DNA from: a virus | Length of the DNA stretch: 24,598 nt | Reading direction: 5' to 3' (one strand) | Virus genome (UHGV): UHGV-0258679 | Shown here: one piece after another, positions 1 through 24,598 of the stretch | Position numbering within the stretch: position 1 is the first letter of the stretch | Layout of the letters: each line of letters starts with the position of its first letter | Position numbers and translations under genes: made by a program | The notes under the pieces: model-generated | What the model was told of the DNA's origin: nothing | Databases searched by the model: none | The model's input: only the letters and a program-made list of their open reading frames with translations

Positions 1-30
1 GTACCCACAATAACACGAGGGGGTACAACA

Positions 31-303
31 ATGAACATCGGTAAAGCAATCATCAACTACGCAGCACGTCGCAACATGGACATTACCTTGATTGGCGATG
101 AGACCGTAGCGTTCTGGGAAGCGGATAACGATTGTGAATGGATGTTCTCCTACATGATTGGTAATGATGGTTTCCTCCACTTTAAAGGCAATGTGTATCT
201 GCCGCAGGAGATTAAAGAAGAATTACCGGCGTGCATCGATACAGACAAGAAGCTGAAAGAAGTAATCAACTTTATCGCTAAAGAGTTTATCAGCAAGAAG
301 TAA
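31..303 (+). CDS. hypothetical protein, 90 aa
   Basis: Complete ORF with a strong RBS (GAGGGGG about 8 nt upstream of the ATG); no family recognised. Confidence 0.5.
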   Translation: MNIGKAIINYAARRNMDITLIGDETVAFWEADNDCEWMFSYMIGNDGFLHFKGNVYLPQEIKEELPACIDTDKKLKEVINFIAKEFISKK

Positions 304-315
304 GGCAGCAAAACA

Positions 316-702
316 ATGTTCAATATCATGATTCGTAAATTTGGTGAGATGACTTTCGAGAAAGCTGGTGTTGCGCGTACCGAAGAAGAAGCAATGGCCT
401 TAGTTCTGGTAGCACTGAGATCATCACCTGAGATTATCGACGCTGAATATGTTGCGGCTGAGGGTGAGATTAAAGAGATTAAAGCGGTGGCTAAGGAATT
501 AGGTGTTAAAGGTTTCCGTAAGCTGAAACTATCCCGCGAGACTTATGTCATTGGACAGCAAGGACAATACCTAGATGAGAATAGCGCGATTGTCCTACTG
601 AATAAGATCACCCGCTATGGTTTCCAGATTGAGCAATATAAAACGTGTTTCGAATTATACGAAAAAGGTTTGCTGGATACTCTGACCATCGTTCGTGCTT
701 AA
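316..702 (+). CDS. hypothetical protein, 128 aa
   Basis: ORF 13 nt after the previous stop; followed by a hairpin and T-run at 717-742; no motif recognised. Confidence 0.45.
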   Translation: MFNIMIRKFGEMTFEKAGVARTEEEAMALVLVALRSSPEIIDAEYVAAEGEIKEIKAVAKELGVKGFRKLKLSRETYVIGQQGQYLDENSAIVLLNKITRYGFQIEQYKTCFELYEKGLLDTLTIVRA

Positions 703-716
703 TTAATTTCTAATTT

Positions 717-742
717 GGTGGGTGCAATTCCCACCGCTTTTT
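717..742 (+). terminator. rho-independent terminator (GGTGGG / 7-nt loop / CCCACC, then GCTTTTT)
   Basis: Perfect 6-bp GC-rich stem with a T-run, directly after the stop of ORF 316-702. Confidence 0.55.
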
Positions 743-759
743 AAACTGGAGAATCAAAC

Positions 760-840
760 ATGTTAGCTTTTATCTCATTCGTGGGAGGTAGTCTCACAAC
801 TATGATTAGTCTTTCTTATATTGTCGTTAGTATGGGGTGA
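760..840 (+). CDS. very small hydrophobic peptide, 26 aa (MLAFISFVGGSLTTMISLSYIVVSMG)
   Basis: ATG at 760 with GGAG about 10 nt upstream; below the ORF-track length cutoff; its stop sits 3 nt before the next ATG. Confidence 0.25.
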   Translation: MLAFISFVGGSLTTMISLSYIVVSMG

Positions 841-843
841 GCA

Positions 844-969
844 ATGAAACAATTTCATGATGGCATTTCATCTAAGACATTCAAGAAAGAATATAGCGGA
901 TTGTGTATTAACTGGATTGATTTGATTGGTGCGGTTGTATTTGGTCTGGTAATTAGCATCAACTTTTAA
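844..969 (+). CDS. small membrane protein, 41 aa, C-terminal hydrophobic helix
   Basis: ATG at 844 preceded by GGGGTGA; C-terminal stretch WIDLIGAVVFGLVISINF; below the ORF-track cutoff. Confidence 0.3.
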   Translation: MKQFHDGISSKTFKKEYSGLCINWIDLIGAVVFGLVISINF

Positions 970-1010
970 TGATATAAATATATCGTAATTCATTCAAAGA
1001 GGATTCAATT

Positions 1011-1352
1011 ATGAAAAAGACTATCTACGCAATTATTGTTTCTGTGTGTGTTGGTGGCATCGGTGGATTTGTTTGTGGGTATGACTATTCCGATACTCAA
1101 CATCAAGAGACTATCCGGTCAAATAAGGCCGAGATTAAGGATCTGAATCAGGAGATTAGCCAGTTAGAAAATGCTCTCTCACTCAAAGACAGTGAATATA
1201 GCGAGGTTTATGCAGATAAACAAAAATATTGGAAAGAGAAAGATAATCTCGTTGTTTACGGGATGAAATTGTGTAAGAGCATGAAGGACGAGCGCAGTAG
1301 TTTAATGGAACTTGCCCTTAAAGGTAACGTGACCATCGACTTCAAAGACTAA
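1011..1352 (+). CDS. signal-anchored coiled-coil protein, 113 aa (N-terminal TM helix, periplasmic coiled coil)
   Basis: RBS AAGAGGA upstream; N-terminal hydrophobic segment IYAIIVSVCVGGIGGFV followed by a heptad-like charged region; no lipobox. Confidence 0.55.
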   Translation: MKKTIYAIIVSVCVGGIGGFVCGYDYSDTQHQETIRSNKAEIKDLNQEISQLENALSLKDSEYSEVYADKQKYWKEKDNLVVYGMKLCKSMKDERSSLMELALKGNVTIDFKD

Positions 1353-1382
1353 TTAATTCTAATAACAAGAGGAAATTCTACT

Positions 1383-1628
1383 ATGAAAAAGATTATCGCT
1401 GGTATCGTTCTTGCTCTGGGTTTGGTTGGTGCTGTAAATGCCGAACAATATGTACAGGGTGATAGTGTCAAGCGTGCTGCCGTTGCACCTTCTTTAAATC
1501 AACTGTGTACTGAATTAGCACAGGTTGCCGGAGTTGGTGACGATGACGACTTTATTACTGCGTGTGTATGGAGTCATATCGAGGATATTAATAAACGTGA
1601 TGCAAAACTAACTGGAAAGAAATATTAA
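1383..1628 (+). CDS. small secreted protein, 81 aa, with Sec-type signal peptide
   Basis: RBS AAGAGGAAA upstream; N-terminus MKKIIAGIVLALGLVGAVNA|EQ looks like a signal peptidase I site; two Cys and a DDDD patch in the mature part. Confidence 0.55.
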   Translation: MKKIIAGIVLALGLVGAVNAEQYVQGDSVKRAAVAPSLNQLCTELAQVAGVGDDDDFITACVWSHIEDINKRDAKLTGKKY

Positions 1629-1644
1629 TGACTTACTAACCAAT

Positions 1645-1682
1645 GCCCCTATCGTTATAATACGCGGTAGGGGCGTTTTTGT
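1645..1682 (+). terminator. rho-independent terminator (GCCCCTA / loop / TAGGGGC, then GTTTTTGTTT)
   Basis: 7-bp stem and T-run between the stop at 1628 and the recombinase start; could also be part of a recombinase attachment site (dyad symmetry). Confidence 0.5.
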
Positions 1683-1693
1683 TTGGAAATGGT

Positions 1694-3373
1694 ATGAAAA
1701 CTAAACTGTATTCGTATATTCGCTTCTCGTCTATGCGTCAGAATGATGGTTCGAGTTATGAACGACAAATCAGGATGGCGAGAGAGGTTGCGGCAAAGTA
1801 TGACCTTGAACTGGTAAATGATTATCAGGATCTGGGTGTATCTGCGTTTAAGGGTGCTAACTCCAAAACAGGGGCGCTATCTCGTTTCCTTGATGCAATT
1901 GGTAGATCCGTTCCTGTTGGTAGCTGGCTATTCATTGAAAACTTGGACCGCTTATCCCGTGCCGATATTGTCAGTGCGCAGGAGTTATTCCTTTCAATCA
2001 TCCGTAGGGGGATAACCATTGTTACTGGCATGGATAACAAGATCTACTCGCTGGATACTGTTACCGCTAATCCGATGGACCTGATGTTCTCCATCCTTTT
2101 ATTCATCCGTGGTAACGAGGAAAGTCAGACTAAGCGCAATCGTACTAACTCAAGCGCACTGATTAAGATTAAAGCCCATCAAGAAAATCCCCAGAATCCG
2201 GCAGTGGCAATCGAGGAAGTTGGAAAGAATATGTGGTGGACTGATACCACTTCCGGTTATGTGCTGCCTCATCCGGTGTACTTCCCTGTTGTTCAGGAGA
2301 TTGTGGAATTACGGAAGAATGGACGTTCAACCGCCGAAATACTGGATCACCTTAACGAGACATATACACCGCCACCAGCAGTAAGCAACAAGAAGCATTC
2401 AAAATGGTCACGGGCAATGGTTGAAAGGTTGTTCCATACCCGCGCTTTGATTGGTATCAAGGAGGTCTCTGTCGATGGTGTTAACTATGAGTTAAAGGAT
2501 TATTACCCTCGTGTTATTGATGATGCTACGTTCTATCACCTTAAGAAAAATATTGGTGCTAGAGCATGGAACTTTGGAGACAAGGAAGAAGTTAAACCGA
2601 TCCCCCTGCTTAGTGGTATTGGCCTATTGAAATGTGATCATTGCGGTTGCGCTATGGTTAAAGTGAAGGGAACGAACAAACGTTCTGACCAGTATCGTTA
2701 TACATGTGATGCGACCCGTTCACGTAGACTTGATTGCGAGCATCCAAACTGGAGTTTTCGAGGTGATCAATTAGAGAAAGCTGTATTGCAATTGCTGGCT
2801 GATAAAATCTGGATTGCTGAGGATAAGGCTAATCCGGTTCCGGCTTTGAAAGTACAGGTTGATGAGATATCACGCAAGATTGATAACCTGATTGCCCTTT
2901 CTGCTATGACAGGAGCAACGAAGGAGCTAGCCGATCAGATTACTACCCTCAATAGCGAGCGTGAAACACTCTACAATCAGATCAAGATGGCAGAAGAGGA
3001 AATGTATTCTGTGGACTCTCAAGGCTGGGAGAAGCTCGCAGAATTTGATTTAGAAGATGTTTATAACGAGGAACGACTAAAGGTCCGGTTTAAGATTAAG
3101 CAAGCTCTAAAGCGGATCGGGTGTAGCAGGATTGACAGGAATAAAAACTTGTTTGTACTGGAATACATCGATGGAAAGACCCAGAGAGTTGTAATAGAAA
3201 ATTCAAGAGGAACGAGGAAAGGACAAATCTTTGTCGATTTGAAAACTATCAATGATAGGCAGATTCTGGAGAGTAACGGGCTTGTTTTGCATCCATGTTT
3301 AGACATGCTGACAGATAAGAACTGGAAACCAGAAGAGGAAATACCAGGTCCATTACAGGAATTTGGAATTTAA
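1694..3373 (+). CDS. large serine recombinase (integrase-type: resolvase catalytic domain plus recombinase/zinc-ribbon/coiled-coil C-terminal region)
   Basis: N-terminus YSYIRFSSMRQ matches the catalytic YxRVSTxxQ serine motif; LDRLSR motif; downstream Cys cluster CDHCGCAM...YRYTCD...C is zinc-ribbon-like; about 560 aa. The ORF-track start at 1679 is TTG; ATG at 1694 is the more likely start. Confidence 0.85.
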   Translation: MKTKLYSYIRFSSMRQNDGSSYERQIRMAREVAAKYDLELVNDYQDLGVSAFKGANSKTGALSRFLDAIGRSVPVGSWLFIENLDRLSRADIVSAQELFLSIIRRGITIVTGMDNKIYSLDTVTANPMDLMFSILLFIRGNEESQTKRNRTNSSALIKIKAHQENPQNPAVAIEEVGKNMWWTDTTSGYVLPHPVYFPVVQEIVELRKNGRSTAEILDHLNETYTPPPAVSNKKHSKWSRAMVERLFHTRALIGIKEVSVDGVNYELKDYYPRVIDDATFYHLKKNIGARAWNFGDKEEVKPIPLLSGIGLLKCDHCGCAMVKVKGTNKRSDQYRYTCDATRSRRLDCEHPNWSFRGDQLEKAVLQLLADKIWIAEDKANPVPALKVQVDEISRKIDNLIALSAMTGATKELADQITTLNSERETLYNQIKMAEEEMYSVDSQGWEKLAEFDLEDVYNEERLKVRFKIKQALKRIGCSRIDRNKNLFVLEYIDGKTQRVVIENSRGTRKGQIFVDLKTINDRQILESNGLVLHPCLDMLTDKNWKPEEEIPGPLQEFGI

Positions 3374-3411
3374 GCGGCCTAAATCGACGTATAACGAGCT
3401 AAACACTTTAA

Positions 3412-3434
3412 GGGGTACATCTGTACCCCTTTTT
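3412..3434 (+). terminator. rho-independent terminator (GGGGTAC / loop / GTACCCC, then TTTTT), at a convergent junction
   Basis: GC stem with a T-run directly after the recombinase stop; plus- and minus-strand genes converge here. Confidence 0.6.
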
Positions 3435-3446
3435 AATTTAATTGTA

Positions 3447-4445
3447 TTAAAGAGCCTCTAAAGGGCTTAAATCGAGTTCTAAGTCTTCCGGTGTTAAATC
3501 AGCTAACGGTGCATTCATCCACTGCGATAAATCTCGTTCTATGTCTTCATCACTAATGTAGTTGTTCAGATTGATTGCGTTGGTATCATCAAAATACATT
3601 GGCTTAGATGGGTTGGTGTGGATGTATTCATTGATGAATGATTTAACATCTTTCAGCTTGCTAATCGGTAGCGTTTCTGTGAATCCGCTATTCATTACCT
3701 TACGTGGGATTTTCTTGCCCTGAATATTCTTTTTAATCCCCATTTCTAAATCACCAGCTTTCCATCCAATGTTAAACAAATGTGAGCATTCAAAGGTGAT
3801 TTTCTCGCTGGTGTGCTTCTGGTGTTCTCTTACCCGTTGCATCGGATCTTTGCGAGTGGTAATTCCATATTTGAAAAACTTCTCGCCAACACGAATTAGA
3901 TAAAAGTGCATAGGGCGCTGTGCAAACTTGTTTCTGATAACCTGTTTTCTACCATTCTGAATTGATTTAAGTACACCCCTAACCAAAGGGCATGTTAACC
4001 CGCCTTGTCTGCGGTTATTATGTAAATCACCTTTCTTGTGAATCTTTCCGTGGCACTTACAACGAAGAATTAGTTTAGTGTCAACACCCTGATAAGGTTC
4101 AGCCAGACCTAACACATCCCACCCTATCGGCTTGTAGAACTTGCGAGCGTTTTCTAAGTGTTCTTCTTCGGTAAATCTAAACTTCTTCTTAGGCGGTGAT
4201 ACTCTATCTTTGCCAGTAAACTGACCAGTTAGAACATGACTAATACATGGCGTTTTAACCTTTCCGTTAACTTCTATGCAAACTTTGGTGTTCTGGAATG
4301 GTTTCTTTACAGGAAGCACAAAACCACTGTATAACCATCCATGCACTTGACAAACTTTAATGATTCTGGTTTCATATTCGACCGGAGGGGTCGCACGTTT
4401 GCTTTTTGCGGTAAATTCGATATCCTTTGCTAAAGTAGTATTCAT
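3447..4445 (-). CDS. Zn-finger plus GIY-YIG-like (T5orf172-like) nuclease-domain protein, 332 aa; candidate homing endonuclease or DNA-binding regulator
   Basis: N-terminal half has Cys/His pairs (CQVH, C...C..H, CKCHGKIH); C-terminal half has HFYLIRVGEKFFKYGITTRKDPMQRVREHQ, resembling the GIY...YIG...R...E core; acidic C-terminal tail. Assigned from motif resemblance only. Confidence 0.45.
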   Translation of the reverse strand: MNTTLAKDIEFTAKSKRATPPVEYETRIIKVCQVHGWLYSGFVLPVKKPFQNTKVCIEVNGKVKTPCISHVLTGQFTGKDRVSPPKKKFRFTEEEHLENARKFYKPIGWDVLGLAEPYQGVDTKLILRCKCHGKIHKKGDLHNNRRQGGLTCPLVRGVLKSIQNGRKQVIRNKFAQRPMHFYLIRVGEKFFKYGITTRKDPMQRVREHQKHTSEKITFECSHLFNIGWKAGDLEMGIKKNIQGKKIPRKVMNSGFTETLPISKLKDVKSFINEYIHTNPSKPMYFDDTNAINLNNYISDEDIERDLSQWMNAPLADLTPEDLELDLSPLEAL

Positions 4446-4480
4446 AGTAGTGAATCCTCAATAAAATAATATTCACTACT
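4446..4480 (-). promoter_or_regulatory. perfect 10-bp inverted repeat (AGTAGTGAAT, 15-nt spacer, ATTCACTACT) abutting the start codon of the 332-aa gene
   Basis: Seen directly in the sequence; the spacer contains the probable SD (GAGG); a TATAAAT -10-like hexamer lies just upstream on the minus strand. Confidence 0.4.
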
Positions 4481-4491
4481 ATTTATAAGAA

Positions 4492-4893
4492 TTAATTATT
4501 GTAGTTTTGGAAACCAGTAAGATCGCAAAATGAATCAGTGTCATGTGCTGGGGAACGATGTTCTGCTTCGTCAGAGAAAATGCTTGCTACCGGAGATTCC
4601 ACTTTAATTTCCGGTGCTTCTTCAACATCTGACTTAACTTCTTCGATCACTGGTTCAACTGCTGGAGATTCTTCTTTTGTTTCTTCAATGACGATCTCAG
4701 GTTCTTTCATTGCTTCAACCAGAGACGGATCAACTTCGTCGAATACCACTTTATCATCTGCGGTATATTTGTCTATAATGAAAAAATGGTCAGAAATATA
4801 GCTAACGTCGCCAGCATATTCTAACAAAAAAGCGCCCACCAGAGGCGCTTTTGTTTTATCCATTCCACCGTGATTTTTTTGATCTGGAATCAA
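4492..4893 (-). CDS. acidic hypothetical protein (Glu/Asp/Pro-rich C-terminal half); true start uncertain
   Basis: ORF from the track; its first 10 codons overlap the peptidase gene and a terminator hairpin (4830-4858) lies inside its 5' end, so the real product may start later (for example at MKEPEIV). Confidence 0.3.
   Translation of the reverse strand: MIPDQKNHGGMDKTKAPLVGAFLLEYAGDVSYISDHFFIIDKYTADDKVVFDEVDPSLVEAMKEPEIVIEETKEESPAVEPVIEEVKSDVEEAPEIKVESPVASIFSDEAEHRSPAHDTDSFCDLTGFQNYNN
4830..4858 (-). terminator. rho-independent terminator on the minus strand (AGCGCC / loop / GGCGCT, then TTTTTT)
   Basis: GC stem plus a 6-T run immediately after the M15 peptidase stop codon. Confidence 0.6.
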
Positions 4894-5209
4894 TATGCGT
4901 AAAGGTTTTATATTTTCCTAAGCCGTATTGAGTAGGATATTTCCCATCAAGATAAGCATGAACAATATCAGGCGAGACACCCTTGATAACAATGTCAGCC
5001 GCACGGCCTCGAACGTGATAGCTATTGGCTGCCCCGCCTACATTCTTGTTATGAGTCGGGCAACGGTTGCCACTGTTAATAATCACTGGTTTACCGAAGT
5101 GCTCTCGTACATCCTCAAGAATCACCAGTAATTCAGCGTCGATTGTATCATAATCACATTTTCCGCATTTACATTTAAATTCCTTGCGAGAAAAATGCTT
5201 ACTTAACAT
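4856..5209 (-). CDS. peptidase M15 family (M15A, YcbK/DUF882-like) zinc peptidase; candidate endolysin
   Basis: Motifs SGNRCPTHNKNVGGAANSYHVRGRAADI and FTHIDSR match the conserved M15 zinc-ligand signature; RBS AGGGGGT; small size (117 aa) typical of phage M15 lysins. Confidence 0.75.
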   Translation of the reverse strand: MLSKHFSRKEFKCKCGKCDYDTIDAELLVILEDVREHFGKPVIINSGNRCPTHNKNVGGAANSYHVRGRAADIVIKGVSPDIVHAYLDGKYPTQYGLGKYKTFTHIDSRSKKSRWNG

Positions 5210-5218
5210 ATTACCCCC

Positions 5219-5566
5219 TTAGATCATTTCGAAGATATAACCAATAAAGCGCATACCCTTGATATAATAAGGAGCAGTGCCTACACACACCGCGCGTGCA
5301 TCGCCCAGACAGTTAAAGCTATAAGGATTAACCACATCAACTTCTTGCCCTACACGAAAACGATACTTAGGACGTTTAGCCAATGTAGCGACACAAAACA
5401 CGGTCCCTTTTTCATGATCGCGGATACATTCTTTATATTGTTTATGTTTAACTCTCTTCGCCTCAAAATCATGAGTCATTGATTCTGGGCTAATGCCATT
5501 AATAAAAATACCGGAAAGCTGATCGACCGGATAAGTAGGAAATTCAGTAAAAATATTTTTAGCCAT
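5219..5566 (-). CDS. hypothetical protein, 115 aa, translationally coupled to the M15 peptidase
   Basis: RBS GGGGGT; its stop overlaps the RBS of the peptidase gene. Confidence 0.5.
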   Translation of the reverse strand: MAKNIFTEFPTYPVDQLSGIFINGISPESMTHDFEAKRVKHKQYKECIRDHEKGTVFCVATLAKRPKYRFRVGQEVDVVNPYSFNCLGDARAVCVGTAPYYIKGMRFIGYIFEMI

Positions 5567-5604
5567 GTTATACCCCCATAAGATTCTATGAGGGTATTTA
5601 TTGA

Positions 5605-6288
5605 TTAAACGTATTTCATGCGCGATTTAATGTGCTTATTGATGTTTTCAAGCATCATTGCTTCGTTGCTTTCCCACGATCCTAGCGTCGAATAACGAGT
5701 AGAAATTTTATCCGATTTAACGGCAACAATTCGCTTGCTCTGTTTCTGTATGCGTTTCTCTAAGCGACGTTTTGCCACCGCCGATCCATTCCTAGCGCGT
5801 TTGGTTCGGGATTTCTTAGGCTTGTACTTCTTCATGATAAAAGTCCCTTCCTTGTTCTCTACCTTGATGAAGTTGCCGTTTTCGAGGTTACGCATCATCT
5901 TACCGCCTTTGATGGCCTTAATGTTCCCGTGGGCGTCTAAGACCTTGCCGTTAGCGATTGGAACTAGCTTATTGATTTTGCCACCATCGAAATAGTGTTT
6001 CAGATAGTCATCCTGACTGCCGATCTTCTTGTCCTTATCCCTTGCGCCCTTGATGAAGATTTGGTGTCTCGTCCCTGATCGGTTCTTGTAGTTGGTATTA
6101 CCTACCGCTTGCTGAGTCCAGCGAGTAGGTCTATCAACATTCTTGTTAATCTTCTTCTGGAGTGCTCTGGAAGCAAAGATCGCCCCTTCCCCTAGTGCCC
6201 TTTCGAATGTATTGGTTGCCTTTTCAGACCATTGCCTCAACGCTTTCTTAGTCCTTAGAGCGTTTCGTTTATTGGTACTGGTTGCCAT
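5605..6288 (-). CDS. highly basic (Lys/Arg-rich) hypothetical protein, 227 aa
   Basis: RBS AGGGGGC; strongly basic composition throughout; no motif recognised. Confidence 0.5.
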   Translation of the reverse strand: MATSTNKRNALRTKKALRQWSEKATNTFERALGEGAIFASRALQKKINKNVDRPTRWTQQAVGNTNYKNRSGTRHQIFIKGARDKDKKIGSQDDYLKHYFDGGKINKLVPIANGKVLDAHGNIKAIKGGKMMRNLENGNFIKVENKEGTFIMKKYKPKKSRTKRARNGSAVAKRRLEKRIQKQSKRIVAVKSDKISTRYSTLGSWESNEAMMLENINKHIKSRMKYV

Positions 6289-6298
6289 GTTAGCCCCC

Positions 6299-6460
6299 TA
6301 ATAACGAAAAGACCCCCGCCAGTGTCCTTAGCAATTGTTCATCCACGGTCATAGCCGGGAGTTCAAGCCCAAAGGACGTTAGCAGAGGTCTAATAGCTAC
6401 GTTATAAGTGAGGGCGACAATCAAGAGATAACCAAAATATTTCTTAAGTTTATTCTTCAT
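6299..6460 (-). CDS. small membrane protein, 53 aa (MKNKLKKYFGYLLIVALTYNVAI...)
   Basis: Hand-translated, not in the ORF track; RBS AAGGGG 7 nt upstream; one clear hydrophobic helix; no Cys, so not a lipoprotein. Confidence 0.4.
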
Positions 6461-6478
6461 ATATTCACCCCTTTATTA

Positions 6479-6757
6479 TTATTTTTGTTTGAGTATGTCG
6501 AGAACTTGGTCAAATTTGGCGTCCATCGCAACCACTTTCTTCTCTATACCGTGTAGTGTTTGTTCCATTTGGTAAACACGTTCAGCAATCTGAGTATGGT
6601 TATTCTGCATCGTCTCAAACTTCTGGTTTAACAATGCGTCGCTGGATTCCAATTTCGACAATCTATTTTCTGTGGCTAATTGATTTCGGTGAAGTCTCCA
6701 AAGCCCACCACAAATTAAGGCGATAACACCGATACCGCCATATATAATTTCAGTCAT
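6479..6757 (-). CDS. signal-anchored coiled-coil membrane protein, about 92 aa (i-spanin-like or superinfection-exclusion-like architecture)
   Basis: Start moved to the internal ATG (MTEIIYGG...) preceded by GGGGGCGTA; N-terminal TM segment IIYGGIGVIALICGGLW then a predicted coiled coil. Confidence 0.45.
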   Translation of the reverse strand: MTEIIYGGIGVIALICGGLWRLHRNQLATENRLSKLESSDALLNQKFETMQNNHTQIAERVYQMEQTLHGIEKKVVAMDAKFDQVLDILKQK

Positions 6758-6799
6758 TACGCCCCCGATATTTTTATAATTTAATGGCAAAATTATTTA

Positions 6800-6842
6800 G
6801 ATAAAAATAATCCCGCCTAACTCAAAAGAATTAAGCGGGATT
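6800..6842 (-). terminator. rho-independent terminator after the tail tip gene (8-bp stem AATCCCGC/GCGGGATT, T-rich tail)
   Basis: Inverted repeat seen directly in the sequence, followed on the minus strand by ATTTTTAT. Confidence 0.5.
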
Positions 6843-6860
6843 AATTATAAAAATTAAATT

Positions 6861-9800
6861 TTAAGAAACAGAAATACCAGTAGCGGCTTTCTTAGTTACC
6901 ATTACCGTTAGATCGCTGATATATGCATTTGGGTTATAGTCGTTAACGCCCTTACAGTAAACTTCAAAAGTCATTGTTACTGCCCCGTGTCCGGCTGGCA
7001 TGTCAATAACTCCACTGTACATACAGCCAGAAGTTGCAGTGCGATCATATAGAACACCACCATTTTTCTTAACGATTAGTCGGCAAGTATCCCAAAGATC
7101 GCCACTACTGTTGCCACGACGTTCAGACCCGTTATGATGAATCGCTGGAATCACTATTTGGCGATCGAATGGATGATCATCTTCGACCCTTACAGTGATT
7201 GCACCATCAGGCCAGTTTGGTTGGCGATGTGGGAAACTCCTACCAACCACTTTCACGAAGTCACCACGCACCTGATTAGCATCAAGCATACCCAAAATGC
7301 GGCAACTTGAATTAATCGTTACGTTGTTCATTTCGCCGGAATCAGCCACCAAATGACCACGAATATTAGCGTGTCTAAAATGACAAGTGCCATCTTTGCC
7401 AATATACCATCCATCGTTACCATTCCAGTTATAAGACTGGATATAGTTACCGATTTTAGCATTATCGATAGAGCCATCAATAATATGTCCCGTTCCGATC
7501 TGTGCGTGTTGGATGTGAGCGCCGTTAATCTGGGCTGTGCCGATCTTAGCCGTGGTAATAGCCGCATCACTAATCTGGGCTGTGCCAATTGCAGCATTAC
7601 GAATCATCGCATTATCGAGATAAACTTTGTTATCTTCGATGCCAAACGGACAAACTTCTGATCCGTCTTGTGGAGCTACCGCGATTTTATCAGCCGTAAA
7701 GATGATTCTCGTCGGTTCTGCCGGATCATTGGTTGCGCTCATATGAATACCGGCCACGCGACCATCTGCATTAACCGCCAGATTATATTTGCTGTTAATG
7801 GTTCCCTTCAAAGCATCGATTTTTACATCTGCTTCCTGATTCACACCAGCAATCTTGCCATCCATTTCTACCCGAACTTGATCAATCTTACTTGCGCTTG
7901 CTGCCTCACTGGTAGCAATTGCTTGTTTCAGGGTAGTAGCAGATGCGCTAACTTCTTTGGTGATATCGCCTTTCAGTTCAGCTTTAACCTGATCAATCTT
8001 AGTTGCGCTGGCTTGCTCACTGGTAGCAATCAGACTCTTGAGAGTATCGGCTGAGGCTTGGACCGTCTGCCCTGTCTCGGTAGTAATCTGTTTATGCATT
8101 GCATCAATCTTAGCATCGGCATTAGCGCCAGCTTGAGCAATAGCATCCGCGATGGTTTCATCTAAGCGATCTTGTAAACCAATCAGGTCTTCCAGTGCTT
8201 CTTTGTCCTGATCGTCCCAGCTAATGGTAGATTTCATTTGCATGAAATACGGTTCAGACCAAACAGCATCATCCATACCGAAAATATCATAGTGAGCACC
8301 ACGGATATAATAATCACCGTCAGCCAAATCAAAGGAAGTATGACTAACGCTATTGGTAGTCACTGCCCTTGCATCGGAGAAAGTATTATCGGTTGCATAC
8401 TGGATGATTGACCCTGCATAGTCATGTTCTACGTCATCCGCCCAGCTAACAAACGCAGTATTAAAGCCACCACGCGCACTAAAACCTTTCATCGGCTTAT
8501 GTTGTGGGTTGATAGCCACTAAACGCGCTGGGGCGCTCTCTGAGTTGTTATAGCCCTTAACGGATACTTCTACCGTCAATTCACGGGAAAGGCCGTTAAA
8601 CTGGTTCATATCAAGCGTATAAGTCCATGATTCAGGATCGCGGGTACGGTACTGAATAGACTTACCAGCCTTGTTAGTTACCTTGATAATGTATGCTTCA
8701 AACAGGTCACTAAACTTGTTAGCTTCACCGTTGATCATCACATCTAATTGTTGCTGGTTATCCCATTCGATAATCAGATCGTTGCCTTCGAAAGTACCAG
8801 GTGAACTACCCTGATTTTTGATGCGGATCGCTGGCGTAGGCAGTTCATAGGTAACTTCTGGATTCTGGTTAACCAATTCCACCCATTCGGAACGAGCAAT
8901 AATACCGAAAGCACAAACGCGGTAATCGTAGGAACGATCTTTAGCCAGTGCATTGATATTGAAAATTTGCTGTGAAGTCTGTCCCAGCTTAATCCAGTTA
9001 GGTGATCCACTCACACGGTAATCAATCTGGAAACCGTAGCGGTTGAAATCTTCCGGTGCATCCCATGTCAAAGTTACGTTTTTACCGTGGATTGTCTCAC
9101 CAGTTGCCTTAATTCTGAAATTAGTCGGTTTCTGTACTGTCATTGAATCCGGTAAACCAGTAGGTCTATTGTCTGGATTCGCCGCATAGTTCAGGTCAGT
9201 ATAAACCTGAGAATTATATTCTGTGGCGGTGATAGTCATCATCCCAGCAATACCAGAATCAATAGAGCGATCAATTGCAGTAATACGCCAAAGTGAATTA
9301 TTCAGTTTTAATTCATCATAGGTTACGCTAATAACATCCCAAACTTCGGCAGTGAATGCGTCAGTAGTCATAAAGCTGATAACCTGAGTGATACGAGATT
9401 TATTTCGTTCTACACTCGCTAGTTTATCAATCTGGGCTTTAGACTTAACAAAACGATATTCAATATCTTTAGCGATAATTCGACCATCTTGACGAATAGT
9501 AGCATCGTTTTCAGCATCAGCCGGATAACGCAGCATTTGCTCTGAATAGTCGATTGATGGTTCTTGATACATCGCGTTAATGGTATTGAAATAACCGTTA
9601 GTGCCACCTGTTTTCAGTGATACTTTTCCCATCATGATATTGTCTTCATTGAAGGTATGCTTAACAATATCAGGAGCATCCAGTTTCAGGGTAATTCTTC
9701 CAAAGGATTCGAACATTACCCCGCCGAAAGTCTGCATAAGACTGGTCAAGTTCTCTTTAAAGCTGGCGTTCGGATCACATGCACCGTTGGAATGTAGGTC

Positions 9801-10610
9801 CATCTGGCGTACTTGTTTACGCACTTTCAGGAATGAATCAACGTTAATGTTTTCAATTGGTACGGATAAGCCATATTTTTCATTTGTTAGGTAGTGGAAA
9901 ATCTGATCCACGCCGTTAGTGCTAGCCTCAATAGCATTGGTTTCGAGGTTACGGATTTTTAAGCCCATAACATCGACTGCCACTTGGCTATTTGGTTGAA
10001 GGATATCAACACCAGCAGCCAAAGATTTATCGTCACGACGTAACACAATACACATGGTCGCAATGCCGTTACCCTGATACCGATCATCCCAATCTGCGCC
10101 CAAATGATGTTTAGCCAGATCCAATGCAGTGTTAGGATTTTTACCAGTGCGAAACTCGACTTCTAACACTTTGCGGTATTCGTCTTTAATGTTTCCTTTA
10201 TCGAGAATACCATCACGAATTGTCATATTCTGACTAATGAGAACATTTTTATTATCGATGTGTAGTGCTTTAAAATGATCAATCTCACCTTCGGAAATAG
10301 CAAAAATTTGTACCAGTTTGTTGTTTTCACGTTGTGAAATTGCTTTGTAAACGCAGATTGCACCCGTGCGGGTAGTACCGAAAAGAACGGGTAATACTGT
10401 CTTAGGATCGTTTGATGTTCCTAGTGTCACCGCATTATCTGGGCTTTGTACTTTCGGTGTTTTTGGTGCGCCTACAGTGGAAGCGATCAAGGTCATTGCA
10501 CCAGCAGCCATACCGATAGCGACTGCGGTCATAACAGAAAATGTTGCAGCAGCAGCCATCCCAGCAGACGCACCAGCAATAACCGCGCCTACTAATATTT
10601 CAAATCCCAT
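6861..10610 (-). CDS. tail tip / central fibre protein, 1249 aa: lambda gpI-like C-terminal segment fused to a gpJ-like host-specificity protein
   Basis: N-terminus (Gly/Ala-rich hydrophobic stretch then APKTPKV...VLPVLFG) resembles the C-terminal part of lambda gpI; FN3-like segment in the middle; C-terminal ...DDHPFDRQIV...DMPAG...VMVTKKAATGISVS aligns with the receptor-binding C-terminus of lambda J as I recall it. Confidence 0.8.
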   Translation of the reverse strand: MGFEILVGAVIAGASAGMAAAATFSVMTAVAIGMAAGAMTLIASTVGAPKTPKVQSPDNAVTLGTSNDPKTVLPVLFGTTRTGAICVYKAISQRENNKLVQIFAISEGEIDHFKALHIDNKNVLISQNMTIRDGILDKGNIKDEYRKVLEVEFRTGKNPNTALDLAKHHLGADWDDRYQGNGIATMCIVLRRDDKSLAAGVDILQPNSQVAVDVMGLKIRNLETNAIEASTNGVDQIFHYLTNEKYGLSVPIENINVDSFLKVRKQVRQMDLHSNGACDPNASFKENLTSLMQTFGGVMFESFGRITLKLDAPDIVKHTFNEDNIMMGKVSLKTGGTNGYFNTINAMYQEPSIDYSEQMLRYPADAENDATIRQDGRIIAKDIEYRFVKSKAQIDKLASVERNKSRITQVISFMTTDAFTAEVWDVISVTYDELKLNNSLWRITAIDRSIDSGIAGMMTITATEYNSQVYTDLNYAANPDNRPTGLPDSMTVQKPTNFRIKATGETIHGKNVTLTWDAPEDFNRYGFQIDYRVSGSPNWIKLGQTSQQIFNINALAKDRSYDYRVCAFGIIARSEWVELVNQNPEVTYELPTPAIRIKNQGSSPGTFEGNDLIIEWDNQQQLDVMINGEANKFSDLFEAYIIKVTNKAGKSIQYRTRDPESWTYTLDMNQFNGLSRELTVEVSVKGYNNSESAPARLVAINPQHKPMKGFSARGGFNTAFVSWADDVEHDYAGSIIQYATDNTFSDARAVTTNSVSHTSFDLADGDYYIRGAHYDIFGMDDAVWSEPYFMQMKSTISWDDQDKEALEDLIGLQDRLDETIADAIAQAGANADAKIDAMHKQITTETGQTVQASADTLKSLIATSEQASATKIDQVKAELKGDITKEVSASATTLKQAIATSEAASASKIDQVRVEMDGKIAGVNQEADVKIDALKGTINSKYNLAVNADGRVAGIHMSATNDPAEPTRIIFTADKIAVAPQDGSEVCPFGIEDNKVYLDNAMIRNAAIGTAQISDAAITTAKIGTAQINGAHIQHAQIGTGHIIDGSIDNAKIGNYIQSYNWNGNDGWYIGKDGTCHFRHANIRGHLVADSGEMNNVTINSSCRILGMLDANQVRGDFVKVVGRSFPHRQPNWPDGAITVRVEDDHPFDRQIVIPAIHHNGSERRGNSSGDLWDTCRLIVKKNGGVLYDRTATSGCMYSGVIDMPAGHGAVTMTFEVYCKGVNDYNPNAYISDLTVMVTKKAATGISVS

Positions 10611-11029
10611 TATTCACCCCCGAATCTATAAACTTGTTCATAGTCAATGTCTGAAACAGGAATGGTCATCCAGATACCATCTTCTTCAACGAGGCCATAA
10701 CCGGAATAATGAGGAACTACGGAATAATATTTGCGGTTTCCTAATTTGTGGGCTGTGACCAGTAAGTCGCCGTCCTGTAAATCATCAGTGACTAATTTGA
10801 AATGTTTCTTAATTGGTTGAAGGATATTTGAATACCCGCTTAATTCTTTGCAGATTTTCAAGCCTTCTTCTTTAGTTGAATATTTTTTATAAAGAGAATT
10901 ATATAGGTCAGTACCAGCGAGAATATCGATGATCTTACATGCAATTAGATTGCAATCATTCTCGCCTTGAACGAACTCCTGACCTATTAAAGAATTGATG
11001 TAATCGGTGATAAGCCTAGTTTTTAGCAT
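10610..11029 (-). CDS. minor tail protein, NlpC/P60-like (lambda gpK C-terminal-domain-like)
   Basis: Start chosen at MLKTRL, preceded by GGAGG; GENDCNLIACK resembles the NlpC/P60 catalytic-Cys region; stop overlaps the start of the J-like gene. Confidence 0.45.
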   Translation of the reverse strand: MLKTRLITDYINSLIGQEFVQGENDCNLIACKIIDILAGTDLYNSLYKKYSTKEEGLKICKELSGYSNILQPIKKHFKLVTDDLQDGDLLVTAHKLGNRKYYSVVPHYSGYGLVEEDGIWMTIPVSDIDYEQVYRFGGE

Positions 11030-11075
11030 GTTGAATACCTCCATGCTGTTATTTACTAGGCTTAAGGAGAAGGGA

Positions 11076-11729
11076 TTATTTCTTCGATGAATGCCACTTG
11101 CTTTCGCTATTCCACTTCCCGGCACGGGAGAAGAATAGATCGTTCTCGTTTCCAACATAGGATCGGTGGATACCATCGGAGGCATGACTTCGAGCGTTTT
11201 TATCTAGAACTTCCCAGATACTATTAAGCTGAAATTCTGATTCGTTTTTACACTCATCATCTTCATGTTCGATGTTAATCCCGATGGAATCGACTACCCC
11301 ACGGAAAACAGGGTAAGTGGTTTCAACCTTGCCCGTGTTAGGGTTCAGGAACACCATTTCGATTTTCACATCTGATTTATCGAATTGCTTGTTTCGAATC
11401 AGGGTAATGTATTCCTCGCGAACGTTAGAAACGGTTACGTTAATCCCGTTGTTGTTGATCTCCTTCTCTTCGGTATTCGATGAGATTTGAAGAAAGTCAC
11501 CCGTTGCGAGATATGTAAATCCATTATAGTCCAAATCGAAATACCCATCTGTAAGCCGTAGAACGTCCCCTGACGCGGTAATCACTTCGATAATGTGAAA
11601 CATCGATCCAGTGGAAAAAAGCTGCGGTAGCGTCAATCTAGACACATTCTGACCTGTCTGGTCGTTGTATACCTCGATGAAGTCCAGATTAGTGCATAGT
11701 TTGCTGAATGATTCCTGAATAGTTGCCAT
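11076..11729 (-). CDS. minor tail protein (gpL-like by position), 217 aa
   Basis: Synteny between the tape measure and the K/J-like genes; start overlaps the upstream stop; no motif recognised with confidence. Confidence 0.4.
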   Translation of the reverse strand: MATIQESFSKLCTNLDFIEVYNDQTGQNVSRLTLPQLFSTGSMFHIIEVITASGDVLRLTDGYFDLDYNGFTYLATGDFLQISSNTEEKEINNNGINVTVSNVREEYITLIRNKQFDKSDVKIEMVFLNPNTGKVETTYPVFRGVVDSIGINIEHEDDECKNESEFQLNSIWEVLDKNARSHASDGIHRSYVGNENDLFFSRAGKWNSESKWHSSKK

Positions 11730-12289
11730 TATACATTCTCCACTAATTCAAATTTCATCTTGCCGATCTGGGCGATCTTCCAATCGATATTTTCAGTTTT
11801 GAGAACAAATTCGCCTTCTACGTTCTGATACTTGATCACCTCACCAGCCAGGACGTTTTGACGCAAGTTAGGGAAGAGTTTCATTTCACCACCTGATTTC
11901 ACGTCTTCGGTGATCGTGTAGATTTTCTTGTGGTTCTCAAACTGGATGATAGTTCCCGCTTTCAGTGTTCCGGTGAAGTTGGATAGTCTTACCTTACGCC
12001 CACCGCGAGCAGTACCAGCAGCAGCCGTAACCATCTGGCGTACATCACCTGTATATTTTGAAAAGTAAGACAGTGGCACACTAAAAGGACGACCAAAAAG
12101 GTGACGTGCTACAAATTCTTTTACTTCGTTAATATCCTGAGCCATGAAATTAGCTGTAAATTCTGCTTCATAAAAATGAATACCAGTAAAGCGACGCTGG
12201 AACTTACCAGAAATAGATTGCGCCTTGAAGAAAGGCTGTTTTGATTTAAGAGTAAAATCTGTGATTTTAATATTCTTGGATTTGAACAT
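11729..12289 (-). CDS. minor tail / distal tail protein (gpM-like by position), 186 aa
   Basis: Lies immediately downstream of the tape measure gene in the tail module. Confidence 0.4.
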   Translation of the reverse strand: MFKSKNIKITDFTLKSKQPFFKAQSISGKFQRRFTGIHFYEAEFTANFMAQDINEVKEFVARHLFGRPFSVPLSYFSKYTGDVRQMVTAAAGTARGGRKVRLSNFTGTLKAGTIIQFENHKKIYTITEDVKSGGEMKLFPNLRQNVLAGEVIKYQNVEGEFVLKTENIDWKIAQIGKMKFELVENV

Positions 12290-12339
12290 AGAAAAGCCCC
12301 CATAGTTTTATGATTATTTATGACTATGGGGGCTTTTAA

Positions 12340-14682
12340 TTACATCTTACGGCGCTGTGCGTCTTCTACCGCCTGAGCAACTAACTTAGCGTGACGTTTG
12401 ATAGCATCCATGACCATCTTGTCTGAGCTATTAACGTTGCCGTTAATGTTCAAAGGCGCATTAACTTCAATCGGCTGAGAGTTACCACCGCCTGATTTTT
12501 GAGCAGCAAGGAAGTCTTTCAAATCGCCGTTAGTACGCTGATCAACTACTCGTTCACCCTTATCAAGCAACCATGTACCCTCACGCGGGATGTTATCGAT
12601 ACCATCATGAGCCATACCGCTAACATTAGTAGACTTGATGTTTGCAATGTTCCCCATGTTCTGAGAAACAGCCAATGCAGCAGCAGCGATCTTTTGTCCT
12701 GTGGTGACGTTGGTCGGATCGTTCCATGCATCGGTAGCAGCCGTCCACATGTTCACCGTCGCTTGTCCAATGGAGAATGCCTTATGAGCATTGAAAGCCA
12801 TCTGCATAGCCTTTGTGTTTTCTTGCCCGAAGAGAGTCATTGCAGCAGCAAAACCGCCATACATATCATCGGCTATTGACTGGCGAGCATCAGCATATTT
12901 CTTCTCAATTGCAGCCATTCGTTTTTGATGGTTTTCATTGAGTTTTTCTAATGCTTCCATCCGTTTAGCCGGATCGGTGATCCCATCAATCTTGAGTTTA
13001 TCGGTTTTATAATCTTGTTCCGCTTCCGATTTCTCTTTATCGATTGCATTAAATTTAGCAAACGGGTTATTTGAGTCTTGATAATCAAATCCACTGGTTA
13101 ATTGATTGGATTTAAAACCATCCATTCCCTGTAAATGACTATCAATCTGAGAATAGTTTTGCTCGGTATCATTCACACGACGCATATATTCTTCGTAGGA
13201 GATAGCTTTACCATCAAGTAACCGTTTATGGCTTTCTAACTCGTTGTCCCTGATTTGTTGCAAAACTGTTAAGGCATTCAAAGCATCAACCGGATCAGCA
13301 CCCAGCATCATTTTATAGATGTTTTCTGCGTTCTGGTCTAACAGTTGCTGACGTTTAGCGGCTGCGTCTTGCTGTGAGATTAAGCCCAGATCTAAAGCAG
13401 TGTCCAAATCTTTCAAGCTGGCTTCTAACTGCTTGTTTTGAGAAGCAATAGACGCGGCTGTCTGACCGTGCAATCTAACATCAAGAGCATTCAGCTTTTT
13501 AATTGCATCTTCACGCTGTTTCTGTGCTTTTTCTGCGGCCTTCCTTGCTTCTTCTGCCGCTTTTTCTGCTTCTTCTTGTTCTTTTTTTGTTGGTCCAGTG
13601 ACGCCTCCACCTTGACCCGTTGGGGTAAATCCGGTATCCGATTTATTTCCAGTGATAGTAATTACCGGATCGCCGTTTTTATCACGGGTAACTCCGTCTT
13701 TATCCACCCAACGATCAGGATAATTTGGTTTATTGTTGAAGCTGGCTTGTCCACCTGCTAGACCAGTAGAACTATAACCATGCTTGTTAATAAAACCACC
13801 GTTAGCCATAGCCATATTCTGGCGAGCTTTTTCAAACCTTTCATTAAAAGTCTTTAATGCGTTAAATAAAGCGGTCTTTTCCCAATCTTTATCAAACCAG
13901 TTGTATAACTTGTTCATCCCTTCAACAACTGGATTTAGCGCATTTGCAGCCATACCCTTTAAGTTATCGGTAAGGGTATCCATATTTTTAGAGAATTTAT
14001 TATATTCTTCGGCTGTATCATTGGTGATTTTAACAGTTTGCTGATTAATGGCGTTTACAGCTTCCTGATAAGATCCGTATTTCTGCAATTCATCAGCCAT
14101 ATGACTTGAATCACTGGCTAACGATTCCATCATAAACTTAACATCAGCGATAGACGCACCAGCCTTGCGCATATCATAGAAGACCTTGATCGCCGCTTTC
14201 ATCCCGCCTTGTGGATCGTTCATAAACTCGGCATAATCTTTAATCTTCAAACCTACACTTTCTAGGTCATCTTCAATACCGCCACCATTACGCCACGCAT
14301 CAGCCAGTTTATCTAAGGTGTCTTTGTTAATATCACCAAATTTCTCAACGGTTAAGCCAGTACCGGAGAATTGCTTCTCTAATTTCTGGAGTGTTTCGAC
14401 GGTTAAACCAGTTGCTTTTGAAACTTCGCTGTATTCCTTTACATAATCACCGATGGCATTTGCAGCAGAGACAGCACCAGCAGCCAGACCAACAAAACCA
14501 CCAGCAGCCAAAGCAAGCGATCCACCAGTTCCGCGAAGGGTTCCACTTAAACTAGATAAACCACCAGACAAATCAAGATTCATTGCCCTTTCTGAAAGGT
14601 TATCAAGCATGTCAATCGCTTGGTTGGTACTTCTCCTTAGACCGTCATTATTCCCTTCTATTGTTACTATATGTCTTGTCAT
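12340..14682 (-). CDS. tail tape measure protein, 780 aa
   Basis: Position after the chaperone pair; Gly/Ala-rich hydrophobic segment (LALAAGGFVGLAAGAVSAANAIG), long helical/coiled-coil regions and an EEAEKAAEEARKAAEKAQKQRE stretch typical of tape measure proteins. Confidence 0.8.
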   Translation of the reverse strand: MTRHIVTIEGNNDGLRRSTNQAIDMLDNLSERAMNLDLSGGLSSLSGTLRGTGGSLALAAGGFVGLAAGAVSAANAIGDYVKEYSEVSKATGLTVETLQKLEKQFSGTGLTVEKFGDINKDTLDKLADAWRNGGGIEDDLESVGLKIKDYAEFMNDPQGGMKAAIKVFYDMRKAGASIADVKFMMESLASDSSHMADELQKYGSYQEAVNAINQQTVKITNDTAEEYNKFSKNMDTLTDNLKGMAANALNPVVEGMNKLYNWFDKDWEKTALFNALKTFNERFEKARQNMAMANGGFINKHGYSSTGLAGGQASFNNKPNYPDRWVDKDGVTRDKNGDPVITITGNKSDTGFTPTGQGGGVTGPTKKEQEEAEKAAEEARKAAEKAQKQREDAIKKLNALDVRLHGQTAASIASQNKQLEASLKDLDTALDLGLISQQDAAAKRQQLLDQNAENIYKMMLGADPVDALNALTVLQQIRDNELESHKRLLDGKAISYEEYMRRVNDTEQNYSQIDSHLQGMDGFKSNQLTSGFDYQDSNNPFAKFNAIDKEKSEAEQDYKTDKLKIDGITDPAKRMEALEKLNENHQKRMAAIEKKYADARQSIADDMYGGFAAAMTLFGQENTKAMQMAFNAHKAFSIGQATVNMWTAATDAWNDPTNVTTGQKIAAAALAVSQNMGNIANIKSTNVSGMAHDGIDNIPREGTWLLDKGERVVDQRTNGDLKDFLAAQKSGGGNSQPIEVNAPLNINGNVNSSDKMVMDAIKRHAKLVAQAVEDAQRRKM

Positions 14683-14693
14683 AAATTACCCCT

Positions 14694-15035
14694 TTAACCG
14701 CTTCTGAGTTTCTCAAGCAAAGATGGATCGAACATGCTCAATGTTGCAGCTTTACGTTCTTCTTCTTTCTTGCGTGCAAGTTCTTCCAGTTCTTCTTTAG
14801 TTTTAAAGAGTTTTTCTTCTCTAATTAATTGGAATTGGCTAGGCTTGAGTTTACGTGCAGTTTCGCGTGTCATTCCTTGTGACGTCATATACATGGAATA
14901 TTGCAACATCGCATTCTGCATATCATGAAACGCGGGGCTTTGTGGTTCTAAGTAGGTGTCGAAAATGTATAATTTCCAAAACAGAGTGATTGGCATATTA
15001 TCCATTTCATCTTTACTAAGCCCCGATCTCATCAT
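14694..15035 (-). CDS. tail assembly chaperone, T-frame segment (probable G-T frameshift product)
   Basis: ORF in the -1 frame relative to the upstream G-like ORF; the -1 frame is open across the last 5 codons of G; E/K-rich C-terminus. Confidence 0.5.
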   Translation of the reverse strand: MMRSGLSKDEMDNMPITLFWKLYIFDTYLEPQSPAFHDMQNAMLQYSMYMTSQGMTRETARKLKPSQFQLIREEKLFKTKEELEELARKKEEERKAATLSMFDPSLLEKLRSG

Positions 15036-15064
15036 TTGCCGGAAATAGAAATTCAGAAGCGGGT

Positions 15065-15373
15065 TTACTTTACCTCGTTTTCAATTACTGCCGGATCTTG
15101 CATCAATGACGCTTGAGCAACCAAACCGATTAATTCACTTCGAACGTTAGTATACAGTGCCTTAACTTGTTCCATAGATTCAAATACTGGTTTACCGTCT
15201 TCATCTTCAATACAACGAAGAATCGAACGTTCATCACGGTCTTCTTTATCAGTATTAAAAACATGTTCGTTAAATTCTTTTACTGACATAGGGCGAGCAT
15301 AGAAAGTGAATCCACCGATGGTCAGAGATTCGCGTTTCGGAGAGAGTGCGGCTAACATTTCATTAATATTCAT
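15065..15373 (-). CDS. tail assembly chaperone (gpG-like), 102 aa
   Basis: Small acidic ORF between the major tail gene and the tape measure, the conserved chaperone position. Confidence 0.55.
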   Translation of the reverse strand: MNINEMLAALSPKRESLTIGGFTFYARPMSVKEFNEHVFNTDKEDRDERSILRCIEDEDGKPVFESMEQVKALYTNVRSELIGLVAQASLMQDPAVIENEVK

Positions 15374-15416
15374 TCTTGTTTCCTCTTAAGTTAATTAGAT
15401 ATGTTTATTTAGAATT

Positions 15417-15445
15417 GGAAACAAAAAAGCCACCCCGAAGGATGG
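15417..15445 (-). terminator. rho-independent terminator after the major tail gene (stem GCCACCC/GGATGGC with one G-U pair, TTCG loop, then TTTTTT)
   Basis: Seen directly in the sequence on the minus strand. Confidence 0.6.
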
Positions 15446-15455
15446 CTAGAGAATA

Positions 15456-15926
15456 TTAGACTTTCTGGAAAACAGCTTGTTTAACCGGAGCACCATCTAC
15501 TACAAAGGTGAAAGAACGACCTACTACAGCATCTTCACCGCCCGTCATGGTAGTTTTAGACAGGAAGCCGTTATAAGCGATGTGCACACCAGATTTTTTC
15601 GTAGCGTCGATGTAGTAAGCAATTTTAAGCTGTACGCGCTTACCGTCTTCGGTTGCTTTAATCAGTTTTTCGTGTACTTCGTTACCCGGCATGTAGTTGA
15701 TCGAAAGTTCGATATCCGGTACAGACATACGACCAACCAGCTTACGGTTATAAGCACCAGAGAAGTTAGGAACATCGATCGTAGAACGTTCTACACCAGT
15801 TTCAGGGAAAGCCGCACATTCTGGAATTTCCAGATAGCTTTCACTGTCAAGATCGGTGTTAGTTACTTCTTCATGCAGAAACAGACCAACGAGGCCACCA
15901 GAAAAAATATCAAATTTAGTAGTCAT
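15456..15926 (-). CDS. major tail (tube) protein, lambda gpV N-domain-like, 156 aa
   Basis: Position immediately upstream of the G/T chaperones; RBS AAGGAAAAG; segment ...INYMPGNEVHEKLIKATEDGKRVQLKIAYYIDAT... resembles the lambda V N-domain as recalled; strong terminator downstream. Confidence 0.6.
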   Translation of the reverse strand: MTTKFDIFSGGLVGLFLHEEVTNTDLDSESYLEIPECAAFPETGVERSTIDVPNFSGAYNRKLVGRMSVPDIELSINYMPGNEVHEKLIKATEDGKRVQLKIAYYIDATKKSGVHIAYNGFLSKTTMTGGEDAVVGRSFTFVVDGAPVKQAVFQKV

Positions 15927-15980
15927 TATTCTTTTCCTTCTATTTTAAACAATAGGGTACATACCCGTAATTCTATTTAT

Positions 15981-16283
15981 TTAGCGGTTGCTCAAGCGTC
16001 TATAACGAAGATGAGCGATCCCCCTATTTGTGCTAACTGTAATTACTGCTCCTTGCGGTGCAATACAAGAATGGATCTGTCCCCAATCATGACCCTTATG
16101 GCTTCCAGAAACACAAAAACCATGAATAAACAATTCAGAGTCACCGCCGCCACCACCGGAAGAATGAGCACAGAATGAAATAGTCCCGAAAGCGTCGGCT
16201 GTCCAACCGTTAGGAATATCAAACCATCCTTGATTTGCTTTACCCGCCCTATTCCCCAAAGCGCCATCTACCCAAAATGCCAT
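15981..16283 (-). CDS. glycine-rich small protein, paralogue 3 of a tandem triplet (100 aa)
   Basis: Shares M-x-x-W...(W/Y)FDIPNGW...G-rich...V(S/T) with the two upstream ORFs; its ATG overlaps the upstream stop by 1 nt (TAATG). Confidence 0.55.
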   Translation of the reverse strand: MAFWVDGALGNRAGKANQGWFDIPNGWTADAFGTISFCAHSSGGGGGDSELFIHGFCVSGSHKGHDWGQIHSCIAPQGAVITVSTNRGIAHLRYRRLSNR

Positions 16284-16588
16284 TAGTGCATTCTCCTGAA
16301 TTTGAAATAATGCAAACTACCTTTACCCAATGTAAAGCTAACGGTAGCACCAGCGCCAACTAAAGAACTAGCGCCCCAACTCCCAGCATCACCAGCATGA
16401 TGGCCTGATTCAATCAATCCATTTACAGCCAATTCAGAATCAAGATCACCAGCACCGTTAATGGCTTCCATATGAGCAAAAACAATTCCGCATGAATCAG
16501 TAACCCAGCCGTTGGGGATATCAAAATATCCACCATTAGCCCAAATACTAATAGCGTTTGACATTCTTTGATTTATCCATCCAGCCAT
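16283..16588 (-). CDS. glycine-rich small protein, paralogue 2 of a tandem triplet (101 aa)
   Basis: Contains YFDIPNGW and ends ...YFKFRRMH; start lies 2 nt after the upstream stop. Confidence 0.55.
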   Translation of the reverse strand: MAGWINQRMSNAISIWANGGYFDIPNGWVTDSCGIVFAHMEAINGAGDLDSELAVNGLIESGHHAGDAGSWGASSLVGAGATVSFTLGKGSLHYFKFRRMH

Positions 16589-16590
16589 AA

Positions 16591-16887
16591 TTAAAACTCC
16601 ATGAATTTAAAATATTCAACACCACCTTCACCCCCTAAACCAAAGGAGACGGTGCAGCCAGCAGGAACAAACGAATTTATAGTAGATCCCCAATTGGTCC
16701 CACCACGACGACGAGCAACGGTCAAACCATCTACGTTAATATGTGCATCAGACCACCCACCACCAGCATTATGACGCATTACAGCGACACCAGCACGAGC
16801 AGTACCATAGCCGTTAGGAATATCAAATACATGCCATTTTAAAGCATCGATTTTAGTATTAATTTCACTACTTACCCAATATCCCAT
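16591..16887 (-). CDS. glycine-rich small protein, paralogue 1 of a tandem triplet (98 aa)
   Basis: Contains VFDIPNGY and ends ...YFKFMEF; RBS AAGGA upstream; follows the tail fibre gene. Confidence 0.55.
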   Translation of the reverse strand: MGYWVSSEINTKIDALKWHVFDIPNGYGTARAGVAVMRHNAGGGWSDAHINVDGLTVARRRGGTNWGSTINSFVPAGCTVSFGLGGEGGVEYFKFMEF

Positions 16888-16925
16888 ATAAGAATCCTTA
16901 GCGGAGATTTCTCCCCGCTTTCCAA

Positions 16926-19900
16926 TTACCCTAATTTAGCTTCAATTGCAGCAAGACGTTCACGAAGAAGTTTATTTTCTTCGCTCATTTCTTGGACCGC
17001 TTTAATTAAAAGCGCGTTCACTGCGGAGTTTGAAATTGTTAAAATTTCTTCTGGGTTATCAAAACCACCAATTTTTGCGGTTTTAACAGCTTCCGGTAAT
17101 ACCTCTTGTAAATCCTGTGCGATAATACCAATCTCATGACCTATAACTTCTCGGTCATTAAGAGATTTAACTTTATCGTAGGTTTTAACTTTGAGTTTAT
17201 TTACCTTATCCACCGCATTTTCTTCGTAATCTTCAACATTAATTTTCAGACGACGATCGGAACGAATATAAACATCGTTAAAGTTTCCGTTACCAGTGGC
17301 ATGAAATTCTCCACTTGCATGGAATTGATAATCAGCACCCTGAACATGAAGAACCGCTGCCGCAGTATTATTACTATCACCGGGACAATGAACGTCCATA
17401 GCAGCGATGTAGTTACGCCCCCAATCAACCGCTTTCCAAATAGCATGAGCACTATCAACGCTTTGTTGACAGTCAACCAACAAACCAGCAGGTCGGTCTC
17501 TCCATGCAACATATGCACCACCAGAAACCTCACCACGGATAAGTCCTTGATCTGCGGCATAAGGAACACGCCCTTCCAGTTTAATCATCGCGCCCTGGAA
17601 GTGATGTGTAAATTGTCCACCGTGGTTATTGCGAATATGTAAAATACCCTCATCTGTAGCCCAGATAACAGCCTTTTCCGTATCGCTATCATCTCTAAAC
17701 CAGATATGGCGTGCACCAGTTGAGTTTTTGACGGTTATTCCGTTAGGTCCATGCACGGTCAAAGCACCAGATACATCAAATAAAACGGTGTTGTCTGTTC
17801 TACGTTCAGTATAGAAGTGATAACCTTTGGAATCGCCAACTTCCATTACTGCCGCGCGACCAACTTCTGAATTTCCCCAATTATTAATAGAGAATCGTTC
17901 AGAGCTATTATTCATCTGATTTAGGTATAATGTACCATCAGTGAATGTTTCGCCAAAGAAACGAGTTTTAACGCCGTTAGTACCCCCCACGCGTTCAAAT
18001 TCAGCCAAGAAACCTTTGGAATCTCGCATACTCAAAACGTTATTGCGTCCTGTATTACTGTTACCCCAATGGATTAATTCAATATAGTCCATTGACTGAC
18101 GAGACCCTGATCTAAACACCATATTATCTTCGATGCGGGTGCTACCATCAATTCCCAGATGTAAACAGCGTGCGGTAGCTGTGCCACCTAGATCCAATCC
18201 ACCTTCGGCAAAATCATAGCTGAATGGTCTACGGCTATTCCACCCACCGAAAGAATCTTTTAAATCGGTAGTAAGAATATGGAAGCTAGAACCATCATTT
18301 CTAAAAATTAAGCCATAGTTGCCACCTTTAACAGCCAAACGAGCATTTTCAGATAATGCAACTTCGCTATTCATTACAATTTTCTGGCCTTTACCGCCAG
18401 TAATATGTAATTCACCGTTTTCGATCAAGTTTATAGAGTTTTGACCGTTATCGTTCCACCAAATAAAATCTTTGGTCGTCAAATCACCAAAACCAAACCA
18501 ACCATTACGAACATCTTGACCAGTGCGATAATCCATGAAATTAAAATGGCTTGCTTCGTTTGGTCCTCGACGAATATCAATACCAGCATTAGAACCGGAA
18601 CCTAAGCCACCATCGATGGTCAATCTACGAATATGTAACCCGGTTGCAGCCGAAAGCAATAATTGTTGGTTTACATCGTCATATCCAGTAGCAAGACGAT
18701 AATTTTGATCATCAACAGTTTCATGCCAGATAGTGGCAGGAGCAGAACTACGGAAGCGACGCAACATCTTTTTGCTGTTAGTTTGTTGTTCGTTCAAATG
18801 CTCAATGTCATATTGGCCTTGATGGTTTCCAGCAAAGTTTAACGTCCCACGGTTGCTAAAGTTATTGAACGATGAAATGTTAAGAGCATCAAAAATTTCA
18901 TCTGCAACAGGTTTTTCACCACCCAGATATTCAGGAGTATCCAACAGGTTTAAAGAAACACCACCGGAAGAAACTTGATATTCTGCTAAAACAAATCCTG
19001 TATGTGCACCGTAGTAAGCGTAAAGATCATAATTGTCGCCATCGGTTGGAATAGCGCAAAAATGTTGTTCATAATGCCAAATAGTATAATACGCATTGAA
19101 TACAACACCTTTCGGGCTATTGTTGCCGCATCGAATCACCAATTCGATAATATTGGCTTGTCCATTCTGTCCGACGTTATAACCGTTGCCACCAACTAAG
19201 CGGATCTTAGCCGTGCGACCGTGTTGTTGTGGCATTGTCAAAGTGCCTAGTTTAAACCAACCGCCCTCGATACCAAAATTAAGCGTCTTCTGGAACAGGC
19301 GGTCAATTTCTGCTTTCGAATATGCGCCAATTTCAGCCGGAGTAGGTTTATCGCCTTCATGATACATGCGGTGAGAATATGCCAAATGTCCCAATTCATC
19401 ATAGCCGTATGTTCTTACAGTAGCATGTGGATTAGACCCATAAGTGAACTCGAAGCCACGAGCATGATTAACACCAGATGGATGGGGAACATGCAAGATC
19501 ATAGCAATATGACCCGCCAGGTCATTCATGCGAAATGCACCAAAGTAATCAAGATTAAGAGCACTCGGATCATCAAAAGGGTTTGCGGTCTTAGACAGCA
19601 AATAACCATCAGTATAAGTGTTTACGTGTTTTTTGATGTACTTGCCATCACTTGATCCATCGGCTGCATCAATACGGCTTTCTAAGCGTGCCAATTCAGA
19701 ATCAGTGTAAGACTTGTTATTGTCAACTTTGCTATGAATTGCTGTATTTTTGGCTTCAACATCACGGGTTAATGCTGCGACGTTATCCGCTGCCTCTTGC
19801 TTATTGGCTGCAATCACACCAGTAAGGTTATTGTAGGTGTCAGTTAACTGATTTTCCGCATAGGCGTGATTTGCTGCGATAGTGCGGTCAGTTTCTGCCT

Positions 19901-20456
19901 TAATCAAATCAACTTTGTCATTGATTGCTTTGTGATTGCTTACGATGGTTGCATCGGTACGGGATTTAATATCATCAACTTTTTTATTGATGCGGGTGTC
20001 CAGTTCCTGAGTTGCTACAGCAGCCGCATTTTTATTAGCGTTGATGGTATCCGACAATTCAGCTTTAACACCAGCAAGATCGGAAGCAGCTTTATTTTTA
20101 TTGGCCTCGATTGTCGCGTCGGTTTCGCGTTTAATTACATCAACTTTATTGTTAATTTCTGCGTGATTTGCTGAGATGGTTGCATCAGTAGTTTGTTTAA
20201 TTTCATCTACTTTAGCGTGAATATTGCGGTCATTTACTGCAATTGTGCTATCTAGTTCTTGTTTGTTAGCATCAACTTTAGATTCTAGTGCCGCGTGAGT
20301 TTCAGGAGAAACAGAGATTTGAACTACTTCATGATCTCGGTCTTTGGTAAAAATAACATGGTCTTTAAGGTTGATTGCTACCTCACCGACCTGTAATTGT
20401 TCCGGCGTTGGCTTTTTGCCAGCTACATTAGTTCGCTTAAATTGGATTGATTGCAT
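16926..20456 (-). CDS. long tail fibre, 1176 aa, with N-terminal repeat shaft and C-terminal intramolecular chaperone (peptidase S74-like) domain
   Basis: About seven tandem 22-aa repeats of the form KVDxIKxxTDATIxAN; C-terminus ...SDRRLKINVEDY...GIIAQDLQEVLPEAV... matches the endosialidase/T5 L-shaped-fibre chaperone signature; RBS GAGGTGA. Confidence 0.8.
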   Translation of the reverse strand: MQSIQFKRTNVAGKKPTPEQLQVGEVAINLKDHVIFTKDRDHEVVQISVSPETHAALESKVDANKQELDSTIAVNDRNIHAKVDEIKQTTDATISANHAEINNKVDVIKRETDATIEANKNKAASDLAGVKAELSDTINANKNAAAVATQELDTRINKKVDDIKSRTDATIVSNHKAINDKVDLIKAETDRTIAANHAYAENQLTDTYNNLTGVIAANKQEAADNVAALTRDVEAKNTAIHSKVDNNKSYTDSELARLESRIDAADGSSDGKYIKKHVNTYTDGYLLSKTANPFDDPSALNLDYFGAFRMNDLAGHIAMILHVPHPSGVNHARGFEFTYGSNPHATVRTYGYDELGHLAYSHRMYHEGDKPTPAEIGAYSKAEIDRLFQKTLNFGIEGGWFKLGTLTMPQQHGRTAKIRLVGGNGYNVGQNGQANIIELVIRCGNNSPKGVVFNAYYTIWHYEQHFCAIPTDGDNYDLYAYYGAHTGFVLAEYQVSSGGVSLNLLDTPEYLGGEKPVADEIFDALNISSFNNFSNRGTLNFAGNHQGQYDIEHLNEQQTNSKKMLRRFRSSAPATIWHETVDDQNYRLATGYDDVNQQLLLSAATGLHIRRLTIDGGLGSGSNAGIDIRRGPNEASHFNFMDYRTGQDVRNGWFGFGDLTTKDFIWWNDNGQNSINLIENGELHITGGKGQKIVMNSEVALSENARLAVKGGNYGLIFRNDGSSFHILTTDLKDSFGGWNSRRPFSYDFAEGGLDLGGTATARCLHLGIDGSTRIEDNMVFRSGSRQSMDYIELIHWGNSNTGRNNVLSMRDSKGFLAEFERVGGTNGVKTRFFGETFTDGTLYLNQMNNSSERFSINNWGNSEVGRAAVMEVGDSKGYHFYTERRTDNTVLFDVSGALTVHGPNGITVKNSTGARHIWFRDDSDTEKAVIWATDEGILHIRNNHGGQFTHHFQGAMIKLEGRVPYAADQGLIRGEVSGGAYVAWRDRPAGLLVDCQQSVDSAHAIWKAVDWGRNYIAAMDVHCPGDSNNTAAAVLHVQGADYQFHASGEFHATGNGNFNDVYIRSDRRLKINVEDYEENAVDKVNKLKVKTYDKVKSLNDREVIGHEIGIIAQDLQEVLPEAVKTAKIGGFDNPEEILTISNSAVNALLIKAVQEMSEENKLLRERLAAIEAKLG

Positions 20457-20529
20457 CTAATCACCTCACATAAAACAGGAATAAGGGAGGCGTTAACCTC
20501 CCCGCGTCATGTTTTATTTAGAGAAGCAA

Positions 20530-21363
20530 TCAGTATTCCCCGAAGTCGATCCTGTCATGGATAGAAACGGCTTCAATCTCGGCTGGTGTCGGTTTTTCTT
20601 CTGTGGAATACACTTTCACCCATCCAGAATTACCATCTTTCTGGACTGTGCGAACTCGTAAACGTGGTGCGCCGGAAGCGGTGCAAGTTAATTGCCATCC
20701 ACCATCTTCATTAGGTTGAACGTGAATTAGTGAAGTATCAGCACTAAATGGGTTAGATGCGCTCGATCCCTGATAGGTTACGAAACGGTTTCCGGCTAAT
20801 GCCTCGCTATCAATCGGACCAGTGAATGGGCTAACGCCTGAGCCTACGCCATAATCCCCTTGTCGCAGAATTTTTCCCTCGGTCGCTATACCCCTTGCGA
20901 GAATCCCGCCATCTGGTTCAAGTTTAAATTCCATTGTTACCGCTTTGTTATCACTACCACGGGTTTTGTGACTAGTGACATAAGCATCATAGATGACATA
21001 GTAACCAGTGTTAGCAGCACTATAGCCAGAGTTCACAACATAGAACATTCGGAAGCGTAAAGGTGTTTTATCCTCTACCGCTTTCATCAACATTGCTTGA
21101 TGTTCGTCATCCAGAACACGGTTTAACATGAGTGTTGTCGGTTCCAGTTTACGATAACCAGCAAGTTTCCCCGTAGCGTCCTGGTCATACTCTTCTAACG
21201 TCTGGATCTCTGTAGATTCGGTGATCGTAGGGAATGCTGCGATGTTCTCGATAGGACTAAATGCAGGATCGAAAAAGTCCGGCTGGTTATCCACCATAGT
21301 AGACACGGAGACTTCAACATGTGACCCCGTGAAAATGTCTAAGTTATCTTGTGTAATATTCAT
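20530..21363 (-). CDS. virion structural protein, 277 aa, ending in a KPTPAEI motif shared with the tail fibre (candidate fibre-associated or decoration protein)
   Basis: Position between the head-tail genes and the fibre; C-terminal ...EEKPTPAEIEAVSIHDRIDFGEY parallels GDKPTPAEIGAYSKAEIDR and KKPTPEQLQVGEVAIN in the fibre. Confidence 0.4.
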   Translation of the reverse strand: MNITQDNLDIFTGSHVEVSVSTMVDNQPDFFDPAFSPIENIAAFPTITESTEIQTLEEYDQDATGKLAGYRKLEPTTLMLNRVLDDEHQAMLMKAVEDKTPLRFRMFYVVNSGYSAANTGYYVIYDAYVTSHKTRGSDNKAVTMEFKLEPDGGILARGIATEGKILRQGDYGVGSGVSPFTGPIDSEALAGNRFVTYQGSSASNPFSADTSLIHVQPNEDGGWQLTCTASGAPRLRVRTVQKDGNSGWVKVYSTEEKPTPAEIEAVSIHDRIDFGEY

Positions 21364-21372
21364 TATTACCCC

Positions 21373-21796
21373 TTAAAAACGCGCTAGATAAGAAAATTTA
21401 AGGCTAAGTGTCCCAACGATACCACCATCACTAGAATCATCGTCATAATCGGTATTAGAGGCTACTGGAGTGATATCTGAAATTGAGAAGCCCAAATCTT
21501 TAAAACGTGGGTTATCTGGCTGAATCTGGATTATCTGGCAAATACCCTCATGAATTTTGGTTTCATGAATCTGAGAATATAACTGCATTTCGATAACGCA
21601 TTCAGCTTGCATTGCATTACCACCACGGACCCTAGTGTAAGTCTCATTCATGCCAGTAATCCAACAAACCACATCATCACTAAAGCCTTGCTGAGTTTGT
21701 TCTACGTTTAAAGCCAGACCTAAATCTTGTTCGATAATATCTTGCAAGGCGCGTTTGATTTTCAGTCTAGGCATATTATTAACGGTAGCGAGCATG
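21373..21796 (-). CDS. head-tail joining / head completion protein (by position), about 141 aa
   Basis: Start moved to MLATVNN, preceded by AGGGGG; lies between the capsid gene and the tail genes; overlaps the end of the upstream ORF. Confidence 0.35.
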
Positions 21797-22069
21797 TGTA
21801 CCCCCTGCCAGAGTAATAAAGCAATCAGAAGTATTATCACCATTGCGCTTAACGTATTGAACTTTGAAACGCTGATTTTCTACAATGACAATATCACCCT
21901 GCTTTAAGTCTCCCTCACGACAAAATAGAAATTCTGTCTCTGTCATTACCCCTTGTTCGTCGGTAGTAGTAATTTCATGATAAGCACGAATTGATTTACC
22001 ACCTTCCACCGAAAATACAGGAGCACTCTTAAACATTCTTGATAATTGTGATTCTGATAATTTGAACAT
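21779..22069 (-). CDS. head-tail connector-type small protein (by position), 96 aa
   Basis: First ORF downstream of the capsid terminators. Confidence 0.35.
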   Translation of the reverse strand: MFKLSESQLSRMFKSAPVFSVEGGKSIRAYHEITTTDEQGVMTETEFLFCREGDLKQGDIVIVENQRFKVQYVKRNGDNTSDCFITLAGGTHARYR

Positions 22070-22102
22070 AGTTACCCCCTTTATGGAGTATTTACATACA
22101 AA

Positions 22103-22165
22103 AAAGCCCCACCGTTAGGCAGGGCTAATTATTATTTTGCTTTCGGTGGACGTCCCACCTTTTTA
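22103..22165. terminator. bidirectional terminator region after the capsid gene (minus: AGCCC / loop / GGGCT then TTTTTT; plus: GGTGG / ACGTC / CCACC then TTTTT)
   Basis: Two stem-loops with T-runs on opposite strands in the capsid to next-gene intergenic region; a further perfect 8-bp hairpin CTTCCCCC/GGGGGAAG lies at 22230-22250. Confidence 0.55.
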
Positions 22166-22266
22166 GCTGTGGCTTTCGCCGTAACCTCTTGAACTTCTTC
22201 TTCCTGAGATGGAATCAGATTTTCTTCCCCCAAATCGGGGGAAGGTTCAGAAGGTTCTACGCTAGT

Positions 22267-24273
22267 TCATTCAGCGGAGATATGAAGAACTTTCAGAGCT
22301 TCCGGCTGAACTACGGTGAAGTCCAGGTCTACCCAGATACGCGGAACGATAGCAGACTGTGCACGGTAGGTAGTGTCATCCATATCCAGTTCCAGACCAC
22401 CCCATTCGCCGATCATGATACCGGAGAAGTCACCCAGAACGATGTGATCTGCCGGAATAACACCAGAAGTAACTACATCGTAACCAGCCAGTTTACCGTT
22501 TTCGATGATATAACCGGAAACGCCGTTATCTTTCAGGGTAGATTCCAGTTCAGCAGCAGTCGCACCGCTCATCGCAAACTTGATCGCCTGAGCAGGAACG
22601 CCAGCGTCGGTCAGTGCTGCAATTTCTTTCAGGAAGTCTTTGTAAGAGAAAGCGGCTTTCTTAGCAACGCGACCACCATCTACCAGTTGTTTAACCAGAC
22701 CAGCCGGACCACGAGTATTGTCTTTGTCAGACAGAATCAGTTGTTCCAGTTTGATGCGAACAGCTTTGTTAATATGATCAGTGATCAGGGTAGCAATATT
22801 CGGAACAGTTTTCAGAGACTGACGGCTGATCGGGTTGCCACCAGCAAAAGTTTTCGGAGCCATTTTCACGTTTGCAAATTCCGCCTTCGACTCGGGGGCA
22901 CTTCCATTTTCGTCCACAAAACCAAAGGCATCGACGCTGGAAGCAGTCATTTTCGGAACAGCGATCGGGCTATTCAGACCAGACAGAACAGTCACACCCA
23001 GACGACCCAAAACAGACTGCGGAAGCAGCATTTCTACATAGGATTCGGTCAGCAGTTTTTCGTCAGTTACAGCGGTCAGAGTAGCTTTGGTGTTACCTTC
23101 GGAAGCAGCACGCAGAGCAGCAGCCGGAACGAATACAGAGCCACCGCGAGCAGCACGACCACGCTGCATTGCAGCACCAGCAGCCATAGCGGAATATTCA
23201 GCTTCGTTAGCACCCAGAGCAGCACCATCTACCAGAGAGCGAATTACGTTGTTCAGGTCAAAAGTTTTTTCCATTTTAGAGTCCTTAATTTGTTCGTTGT
23301 TACGTTGAGCAGTAGCGATTTTATTTAGTGCCTTAGTGCGGAATGCTTCCGGCGTAATTTCTTTATTTGCCAATGCTCGTTTAAATTCTTCATCGTCTTC
23401 GTTAATATTTAACTCGCGTGCAATTTCGCGAATTTCTAATTCGTCTTCTTCGGAACGTTCAGCCACTTCCTCGGTTTTTTCTTCTTCAACCGGAGCGGCT
23501 TCACGTTCTTCTTTTACTTCTTCTTCCCGAACAGTTGAACTATCATCATCAACACTTTCAGGATGTTTAGCGTCTTTTCCGTCTTCGAGATTTTCATCTT
23601 CTTTATTCTCTTCAACTTGGCGCTCTTGAGTTTTTTCAACTTCCGGTTCTTTATTTTCTTCTACCGGAGTTTCTTCAACCTGAGCGGGTTCTTGTTCTTC
23701 TTTGATTTCTTCGATTTGTTCTTTAGTCATATCGCGTTTAGCCTCCAAATTAACTGTGATAGTATTTAGAGAGCGATTTAAACCGACAGAATCATCGGCA
23801 GGGACCGTCACAAATGAAATTTCAAAAGGTTCCCACTTAGTAACAATCAATTGTCCTTTGGCGTAATCGATGCGATATTCTTTAATGTCATAGCCGACAG
23901 AAATTTTTTCCATCGTACCTTCAATGACTTTATTACGAATATCATTAGACAAAGTGCCATGCTTGGAGAATTTAACCAGAGCACGGCCTACGTTATCCGC
24001 ATCGATTCGAGCGTTACAAACGACACCAATGTGATTATCGAAAATATGATTGAACAGCAACGGAGCGTTATTATTCAGACGAGACAGATCAACCGCTTCC
24101 GGTGTATGTACCAGAATTTCATCTAATACCACCATTTCTTGATTTTGCTCATCCCAGAATCGGCGCTGATAAGGCTGTTCACTGGAGAAAGCAATTTCAA
24201 ATTCGTATTGATCATTCTGCCCTTCGTTAATAACTCCACCGTAACCGTTAATATCGCGGCGAAATTTAAGCAT
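22267..24273 (-). CDS. fused prohead protease (HK97/U35-S78-like) - acidic scaffold-like linker - HK97-fold major capsid protein, 668 aa
   Basis: N-terminal about 170 aa resembles caudoviral prohead serine proteases (including ...EISFVTVPAD...); the middle is an E/K-rich low-complexity region; the C-terminal about 300 aa is capsid-like; RBS AAAGGTGG; strong terminators downstream. Confidence 0.8.
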   Translation of the reverse strand: MLKFRRDINGYGGVINEGQNDQYEFEIAFSSEQPYQRRFWDEQNQEMVVLDEILVHTPEAVDLSRLNNNAPLLFNHIFDNHIGVVCNARIDADNVGRALVKFSKHGTLSNDIRNKVIEGTMEKISVGYDIKEYRIDYAKGQLIVTKWEPFEISFVTVPADDSVGLNRSLNTITVNLEAKRDMTKEQIEEIKEEQEPAQVEETPVEENKEPEVEKTQERQVEENKEDENLEDGKDAKHPESVDDDSSTVREEEVKEEREAAPVEEEKTEEVAERSEEDELEIREIARELNINEDDEEFKRALANKEITPEAFRTKALNKIATAQRNNEQIKDSKMEKTFDLNNVIRSLVDGAALGANEAEYSAMAAGAAMQRGRAARGGSVFVPAAALRAASEGNTKATLTAVTDEKLLTESYVEMLLPQSVLGRLGVTVLSGLNSPIAVPKMTASSVDAFGFVDENGSAPESKAEFANVKMAPKTFAGGNPISRQSLKTVPNIATLITDHINKAVRIKLEQLILSDKDNTRGPAGLVKQLVDGGRVAKKAAFSYKDFLKEIAALTDAGVPAQAIKFAMSGATAAELESTLKDNGVSGYIIENGKLAGYDVVTSGVIPADHIVLGDFSGIMIGEWGGLELDMDDTTYRAQSAIVPRIWVDLDFTVVQPEALKVLHISAE

Positions 24274-24318
24274 TTAACCACCTTTAATTAATTGGGGGCA
24301 TTGCGCCCCCGTTGGTTA

Positions 24319-24462
24319 TTAGGGATCGGCTGGGGAATTTTTTTCTTCACCCTCGCCATTAACGATAATATTTAGTGCGCTCTTTTCGGCTTGAATCTCT
24401 GAGAATACTTTTTCAGGATCATCACCACGTTCTAATATAACGGCAGTACGTGATTTAAGAAC
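24319..24462 (-). pseudogene. 3' fragment (47 codons, no start codon) of an upstream phage ORF, truncated at about 24462
   Basis: Frame open from 24462 to the stop at 24319-24321 (...GEGEEKNSPADP*) with no Met and an in-frame stop at 24463-24465; the interruption coincides with the start of the IS-like sequence. Confidence 0.4.
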
Positions 24463-24598
24463 CTATCCCAAAAGGAATTGTCAGATCGAAAATAATGGCA
24501 ATTTTTGAGGGCGAAGTATGACGGGCAACAAGTGGCAGATCAGCGATGAACTCTGGGAGAAAATGGCTCCACTTCTCCCGGAACATAAAACCCACCAT
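24463..24598 (+). mobile_element. left end of a putative insertion sequence (IS4/IS5-superfamily-like), continuing beyond the window
   Basis: Transposase-like ORF start plus the abrupt truncation of the upstream phage ORF; terminal inverted repeat could not be verified because the other end is outside the window. Confidence 0.45.
24519..24598 (+). CDS. transposase N-terminus (partial): MTGNKWQISDELWEKMAPLLPEHKTHH...
   Basis: RBS GAGGG 8 nt upstream; SDELWEKMAPLLP matches the conserved 'DEQWxxIEPLLP' N-terminal motif of IS4/IS5-type (DUF4096) transposases, from memory. Confidence 0.5.

Follow-up and report, generated by a model that had tools for sequence, protein, structure and literature searches.

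The stretch of DNA analyzed here (the window, 24,598 nt of the virus genome UHGV-0258679) carries a gene, int, whose product is very probably the integrase that placed the surrounding prophage into ycdX, acting as a large serine integrase. This reading draws on the architecture of the protein and its conserved residues, the prophage junctions with their 2-bp overlap, the dyad symmetry of attP, the co-variation of the recombinase and zinc-ribbon domains (RD+ZD) with the host target gene, and the lack of any other recombinase in the element.

The recombinase and its domains

The ORF list gives a frame with a TTG start at 1679..3373 (+). The true start of int is the ATG at 1694, since this agrees with the PGAP annotation of a homologue and the resulting N-terminus, MK(T)KLYSY, is the start of every family member. 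The gene and its parts are as follows:

1694..3373 (+): int, large serine integrase of 559 aa, stop codon included; assigned from domains, homologues, and an AlphaFold2 model
1694..2173 (+): aa 1-160, resolvase-type catalytic domain with the long alpha-E helix; the nucleophile, Ser12, is at 1727-1729, and R10, Q16, D85, R86, and R89 are conserved
2174..2809 (+): recombinase and zinc-ribbon domains, aa 161-372, with Cys314, 317, 338, and 348; from Pfam and the homologue alignment
2810..3370 (+): coiled-coil motif (helices aa 382-406 and 410-437) and a C-terminal alpha/beta region of ~100 aa; from the AlphaFold2 model

A reading made from the sequence alone had described a serine recombinase of ~560 aa with a YxRFSSxxQ motif and a zinc ribbon, and this description held. 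The product carries the catalytic motif YIRFSSMRQ, and the domain search returned a recombinase fold, with Resolvase (PF00239, aa 6-153, E 1e-14), Recombinase (PF07508, aa 198-287, E 4e-9), and Zn_ribbon_recom (PF13408, aa 310-368, E 1e-10) all over Pfam's curated cut-offs. In PHROGs, the product belongs to phrog_95, "integrase" (E 2.5e-63). An alignment of 44 homologues showed R10, Q16, D85, R86, and R89 to be invariant, as were the zinc ligands C314, C317, C338, and C348, while the catalytic S12 was kept in 43; int itself has no inactivating substitutions at these catalytic positions. With the single Int sequence, phmmer found nothing in the PDB at E <= 1e-3, and a family profile was required; this profile matched integrases of the phiC31, TP901-1, and Bxb1 types and aligned the DRxxR motif of Int with its phiC31 counterpart. 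The AlphaFold2 model (mean pLDDT 80.8) contains the two coiled-coil helices in antiparallel arrangement. Its best structural matches are full-length serine integrases (E 1e-18 to 1e-15), including Bxb1 and phiC31, aligned over about 550-580 columns, and its RD superposes on the RD structures of LI (4kis) and phiC31 (4bqq).

The order of catalytic domain, alpha-E helix, RD, and zinc ribbon with an inserted coiled coil is the same in Bxb1, phiC31, Listeria A118/LI, TP901-1, and the SPbeta SprA-type Int-RDF complexes, and the R-x-S...Q and D-R-x-x-R catalytic motifs are common to Int and the characterized serine integrases. Int differs from these enzymes in its Gram-negative, enterobacterial host, in the extra C-terminal alpha/beta region, and in the 1.7 kb of cargo between attP and int; identity in structural alignments is 13-18%. 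Judged by sequence and predicted fold, int is an intact large serine recombinase (LSR) of the phage-integrase type, full-length and free of stops in 13 of 13 copies compared, and attP x attB recombination, which in this class needs no host factors, is its predicted activity.

Programmed rearrangement had also been raised, in which Int would be a DNA invertase or resolvase of the phage genome, serving for example in tail-fibre switching or dimer resolution. The catalytic domain is indeed shared with such enzymes, there is a weak match to phrog_125, "DNA invertase" (E 1.7e-11), and mosaic tail-fibre genes lie near int. However, the small invertases Hin, Gin, Cin, and Pin are short (about 190 aa), end in an HTH, and act on inverted crossover sites around an invertible segment, and Int matches them in none of these respects, being a full LSR of 559 aa that includes RD, ZD, and a coiled coil. 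No second att-like site occurs within the window at <=3 mismatches, its inverted repeats are short and imperfect and do not resemble att, no invertible segment was found, and gene order is uniform in all lysogens sampled. We therefore regard an invertase or resolvase role as extremely improbable.

Prophage boundaries and attachment sites at ycdX

The element, about 37 kb long with some 50 ORFs, is a temperate, siphovirus-like enterobacterial prophage, and the host of the phage lineage is E. coli and relatives. The module around int had been called otherwise lytic-looking, which proved mistaken, as the window is the left part of this integrated prophage. The temperate or integrative lifestyle also proposed was borne out by comparative genomics, which placed the prophage in ycdX and located the attL and attR junctions, and minus-strand lysis and tail genes do converge on int as had been read. 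The window region is present in at least 62 of 5426 complete E. coli genomes. In UTME-9 the halves of ycdX bracket the prophage, and 5369 genomes carry an uninterrupted ycdX site. A DNA search of a phage collection (50,697 records) gave T4-like patches only and no related phage genome, and species-representative genomes held relatives of <=40% identity only, of no help in comparing att sites. The relatives from Salmonella and E. fergusonii came from a search for contigs encoding Int homologues.

Comparison of attL, attR, and the empty site showed that the prophage is inserted mid-gene, at codon ~134 of 245 in ycdX. Identity to attB stops on the left at ...GGGATT and starts on the right at TTTCC..., so that attL and attR overlap by exactly 2 bp, TT. 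Since window base 1 is 13-14 nt to the right of this crossover, the window holds the outer P' arm only:

1..26 (no strand): outer P' arm of att as in attL (GTACCCACAATAAC...); from the attL/attR/empty ycdX junction comparison, with a dyad partner in the P arm

The inner 12 nt of the P' arm (GCCAAATATCAT) and the TT lie just outside, and an identical P' arm was found in hicB lysogens. The rebuilt 60-bp attP, TTATTTTGGGTTGACTACATTCGGG-TT-GCCAAATATCATGTACCCACAATAAC (flanks of the crossover, …GGGTTGACTACATTCGGG-TT-GCCAAATATCATGTACCCAC…), is an imperfect dyad centered on TT, with arms matching at 17 of 25 positions; only 4 of 37,790 centers in the prophage equal this symmetry. The 50-bp attB of ycdX is CTATTTCATATTTGGGA-TT-TCCGGGATGGCTTATTATATGC (flanks, …CATATTTGGGA-TT-TCCGGGATGGCT…), and its homology to attP is essentially confined to the TT. 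The k-mer across the predicted attP junction is ACATTCGGGTTGCCAAATAT. Int and the characterized serine integrases also agree in their att sites: attP is short and dyad-symmetric, the crossover is 2 bp and non-palindromic, insertion falls in a host ORF, and attP and attB have essentially no homology outside the core. As judged from the junctions, the host gene targeted by Int is ycdX. For ycdX or hicB as serine-integrase targets, the literature searched yielded a single item, a Cronobacter sakazakii prophage listed at ycdX in a table.

Integration can be pictured from known serine integrases, which supply the chemistry and synapsis as well as the requirement of excision for a recombination directionality factor (RDF). 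Int dimers would bind the ~50-60-bp attP of the circularized phage genome and attB inside ycdX, and synapsis would occur through their coiled-coil motifs. Ser12 would then cut all four strands at the central TT, and subunit rotation and religation would leave the prophage between attL and attR with ycdX split. Excision would require an RDF.

Int could also be an accessory LSR like YbcK of lambdoid prophages, with some other, unrecognized enzyme having integrated the prophage. YbcK-like proteins of lambda-like phages are the closest in the phage collection (31.6% identity over 81% of the query), and YbcK-type LSRs (DLP12 YbcK; phages 4A7, Perceval, and others) are the best matches among deposited coliphages and of the same three-domain type. 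The attP, moreover, is not directly adjacent to int, as 1.7 kb with four cargo genes lies between them. Nevertheless, no second integrase or transposase was found anywhere in the prophage (PGAP, Pfam, PHROGs), the 2-bp crossover and dyad attP are serine-integrase signatures, and the RD+ZD type of Int co-varies with the host target gene (see below). YbcK-type genes are interior in lambda-like genomes, at about 40 kb of 49-kb records, whereas int, the sole recombinase of the element, lies 1.7 kb from the prophage end and is 0.9-2.5 kb from the provirus end in 28 of 28 IMG/VR proviruses. Lambdoid phages with YbcK-type genes presumably use a tyrosine integrase. An accessory role is thus very improbable. 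Other LSRs of Gram-negative temperate phages are those of the Burkholderia phages Bcep22, Bcep176, and JC1 (about 28-30% identity over 85-94% of the query), which are annotated as integrase or serine recombinase; their phage types and hosts differ.

That Int did integrate the element, which has since become a cryptic or defective prophage with int as an unused relic, is unlikely, though less so than an accessory role. An intact attP core, i.e., the excised or circular form, was absent from IMG/VR and from JGI metagenome contigs, and no place in complete E. coli genomes covered >=80% of the query; present-day excision competence is therefore putative. Neither a repressor nor a replication gene nor an RDF was recognizable in the prophage (Pfam, PHROGs), which leaves room for a partly defective element and, for the RDF, agrees with the earlier statement that none is identifiable; some copies carry IS1 insertions. 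Against a relic stand the uninterrupted int of all 13 copies, with its catalytic residues intact, and a complete set of packaging, head, tail, and lysis genes. Furthermore, the occupation of three host genes and the double lysogen BS74R-D, with prophages in both ycdX and hicB, point to repeated integration.

Small genes and hairpins around int

The interval between the attachment site and int, and the 3' flank of int, contain the following features:

31..303 (+): 90-aa ORF, 99% conserved in E. coli ycdX and hicB phages and 65% in Salmonella, absent from codB-type phages
316..702 (+): 128-aa ORF; no hydrophobic segment or signal peptide noted on reading the sequence, and no Pfam, PHROG, or PADLOC match
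1011..1628 (+): two small ORFs, 113 aa and 81 aa, replaced by other genes in sister phages
1642..1686 (+): terminator-like hairpin and T-run directly upstream of int; 13-bp stem, 8-nt loop, with TATAAT in the loop at 1656-1661
3410..3431 (no strand): bidirectional intrinsic-terminator-like hairpin between the convergent int and a 332-aa nuclease-like gene; z = -3.1 on + and -3.9 on -

The small upstream ORFs had been offered as RDF candidates, a suggestion that survives for one of them. Two of the four encode hydrophobic N-termini and are not conserved alongside int. The 113-aa product has an N-terminal hydrophobic segment and a coiled coil, and the 81-aa product has a signal-peptide-like N-terminus (both by eye rather than by a predictor); these are read as putative exported or membrane proteins, and we consider the two genes to be variable cargo that is unlikely to serve as RDF. 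PADLOC assigned neither int nor its neighbors to a defense system, and the 113-aa ORF had two weak DRT-associated matches (~E 5e-4), which its coiled coil and hydrophobic segment probably produced as noise. The 128-aa ORF is the only small neighbor of int found in all four lineages sampled, although split into two ORFs in Salmonella, and is by inference a weakly favored RDF candidate. RDFs lack sequence conservation, and in PMC12286644 it took AlphaFold-multimer pulldowns to find them.

Hairpins had been read on both flanks of int, and those at 1642-1677 and 3410-3431 do fold significantly. The upstream hairpin contains the dyad GCCCCTA...TAGGGGC followed by TTTTTGTTT; its RNA fold is -25.6 kcal/mol (z = -4.3), and none of 200 shuffles was as stable. 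Across the relatives from E. coli, E. fergusonii, and Salmonella, among which the 5' flank is unrelated, neither the stem nor the TATAAT nor the T-run varies. The dyad at 1645-1670 had been proposed as a terminator, part of an attachment site, or both. Fold and conservation favor the terminator, and the hairpin most likely terminates transcription from the att-proximal cargo genes. The att-site part of the proposal was ruled out, since the dyad is unbroken in every lysogen, 1.65 kb in from the prophage end, with the crossover elsewhere. More speculatively, int may have a promoter of its own with the loop TATAAT as its -10 element; a sigma-70 scan upstream of int found no promoter at the scan thresholds, so it is conservation that speaks for this idea. 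Rfam matches to the hairpin region were at chance level (E 0.4-0.8), under gathering scores.

Sister prophages and target choice

Sister prophages with int at the same position occupy hicB or codB, and the Salmonella relatives occupy ycdX; all three genes are split mid-gene by their respective prophages. Each class shows an unchanging host side through the TT, with phage-side polymorphism from the next base on, the codB crossover being putative. At hicB, 7 bp (TTGCCAA) are common to attP and attB, so the TT crossover is placed there by analogy only. We found that the sequence type of RD+ZD (aa 161-372), the presumed cassette for DNA recognition, follows the host target gene. Within a class, RD+ZD identity is 98-100% (hicB, codB, Salmonella) or 88-100% (E. 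coli ycdX), as against 59-85% between classes. The catalytic domain, in contrast, occurs as two alleles, ~81% identical to each other, which are distributed independently of the target gene. Between the ycdX and hicB integrases, the catalytic domain is 99% identical and RD+ZD is 85% identical, with 32 of the 43 differences falling within aa 161-372; these 32 cassette substitutions go with a changed attB and an unchanged attP. From this co-variation, RD+ZD appear to determine which attB is used. We tentatively propose, as a possibility a little short of an even chance, that these phages form a natural retargeting series, in which integrases with a common attP consensus and TT core, nearly identical in their catalytic, coiled-coil, and C-terminal parts, have been redirected among at least three targets (ycdX, hicB, and codB) through exchange or divergence of RD+ZD alone.

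In active lysogeny (A118/comK, SPbeta/spsM), a prophage that splits a host gene acts as a regulatory switch, its precise, regulated excision restoring the gene without lysis; ycdX, hicB, and codB are split likewise, and a switch of this kind is conjectural for them. Insertion in the antitoxin gene hicB leaves the toxin gene hicA intact, and it is a matter of speculation whether the prophage might act there as a toxin-antitoxin switch. The computational catalog of LSR-att pairs by Durrant et al. 2022 (PMC10083194) follows the same logic as ours, with attB and attP inferred from prophage boundaries versus empty sites. Neither the Int protein motif nor the att cores matched the supplementary text searched, which is possibly incomplete, and the pair may have been listed there earlier.

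A serine integrase at a prophage end is expected biology and an ordinary kind of enzyme. Still, the lifestyle, host, and insertion site are now fixed for an otherwise undeposited phage lineage, and a concrete attP, attB, and TT core are supplied for an uncharacterized Gram-negative integrase. Int is a new, uncharacterized enzyme among known large serine integrases, and its main value lies in the proposed natural retargeting series. Close natural variants with different chromosomal targets are material for learning how attB is read and for engineering specificity, and if the RD+ZD cassette alone suffices, it would offer a compact, evolution-tested template for reprogramming the targets of serine integrases.

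Insertion of the prophage in ycdX

The sequence-only reading had described the surroundings of the recombinase gene as otherwise lytic-looking, which proved wrong. In the E. coli lysogen UTME-9, the element measures ~37 kb and is bordered on one flank by a ycdX fragment recorded as 'missing N-terminus', which ends ~10 nt before window base 1, and on the opposite flank by one recorded as 'missing C-terminus'. It encodes a terminase, a portal, a capsid-protease fusion, tail, tape-measure, and tail-fibre proteins, an endolysin, a Rha/Ant-like regulator, and a Nu1-like small terminase. Since ycdX halves lie on both flanks and the gene content is that of a phage, the window is one end (the left 24.6 kb) of a temperate prophage that splits ycdX, and not a lytic module. 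Of 5426 complete E. coli chromosomes, 62 carried nucleotides 1-4500 at 90-99% identity, and UTME-9 itself had additional matching places. The UTME-9 'early' region (locus L002, 6700-14600, outside the window) contained only the Rha/Ant-like regulator, the Nu1-like small terminase, and an LprI-like protein, with ~1.25 kb (L002 9430-10687) lacking an annotated gene.

Compared with 50,697 phage records, the window showed DNA-level matches only in patches common to T4-like phages. Nucleotide identity to virulent T4-like phages (Krischvirus, Tequatrovirus) was 77-97% in two patches (window 4509-4766 and 15965-19593): a portion of an 'inh' prohead-protease-inhibitor-like gene, and the distal tip of the 1176-aa tail fibre (gp37-like) with small ORFs downstream of it. 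Such patches suggest that this temperate, siphovirus-like prophage and T-even-type phages have recently exchanged genes. The major capsid protein (window 22267-24273, 668 aa), which also weakly matched a head-maturation protease family, had its best deposited-phage match in Escherichia phage DCP80 at only 43.8% identity, underlining that this phage lineage is unrepresented among cultured phages.

To compare attL and attR with host genomes, we aligned both prophage junctions to uninterrupted ycdX, a site found in 5369 genomes, and the junctions of the insertion were thereby resolved. Left identity to the empty site stops at ...TTTGGGATT and right identity begins at TTTCCGGG..., so that the attL/attR overlap is exactly TT. 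The attB is ...CATATTTGGGA-TT-TCCGGGATGGC..., at about codon 134 of the 245-codon ycdX, and the attP rebuilt from the junctions is ...GGGTTGACTACATTCGGG-TT-GCCAAATATCATGTACCCAC.... The attP arms match as an inverted repeat at 17 of 25 positions, a symmetry equalled at only 4 of 37,790 centres in the prophage. Five of six ycdX/hicB half-sites have CC at positions 2-3 from the core, the exception being the B' half-site of attB-ycdX (CG), and their loose consensus is GGnTTnCC. Together, a non-palindromic crossover of 2 bp, a dyad attP, almost no attP/attB homology, and a position within an ORF constitute the signature of a serine integrase. Window base 1 is 13-14 nt to the right of this crossover, so that only the outer P' arm (1 to ~26) falls within the window. 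The idea that the enzyme is instead an invertase or resolvase is not supported, as the window contained no second att-like site at up to 3 mismatches, att-like inverted repeats were not found, and gene order was constant among lysogens.

The integrase protein

The serine recombinase proposed at 1629-3446 is real. Its ORF was listed as 1679..3373 (+), but translation starts from the ATG at 1694 and yields a protein of 559 aa. PGAP's annotation of the homologue agrees with this start, and MK(T)KLYSY is the N-terminus of all family members. Three Pfam domains scored above the curated cut-offs.

Pfam domains of Int (window 1694-3373, + strand)
aa 6-153: Resolvase
aa 198-287: Recombinase
aa 310-368: Zn_ribbon_recom

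Int also matched phrog_95 'integrase' (PHROGs, E 2.5e-63). In an alignment of 44 homologues, with identity down to 27%, residues R10, Q16, D85, R86, and R89 and cysteines C314, C317, C338, and C348 were invariant, and the nucleophile S12 was kept in 43. As a single sequence, Int found no match in the PDB; a profile of its family matched phiC31, TP901-1, and Bxb1-type integrases there. The AlphaFold2 model (mean pLDDT 80.8) comprises a catalytic domain, a long alpha-E helix, the recombinase domain (RD), the zinc ribbon (ZD), a pair of long antiparallel helices (aa 382-437), and a C-terminal region of alpha/beta type. Its top Foldseek matches were full-length serine integrases (E 1e-18 to 1e-15), among them an Int-RDF complex, Bxb1, phiC31, and LI. 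Given these domains, residues, and model, neither a non-recombinase fold nor loss of the catalytic Ser/Arg was seen. By sequence and attachment sites alike, Int has the properties of a large serine integrase, with catalysis and dependence on a recombination directionality factor (RDF) predicted.

Characterised serine integrases are only 13-18% identical to Int in structural alignments, and its nearest deposited phage relatives are YbcK-type recombinases of lambdoid phages and Burkholderia phage integrases (~28-32%). The family numbers >750 database proteins, all annotated just 'recombinase family protein', and our literature search found no publication on it or its att sites; a 2013 table places a Cronobacter sakazakii prophage at ycdX. 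Int is an uncharacterised large serine integrase, in itself an ordinary finding.

Sequences flanking the integrase gene

The dyad at 1645-1670 belongs to a hairpin with a 13-bp stem, followed by TTTTTGTTT. It had been proposed as a terminator, part of an attachment site, or both. The first role is favoured by its fold (-25.6 kcal/mol, z = -4.3) and T-run, which suggest termination; the second was rejected, since the hairpin lies 1.65 kb inside the prophage and its DNA is contiguous in all lysogens. The stem, the TATAAT within the loop, and the T-run (1642-1686) are invariant in E. coli ycdX, hicB, E. fergusonii, and Salmonella elements, even though the 5' flank is unrelated and int has diverged to 71-76%; because nothing varies, covariation gives no evidence either way. 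Such conservation nevertheless exceeds what simple termination would require. The hairpin may insulate int from the cargo operon 5' of it. The loop's TATAAT might also be the -10 box of a promoter for int, whose transcripts would start within the 3' arm and so escape termination; a consensus scan called no promoter at the hairpin and Rfam had no family for it, so this idea is speculative. Between the convergent genes, a hairpin at 3410-3431 folds well on both strands and is a predicted bidirectional terminator.

Four ORFs lie between att and int. As the sequence-only reading had stated, no RDF was recognisable, here in the whole prophage; neither sequence nor position of RDFs is conserved (PMC12286644). 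Two of the four ORFs have, by eye, an N-terminal hydrophobic or signal-peptide-like segment and give way to other genes in sister phages, and a 90-aa ORF is absent from codB-type phages. The 128-aa ORF (316-702) is a weak RDF candidate because it is the only one of the four found with int throughout the four lineages. Its Salmonella counterpart (locus L087) consists of two ORFs whose order is swapped, the C-terminal-like part (81 aa, 4978-5223) preceding the N-terminal-like part (62 aa, 5633-5821). The 113-aa ORF (1011-1352), with an N-terminal hydrophobic segment and coiled coil, gave two marginal PADLOC matches (DRT-associated SLATT and RmuC-like, ~E 5e-4), which are probably compositional noise. 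The int-endolysin interval (window 3447-4893; sister-phage loci L086-L090, 7700-11600, and L091-L097) is a variable cargo hotspot, holding a 332-aa nuclease-like gene (phrog_681) and the Inh-like gene in the window, and GIY-YIG nucleases, a UvsW-like helicase, a UvsY-like protein, CapR-like proteins, or IS1 in sister phages.

Host targets and the RD+ZD segment

The full-length attL (ycdX) junction occurred in 12 genomes, and ~15 more shared this junction but had a phage interior that diverged; among the genomes listed, 22 more had the phage arm joined to a truncated hicB. The hicB prophage lies between two hicB halves with hicA intact, a third class splits codB (E. coli 39EVA, E. fergusonii), and Salmonella relatives (71-76% identity) occupy the homologous ycdX position. 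In hicB-class prophages (L004 5896-6012, L005 30241-30771), the antitoxin gene hicB loses its C-terminal part but keeps its 5' two-thirds, and the toxin gene hicA is intact; this may influence regulation of the toxin-antitoxin module. In every class, the host sequence is unchanged as far as TT and the phage-side variants (GCC, CCC, or ACC) appear from the very next base, which indicates a family-wide crossover at TT. The P' arm consensus across classes is TT-sCCwAATATmAT-nnn-CCCAC-AATAAC, and the attP arms of the UTME-9 (ycdX) and 2014EL (hicB) phages are identical. Strain BS74R-D harbours a pair of related prophages (L091 and L095), of which one sits in hicB and the other in ycdX; their integrases are 87% identical overall and differ in catalytic-domain allele and RD+ZD type.

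This distribution bears on whether the prophage is cryptic and no longer mobile. IMG/VR, JGI metagenomes, and complete E. coli genomes held no intact attP, and no repressor or replication gene was recognisable in the prophage; yet every one of the 13 int copies compared was intact and the element is found at three host sites, once as a double lysogen, making immobility improbable.

The window and 2014EL integrases are 92% identical, with 32 of their 43 differences within aa 161-372 (RD+ZD). Among 13 integrases, RD+ZD identity between classes was 59-85%. Within a class it was higher, at 98-100% for hicB, codB, and Salmonella and 88-100% for E. coli ycdX. The catalytic domain exists as two alleles, ~81% identical to one another, spread independently of target gene. 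Reading of attB by RD+ZD is established structurally for other large serine recombinases, and the co-variation here is the pattern expected if this segment reads attB. That Int is only an accessory, YbcK-like recombinase is contradicted by this co-variation and by a search of the whole prophage, which contained no other recombinase, second integrase, or transposase. As judged from these alignments, the family displays natural domain-level mosaicism, and its modest further interest is that of a natural series with one attP, three attBs, and a cassette-like RD+ZD segment.

Follow-up and report, generated by a model that had tools for sequence, protein, structure and literature searches.

A prophage gene of the CapR/T5orf172 putative homing endonuclease family, preceded by a conserved hairpin, in an allelic slot beside a serine integrase

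Introduction

The 24,598-nucleotide stretch of viral DNA analyzed here (UHGV virus genome UHGV-0258679, hereafter the window) comes from a siphovirus-like E. coli prophage, of which it represents the integrase end. Close to the integrase gene lies a minus-strand gene that attracted attention for two features, a product that seemed to join Cys/His clusters to a C-terminal GIY-YIG-like segment and a palindrome over its ribosome binding site and start codon. This raises the question of what the gene encodes and whether it is a mobile homing endonuclease gene (HEG), a nuclease put to use by the phage, or a regulator derived from a nuclease. Likewise, the palindrome could act as a DNA operator or as an mRNA hairpin that affects translation.

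Results

The coding sequence is as originally predicted: the ORF list and translation place it at 3447..4445 on the minus strand, with an ATG start and 332 aa. A match to PHROG 681 ("endonuclease"; E 4e-20, aa 87-292), a set of 30 homologues, and an AF2 model (pLDDT 84) together describe the product as CapR-like zinc-finger repeats followed by a C-terminal T5orf172/MUG113 domain of the GIY-YIG superfamily. Matches in tblastn included T5.141 ("endonuclease"), Krischvirus Whisky, and genes annotated "putative homing endonuclease." The protein itself stays below the Pfam thresholds for CapR (aa 102-134, E 0.014, 16 bits against a cutoff of 24.2) and MUG113 (13.4 bits against 22.3) and has no match to T5orf172 (PF10544). 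Its relatives, in contrast, carry PF21817 (CapR), PF05265 (DUF723), and PF13455 (MUG113) above threshold. PF21817 and/or PF05265 is present in homologues P0014-P0030, and the PF10544/PF13455 threshold is passed by P0019, P0026, and P0028 (PF13455) as well as, with 27.5 bits, by an allele of 391 aa from this locus. Finally, comparison by hhalign of our alignment A3 with alignment A5, built from neighboring genes that are Pfam positive for T5orf172, gave 93% probability (E 3e-7).

The postulated C-terminal GIY-YIG/T5orf172-like core is thus confirmed by PHROG 681, hhalign, and structural matches. It spans aa 178-280 (3606..3914, minus strand) and shows the GIY-YIG alpha/beta fold, with a beta-beta-alpha-beta-alpha core carrying Y182, K192-x-G194, R204, E234, K238, and E257. 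Of these, Y182, K192-G194, R204, E234, and E257 are paired up in the A3/A5 alignment. The catalytic-type residues Y182, R204, and E257 are conserved in 28 of the 30 relatives, and Y182, R204, E234, and E257 are invariant over alleles of 27-85% identity, whose most conserved portion is the nuclease domain. At the second GIY-YIG tyrosine, the 332-aa protein has Tyr and most alleles have Phe or Ile, the usual state in T5orf172 domains (K-I/F-G). Foldseek against BFVD returned 108 matches at E<=1e-3, with names referring to CapR ("CapR homology domain-containing"), zinc ribbon, GIY-YIG, homing endonuclease, or T5 Orf172. The same model found nothing in the PDB, and a profile search of PDB sequences gave no solved-structure match. 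A related-locus search of GTDB species representatives with A3 yielded no relatives, and IMG/VR yielded near-identical copies only. PADLOC-DB 2.0 gave no significant match (best PD-Lambda-1, E 0.005-0.007; the 22-44 matched residues include the GIY motif). Taken at the sequence level, the gene encodes a predicted zinc-finger plus GIY-YIG-type (T5orf172) DNA endonuclease, an added member of the phage putative homing endonucleases already described and not a system new in kind.

The N-terminal half contains two alpha-beta-beta-beta units in the model. Only part of the "several Cys/His clusters" described before survives comparison with relatives. Repeat 1 (aa 21-75; 4221..4385, minus strand) resembles repeat 2 in its modeled secondary structure, but its would-be ligands are not conserved except for C32; C56, C67, H35, and H70 vary even in a homologue of 85% identity. 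Repeat 2 (aa 93-152; 3990..4169, minus strand), assigned as CapR/DUF723-like from the subthreshold CapR match, the Pfam domains of relatives, and a ligand table, holds the sole conserved putative zinc site (C129, C131, H132, and C152). C129, H132, and C152 are kept across relatives; the ancestral fourth ligand, C155, has given way to Val, Ile, or Leu in this subfamily, and position 131 has become Cys. Repeat 2 probably still binds zinc. The gene as a whole is under purifying selection (dN/dS 0.09-0.26), and the DNA-binding half shows no sign of diversifying selection in the dN/dS analysis. The C terminus carries a short peptide, E-L-D-L-S-P-L (aa 323-329; 3459..3479, minus strand), which is conserved among alleles through synonymous codon changes, as judged from the codons of 14 alleles and alignment A1.

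Two parts of the proposed gene arrangement are not supported. The G+C-rich hairpin at 3410..3431, between the convergent integrase and nuclease genes, was taken as the terminator bracketing the nuclease gene. Its T-run, however, is on the plus strand only, so that it is the canonical terminator of the integrase gene and belongs mainly to that gene. A genuine minus-strand intrinsic terminator, GCGCC...GGCGC followed by T6, sits behind the endolysin gene (4858-4822). The description of the gene as a monocistronic unit is likewise unsupported. A co-oriented ORF (4492..4863, minus strand), a truncated copy of a conserved acidic protein (pI ~4) that precedes the nuclease gene in relatives (alignment of 10 loci), ends 46 nt upstream. 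We found no sigma-70-like promoter between this ORF and the nuclease gene, and no lysogenic promoter either. On the other side, the convergent large serine recombinase gene (1679..3373, plus strand; Pfam Resolvase, Recombinase, and Zn_ribbon_recom) is the neighbor in all relatives.

The perfect 10-bp inverted repeat reported at 4446-4455/4471-4480 is real and in fact extends to 12 perfect bp (4444-4455/4471-4482), with an imperfect extension to 17 nt (4439-4455/4471-4487). In the minus-strand mRNA (4444..4482), it would form a 12-bp stem with a 15-nt loop (-15.2 kcal/mol, z -2.9). The stem takes in the AU of the AUG and, with its 3' arm, fills the spacer between AUG and Shine-Dalgarno (SD) sequence, while the SD sequence GAGG (4456-4459) forms the 3' end of the loop. 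By chance, the window should hold 1.06 perfect 10-bp repeats (loop 3-40 nt) on average and 0.06 repeats of 12 bp, according to 200 Markov simulations. A 10-bp repeat is thus unremarkable in itself, and more weight rests on the conservation and covariation of the hairpin, which is kept in 16 related loci, down to alleles of 27% protein identity. Stem pair 4, for instance, is GC in eight cases, AU in four, and GU in two. The covariation score was 0.200 versus 0.133 (2/500 shuffles; 15 distinct sequences, 85% of cells paired), for a small sample of related sequences with loops removed by hand. The stem is weakened in two Salmonella alleles; for one of these (L012), folding predicts a different hairpin in which the SD sequence itself is paired. 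The neighboring 193-aa T5orf172 genes have no 5' hairpin that we could find upstream.

Between an operator and a translational hairpin, the two functions suggested for the palindrome, the data favor the RNA hairpin. The arguments are the G-C to A-U covariation, a core-to-core arm spacing that ranges from 16 to 21 nt among loci, and the fact that, wherever only one arm has changed and pairing is kept (six changes), the result is a sense-strand G·U, which would be a mismatch in DNA. A repeated operator is ruled out, the arm motif having no other copy within the window. A stable stem over the SD sequence and/or AUG with compensatory changes is what characterizes the RBS-sequestering hairpins of known HEGs, and from sequence and fold the conserved hairpin probably throttles translation of the nuclease. 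The 5' foot of the stem is overlaid by a T4-late-promoter-like string, TATAAATA (4480..4487, minus strand), of which TAAATA alone is conserved in relatives. It occurs twice in the window, which is chance level, and this rules out a T4-late-type promoter in phage-wide use. A promoter-in-hairpin switch is unproven, since TATAAATA is neither conserved in other alleles nor enriched in the window.

In relatives from Escherichia, Salmonella, and Proteus, the slot next to the integrase is likewise filled by some allele of the gene (27-85% identity; dN/dS 0.1-0.2). Amino acid identities among these relatives are 50-67% for the nuclease, 70-75% for the integrase, and 63-74% for the endolysin. Within E. 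coli, the 332-aa allele occurs in 18 of about 58-62 related prophages. It is part of a cassette (3374..4486, minus strand; breakpoints at ~4486 and ~3380) that forms an island of 99.4-100% identity in prophages with a diverged integrase (82-92%) and upstream ORF (84%; segments compared with L031-L033, L004, and L003). Prophages with this near-identical cassette differ in flanking context and in integration site (two sites), a picture of recent lateral spread. Conversely, divergent nuclease alleles occur in prophages whose integrases are 98-99% identical. The dS value of 0.38 in the DNA-binding domain versus 1.72 in the nuclease domain indicates intragenic recombination. Further T5orf172/CapR genes lie within 1 kb in relatives, and in other alleles the slot holds a UvsW_N helicase, a CapR-only protein, or UvsY.

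The gene is also lost. In roughly one-third of the related E. coli prophages it is deleted or frameshifted; there are two kinds of deletion derivative, and UTME-9 has a split pseudogene copy. In one kind, the segment 3493..4696 is missing and blastn junctions (L007, L008, and L009) join 4697 to 3492 at a CCNGAR microhomology. This leaves the last 15 codons of the nuclease gene (also retained in L034) as a scar, in an ORF that reads MDKT...MKEPE|DLELDLS.L*. L005 retains instead the hairpin, the start codon, and 7 codons. Gene-less alleles might be thought to be pristine homing sites in which the tail comes from a small resident gene. This is ruled out because the tail ends all nuclease alleles, with synonymous variation, and is absent from the acidic-ORF family elsewhere; these alleles are therefore deletion scars. 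The nuclease gene is missing beside integrases of 92-98% identity, so that it cannot be an essential excision factor, and a recombination directionality factor for the adjacent serine integrase is ruled out on the same ground.

Discussion

We favor, with a probability of about 0.6, the reading that the product is a DNA endonuclease directed by sequence, from the T5orf172/MUG113 branch within the GIY-YIG superfamily, and that its gene is carried as a homing-endonuclease-type cassette and held at low translation by its hairpin. The N-terminal half, with its two CapR/DUF723-type units, would read the DNA target and the domain at aa 178-280 (Y182, R204, and E257) would cut it, while the ELDLSPL peptide probably contacts a partner. 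In the late operon of this siphovirus-like enterobacterial prophage, the cassette takes the distal position and is convergent with the serine integrase gene. On this reading, highly diverged alleles are swapped there by recombination, for which conserved ends serve: at the 5' side the hairpin with the first ~9 codons, at the 3' side the C-terminal tail with the hairpin common to the integrase gene. One allele has recently spread unchanged among diverged prophages, and copies disappear through deletion or frameshift. The hairpin, which pairs the spacer together with the AU of the AUG and, in some alleles, also the SD sequence, probably keeps translation low, following the logic of the RBS-sequestering hairpins of T4 I-TevI, segB, and mobE (PMC2988022). 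Against this reading stand the subthreshold Pfam scores of the protein, the Phe or Ile at the second GIY-YIG tyrosine in most alleles, the empty searches of the PDB, and the failure to find a promoter.

How far this amounts to homing is a separate matter. Measured against the HEG-type signatures as listed in PMC10448857, the locus shows sporadic presence together with degenerate copies (18 of 58-62 prophages, one split copy, and deletion derivatives). It also shows a near-identical cassette in diverged genomes, divergent alleles beside integrases of 98-99% identity, recombination within the gene, and further T5orf172/CapR genes close by in relatives. It does not show an intact HEG-less target site: the gene-less alleles examined keep a gene remnant and all others carry another allele. 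The presence/absence comparison proposed with the original prediction hence gave a divided answer, patchy presence but an allele or a deletion scar in each relative examined, which comes close to the universal occupancy that would speak against homing. A free-standing homing endonuclease is still the best-fitting family. With no pristine empty site among the relatives examined, however, homing, or gene conversion, by the nuclease gene is no more than plausible. The lack of an empty site and the strong purifying selection are as compatible with a gene that has long been resident and may be useful as with one that is actively homing.

This brings up the possibility, which we consider real but rather unlikely, that the nuclease has been domesticated to serve the phage or lysogen. 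It might cut the DNA of superinfecting or coresident related phages or satellites, as ICP1 Odn does against PLE, or start recombination together with the UvsW/UvsY-type genes of the slot. An allele has a fixed position next to the integrase in three genera and codiverges with its flanks, dN/dS is 0.1-0.2 across all domains, the C-terminal peptide motif is under purifying selection, and the locus behaves as a prophage-end accessory slot; Odn provides a T5orf172 precedent (PMC10448857). Such a role is harder to reconcile with the best PADLOC match being insignificant (PD-Lambda-1, E 0.005), with loss or frameshift in about one-third of related E. coli prophages, and with a DNA-binding half free of diversifying selection. 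Moreover, the hairpin apparently blocks translation, and no lysogenic promoter was found. Conceivably, though we think it improbable, the slot is an allelic "nuclease cassette" locus that determines incompatibility or exclusion among related temperate phages. Each allele would then cut DNA bearing rival alleles or scars, and the conserved ends (5', the hairpin and the MK(T/L)AFAKDI codons; 3', the ELDLSPL tail and the shared terminator) would be built-in homology arms for cassette conversion. The C-terminal peptide would bring in a partner from host or phage, such as a factor of the clamp or recombination type. More speculatively still, TATAAATA and the hairpin may form a module that keeps the nuclease silent in the lysogen until late transcription from a T-even-type phage releases it.

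Two further readings turn on the palindrome. A nuclease-dead, CapR-like regulator, acting for instance on integrase/excision or late genes, could use the palindrome as an autoregulatory DNA operator. CapR is a repressor derived from the same family (PMC8096241), I-TevI represses itself at an operator that overlaps its promoter (PMC2988022), the second GIY-YIG Tyr is substituted in most alleles, the gene adjoins the integrase, and the arm sequences are strongly conserved. Yet CapR lacks a T5orf172 domain, whereas here the nuclease domain is the best-conserved part and Y182, R204, E234, and E257 never vary. The gene's absence beside integrases of 92-98% identity, the 16- to 21-nt spacing of the arm cores, and the uniform sense-strand G·U changes also speak against a regulator with a DNA operator, and we regard it as very unlikely. 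Alternatively, the inverted repeat might be a chance feature or a mere recombination boundary, given the chance frequency of 10-bp repeats, a cassette breakpoint (~4486) right at the repeat foot, and two assemblies that break 37 nt upstream of the nuclease start. The 12-bp stem is far rarer by chance, it recurs in 16 loci with compensatory G-C to A-U changes in four and G·U intermediates in two, and the weakened L012 allele is predicted to pair its SD sequence by other means; a repeat with no regulatory role is the least credible of the alternatives.

The present locus extends the CapR/T5orf172 nuclease family, recently described in lytic phages, to a temperate enterobacterial prophage lineage, whose members carry it as a series of alleles at one locus next to the integrase. 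The "hypothetical proteins" of the 90% cluster that includes the 332-aa protein (396 member sequences) can now be given a name. Inducible E. coli lysogens, natural scar alleles, and a natural pseudogene offer a tractable setting for a first test of homing by a T5orf172 nuclease, homing having been demonstrated experimentally for no T5orf172 HEG (PMC10448857). In addition, the conserved hairpin lends itself to a clean test, beyond the T4 system, of how translation of a toxic nuclease is controlled.

Among known systems, the closest are the phage putative homing endonucleases that join CapR/DUF723/DUF4379 zinc fingers to T5orf172, such as ICP1 Gp121/165/174 and T5.141 (Barth, Dunham & Seed 2023, PMC10448857; Netter et al. 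2021, PMC8096241). Shared features are N-terminal CapR-type zinc-finger repeats with a C-terminal T5orf172/MUG113 domain, a free-standing intergenic gene adjoining conserved phage genes, and patchy presence with frameshifted or deleted copies, domain shuffling, and paralogues close by. The "inverted domain order" noted at the outset is correct relative to classical GIY-YIG HEGs, the nuclease (aa 178-280) lying C-terminal to the repeats (aa 21-152). It is normal, however, for the gene's own family, of which a DNA-binding domain first and a nuclease last is the defining layout (PMC8096241, PMC10448857). Those genes occupy many sites in lytic phages; the present one belongs to a temperate prophage and forms an allelic series at a single, fixed place next to the integrase. 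Its subfamily is too diverged for Pfam thresholds, its fourth zinc ligand has shifted (C155 lost, C131 gained), and it has a conserved ELDLSPL tail and a conserved 5' hairpin.

The T4-type GIY-YIG HEGs (I-TevI and SegA-G) likewise join a GIY-YIG superfamily core to a separate zinc-finger-containing DNA-binding region and have RBS-sequestering hairpins, with a late promoter at the 5' foot of the stem that gives transcripts without the hairpin (Edgell, Gibb & Belfort 2010, PMC2988022). The present gene resembles them in its hairpin over the initiation region, predicted to limit translation, and in the TATAAATA string at the 5' foot of the stem. The I-TevI/Seg arrangement of an N-terminal GIY-YIG and a C-terminal DNA-binding domain is not found here; the order is reversed, the nuclease is of the T5orf172 branch with K-[FYI]-G replacing Y-I-G, and the host phage is not T4-like. 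ICP1 Odn, a domesticated anti-satellite nuclease whose activity is cited in PMC10448857 as requiring a conserved Glu, also fuses T5orf172 to an exchangeable N-terminal DNA-binding module, which is RepA_N in Odn and CapR-like here. PLE CapR, the capsid-operon repressor, has the CapR-type DNA-binding unit in common but no nuclease domain, whereas here that domain and its catalytic-type residues are kept under purifying selection. The GIY-YIG domains of the SLX1, At-HIGLE, and UvrC type are more distant, with 13-16% identity, other partners and accessory domains, and no sequence-level match.

RESULTS

The nuclease gene was borne out as originally predicted, as an ORF on the minus strand (3447..4445) that starts with ATG and encodes 332 aa. 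Searched alone against Pfam, the protein gave sub-threshold matches only, to the CapR homology domain (aa 102-134, E 0.014) and MUG113 (aa 192-273, E 0.13), and it matched PHROG 681, "endonuclease," at E 4e-20. The tblastn matches included T5.141 "endonuclease," genes annotated "putative homing endonuclease," and a 486-aa Krischvirus protein with five CapR units and DUF723. Iterated searches yielded 30 relatives, with PF21817 (CapR), PF05265 (DUF723), PF14311, and PF13455 (MUG113) on more distant ones.

The GIY-YIG-like fold suspected from the sequence is supported by modeling, profile alignment, and structural matches. In the AlphaFold model (pLDDT 84), two alpha-beta-beta-beta units (aa 21-75 and 93-152) are followed by a helical connector, a beta-beta-alpha-beta-alpha domain (aa 178-280), and a C-terminal tail of lower confidence. 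Alignment of the subfamily profile with a neighboring family of 193-198-aa proteins by hhalign (93% probability, E 3e-7) paired Y182, K192-G194, R204, E234, and E257 with that family, whose T5orf172 label comes from two members just over the Pfam cut-off and three more by precomputed match. Predicted viral structures gave 108 matches at E<=1e-3, and those with names were "CapR homology domain-containing," "zinc-ribbon," "GIY-YIG domain-containing," "homing endonuclease," and "T5 Orf172"; among solved structures, Foldseek-PDB and PDB sequence-profile searches returned no match. Y182, K192, G194, R204, E234, K238, and E257 are kept in 28 of the 30 relatives, and with them the predicted catalytic Tyr, Arg, and Glu (Y182, R204, and E257). 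The proposed Cys/His clusters fared less well, as only C129, H132, and C152 are general among the relatives and the first repeat keeps C32 only. In the subfamily, a ligand of the putative Zn site seems to have been swapped: C155, the ancestral fourth ligand, is replaced by V/I/L, and a Cys has arisen at position 131. A C-terminal peptide, E-L-D-L-[S/E]-P-[L/V] (3459-3479, minus strand), is kept in alleles down to 30% identity with synonymously differing codons; it was assigned to no known motif, and we suspect a partner-binding short linear motif.

Directly 5' of the ORF lies the inverted repeat, which had been described as a perfect 10-bp palindrome but has perfect 12-bp arms (ATAGTAGTGAAT at 4471-4482 and ATTCACTACTAT at 4444-4455) and extends imperfectly to 17 nt. 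The A and U of the start codon fall inside the 3' arm, and the Shine-Dalgarno (SD) GAGG (4456-4459) occupies the end portion of the 15-nt hairpin loop. The region folds as RNA at -15.2 kcal/mol (z = -2.9 versus shuffles); chance alone would give about 1 perfect short-loop repeat of 10 bp per window, against 0.06 of 12 bp. The hairpin 3' of the stop codon (3410-3431) carries its T-run on the plus strand and is thus a canonical terminator for the convergent integrase gene, not, as had been claimed, of the nuclease gene. Likewise, a monocistronic unit is not established, since a co-oriented upstream ORF stops just 46 nt before the nuclease ATG, no sigma-70-like promoter was found between the two, and the closest clear minus-strand terminator (4858-4822) follows the endolysin gene.

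The 5' hairpin module persists in each of the 16 loci examined, among them the most diverged alleles and a scar (a deletion remnant of the nuclease gene). Counted on an arm-only alignment of 15 distinct sequences, with loops removed by hand, the 12-pair helix had 85% of alignment cells paired; pair 4 was G-C in 8 sequences, A-U in 4, G·U in 2, and mismatched in 1. The covariation score was 0.200, versus 0.133 in shuffles, and was reached by 2/500. All six single-sided pair-keeping changes gave G·U or U·G on the sense strand, which would be mismatches on DNA. The outer stem extension is of either an A-U/U-A or a C-G type, the CC of the latter pairing with the GG of the SD, and the 9-bp core-to-core distance varies from 16 to 21 nt. 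The stem is weakened in two Salmonella alleles, for one of which (L012) folding predicts a different hairpin, with the SD itself paired. Of the two roles first offered for the palindrome, the covariation, sense-strand G·U pairs, variable spacing, and L012 fold favor an mRNA structure that would limit translation initiation over a protein operator. In two independent short-read assemblies (L027 and L028), the contigs end 37 nt upstream of the homologue start, exactly at the hairpin, which suggests that in both genomes the module is either a repeat or a junction that is ambiguous in assembly.

The window covers the integrase end of a temperate, siphovirus-like phage, with major head/protease fusion, major tail, tape measure, distal tail, tail tip, M15 endolysin, and nuclease genes in order on the minus strand and a large serine recombinase (1679-3373, plus strand) converging on the last. 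The prophage family is present in 58-62 of 5,426 complete E. coli genomes, integrated in ycdX or, for some members, in hicB. Prophages sharing the cassette occupy two sites, inside ycdX beside the csg operon and inside hicB beside ydcR (window 1-30 and L003, L004 versus L031-L033), and the N-terminal halves of their integrases have diverged correspondingly (82% nucleotide identity). Among the tail genes is an 1176-aa tail-fiber gene (16926-20456, minus strand), segments of which are 77-92% identical in nucleotides to distal long tail fiber (gp37) genes of T-even phages. Upstream of the integrase, a 113-aa ORF (1011-1352, plus strand) gave weak PADLOC matches to the DRT-associated models RTasSLATT and RTasRmuC (E ~5e-4), probably reflecting a generic small domain.

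Homologues of 48-85% identity in E. coli, Salmonella, and Proteus all lie at the same position, closing the late strand and convergent with the serine recombinase. The position is shared by distant alleles in E. coli prophages with integrases 98-99% identical to the window's, one of 337 aa at 30% identity and one of 391 aa at 27% identity that passes MUG113. The window's allele occurs in 18 genomes of the E. coli prophage family; a further copy, in UTME-9, has been broken into two ORFs. Elsewhere the gene is missing. In ~18 genomes (judged by span; four checked), a deletion joins window 4697 to 3492 at a CCNGAR microhomology and leaves the last 15 nuclease codons fused to the start of the upstream ORF, and in three genomes what remains after another deletion is the hairpin and ATG with a mini-ORF of 7 codons. 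Reading the former class as empty homing sites was rejected because the C-terminal tail belongs to the nuclease: nearly every allele has it, with codons that vary synonymously, and the upstream acidic-protein family lacks it, so that the gene-less alleles are scars. The homing signature suggested for this locus holds as to variable presence but not as to an empty site, no pristine example of which was seen in related prophages.

The window's allele is 99.4-100% identical in prophages whose integrase (82-92%) and upstream ORF (84%) are diverged and which are integrated at a different site, the island of identity spanning ~1.1 kb (3374-4486). Between alleles, dN/dS is 0.09-0.26 in all domains. 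Compared with the homologue P0002, dS is 0.38 in the DNA-binding half and 1.72 in the nuclease half, a sharp difference indicating that alleles have recombined within the gene.

Genes of the same kind lie nearby. Relatives carry a second gene of 193-198 aa, with one CapR unit and a T5orf172 domain, inserted on the opposite strand at ~window 4766, between the endolysin and acidic ORFs (L004 5473-6054, L010 2906-3490, L018 1878-2474, L030 1378-1959, and L033 5076-5657); a conserved TATAAGATAAAT string precedes it, without a hairpin. A 345-aa CapR-like gene in some relatives (L009 1782-2819, L015 836-1873, and L034 2164-3201), flanked by homologues of window 5209/5219, lies upstream of the endolysin, between it and a 115-aa ORF, and has a strong terminator-like hairpin just 5' of its SD. 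Other versions of the slot (L005 4150-5640, L006 4786-6833, L012 1772-3846, and L036 6728-9102) hold a UvsW_N-type DEAD-box helicase accompanied by a CapR-only protein of 185 aa and, in a single genome, by a UvsY-like recombination mediator, i.e., T4-type recombination genes inside a temperate siphovirus-like prophage. The acidic ORF of the window (4492-4863, minus strand) is a truncated copy of a conserved protein, its N terminus replaced (breakpoint ~4766) and its C terminus lost. Full versions (L004 4980-5426, L011 3503-3943, L014 3487-3957, L016 2587-2943, and L018 2514-2933) encode 118-156 aa with a pI of ~4.05 and precede the nuclease gene in many relatives; a putative inhibitor or DNA mimic is conceivable.

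DISCUSSION

We consider it reasonably likely, at a probability of roughly 0.6, that the gene encodes an active, sequence-directed T5orf172-type endonuclease on a cassette of the homing endonuclease gene (HEG) type, throttled in translation by its hairpin. Recombination at the prophage's integrase end would account for the exchange, spread, and loss of the cassette, and the hairpin would keep nuclease translation low. T5orf172 genes have been called HEGs from genomic signatures (PMC10448857), and the same signatures are seen at this locus. The fixed locus and the strong purifying selection are equally consistent with a resident gene that is useful. In the main rival account, which we consider possible though rather unlikely, the same enzyme would have been domesticated to serve in phage-phage competition, in exclusion, or in initiating recombination; the data do not separate the two accounts. 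That the protein is a regulator without nuclease activity whose operator is the palindrome, the role disfavored by the hairpin comparison, seems to us very improbable. A role as excision factor is excluded, since prophages with nearly the same integrase lack the gene.

The family and its architecture are already published, and HEG hairpins that sequester the ribosome-binding site are textbook T4 biology. What the present gene adds is modest: its alleles form a series at a single locus in temperate enterobacterial prophages, the hairpin is backed by covariation, a Zn ligand has apparently been swapped, and a C-terminal ELDLSPL peptide is conserved. Putative homing endonucleases combining CapR/DUF723/DUF4379 with T5orf172 are found in ICP1 and many other phages (PMC8096241, PMC10448857). 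The nuclease protein has the same architecture, and its domain order, thought unusual as "inverted," is normal in that family. In I-TevI, I-TevII, I-TevIII, segB, and mobE, a hairpin limits translation and a promoter within the hairpin gives translatable transcripts (PMC2988022). A TATAAATA string stands at the 5' foot of the stem here, but only TAAATA is conserved in relatives, and the string has no sigma-70 match and is not enriched in the window, so the promoter half of the analogy is unproven. As a hairpin, the structure preceding the nuclease gene would be the same device as that of I-TevI, I-TevII, I-TevIII, segB, and mobE (PMC2988022).

Follow-up and report, generated by a model that had tools for sequence, protein, structure and literature searches.

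A prophage tail-tip protein with a gpI-type start and a lambda-J-type receptor-binding end

The tail-tip gene and its neighbors

We looked into the tail genes carried by the virus genome UHGV-0258679, of which the whole stretch of 24,598 nucleotides (termed the window) was analyzed. An ORF on its minus strand (positions 6861..10610) encodes a 1249-aa tail-tip or central tail fiber protein that combines baseplate hub, fiber, and receptor-binding domain, as judged from the ORF list, the translation, and named homologues. The ATG start codon is preceded by GGGGGTG, a Shine-Dalgarno-like sequence, and shares one base with the stop codon of the upstream gene (TAATG), an exact junction that leaves no space for a further gene in between. 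Full-length homologues beginning at the same methionine were found in more than 100 clusters covering several genera, with relatives in Salmonella, Enterobacter, Klebsiella, Serratia, Proteus, and Providencia. The ORF is a real, intact gene. Proteins 94 to 97% identical to it are present in many E. coli genomes under the names "phage tail tip protein" or "DUF1983 domain-containing protein," and the syntenic gene is called "phage tail tip domain-containing protein" in RefSeq. The prophage that harbors the gene sits in ycdX and is carried by 57 of the 5426 complete E. coli genomes. The element is a non-lambdoid, siphovirus-type E. coli prophage.

The neighboring tail genes lie on the same strand. 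The gene in the position of lambda K (10610..11185) encodes a DUF6950 protein (Pfam, 47 bits) without a JAB domain, whereas lambda K matched NlpC/P60 and part of Prok-JAB in the same Pfam comparison. The true start of this gene is likely internal, at about 11038, because the first ∼50 codons of the ORF overlap the previous gene. In the position of gpL, a 217-aa hub attachment-domain protein of the phiJL001 gp84 N/DUF2163 type (11076..11729) supplies the HDI part of the hub; it scores 26.4 bits for PF09931 (cut-off, 26), matches phrog_2048 ("tail protein"), and is named "DUF2163 domain-containing protein" in RefSeq. Unlike its lambda counterpart, it has two cysteines and thus no four-Cys cluster site. 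The distal tail protein (Dit; 11729..12289) was recognized from phrog_1302 ("distal tail protein," 2.6e-16) and, weakly, from the pb9 B domain in Pfam. The 780-aa product of 12340..14682 matched no Pfam family, and its position, size, and coiled-coil, Gly-rich composition point to the tape measure protein. The order of Dit, hub-HDI protein, K-position protein, and tip protein parallels M-L-K-(I)-J of lambda. A separate hub attachment protein upstream is also seen in the tip module of RcGTA (hub g13 of DUF2163 type, peptidase g14, and megatron g15).

A gpI-C-type segment at the N terminus

Between the tape measure and the tail-tip ORF, every gene touches or overlaps the next and has an assignment (Dit-like, hub-like, or DUF6950), and no separate gpI-type gene lies between K and J: the gpI-like segment is the N terminus of the 1249-aa ORF itself. 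When the whole window was searched with gpI by tblastn, this N terminus was the single place that matched (gpI 121-223, E 3e-4). We found no match to PF06805 in the window and no tblastn match to gpI residues 1 to 120 anywhere in it, which agrees with the original prediction that a stand-alone gpI gene is missing.

Residues 1 to 47 (10470..10610) form a Gly/Ala-rich hydrophobic segment with a Kyte-Doolittle 19-residue mean of 1.4 to 1.8. Based on hydropathy and on a profile alignment that begins at gpI residue 114, this segment is the putative equivalent of the gpI helices H1/H2, whose role is described in PMC11101478, and is predicted to insert into membranes. Residues 48 to 100 (10311..10469) contain the plug-like APKTPKVQSPDN followed by the VLPVLFGTTRTGAICVYKA beta-strands, which would be the equivalent of gpI 156-215 according to BLASTP, profile search, and hhalign. 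Residues 48 to 107 are 35% identical to lambda gpI 156-223 (BLASTP with composition correction, E 2e-6). A profile built from 21 diverse homologous N termini, in which the motif P-V-x-Y/F-G-x-x-R-x-G is near-invariant, retrieved lambda gpI (8iyk_I, residues 114 to 221) as the top match among 177,635 PDB sequences (hmmsearch, E 1.8e-8) and aligned with gpI at a probability of 96% in hhalign. The second-ranked match in this search was a single stretch of T5 pb3 (residues 261 to 314, E 2.5e-8), and the last 30 positions of the profile align with lambda J 22-56; these two observations show that the profile spans the lambda I/J boundary. Together, the alignments indicate that residues 1 to 100 are homologous to lambda gpI 114-221, comprising its hydrophobic helices, plug, and beta-strands, and the resemblance to the C-terminal portion of gpI noted in the original prediction holds. 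In the lambda virion, gpI 101-223 is a plug with predicted transmembrane helices (PMC11101478, PMC10721106). The AF2 monomer model, which is unable to show a plug, places strands 79 to 91 at a pLDDT of 84 to 88 and gives no structural support for residues 1 to 64, where the pLDDT falls below 50.

The N-terminal ubiquitin-like beta-grasp domain of gpI (Lambda_tail_I, PF06805) was not matched in residues 1 to 120 or 1 to 500 of the ORF, even at E 10; by comparison, lambda gpI scores 100 bits for this family over residues 14 to 97. The part of gpI that is present is therefore the C-terminal half (TAPI-C) only, and the window lacks the ubiquitin-like domain. In contrast with the two polypeptides of lambda, gpI and gpJ, a single one is found here. 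TAPI-TAPJ fusions in prophages were noted in 2006 by Iyer, Burroughs, and Aravind (PMC1779556) and likewise join gpI-derived sequence and J on one polypeptide, but the hallmark of TAPI is the ubiquitin-like domain, and our protein has TAPI-C only. The gpI-C-type segment also heads many other long tail-tip proteins, since it was found in 27 cluster representatives, proteins of up to 2300 aa in which the match nearly always starts around residue 5, and its PHROG matches fall at the start of tail-fiber families. Because of this distribution and because the segment is contiguous in T5 pb3, we regard its presence with J on one chain as a common, unsplit arrangement. The proposed fusion is thus right in having both homologies on one chain and wrong in making it a special event.

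Two rival explanations were weighed. The gpI resemblance could be a composition artifact arising from two Gly/Ala-rich hydrophobic stretches of no common origin, as residues 1 to 47 have a low-complexity sequence, the first 120 residues match no Pfam family, and AF2 confidence in the segment is low. We consider this very improbable, since the significant, composition-corrected BLASTP alignment lies in the nonhydrophobic residues 48 to 107, the P-V-x-Y/F-G-x-x-R-x-G motif is kept among diverse homologues, and the profile ranks gpI first and pb3 second. With two genes at this place in lambda, we also considered that the long ORF could be an artifact itself, in which a frameshift or a sequencing error had joined two genes, or a prophage gene in decay. 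No support for it was found, and the full-length homologues sharing the start methionine, the Shine-Dalgarno-like sequence, and the exact junction with the upstream gene make it highly improbable.

Hub, FNIII, shaft, and fiber regions

Beyond the N-terminal segment, the ORF is J-like, with a match at the fold level (Foldseek on the AF2 model) and, in the distal 400 aa, at the sequence level. Residues 101 to 480 (9171..10310) start with KLVQIFAISEGEID, the counterpart of lambda J residues 22 to 36, and are predicted to form hub domains of the HDII-HDIV type. Foldseek with the AF2 model (pLDDT 78.9) returned T5/DT57C pb3 (1e-34), which is the best structural match of residues 1 to 800, and lambda gpJ (4e-24; 8k35_A and 8iyk_F at about 1e-24). 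Further matches were T1, Chi, JBD30, and RcGTA (6tba_8A, E 7e-14), in which the central hub domain of the megatron is similar in fold. Assignment of HDII-HDIV relies on this predicted fold and on PHROG matches, because BLASTP found no significant similarity to lambda J over residues 100 to 800 and Phage-tail_3 (Pfam) stayed just below its cut-off (19.8 to 21.6 bits versus 23). An hhalign comparison with the N terminus of J gave E 3e-4 with a probability of 39%.

The relation to pb3 extends to the PVVYG...AEGEID stretch, contiguous in both proteins (pb3 261-314). However, pb3 contains HDI, its plug is an internal insertion instead of the N terminus, and it ends after the FNIII domains, without a fiber or receptor-binding domain. 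We found no pb3-type single chain spanning HDI to HDIV, as HDI resides here on the separate protein at 11076..11729 and the N-terminal profile aligns with pb3 from residue 261 onward.

Residues ∼490 to 790 (8241..9143) are predicted to fold into three FNIII-like beta-sandwich domains in tandem, based on AF2 strands at 496-582, 595-700, and 711-792, on the three-domain FNIII fragments that Foldseek retrieved (E about 1e-13 to 1e-15), and on a weak Pfam fn3 signal. The lambda-specific Pfam families FNIII-A_GpJ, Ig_J, and Ig_J_second, for which lambda J scores 134 to 142 bits each, were unmatched in the window protein; in the model, generic FNIII-like domains stand in their place.

The helical shaft region (residues 791 to 930; 7821..8240) contains a 34-aa direct duplication of residues 849 to 882 and 886 to 919 (nucleotides 7965..8066 and 7854..7955). 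Its local alignment score of 103, compared to a mean of 27, a standard deviation of 5, and a maximum of 52 in 2000 shuffles, bears out the internal duplication reported earlier. In phmmer searches, residues 842 to 1017 match the central fibers of T1 and the F2 pyocin. A Phage_Tail_Tip (DUF1983) fiber region follows (residues 931 to 1067; 7410..7820; PF09327, 67 bits versus a cut-off of 22). The stretch described earlier as AxIxxAxI-type repeats has a strict 5-residue periodicity of isoleucine, with 11 repeats over residues 1003 to 1053 (nucleotides 7437..7607). Tandem Repeats Finder detected nothing at the DNA level.

The receptor-binding end and the architecture of the tip

PDB and Pfam matches assign residues 1068 to 1249 (6864..7409) to a distal prism and an Ig-like receptor-binding domain of the lambda J type. 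Ig_GpJ_C (PF12421) covers residues 1132 to 1249 (6864..7217) with 118.7 bits, compared to a cut-off of 26.2. BLASTP aligned residues 1068 to 1249 with lambda J about 947-1131 (42% identity, E 2e-34), so the expected similarity to the receptor domain of lambda J extends over about 180 aa and not 150. The pairwise alignments with gpI and with this end of gpJ are both significant. The best PDB match in phmmer was 9wca (A8 gpJ 713; E 4e-44, 153.7 bits), followed by lambda J (8iyk_J; E 8.7e-34, 119.6 bits). The domain is 46% identical to that of A8 (44 to 46% across comparisons) and 43% identical to that of lambda J, which are themselves 54% identical. Its closest phage matches, at 52 to 54%, are the J proteins of enterohemorrhagic E. 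coli (EHEC) lambdoid prophages (VT1-Sakai type). All these proteins share the Ig_GpJ_C family, but the variable stretches of the receptor domain differ, and the rest of our protein is unrelated in sequence to lambdoid J. The motifs DDHPFDRQ, DMPAG, and KKxxxGIS are conserved in the A8 gpJ variant too, and for this reason we read their positions as framework residues. The stretches between them vary among domains, including alleles of the same prophage lineage, and are taken to be receptor-contacting loops.

The characterized receptors of this domain family are all trimeric porins, namely LamB for lambda, OmpC for A8 and 1A2, and LamB, OmpC, and OmpF for phage 21 and its mutants. By analogy, a trimeric porin of the OmpC, OmpF, or LamB type is the most likely receptor, a class extrapolated from relatives whose binding domains are no more than 54% identical, and the sequence does not discriminate which. 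A LamB-type receptor had been predicted from the motifs cited above, but LamB does not follow from them, as they are shared with the OmpC-using A8, which is slightly closer than lambda J. The wider proposal of a special gene I-gene J fusion with a LamB-binding end appears unlikely. It can draw on the genuine gpI and J homologies, on the binding of LamB by lambda J through the same distal domain (PMC11101478), and on wild-type phage 21, which also uses LamB; it is weakened by the limitation of the gpI part to the C-terminal half, by an arrangement common to many unrelated long tail-tip proteins and pb3, and by presumed loops that differ within one lineage. OmpC, the receptor of the nearest structurally characterized relative, is a possible candidate, if still a doubtful one. 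A8 gpJ was deposited in complex with OmpC (PDB 9wcb), and A8 delivers DNA through OmpC in lamB-deleted cells (PMC11338833), but its identity to our domain about equals that of lambda J, the nearest natural relatives are the EHEC prophage J proteins, and single substitutions can change specificity in this family, as a single J mutation adds the use of OmpC to that of LamB in phage 21 (PMC11336670).

We propose, with good confidence, that the ORF encodes a trimeric tail-tip protein that carries all tip functions on one chain, from the gpI-C module through the hub, three FNIII domains, and the shaft and fiber to the Ig-like receptor-binding domain, the same succession as in lambda gpI-C plus gpJ. 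If the lambda, T5, and RcGTA structures are a guide, the three N-terminal modules of the trimer would lie inside the tip cone in the virion, with their strands zipped onto the hub, and would plug the channel below the C terminus of the tape measure. Binding of the distal domain to a trimeric outer-membrane porin would make the fiber and FNIII domains swing away and open the hub, and the hydrophobic N-terminal helices, once released, would enter the outer membrane first, followed by the tape measure and the DNA. In T5, the pb3 plug lies inside the cone, and contact with the outer membrane has been proposed for it (PMC10721106). In RcGTA, the channel is closed by the N-terminal iris/penetration helices of the megatron (g15), for which insertion into the outer membrane has been proposed (PMC7296036). 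Our protein begins with a hydrophobic stretch that may be comparable, in a region where the model is unreliable (residues 1 to 64), but the N-terminal profile found no sequence match to the megatron N terminus among the RcGTA chains, and the megatron has no lambda-type fiber or receptor-binding domain and binds side fibers.

The gpI-type start and the lambda-J-type end are real but ordinary features that leave the current understanding unchanged. They provide a clean natural example of how the lambda tip genes L, I, and J correspond to the tip proteins of other siphophages, which are fewer and larger, with the plug/membrane-insertion module of gpI placed simply at the N terminus, without a ubiquitin-like domain. 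They also bring a warning that the receptor does not follow from the framework motifs of the J receptor-binding domain. Tentatively, and with more doubt than conviction, we suggest that this prophage lineage, in which the gpI ubiquitin-like domain and the gpK JAB peptidase are both missing, may preserve an unsplit lambda I-C/J unit, and, separately, that its receptor alleles could be a porin-switch series. If the unsplit form is true, the 2006 prediction that the JAB domain of gpK processes gpI becomes testable by comparison. As for the alleles, a lambda-type porin-binding domain is exchanged on this non-lambdoid prophage among near-identical E. coli backbones, which is useful for receptor prediction and for the engineering of J chimeras. 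On otherwise identical backbones, the alleles are 59 to 79% identical in their last 118 residues (differing by up to 41%) and could represent natural porin-switch variants, possibly with receptors new to the domain family.

A prophage tail-tip gene in a siphovirus tail module

The tail-tip gene (6861..10610, minus strand) is a single open reading frame of 1249 codons in the ORF list and translation, beginning with ATG. GGGGGTG is found directly 5' of this ATG, and the start codon shares one base with the stop codon of the preceding gene (TAATG), an overlap that is the usual mark of tail genes with coupled translation. The neighbors form a siphovirus tail module, all on the minus strand: the tail tube (15456..15926), two ORFs of chaperone size listed between tail tube and tape measure, the tape measure (12340..14682, 780 aa), the distal tail protein (11729..12289, phrog_1302), a hub attachment-domain protein of 217 aa (11076..11729; Pfam phiJL001 gp84 N, RefSeq "DUF2163"), and a DUF6950 protein (Pfam; 10610..11185), after which comes the tail-tip gene. 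The first ∼50 codons of the DUF6950 gene, which occupies the position of lambda K, overlap the previous gene, so its start is probably internal. The hub protein in the L position has just two Cys, so that the four-Cys iron-sulfur site found in lambda gpL is missing. The tail-tip gene is already annotated in RefSeq, as "phage tail tip domain-containing protein"; it is an ordinary and uncharacterized prophage tail-tip gene.

We looked into the distribution of this region. Among 5426 complete E. coli genomes, 57 had chromosomal DNA matching window positions 6000 to 12400 at 96 to 97% identity. Strains ES2, UTME-9, and DEC5A are examples of carriers, and in strain ES2 the element is located within a truncated ycdX gene, adjoining a large serine recombinase gene, with terminase, portal, and capsid genes beyond. 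The window is therefore a prophage. The serine recombinase has 564 aa (window 1679-3373; the region concerned is window 1-3373 and positions 13703-17058 of the locus holding the ycdX-inserted prophage), and the combination of recombinase and ycdX insertion implies that the window begins at or near the attachment site. Proteins with 94 to 97% identity to the window protein are plentiful in E. coli (one 90% cluster contains 3211 sequences), and relatives with 35 to 73% identity occur in Providencia, Salmonella, Enterobacter, Klebsiella, Pantoea, Serratia, Proteus, and Raoultella. Megablast of the tail-tip gene against 50,697 phage records gave no match, and the best tblastn match among phage records was to Escherichia phage DCP80, at 38.8% identity across residues 29 to 1119; judged by these searches, the protein has no close relative among deposited phages.

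In several E. coli genomes (H58, H61, H62, and H64 were compared with window 6000-12400), the region is interrupted by ∼850 bp carrying a gene whose product, a "NUMOD3 domain-containing DNA-binding protein," resembles a homing endonuclease. The equivalent region of one E. coli genome additionally contains IS1.

The gpI-like N-terminal segment

Residues 1 to 47 are hydrophobic and rich in Gly and Ala (19-residue hydropathy of 1.4 to 1.8), and residues 48 to 107 align with residues 156 to 223 of lambda gpI (35% identity, E value of 2e-6, BLASTP with composition correction). To go beyond this pairwise match, residues 1 to 130 were searched against 1.84 billion cluster representatives. Nearly all of the 27 matches, in proteins as long as 2300 aa, began at about their own residue 5, and when 21 of these N-termini were aligned (A1), the motif P-V-x-Y/F-G-x-x-R-x-G was almost invariant. 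Since the Pfam gpI family covers only the ubiquitin-like domain (residues 14 to 97) and is blind to the C-terminal part of gpI, we built a home-made profile from A1. Against all PDB sequences, this profile ranked lambda gpI first (8iyk_I, gpI residues 114 to 221, E value of 1.8e-8) and T5 pb3 second (pb3 residues 261 to 314, E value of 2.5e-8), the pb3 match spanning the PVVYG stretch plus the next AEGEID stretch; comparison of A1 with gpI by hhalign gave a probability of 96%. The last 30 positions of A1 align in register, weakly, with lambda J residues 22 to 56, QLLSVIDAISEGPIEG (E value of 3e-4, probability of 39%). Together, the matches to gpI, T5 pb3, and J 22-56 indicate that the window protein is unbroken over the lambda I/J gene boundary, like T5 pb3.

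The original prediction of a gpI-like N-terminus is thus borne out by BLASTP, the A1 profile, and hhalign, with the C-terminal half of gpI alone represented. The Pfam gpI family (ubiquitin-like domain) did not match the window protein, and Pfam on residues 1 to 120 at an E value of 10 returned chance matches only. The claim that there is no stand-alone gpI gene also held, as tblastn of gpI against the whole window detected nothing beyond the tail-tip N-terminus. As for the proposed joining of gpI and gpJ, the gpI-C homology is indeed in frame with a J-like protein, but it is not special, since T5 pb3 is likewise continuous; gpI-C at the head of a tip protein is an arrangement of a known kind. 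Reading the N-terminus as a signal peptide was considered and dropped, because the hydrophobic stretch is ∼47 residues long, two helices' worth are conserved in homologues, and it aligns with the gpI helices.

Cryo-EM established gpI as a component of the lambda virion, where residues 101/135 to 223 occur as a trimer in the interior of the tip cone, composed of two hydrophobic, predicted transmembrane helices (H1 and H2), a plug (residues 159 to 175), and beta-strands that extend the gpJ sheets, and these parts together restrain the C-terminus of the tape measure; when LamB is bound, the hub opens and the plug loosens, and H1/H2 have been proposed to insert into the outer membrane (PMC11101478; PMC10721106; PMC12617516). 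T5 pb3 was proposed to correspond to gpL plus gpI plus the N-terminal part of gpJ (PMC10721106). The N-terminus of the RcGTA megatron is an "iris/penetration" domain, which closes the channel and, according to one proposal, makes a pore in the outer membrane (PMC7296036).

Lambda K contains NlpC/P60 and part of a JAB domain, whereas the K-position protein of the window contains DUF6950 only. The joint absence of the ubiquitin-like and JAB domains would agree, as a single case, with the 2006 idea that these two domains act together. The tail-tip gene of DCP80 is of siphovirus type and has the same gpI-C-like N-terminus; this 141-kb record (PQ671644) is filed under Straboviridae and contains motA and endonuclease VII genes, so that DCP80 is either an unusual hybrid or wrongly labeled in its taxonomy.

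Hub, shaft, and receptor-binding end

BLASTP of residues 100 to 1000 against lambda J found no significant similarity, and Pfam Phage-tail_3 scored slightly below its cut-off on the window protein. We therefore modeled the structure of residues 1 to 800 from 33 aligned family members; pLDDT averaged 78.9, being below 50 for residues 1 to 64 and mostly 80 to 90 for the remainder. The top Foldseek matches in the PDB were DT57C and T5 pb3 (1e-34), followed in order by the JBD30 baseplate, lambda gpJ (4e-24), the T1 tip, and phage Chi, with the RcGTA megatron lower down (7e-14); three-domain FNIII fragments matched residues ∼490 to 790. Based on these matches to the model, residues ∼100 to 480 are assigned to hub domains and residues ∼490 to 790 to three FNIII-like domains.

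Further along, residues 931 to 1029 match Pfam Phage_Tail_Tip (67 bits). The internal duplicated segments noted earlier were recovered at residues 849 to 882 and 886 to 919 by direct local alignment (score of 103; the highest score among 2000 shuffles was 52), BLASTP self-comparison giving no off-diagonal matches. The AxIxxAxI-type repeats proved to be a 5-residue periodicity, with Ile at each fifth position 11 times over residues 1003 to 1053. Tandem Repeats Finder detected nothing in the DNA of the gene, the repeats being confined to the protein level.

Residues 1068 to 1249 align with lambda J residues 947 to 1131 (42% identity, E value of about 1e-33), and residues 1132 to 1249 match Pfam Ig_GpJ_C (118.7 bits). 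At the sequence level, the predicted homology of the C-terminus to the receptor-binding end of lambda J is beyond doubt, and matches to solved structures (E values of 1e-34 to 1e-44) settle the fold of residues 790 to 1249. The top PDB match of the C-terminus was "A8 gpJ 713" (9wca/9wcb, E value of 4e-44), a lambda J chimera whose C-terminus comes from the J protein of a natural E. coli prophage; this chimera delivers DNA via OmpC in lamB-deleted cells (PMC11338833). OmpC is present in the same entry as A8 gpJ (9wcb); no publication on the A8-OmpC structure turned up in a literature search, and the structural link is given by the contents of the PDB entry.

The original prediction had named a LamB-type receptor from the motifs of this end. 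The last ∼180 residues of the window protein are 46% identical to A8 and 43% identical to lambda J, which are themselves 54% identical over that length though their receptors differ. DDHPFDRQ, DMPAG, and KKxxxGIS are kept alike in all three proteins, with variable segments in between. In lambda J, four bottom loops contact LamB (PMC11101478), and wild-type phage 21 uses LamB, one J substitution adding OmpC and further ones OmpF (PMC11336670). In nature, the domain has its closest relatives, with 52 to 54% identity, in the J proteins of EHEC lambdoid prophages. With the OmpC user slightly closer and the quoted motifs conserved in it as well, these alignments do not warrant LamB as the predicted receptor. 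A trimeric porin is a reasonable prediction, as every characterized receptor of the domain family is one. The observation behind the original prediction is thus confirmed and its interpretation partly supported.

From the homologies and domain order shown here, and extrapolating from lambda, T5, and RcGTA, we propose that the window protein forms the tip as a trimer, the HDI part of the hub coming from the separate 217-aa protein. The three N-terminal modules would lie in the lumen, their strands on the hub, and plug the channel. Binding of the distal domains to a porin would send a signal up the fiber, the FNIII domains and hub would then open, and the N-terminal helices would enter the outer membrane before the tape measure and DNA.

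Exchange of the C-terminus and other prophage genes

The commonest variant in the E. coli prophage lineage (P0003) is 100% identical to the window protein over residues 1 to 1067 and 59% identical over residues 1132 to 1249 (nt 6864-7217), where other alleles show 63 to 79% identity (the comparison covered P0003, P0078, P0086, and P0101). The backbones of E. coli alleles are 98 to 100% identical despite differing receptor-binding domains, and Salmonella relatives share residues 1 to 790 at 74 to 86% identity, with an unrelated C-terminus. The receptor-binding end is therefore an exchangeable cassette, as is normal for such domains.

Between the head genes and the tail genes lies a side-fiber ORF of 1176 aa (16926-20456, minus strand), the 3' part of which has 77 to 92% DNA identity to the distal subunit of T-even long tail fibers, of gp37 type (G37-3, phiS, and KFS-EC), and small ORFs directly downstream (15965-16971) also match G37-3; the fiber tip looks like a recent move from a myovirus fiber into a siphovirus-type prophage. 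The remaining ORFs include one of 332 aa without a family match (3447-4445, minus strand), at whose place ES2 has a DEAD/DEAH helicase gene, and an adjoining Peptidase_M15 endolysin of D-Ala-D-Ala carboxypeptidase type (4856-5209, minus strand). Small membrane or coiled-coil ORFs (6479-6790) may be part of a lysis cassette. The major capsid protein ORF (22267-24273, minus strand; RefSeq "phage major capsid protein") is unusually long, with 668 aa, perhaps because a scaffold or protease domain is fused to it.

Follow-up and report, generated by a model that had tools for sequence, protein, structure and literature searches.

Three paralogous genes exchanged with gp38 behind a self-cleaving tail fibre encode a candidate heterotrimeric fibre-tip adhesin

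Results

Three translationally coupled paralogous genes follow the side tail fibre gene

The stretch of DNA analysed here (the window) comprises 24,598 nucleotides of the virus genome UHGV-0258679. It derives from a temperate E. coli siphovirus and encodes a large serine recombinase (1679-3373, plus strand), an M15 endolysin, a tape-measure protein, tail assembly chaperones and a protease-capsid fusion; related prophages are present in 55 of 5426 complete E. coli genomes. The J-type central fibre of this phage has its own lambda-J C-terminal receptor-binding domain and, given such a central fibre, the side fibre described below may, together with its tip, be dispensable.

The side tail fibre (1176 aa; 16926-20456, minus strand) has a gp37-like distal part that contains a Gp34_trimer region and a C-terminal Peptidase_S74 intramolecular chaperone. 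Its profile matches include Pfam PF21446 (1.7e-16) and PF13884 (5.4e-15) and PHROG 1699, 'long tail fiber distal subunit' (1.8e-138), and its S74 part matches S16 gp37 (PDB 6F45). The S74 domain starts at the motif NDVYIRSD (17256-17279, minus strand), the presumed autocleavage site, which aligns with ..RDLNVSSDRRIKK of S16 gp37. The fibre residues directly before this motif would form the new C-terminal end and offer the docking place of an external adhesin, a role that the corresponding processed fibre end has in gp38 docking (PMC6851490, PMC9569957).

Directly behind the fibre gene, three consecutive minus-strand ORFs encode proteins of 98, 101 and 100 aa, referred to here as copy A (16591-16887), copy B (16283-16588) and copy C (15981-16283) and, collectively, as the trio; a tube-like gene of 156 aa (15456-15926, minus strand; PHROG 158 at 1.2e-19) lies downstream. 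A sequence-only reading had described three tightly packed paralogous ORFs of about 100 aa, with a common architecture, between the tail fibre and the tube gene, and our analysis bears out this description. The A stop and the B start are separated by 2 nt, the B stop and the C start overlap by one base (TAATG), and a Shine-Dalgarno-like AAGGA, GGAG or AGGAG is found 9-11 nt upstream of every ORF. The paralogy of the copies is well above chance, with BLASTP E-values of 5e-12 for A-B, 1e-13 to 9e-15 for B-C and 7e-8 to 1.5e-10 for A-C, and 18 columns of their alignment are invariant, among them W4, FDIPNG and several glycines. The enterobacterial A, B and C all begin M-x-x-W-(V/I) and share the FDIPNG motif (VFDIPNGY, YFDIPNGW or WFDIPNGW across the copies), a Gly-rich loop (for example, HSSGGGGGDSELF in copy C) and a conserved aromatic/basic C-terminal strand. 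Each orthogroup can be told by its C-terminus, which is ..FKFMEF in A, ..F(K/R)FRRM(H/W/Q) in B and ..LRYRRL.. in C, the last of which also has the core GDSEL..HGFCVSGSH.G.DWG..HSC. At moderate divergence copy A is the most variable and copy C the most conserved of the trio, and copy B has an extra N-terminal extension of 10-30 aa in Salmonella and T7-like loci.

Two terminator-like hairpins (20484-20503 and 15428-15447, both minus strand) enclose the fibre gene, the trio and the 156-aa gene, and no further hairpin followed by a T-run was found between them. The 38-nt spacer from the fibre stop to the A start contains an 8-bp stem-loop without a U-tract after it (16900-16919, minus strand; RNA fold -13 to -15 kcal/mol, z = -2.0), and a 'terminator' is annotated at the equivalent position in phage G2248. 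Promoter-like sites were not in excess over shuffled sequence and none was positioned to drive the trio, and neither a signal peptide nor a lipobox was found in A, B or C. Another tube-like gene, of 277 aa, is located on the opposite side of the fibre gene. The trio ORFs are real genes because the dN/dS of their orthologues is 0.04-0.36 (0.05-0.36 for copy B), and A, B and C are thus under purifying selection; the overlapping ORFs at 15477-16178 (plus strand) and 16043-16267 (minus strand) had no dN/dS support of this kind.

The trio forms a rare family without named relatives

The sequence-only reading had not recognised the family, and searches of Pfam, PHROGs, NCBIfam and PADLOC likewise returned nothing significant for the trio. 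In Pfam, copies A and B had no match at E <= 1 and copy C had one sub-threshold, unrelated match, and in PHROGs copy A had only two weak 'tail protein' matches (E 0.008 and 0.05). No match to a head-tail completion family, the homology that the earlier reading had named as speaking against its proposal, was seen in Pfam or PHROGs, and none to the Tfa, Caudo_TAP or T4 gp38 chaperone families in Pfam, PHROGs or NCBIfam.

Searching 5.8 billion proteins by word index retrieved 35 clusters, all of them unnamed and, where a source was named, from E. coli, Shigella or Salmonella. When 1.84 billion representative proteins were scanned in full with HMMER, 20 matches were obtained, ∼15 of which are real (97-129 aa), whereas long remote matches (1118-3591 aa) were dismissed as repeat artefacts, such as ankyrin-like repeats. 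With ∼15 clusters in 1.84 billion representatives, the trio family is rare. Among 50,697 phage records it occurs in only four, all Krischvirus (G37-3, G2248, UPWr_E1 and, as a decayed copy, KFS-EC), and a full-length trio is present in 22 of the 5426 E. coli genomes. The only match in a scan of a genome-contig collection was a chance motif (L008), and a viral-contig collection contained nothing beyond close E. coli prophage relatives. In the literature that could be searched, we found no description of the family or of these genes in G37-3, G2248 or UPWr_E1.

Models of copies A and C suggest C1q/TNF-like jelly rolls

The AlphaFold2 (AF2) models of copy A (pLDDT 79.5, ∼90 over residues 20-98) and copy C (pLDDT 78.7) consist of a seven-strand β-sandwich that follows a low-confidence N-terminal helix (residues 2-12 in C); for both proteins, the predicted fold is a C1q/TNF-like jelly roll behind an N-terminal helix. 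In these models, the Gly-richness of the trio is confined to loops of the predicted β-sandwich. Foldseek comparison with viral models retrieved mainly phage tail fibres, in their C-terminal regions, and C1q or collagen-repeat proteins, albeit with weak E-values (3e-4 to 2e-2), and a C1q or TNF family sequence signature was not found in the trio with Pfam or with hmmsearch against the PDB. A β-propeller, in which three two-blade subunits would give six blades, was considered because the PDB profile search matched designed 'Pizza' NHL propellers (E = 3.5e-5); it was ruled out, since that score adds up repeated occurrences of a single 19-residue PNGxxxDxxG motif and the AF2 structures are sandwiches.

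One A, one B and one C are found in every intact locus

We compared 11 lineages that reach down to ∼30% identity per orthologue: Salmonella prophages (L018, L019 and L037), metagenomic contigs (L020/21, L026/27, L028, L029/30, L035 and L036), and the E. coli and Krischvirus alleles. In all 11, the intact loci contain a single copy of each gene in the order A-B-C, with spacings of 1-4 nt or an overlap, directly behind a fibre gene with an S74 domain; in two loci copy C had been overlooked by gene callers, yet it is present. The three orthogroups predate the divergence of all lineages examined, and each keeps its signature C-terminus. The L029 fibre starts with a T7 gp17-type N-terminus (PF03906), and the cassette is therefore carried on siphovirus, myovirus and podovirus fibres. 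Variability along the proteins peaks in the Gly-rich loop (approximately residues 36-52) and in two other segments around a conserved core, and the lineages that have diverged furthest (L021, L028 and L035) lack the N-terminal Trp.

These results bear on the possibility that A, B and C form three separate homotrimers that serve as alternative tips, so that the fibres of one virion differ in specificity. This possibility lies close to the idea of the sequence-only reading, which had taken diversified tandem copies to suggest alternative adhesins and had proposed to look for variation in copy number among relatives. C1q/TNF-like knobs are mostly homotrimers, the copies differ most in their loops, and the A allele recombines separately (in L016, A is 89% identical and B and C are 99-100% identical), all of which would suit such alternatives. 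However, their number and order should then vary, whereas no copy-number variation was seen among the intact loci of the 11 lineages, where A, B and C are ancient, separate orthogroups that occur once each, in fixed order and translationally coupled, are older than the split of the lineages and have C-termini of their own. The idea of mutual alternatives thus did not hold up, and we consider separate homotrimers quite unlikely; judged from gene content, a fixed set with each member present once fits the subunits of one complex better.

The trio occupies the slot of gp38 and is exchanged with it

The trio and the distal two-thirds of the fibre gene form a mobile cassette (15965-19370) with an overall 87.5% nucleotide identity to the T4-like Krischvirus vB_EcoM_G37-3, to which the trio part is 97% identical. 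The homology to G37-3 ends ∼17 nt past the C stop, at the right-hand junction, and the 156-aa tube-like gene lies outside the cassette. The odd place of the trio for a siphovirus is explained by this cassette, which is shared with T4-like phages, and the trio belongs to the fibre and not to the tube or head-tail module. The Krischvirus phages G37-3 and G2248 have the trio between gp37 and a small ORF that precedes the holin gene t. At the same position, behind a homologous gp37, the Krischvirus phiS and the Tequatrovirus ECML-134 have the gene for a gp38 adhesin of ∼260 aa. Further, in the sister prophages TO6 and ETEC4085 the trio is replaced by gp38, behind which a scar remains: a 70-aa ORF, frameshifted in ETEC4085, that consists of nine Krischvirus codons, the first ones of the Krischvirus ORF downstream of gp38, joined to C residues 41-100. 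The trio is thus exchanged allelically with gp38. No gp38 homologue was found in the complete genome of the cultured lytic phage G37-3, which has the trio, or within the window.

The sequence-only reading had compared the copies with glycine-rich, gp38-type adhesins, and this comparison holds for the slot and the exchange but not for homology. There is no sequence or profile similarity between gp38 and the trio: hhalign of a 20-sequence trio profile against a gp38 alignment gave a probability of 0.4% over 10 aligned columns, and relaxed BLASTP yielded compositional matches only.

Some loci are without an intact set. The viable phage KFS-EC has only a truncated A/C fusion, and no gene annotated as gp38 was found in the 17-kb region examined by annotation; displaced gp38 genes are described for some Krischvirus phages in two papers. 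Prophage L010 has a truncated B, and prophages of the DEC5A type have no gene between the fibre and the tube gene. Apparently, the fibre can do without the trio in some backgrounds.

Genes directly 3′ of fibre genes often encode chaperones, such as T4 gp38 and the Tfa proteins of lambda and Mu, and the trio could accordingly be a transient assembly factor or 'chaperone cap' for the distal fibre that is absent or released from the mature virion and perhaps shields the fibre end exposed by S74 cleavage. Like the trio, the assembly proteins T4 gp38/gp57A, lambda and Mu Tfa and Pam3 gp25 are encoded by small genes directly 3′ of a fibre gene, and some tail fibre assembly proteins remain bound at the fibre tip. 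Pam3 gp25 forms a 3:3 cap (PMC9608196), 'transient chaperone caps' are mentioned for Alteromonas phages (PMC10579305), and KFS-EC and L010 tolerate the loss of the trio. Against such a role, all fibres associated with the trio have their own S74 intramolecular chaperone, the trio resembles no Tfa or Caudo_TAP family, a swap with the gp38 adhesin is unexpected for a chaperone, and the loop-centred variability resembles that of a binding surface. We consider this explanation unlikely, albeit the most probable of the alternatives to a tip adhesin.

The regions 3′ of fibre genes are also classic moron sites, and the trio could be a passenger in a recombination hot spot that acts in superinfection exclusion, receptor masking or anti-defence, which would agree with its site behind the fibre gene, with a family that has no annotated relatives and with its dispensability in some genomes. 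Several results disagree with a passenger: the trio lacks its own promoter and terminator as well as a signal peptide, and PADLOC returned no match for it; it is translationally coupled inside the late structural operon; it accompanies S74 fibres in siphovirus, myovirus and podovirus backgrounds, and gp38 is the specific gene for which it is swapped; and its predicted fold is typical of fibre knobs. We rate a passenger as improbable, below the separate homotrimers.

The only constant partner of the trio is the S74-processed fibre end

In a first alignment, fibres with the trio and fibres with gp38 seemed to have one tip type in common, and a third type seemed to go with decay or absence of the accessory genes; this pattern did not hold when more loci were sampled. 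The domain directly upstream of the S74 site is of at least three types in fibres with the trio, and two of these types also occur with gp38; the type III domain, for instance, is found with an intact trio (L009, L015 and UTAK-14) and with gp38 (ETEC4085), and the distal domain of G2248 is of a further kind. This domain varies independently of the accessory gene, and co-variation therefore pins no specific docking partner. The loci in which the trio is decayed or absent (KFS-EC, L010 and DEC5A) are all of type III, which is a weak trend among non-independent loci. The only constant partner of the trio is the S74 end, where the last ∼20 residues before ND(V/I)x(I/V)RSD are conserved. This constancy weighs against a decoration of the fibre from the side, in which the trio proteins would be accessory lectins that bind glycans from the shaft: no shaft domain is a constant partner, and the trio is swapped for gp38, a tip adhesin. 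Lateral decoration is the least probable of the four alternatives, each of which we judge less likely than a heterotrimeric tip.

Discussion

To our knowledge, the host range of many coliphages is set by a small adhesin on a fibre with a self-cleaving chaperone; among such adhesins, gp38 alone is well described. A 2026 survey preprint states that chaperone-bearing fibres probably depend on undetected external adhesin partners (bioRxiv 10.64898/2026.05.12.724579). The trio is a concrete candidate for a second external partner, with another predicted fold and another stoichiometry, and this candidate is present both in cultured phages (G37-3, G2248 and UPWr_E1) and in prophages of E. coli and Salmonella. 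Separate tip adhesins are already known; what is new here is a candidate, separately encoded fibre-tip adhesin with a different predicted fold and a three-gene stoichiometry.

We tentatively favour, as something short of probable, a 1:1:1 A-B-C heterotrimeric knob that sits on the processed fibre end and acts as an adhesin, analogous but not homologous to gp38. We place a heterotrimeric tip in the position of gp38 because the genes form a 1:1:1 set, are coupled, have the predicted fold of a trimeric knob, lack secretion signals, lie in a late operon, are linked to S74 and are exchanged with gp38. A, B and C would be late structural proteins, and we infer that they are present in the virion. 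The strict 1:1:1 conservation of their genes suggests that they assemble in this ratio as a small heterotrimeric knob, in which every subunit would supply a C1q/TNF-like jelly roll and a short N-terminal helix. After self-cleavage of the S74 intramolecular chaperone, this knob would attach to the newly exposed C-terminus of the side-fibre trimer, perhaps via the N-terminal helices; this step is modelled on gp38, in which three Trp at the tips of three helices dock into three symmetry-equivalent gp37 pockets (PMC6851490). The Trp near the start of the enterobacterial A, B and C is likewise placed on a predicted helix. The docked knob would be the distal, receptor-contacting tip and would stand in for the monomeric gp38 of T2/S16-type long tail fibres, and the variable Gly-rich loops would bind the receptor. 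This order of events would follow that in most T-even phages, where gp37 has a self-cleaving chaperone whose removal is followed by attachment of a gp38 monomer, the part that recognises the receptor (PMC9569957). More doubtful is the wider proposition that the trio represents a new class of adhesin, a three-subunit heterotrimeric C1q-like cap for any S74-matured fibre end.

The predicted domain logic of the trio is the same as that of Pam3 gp24 ('pam3-like adhesins', from a myocyanophage), a homotrimeric adhesin that combines an N-terminal helix with a TNF-like and a Gly-rich domain and that its authors regard as a structural analogue of gp38 (PMC9608196). In gp24 the docking helix is part of a three-helix bundle, followed by a TNF-like sandwich and Gly-rich receptor-binding elements. 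Unlike the trio, gp24 is one protein of 280 aa that docks on the baseplate, needs a separate chaperone and has a large four-layer polyglycine domain. Folds of the C1q/TNF superfamily, including heterotrimeric lymphotoxin a1b2, trimerise at the end of a fibrous stalk, and the globular C1q head (C1qA/B/C) is a heterotrimer of three paralogous chains. The trio proteins differ from these in having ∼80 rather than ∼130 sandwich residues and seven predicted strands rather than 10, in the absence of a Pfam C1q/TNF match, and in being subunits separate from the fibre, with no covalent stalk.

If the proposed tip is correct, receptors could be better predicted from the genomes of phages that 'lack gp38', and the trio would offer a compact, swappable module for engineering host range. 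It would also be a viral example of a heterotrimeric C1q-like head, and an adhesin cassette that moves between siphoviruses, myoviruses and podoviruses. Further, three different chains would match an asymmetric receptor to a three-fold fibre, a task for which gp38 uses one pseudo-three-fold monomer.

In gene context, the trio and gp38 (T2/T6/S16 type, PDB 6F45; 'receptor-recognizing protein' at NCBI) are alike: both lie directly 3′ of a gp37-type, self-cleaving S74 fibre gene, are exchanged at one locus in the sister prophages and in Krischvirus, and are late, co-expressed and encoded separately from the fibre, and both combine variable Gly-rich segments with a conserved N-terminus. They differ in build, since gp38 is a single monomer of ∼260 aa and the trio consists of three proteins of ∼100 aa; gp38 has five glycine-rich motifs and four hypervariable segments, and each trio copy has one Gly-rich loop; and gp38 folds as a β-helix with a polyglycine-II sandwich, whereas the trio is predicted to form a jelly-roll sandwich. 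gp38 docks on the three-fold end of the fibre with three helices, each tipped by a Trp; by analogy, each subunit of the trio could supply one N-terminal helix. The Salmonella B copies contain the motif (I/V)P..GW(I/L)S, which recalls VPGWIGS of gp38.

Recombination around the 3' end of the side tail fibre gene

We compared the region behind the fibre gene in the window with that in related phages and prophages. In two sister prophages, E. coli TO6 (L005) and ETEC4085 (L033), the fibre-tip adhesin gene gp38 occupies the slot held in the window by the trio, i.e. the three tandem paralogues A, B, and C, and a short ORF lies 3' of gp38 in both (TO6, 2864-3076, minus strand; ETEC4085, about 3350-3560). 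This ORF begins with MVYNIIIGA and then continues in frame with residues 41-100 of copy C. The same MVYNIIIGA forms the N-terminus of a Krischvirus gene that is located after gp38 or the trio (5722-5961 in G37-3, L001). The ORF is a recombination scar and documents the passage of genes from a lytic, T4-like phage to a temperate siphovirus.

The G2248 gp37 gene (L031, 5447-8491, minus strand) encodes a 'type III' domain (one type of distal fibre domain just upstream of the S74 site), an extra ..LGDNDTGLMWGGDG.. domain, and a different S74 subtype, yet its tail, ..EENKLLRDRLAAIEAKL, is identical to the C-terminal tail of the window fibre, and an intact trio lies behind it. The converse case is seen in a Salmonella prophage (L037), where the fibre carries a gp38-associated tail (..ELKTPFWKKIIRKFRK), yet the trio comes next. 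From these sequences, the final 15-25 codons of the fibre gene resemble a recombination joint.

Decayed trios and displaced gp38

Decay of the trio was detected at two loci. In KFS-EC (L002), a single ORF of 107 aa (6121-6444, minus strand) consists of residues 1-89 of A joined at the Gly-rich stretch to a truncated fragment of C, and in an IMG/VR prophage (L010, about 6300-6603), B is cut to 73 aa by a frameshift. A 'type III' distal fibre domain precedes both decayed trios and is likewise found in the trio-less prophage type DEC5A. In some Krischvirus phages, gp38 is reportedly not adjacent to gp37 but lies ∼55 kb away (PMC12032242; bioRxiv 10.64898/2026.04.02.716166); the gp37-adjacent slot of such phages could be occupied by the trio, intact or decayed.

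Insertions at the side-fibre region

IS421, an IS3 family element, ISVsa5, IS903B, or a GIY-YIG nuclease gene was found within or beside the side-fibre region in several E. coli relatives (14EC017, L3Cip3, KSC64, OW848980, OkiPb01713, and CFSAN061761). Inactivation of the side fibre may be frequent, and a homing nuclease could partly account for the intense recombination at this region.

Other genes of the window

On either side of the fibre-plus-trio cassette, the minus strand carries a tube-like gene, one of 277 aa (20530-21363) and one of 156 aa (15456-15926). The two are paralogous and each matches PHROG 158, the longer having an additional C-terminal portion of ∼120 aa compared with the shorter. 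Either could be the major tube protein, and the longer may anchor the side fibre. Two tail assembly chaperone-like ORFs with weak matches to TAC_13 and Phage_tail_T (15065-15373 and 14694-15035, minus strand) are distinct and separated by a gap of ∼30 nt. A 668-aa fusion of prohead protease (Peptidase_S78) and major capsid protein (Phage_capsid) is encoded at 22267-24273 (minus strand). On the strand opposite to the tail and capsid genes, a large serine recombinase with a TTG start (1679-3373, plus strand; Resolvase, Recombinase, and Zn_ribbon_recom domains) is presumably the prophage integrase, marking one end of the element.

Follow-up and report, generated by a model that had tools for sequence, protein, structure and literature searches.

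A single-gene protease-capsid fusion in an E. coli/Shigella prophage, with a candidate internal start for a protease-less scaffold-capsid protein

Phage HK97 encodes its head maturation functions in two genes, one for a protease of family PF04586 (gp4), which is targeted non-covalently, and one for the shell protein (gp5), whose N-terminal scaffold domain of 102 residues is removed by the protease. The HK97 genes for portal, protease and capsid follow one another in that order (bioRxiv 10.1101/2025.06.14.659615), an order shared by the system described here. Phage lambda (C/Nu3), HSV-1 (UL26/UL26.5) and HFTV1 (gp17/gp17.5) use nested protease/scaffold genes, an in-frame start downstream of the protease domain giving an abundant protease-less assembly protein beside a rarer full-length protease form (bioRxiv 10.64898/2026.09.13.751334). 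Both products have been demonstrated in these systems, the nested product being a free scaffold and the capsid protein having a gene of its own, and in lambda both starts carry Shine-Dalgarno (SD) sequences. In phage P2, the protease is covalently joined to the scaffold in gpO and removes itself by autoproteolysis, the capsid protein gpN again being encoded by a separate gene (bioRxiv 10.64898/2026.09.13.751334). Single ORFs with a maturation protease N-terminal to the major capsid protein have also been recorded: 'major capsid and protease fusion' is a routine annotation in actinophages of clusters AN, AU, AW and EE, which are likened here by that annotation term, S78-capsid fusions occur in thaumarchaeal proviruses (PMC6563490), and ClpP-gpT fusions occur in Paracoccus prophages (PMC6536676). 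Unlike the gene described here, some of these fusions use a ClpP/S14 or chymotrypsin-like protease or the Mu gpT capsid family, and the unrelated protease and capsid families involved show that fusion arose repeatedly. The Staphylococcus papers were set aside as precedents because the genes are separate there, as was a paper on CBASS, which describes a protease-scaffold fusion. Roseophage R4C gp6 and the capsid genes of the Rhodobacter Cronusvirus/RcC cluster belong to the same family as the present gene and share its order of S78 protease, linker, helical region and HK97 fold (PDB 8gta; PMC10276861, PMC8601537), though R4C has an alphaproteobacterial rather than an enterobacterial host and its acidic spacer is the shorter. 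The protease-capsid design is already known, bears a name and is common, being on record as a PHROG name, as the actinophage term, in papers, in hundreds of clusters at 50% identity and in a solved capsid made from one such precursor; the gene described here is an uncharacterised enterobacterial member.

This gene lies in the window, the 24,598-nucleotide stretch of virus genome UHGV-0258679 that was analysed, as an uninterrupted ORF with an ATG start, encoding 668 residues (73.6 kDa). A sequence-only reading of the window had proposed that this one ORF fuses a prohead protease, a scaffold-like part and an HK97-fold capsid shell. Pfam, PHROGs and fold matches agree with it: modelling gives the N-terminus a prohead-protease/assemblin fold, and Pfam, PDB 8gta and Foldseek concur on the C-terminal shell. 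The three functions were rightly named, and the description of the linker needs to be replaced. The PHROGs profile phrog_617 'major head protein' aligns to residues 20-663 (E 4.9e-96), a further match being phrog_4523 'major head and protease protein' (E 2.7e-41), and the 629-residue gp6 of R4C is colinear with the protein from end to end at 27% identity. In an AlphaFold model (mean pLDDT 82.7), for which 102 diverse homologues were used, three confident modules (20-169, 270-394 and 410-668) alternate with two disordered segments (170-269 and 395-409). A database record with a 100% identical protein bears the name 'major capsid protein [Shigella flexneri]'. As a whole, the gene is best explained, with good confidence, as encoding a capsid precursor polyprotein of four parts, namely protease, acidic spacer, helical scaffold-like domain and HK97-fold shell, laid out as follows.

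22267..24273, minus strand: whole ORF, protease + spacer + scaffold-like domain + HK97-fold capsid precursor
23767..24216, minus strand: prohead serine protease domain (S78, assemblin-like fold), residues 20-169, from Pfam, fold and invariant residues
24046-24048, minus strand: invariant His76, from alignments
23899-23901, minus strand: invariant Ser125, from alignments
23821-23823, minus strand: invariant Glu151, from alignments
23467..23766, minus strand: acidic disordered spacer, residues 170-269, 11.7 kDa, pI 4.2, from composition, pLDDT below 50 and alignment occupancy of 0.24-0.5
23092..23466, minus strand: conserved helical domain, residues 270-394, 13.6 kDa, from pLDDT of 86-96, occupancy of 0.7-0.95 and profile extents
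23047..23091, minus strand: flexible loop, residues 395-409, predicted maturation cleavage region, from pLDDT below 50 with a confident domain on either side and from the start of the R4C chain
22270..23046, minus strand: HK97-fold capsid shell domain, residues 410-668, from Pfam PF05065, PDB 8gta and Foldseek

The N-terminal part matches Peptidase_S78 (PF04586), the protease family of HK97, at residues 40-162 over profile positions 23-149 of 165 (E 2.8e-10; 41 bits against a curated cut-off of 21), and AlphaFold confidently models residues 20-169 as a beta-rich domain. A PDB search with the protease-domain profile returned chance matches only, and fold comparison was used in its place. His76, Ser125 and Glu151 are 100% invariant both in an alignment of 149 fused proteins of 28-89% identity and in one of 102 sequences, and the motifs that flank them are at least 90% conserved among the 149. 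From the resemblance of these motifs, we take His76 and Ser125 to be the counterparts of HK97 His65 and Ser114. The domain could alternatively be a degenerate pseudo-protease that serves only as extra scaffold, maturation proceeding without cleavage or through a host protease, but the invariance of the catalytic-type residues and the conservation of their surroundings across such divergent sequences speak against this, as does the R4C virion capsid chain, which is without the N-terminal 361 residues; the pseudo-protease is very improbable and is rejected on the comparative data. Judged by sequence and modelled fold, the N-terminal domain is an S78 prohead protease, predicted to act on the capsid precursor.

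The region between protease and shell had been described by the sequence-only reading as an E/K-rich linker of about 150 residues. An acidic, scaffold-like region is indeed present, but it measures about 230 residues and consists of two unlike parts. Residues 176-335 contain 36% Asp+Glu and carry a net charge of -31. Within the region, residues 170-269 are predicted to be disordered, vary in length and are poorly conserved, and in the alignment of 149 fused proteins other family members show mainly gaps across the acidic stretch 181-260, while 261-400 is kept. Residues 270-394, in contrast, are modelled as six helices, with conserved positions that include I281, F311, E357, G378, P383 and R388; the 'major head protein' profiles phrog_10 and phrog_2263 reach into this part, which is also the best-matching portion of the separate capsid precursors found in unfused relatives. 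The conserved helical domain is therefore a better candidate for the scaffold or delta domain than the acidic low-complexity stretch, which looks like a disordered spacer. As in HK97, the putative scaffold would sit N-terminally on the shell protein and be removed by the protease.

The C-terminal part matches Phage_capsid (PF05065) at residues 410-664 (E 7.5e-26; 91.6 bits against a curated cut-off of 24.2) and is modelled with pLDDT of about 90-98. PDB 8gta, the capsid of roseophage R4C, is found by sequence (E 1.6e-26) and is also the top Foldseek match to the capsid part, the top matches comprising the capsids of R4C, phiXacJX1, RcGTA, SaPI1, D3 and HK97, with Foldseek E-values of 3e-20 to 1e-12 for those of R4C, RcGTA, D3 and HK97. 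That a protein of this family forms an icosahedral virion shell has been shown for the 28% identical R4C protein (PMC10276861). Of gp6, PDB 8gta contains only the C-terminal 268 residues as the capsid chain, the first of which aligns to Asp404, within the flexible loop. This extent fits the loss of about 400 N-terminal residues, by alignment, and a predicted mature protein of about 265-274 residues (28-29 kDa), though the length of 268 residues could reflect the extent of the model and not a mapped N-terminus. Both R4C papers, on the structure and on the genome (PMC10276861, PMC8601537), are silent on protease, processing and internal start, and a marine-phage proteomics paper is silent on protease or cleavage of fused proteins. 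The predicted removed part is much longer than that of HK97, and the protease is part of the same ORF rather than a non-covalently targeted product of a second gene. Being tethered to its substrate, it may cut intramolecularly or between neighbouring procapsid subunits, and the 'cis-acting' maturation of the earlier reading outruns the evidence.

The fusion is widespread. When 1.84 billion cluster representatives (50% identity) were searched exhaustively, 7032 of them proved related to the fused protein, 497 at E <=1e-30, and among the best 150 representatives 148 are fused, with lengths of 540-780 residues and matches to both halves. The region is present in 47 complete E. coli genomes at 90-95% identity with at least 80% of its length covered. 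Damage elsewhere in this copy, where an insertion sequence interrupts the portal gene, might suggest that the fusion, too, is an artefact, arising in sequencing or assembly, or through a recent frameshift or stop loss that joined two genes. The same continuous ORF, however, is found in 120 close relatives, in the 47 E. coli genomes, in the 148 representatives and at 144 loci from two collections, and these comparative data refute the artefact, to which we assign a negligible probability.

The interruption lies at the upstream end of the fusion gene.

24318..24454, minus strand: 3' remnant of a lambda-type portal gene, about 47 codons, from megablast colinearity with the UTAK-14 prophage
24455..24598, strand unassigned: end of an IS5-family insertion sequence, 88-98% identical to IS5-family transposase regions on many plasmids

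The IS5-family element cuts the portal gene 141 nt before its stop codon and is lacking in relatives, and the prophage copy is for this reason probably defective. In the closest E. coli prophage, that of UTAK-14 (94% identical), an intact copy at about 3.165-3.187 Mb of NZ_CP168998.1, the coding-strand order is terminase, a 164-residue ORF, lambda-type portal (PF05136, E 7.5e-64), fusion gene, three small ORFs, tail fibre and tail genes. The portal likewise borders the fusion gene upstream in the record of Escherichia phage DCP80 and in phage R4C. The three ORFs between fusion gene and tail fibre (96, 156 and 277 residues) match no protease or scaffold family, and no recognisable separate protease or scaffold gene lies on either side of the fusion gene in the window or in UTAK-14, R4C or DCP80. 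The claim that such a gene is missing thus stands for recognisable genes, the upstream neighbour in relatives being the portal, and a small scaffold of unrecognisable sequence keeps a residual probability. The host prophage is a temperate siphophage-type element of E. coli/Shigella with an RcGTA/Cronusvirus-like head module.

If every copy of the capsid gene encodes a protease, each subunit would carry one unless translation also begins further downstream, and a candidate for such a start lies just behind the protease domain.

23728..23730, minus strand: Met182 ATG, candidate in-frame internal start, from conservation, SD and enrichment in two gene sets
23742..23746, minus strand: GGAGG, Shine-Dalgarno-like, 11 nt upstream of the Met182 ATG

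Its predicted anti-SD duplex (-9.3 kcal/mol) is stronger than that of the gene's own start (-7.8), at a spacing longer than the usual optimum, and the predicted product, residues 182-668 (487 residues, 52.9 kDa), would be a scaffold-capsid protein without the protease. Met182 is kept in 120 of 120 close relatives; the GGAGG reads GGGGG in 29 of the 120 (Glu176 to Gly), G-U wobble pairing still being possible. DCP80 (44% identical) and R4C (27%) have Met at the same alignment position with differing SD sequences, and across the family, at the protein level, Met density 11-20 residues after the conserved Arg167 is twice the background.

At the DNA level, the boundary was compared with control windows in two independent samples, 50 non-redundant viral genes from IMG/VR and 54 non-redundant genes from bacterial genomes, the latter gathered with a degenerate DNA pattern. 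The combination of ATG and strong SD is commonest at +10 to +29 codons in the viral set and at 0 to +39 codons in the bacterial one. The best SD-plus-start energy at the boundary is -5.86 kcal/mol against -3.03 in control windows (p 3e-11) for the viral genes and -5.97 against -2.99 (p 1e-10) for the bacterial-genome genes, and boundary SDs in the viral genes are 2.06 kcal/mol stronger than synonymous recodings, as opposed to 0.26 in control windows (p 2.5e-8); as the sequences are phylogenetically related, these p-values overstate their independence. Windows at or below -6 kcal/mol make up 42% of boundary against 14% of control windows in the viral sample and 48% against 13% in the bacterial one. 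The signal is not shared by the whole family: about 40-50% of its members have a strong SD at the boundary, and Met is missing there in some. Two other candidates were set aside: Met334, which has AAGGA 7 nt upstream and is kept in close relatives, shows no family-wide enrichment, and the strong SD-like sites that fall within the protease domain, in bin -20 to -11, mostly involve GTG or TTG codons of the conserved motif region, ATG accounting for just 3, and are judged a by-product of conserved amino acids. Full-text literature searches found no report of a nested start in protease-capsid fusions, and a conserved internal start after the protease domain appears to be unreported.

Relatives in which the two genes are separate allow the boundary to be compared directly. 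The protease ORF of 18 unfused relatives ends 32-64 residues beyond the motif, and in 5 of them that were examined closely a capsid precursor of 487-503 residues begins at the stop codon of the protease or right beside it, in four of the five with ATG and a recognisable SD. These precursors align with the family profile from the equivalent of about residue 180 onward, the helical domain included. The unfused precursor starts where Met182 falls, which makes the predicted Met182-668 product the counterpart of the separately encoded protein. The nearest neighbour of 6 of 144 fused genes is unfused; this partial interspersion would suit a leftover of gene fusion, whereas the mostly separate clustering of fused genes speaks against a relic.

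The unfused relatives also show a possible source for a relic. Every subunit may be the full 668-residue chain with its protease, the internal ATG and SD being an unused remnant of the gene boundary or a translational pause that aids folding of the protease. The stability of the fusion across hundreds of clusters agrees with such a single product, as do the missing strong boundary SD in about half of the family and the suboptimal 11-nt spacing at Met182. An unselected motif, however, should have decayed, whereas the signal persists in lineages 27-44% identical with different SD sequences, the choice among synonymous codons keeps the SD in place (excess of -2.06 against -0.26 kcal/mol), and ATG itself is enriched at the boundary site. 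A rough packing estimate, in which we assume the HK97 cavity radius, further has 415 full-length chains fill the cavity of a T=7 procapsid to about 55%, as compared with about 30% for the short form, which makes a mixture of long and short forms attractive but is no proof of it. Weighing both sides, we see the single full-length product as a serious possibility with a chance somewhat short of even. The dual-output reading, by which a start of the Met182 type also yields a protease-less scaffold-capsid protein beside the full-length chain, is given an evenly balanced chance on these sequence comparisons, and not every capsid subunit need, on that reading, carry a protease.

For assembly, it is proposed that the shell domains would form a procapsid, probably T=7, with scaffold-like domain, spacer and protease facing inward, the protease being carried in by its covalent tether, without recourse to a targeting peptide. 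After building up inside, it would cut the flexible loop at about residues 395-409 and degrade the internal parts. The shell protein that is left, about 28-29 kDa in its mature form, would be like that of the R4C virion. With about even odds, ribosomes would also start at Met182, behind its upstream GGAGG, and make the 487-residue scaffold-capsid protein, so that the particle would be a mix of both forms and the ratio of the two starts would set the number of proteases per procapsid. Such an arrangement would resemble the nested genes of lambda, HSV-1 and HFTV1 in its in-frame start downstream of the protease domain, and lambda also in the SD sequences at both starts; it would differ in that the nested product comprises scaffold and capsid in one chain, and the two products, demonstrated there, are only predicted here. 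P2 gpO is alike in the covalent joining of protease and scaffold and differs in its separate capsid gene.

The fusion as such matters mainly for annotation, as the usual label 'major capsid protein' hides the protease and such phages falsely seem to have none. A genuine internal start would account for the control of protease dosage, and for the avoidance of an overfilled procapsid, despite a protease in every copy of the capsid gene. It would then be a bacterial example, in a third gene arrangement, of the nested-gene logic common to lambda, herpesviruses and an archaeal virus, and would extend the nesting principle of lambda C/Nu3 and UL26/UL26.5 to a nested product that is the capsid protein itself. 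As a simple system of one gene that can be expressed in E. coli, the fusion gene would also lend itself to the study of how a capsid assembles and matures in a self-contained way.

The tail fibre gene of this prophage, flanked by the head module and the tail module, shares 85-92% DNA identity with genes for the gp37-type long-tail-fibre distal subunit, which belong to lytic T-even phages of E. coli and Shigella. The positions of this gene and of the other features considered here are:

1679-3373 (+), large serine recombinase with Resolvase, Recombinase and zinc-ribbon domains
15456-15926, tail tube gene
16926-20456 (-), tail fibre gene, 1176 aa
20530-21363 (-), 277-aa ORF directly downstream of the head genes
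22189-23328 (+), 379-aa ORF opposite the capsid gene
23272-23274, ATG of Met334, the second internal ATG of the capsid gene
24318-24454, remnant of the lambda-type portal gene
24455-24598, one end of an IS5-family insertion sequence, cutting the portal gene

No match between the phage collection and the window was found outside the tail fibre gene. This pattern suggests that T4-like phages and a temperate prophage of the siphophage type have recently exchanged DNA in mosaic fashion. The large serine recombinase is presumably the prophage integrase, and the G+C content of the window is about 40-45%, the E. coli average being well above this. The 277-aa ORF has an N-terminal domain in the tail-tube family phrog_158, to which the tail tube gene also belongs, whereas its C-terminal half was assigned to no family.

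The portal gene is broken 141 nt upstream of its stop codon; at the same place in related prophages it is uninterrupted, encoding 503 aa. Owing to this interruption by the IS5-family element, the present copy is probably incapable of making heads.

Within the capsid gene, an AAGGA motif (-5.8 kcal/mol) lies 7 nt upstream of the Met334 ATG, and this ATG is kept in 120/120 close relatives. Met334 is probably not a start codon, since no enrichment at its position was found across the wider family. The antisense ORF, whose translation is rich in Ser, Arg and Phe, is regarded as non-coding and as a side effect of the sequence on the opposite strand.

The record of Escherichia phage DCP80 (PQ671644.1; 140,978 bp) is classified in the Straboviridae (T4-like), and its bases 1-13786 hold a module of the same siphophage type as the window, made up of terminase, portal and fused capsid genes, with every gene annotated as 'hypothetical'. 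The record may be a chimeric assembly.

Among the 80 informative genome loci sharing the protease motif, 18 are unfused, the capsid precursor, about 500 aa long, coming immediately after a protease of about 200 aa (L086, L094, L095, L099, L104, L117, L121, L122, L132, L139, L156, L157, L175, L177, L181, L190, L195 and L197). For comparison with the fused genes, these loci offer naturally 'split' controls.

Follow-up and report, generated by a model that had tools for sequence, protein, structure and literature searches.

The right edge of the window, a 24,598-nt stretch of viral DNA analysed at its full length (UHGV virus genome UHGV-0258679), joins the last codons of a phage portal gene to one end of an insertion sequence (IS). 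We consider it very probable, at about 93%, that an 869-bp IS5-family element transposed into the portal gene of a roughly 35-kb Escherichia coli prophage, and that the contig ends within this element. The insertion would have occurred between portal codons 458 and 459, duplicating the target TTA (TAA on the plus strand of the window) and placing the transposase gene antisense to the phage late operon. The window would then represent the promoter-distal side, with a 46-codon portal remnant, a single copy of the duplicated target and 140 nt from the left end of the IS. A short-read de Bruijn assembler would fail to traverse the element and terminate the contig k-1 bases inside it; the remaining portal sequence and the terminase gene would be found on a separate contig, which terminates in the opposite arm of the IS. 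Such insertions of an IS into a structural gene of a prophage are textbook events. It is mildly notable for the rarity of the element in E. coli and for the presence of the same disrupted prophage in several assemblies.

A portal gene remnant abuts an IS end

A minus-strand reading frame ends at a TAA stop at positions 24319-24321, with a translation ending in ...LKSRTAVILERGDDPEKVFSEIQAEKSALNIIVNGEGEEKNSPADP (also given as ...VLKSRTAVILERGDDPEKVFSEIQAEKSALNIIVNGEGEEKNSPADP) before the stop. The frame contains no ATG, GTG or TTG, and its upstream closure is an in-frame TAG at 24463-24465 on the minus strand. Both features, a start-less frame ending at 24319 and an in-frame stop at 24463, had been described in the original prediction and are read directly in the sequence. 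The segment 24319-24458 (minus strand) comprises the TAA stop and the codons for residues 458-503 of a 503-residue lambda-family portal protein. Of its 46 residues, 45-46 agree with the C-terminal end of intact portals of 503 aa, with codon L458 completed, by chance, by the first IS base at 24459.

DNA alignment places the discontinuity precisely. The window is the same as the intact prophages L004-L007, L037 and L041 up to 24458/24459, and unrelated to them past that point. In a megablast search with window 24000-24598, the matches in 40+ complete E. coli genomes all end at query base 460, corresponding to window position 24459, and none of the complete E. coli genomes spans the window junction. 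The true break is located at 24458/24459, rather than at the stop at 24463, which lies 5 nt into the inverted repeat of the IS.

The sequence beyond the break (24459-24598, plus strand) constitutes the left 140 nt of the 869-bp element, cut by the end of the contig and window. It is identical at 140/140 positions to bases 3001-3140 of L042, a locus from E. coli O10:H32 NMBU-W12E19 (NZ_CP042892) that contains a full copy; comparison of the edge segment with IS sequences thus bears out the proposed identity. Chance is excluded as the origin of the features at the right edge, since the remnant matches intact portals almost completely and the adjoining bases match the full IS copy without a single difference. 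The left terminal inverted repeat, GAACCTATCCCAAAAGGA, occupies 24459-24476 (plus strand), and 17 of its 18 bases match the right-end repeat of the full copy, GAATCTATCCCAAAAGGA, which is also present on the far-side contigs L049 and L050 discussed below. A Shine-Dalgarno-like GAGGG at 24507-24511 (plus strand) is located 6 nt before the ATG of the transposase gene at 24518, in agreement with the good ribosome-binding site noted previously. The first 27 codons of this gene, OrfA (MTGNKWQISDELWEKMAPLLPEHKTHH), extend over 24518-24598 on the plus strand in a frame that remains open to the end of the window.

It could be proposed that no IS is involved, the plus-strand frame being a normal phage gene and the upstream frame continuing in another phase. 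We found nothing in favour of this reading and give it next to no likelihood. All three minus-strand frames are closed beyond the junction, the two other than the remnant frame being likewise closed or unrelated. The sequence is absent at this position from related prophages, and it occurs in unrelated contexts (fdhD/yiiG in E. coli; plasmids of Pantoea, Proteus and Vibrio), each time bounded by inverted repeats.

The inserted element encodes a DDE transposase

The full copy in NMBU-W12E19 (FVP48_RS14855) is 869 bp long, covers L042 3001-3869 and has TTA at either end. Its OrfA (132 aa) begins at nt 60 of the element, and an A7 run at nt 413-419 is predicted to fuse OrfA to OrfB by a -1 shift, yielding a 268-aa protein. 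This layout was read in the NMBU-W12E19 copy and agrees with its RefSeq label, 'IS5 family transposase, programmed frameshift'; the element is therefore not new to RefSeq, where it already stands as an IS5 family transposase. Residues 1-27 of the window OrfA are identical to the N-terminus shared by OrfA and the frameshift fusion of this full copy.

On the IS5 family model NF033580 (cutoff 110), the fusion reaches 282.9 bits; its scores are 70.6 bits on DDE_Tnp_1 (PF01609) and 91.7 bits on DUF4096 (PF13340, 'putative transposase of IS4/5 family'). These scores support the start of an IS4/IS5-type transposase that had been recognised from the N-terminus. Judged by its sequence, the element is an IS5-family IS with a DDE transposase, terminal inverted repeats and a 3-bp target-site duplication. 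The inverted repeats and the DDE domain of the full copy contradict the scenario that had been named as refuting an insertion, in which the frame is a normal phage gene with neither terminal repeats nor a transposase domain.

Both junctions and the empty site define a simple insertion

The empty site is present in L041 and L037 as GATAACGGAC-TTA-AATCACG (also written GGACTTAAATC). The near junction in the window reads, in reverse complement, GGTTC-TTA-AATCACG. On the far side, L049 and L050 both contain GGAC-TTA-GAATC, that is, GGACTTA followed directly by GAATCTATCCC; in a longer reading, ...ATTGATAACGGACTTA runs up to the junction and GAATCTATCCCAAAAGGATTTT... continues beyond it. Aligned on the target, the empty state is GGAC-TTA-AATC, the occupied state is GGAC-TTA-IS upstream and IS-TTA-AATC downstream, and the TTA that is single in the empty site stands on both sides of the IS in the window lineage. 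The copy of the duplication retained in the window (TAA, or TTA in portal orientation) occupies 24456-24458, as defined by the empty site and both junctions.

The far-side contigs were recovered through a predicted protein. Combining the intact portal allele, the right arm of the IS and the 3-bp duplication predicts portal residues 1-458 followed by 22 residues, RIYPKRILFQTMMLQAKCSIAS, and a stop. The N-terminal part was taken from L037, whose head module does not differ from that of the window in the 3.5 kb that follow the junction; the empty-site allele L041 is in turn the same as L037 for 320 nt before the junction. An exact-sequence look-up with six candidate chimeras returned one match, the combination of the L037 N-terminal part with the E. 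coli-type IS arm (P0122, 480 aa). The protein is encoded on JAATCL010000095.1 of GCA_030001495.1 (13.9 kb) and on k141_141145 of the ENA assembly ERZ27287851 (4.4 kb). A missing partner contig can thus be recovered by deriving the chimeric protein expected at an IS junction and querying for an identical sequence.

The same two assemblies carry the window junction on other contigs, L040 with 0 mismatches over 12,268 nt and L044 with 1 mismatch over 14,069 nt. The far-side contigs belong to these two sister assemblies, rather than to the source of the window itself, which appears to be a third assembly given that the window has 24,598 nt and the L044 contig 20,071 nt. The right IS arm on them is identical to the reference copy at 140/140 and 76/76 positions, and the upstream prophage arm is 99.7% identical to the intact L037 over 9.1 kb. 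The search for the other IS end, for a target-site duplication and for the N-terminal part of the interrupted frame beyond the IS was therefore successful on all three counts, with portal residues 1-458 and the 3-bp duplication found in two assemblies of the same lineage.

IS5-family elements are known to cause deletions of adjacent DNA, and the window by itself displays only one junction. An IS-mediated deletion or rearrangement, in which the N-terminal part of the portal gene, the terminase and the early genes were deleted or moved and a prophage fragment was left behind, might therefore be considered. We find it very improbable. The two sister assemblies contain the arm missing from the window. 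Its junction with the right part of the IS falls precisely at the neighbouring base and shows the duplicated TTA, and it retains its near-identity to the intact relative over 9.1 kb. As both junctions, the duplicated TTA and the empty site line up, the event reads as a simple transposition with TTA/TAA duplication and no adjacent deletion.

A chimeric join of a phage contig to an unrelated IS read, with no real insertion, might be suspected from the position of the junction at a contig end in a metagenome-style assembly (k141_* name). Such an artefact is scarcely credible here: the identical junction occurs in the independent GCA_030001495.1, whose contig ends 76 nt into the IS, as well as in the ENA assembly, and the reciprocal junction carries the correct target-site duplication, which chimeras do not make.

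The empty-site allele L041, a Logan contig from ERR10789559, is 100% identical to the occupied lineage over 2830 nt. The existence of this otherwise identical allele suggests that the insertion is recent. At their starts, L041 (25 nt) and L050 (140 nt) do not match the otherwise identical prophage sequence, which probably reflects graph-branch or contig-end effects, or mosaic boundaries.

Pattern searches in other sequence collections gave no further examples. A first far-junction DNA pattern, built on the Pantoea-type right end (GGYTC), found nothing in genome_contigs or viral_contigs, and the near-junction pattern found nothing in viral_contigs. A corrected far-junction pattern (GRYTC), which would match the real junction, was likewise blank in genome_contigs, metagenome_contigs and viral_contigs, most likely because the window lineage is absent from those collections (genome_contigs contains one genome per species). 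When a chimeric sequence of 68 aa was searched against proteins, the single match was a partial portal of no relevance (P0121).

The contig ends at an assembly break inside the element

Two contigs, both named k141_*, extend into the IS for 140 nt, exactly as far as the window does. L044 begins at exactly the base with which the window ends. In the GCA_030001495.1 draft, both contig ends lie 76 nt into the IS. A length of 140 nt equals k-1 for k=141, k141 being a MEGAHIT-style contig name, and 76 nt would fit k=77; when the shared flanking A is counted, the overlaps equal k rather than k-1. Since de Bruijn assemblers behave in this way at a repeat, the right edge of the window is a contig end produced by an assembly break. 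The original prediction had offered an assembly junction as an alternative to a defective prophage; the edge is such a break as well, k-1 bases into a repeat.

The break could have a different cause if occupied and empty alleles coexisted in one sample and formed an assembly bubble, with the insertion real yet polymorphic and the IS not multi-copy. The empty-site allele L041, 100% identical over 2.8 kb, points in this direction to the extent that it indicates a recent insertion and a site that is polymorphic between samples, but it comes from another run. In the NCBI assembly, the two sides are broken at the same point, contig ends k-1 bases inside each IS arm are the pattern of a repeat present elsewhere in the genome, and the sole complete genome with the IS carries three copies. 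We thus regard a bubble as improbable and favour a break at a multi-copy IS.

For the annotation of the window, these results mean that the right edge is an assembly break at a repeat and no biological end, and that the 46-codon start-less frame should be annotated as a fragment of a portal pseudogene. With the 869-bp IS as a bridge, the two contigs can be joined.

The interrupted gene belongs to the late operon of an E. coli prophage

The intact portal allele of L037 scores 215.3 bits on PF05136 (cutoff 32.9) and 211.5 bits on TIGR01539 (cutoff 172.7). These matches identify the interrupted gene as a lambda-family phage portal, and the closest database relatives of the 503-aa protein are E. 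coli phage portal proteins by name. The original prediction, which had placed the IS in the gene upstream of the capsid gene on the portal/terminase side, can accordingly be narrowed to the portal. The 46-aa remnant was itself identified via prophage relatives in IMG/VR; tblastn against phages gave marginal matches only, with E values of 0.1 or worse.

Directly downstream of the portal in the late operon lies a 668-aa fusion of a prohead protease and a major capsid protein (22267-24273, minus strand), with matches to PF04586 and PF05065. The S78 prohead protease covers residues ~40-162 and the HK97-type capsid domain residues ~410-664; they are connected by a linker of ~150 residues that is extremely acidic and E/K-rich. 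In intact relatives and in contigs encoding an identical capsid protein, the gene order is a GpA-type terminase (635 aa), a 164-aa protein, the 503-aa portal and the capsid protein. The 164-aa protein differs in nearly every relative. Like lambda gpB-type portals (PF05136, TIGR01539), the intact allele exceeds both curated cutoffs and follows a GpA-type terminase and a small protein; in contrast to those portals, the gene in the window keeps its last 46 codons only. The arrangement further differs from the C/Nu3/D/E order of lambda, since the head gene that follows the portal encodes an S78 protease fused to an HK97 capsid protein.

A GC-rich hairpin, GGGGGCGCAATGCCCCC, lies at window 24293-24311 (both strands), within the 45 nt that separate the portal stop from the capsid start. 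It is kept in all aligned relatives (the equivalents in L004-L007), with the length of the G-run varying by one base, and a pattern scan finds it terminator-like on the plus strand only. The hairpin could serve in RNA stability or attenuation within the operon.

The prophage otherwise looks complete: the window encodes a serine recombinase, an endolysin and tail proteins, and the partner contig supplies the early genes and the terminase. At the window end opposite the IS, a 564-aa frame with a TTG start (1679-3373, plus strand) matches PHROG integrase and DNA-invertase families, identifying a large serine recombinase that is presumably the prophage integrase. A 1176-aa tail-fibre-like protein (16926-20456, minus strand) contains Gp34_trimer and C-terminal Peptidase_S74 (intramolecular chaperone) domains. 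The tail-fibre region is variable, encoding 1176 aa in the window and L037 and 1234 aa in L038.

This type of prophage is common in E. coli. IMG/VR contains 33 prophage relatives with a capsid protein 88-96% identical to that of the window. A megablast of window 22000-24598 against the phage collection gave no match, and the closest cultured-phage record for the head module is Escherichia phage DCP80, with 44% protein identity to the capsid protein. The DCP80 record (PQ671644.1, L003) is a 141-kb genome classed as Straboviridae/Tevenvirinae. Its first 8 kb (1377-7432) contain a large terminase, a portal-sized frame and a capsid homologue, ordered as in the window prophage. This head module is odd for a T4-like phage, and the record may be misclassified or chimeric.

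The insertion probably renders the prophage defective

Through the insertion, the portal loses its last 45 residues and gains 22 encoded by the IS. When the intact portal is aligned with homologues of 62-97% identity, invariant positions are densely clustered in residues 457-483 (GLKSRTAVILERGDDPEKVFSEIxAEK), the most conserved motif of the C-terminus, and the TIGR01539 match (residues 62-484) includes this segment. Portal proteins are indispensable both in the assembly of procapsids and in the packaging of DNA. We infer that a portal of 458 native and 22 IS-encoded residues would be non-functional, although a protein altered at its C-terminus could in principle keep some activity. Given the loss of the conserved C-terminal segment and the essential role of portals, the prophage is probably defective, that is, unable to form infectious particles.

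A second effect may concern transcription. Late transcripts would have to run through the 869-bp IS, in antisense, before they reach the capsid and tail genes, and transcription into these genes may suffer polarity. When the junction and the IS were scanned for promoters and terminators, no signal relevant to polarity exceeded the level of shuffled sequence, and no decisive terminator emerged.

IS insertions that inactivate morphogenesis genes are known to give rise to cryptic or defective prophages in Enterobacteriaceae. The present case resembles these in that the IS has hit an essential late gene, the prophage is intact elsewhere and strains differ in whether the site is occupied. The mechanism is the same; the defect here is deduced from sequence. 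It adds one more case of IS-driven prophage decay, and in prophage calling such an element should be scored as probably defective despite its near-complete gene content.

The element is rare in E. coli and related to Pantoea plasmid copies

Among 5,426 complete E. coli genomes, a 100% match to the IS was found in NMBU-W12E19 only, which holds the three copies mentioned above. Relatives at 80-90% identity are present in another 285 of the 5,426 genomes. When window 24456-24598 was compared with plasmid IS5-family transposase loci, Pantoea loci showed 94-98% identity, and those of Proteus, Providencia, Vibrio, Klebsiella and E. coli plasmids ~85-88%, some of them labelled ISPrst3 family. The IS arm of the window is 97.9% identical to one Pantoea agglomerans plasmid copy. 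The full NMBU-W12E19 copy is 98.8% and 95.5% identical to the copies on Pantoea agglomerans plasmids (NZ_CP143403, NZ_CP031652). The element is rare in E. coli and looks Pantoea-derived.

Both 140-nt arms of the window lineage are 100% identical to the unnamed IS of NMBU-W12E19 and share its inverted repeats and 3-bp T(A/T)A duplication; the arms were observed, and from these identical ends we infer the interior of the window-lineage copy (IS nt 141-729, 589 nt). The insertion site, here a prophage portal gene, is the one difference from the NMBU-W12E19/Pantoea element. Copies with at least 95% identity stand in unrelated genomic contexts, beside fdhD/yiiG in E. coli, on two Pantoea plasmids and in the window prophage, which marks the IS as mobile.

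The portal::IS strain was seen in at least three assemblies, gut or metagenome samples included. One might speculate that an IS associated with plants or the environment recently entered E. coli, and that a strain whose prophage was locked in place by portal inactivation then spread, as a selectively retained domestication of the prophage rather than a neutral accident. The restriction of the element to 1 of the 5,426 complete genomes and its nearest relatives on Pantoea agglomerans plasmids are compatible with such a transfer, but we hold this scenario as a whole to be rather doubtful.

The only named relative seen is ISPrst3 (RefSeq 'IS5-like element ISPrst3 family transposase'). It shares the length class of 854-869 bp, the inverted-repeat core CTATCCCAAAAGG, the two-ORF layout and T(A/T)A flanks. 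Copies of the ISPrst3 type are 82-84% identical at the nucleotide level to the full window-type IS, and under the usual ISfinder convention ISPrst3 is a different IS, not an isoform. ISPrst3 is common beside catA3 on resistance plasmids of Proteus, Providencia, Vibrio and E. coli, and the literature search on ISPrst3 found mentions in resistance-plasmid maps only.

The flanks of seven related copies are all TAA or TTA (T(A/T)A in 7/7). They match, as a 3-bp duplication, in four of the seven, namely the E. coli copy, two from Pantoea and EC05. The remaining three have unlike flanks, TAA and TTA, and are all located on plasmids, at least two of them beside catA3. The 3-bp duplication rule for this IS is drawn from the four clean copies together with the window-lineage copy. 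A 9-nt right flank is identical in the E. coli and Vibrio copies; the likeness ends there and was taken as coincidence in AT-rich DNA.

ISPrst3-type relatives adjoin the chloramphenicol-resistance gene catA3 (CatIII) on Vibrio pVb2134 (L002) and on the E. coli AR_0369 plasmid (L046), and the copy examined on each of these plasmids has the unlike TAA and TTA flanks. On pVb2134, IS5-family copies are found on either side of catA3, which suggests that the gene resides there in a composite transposon.
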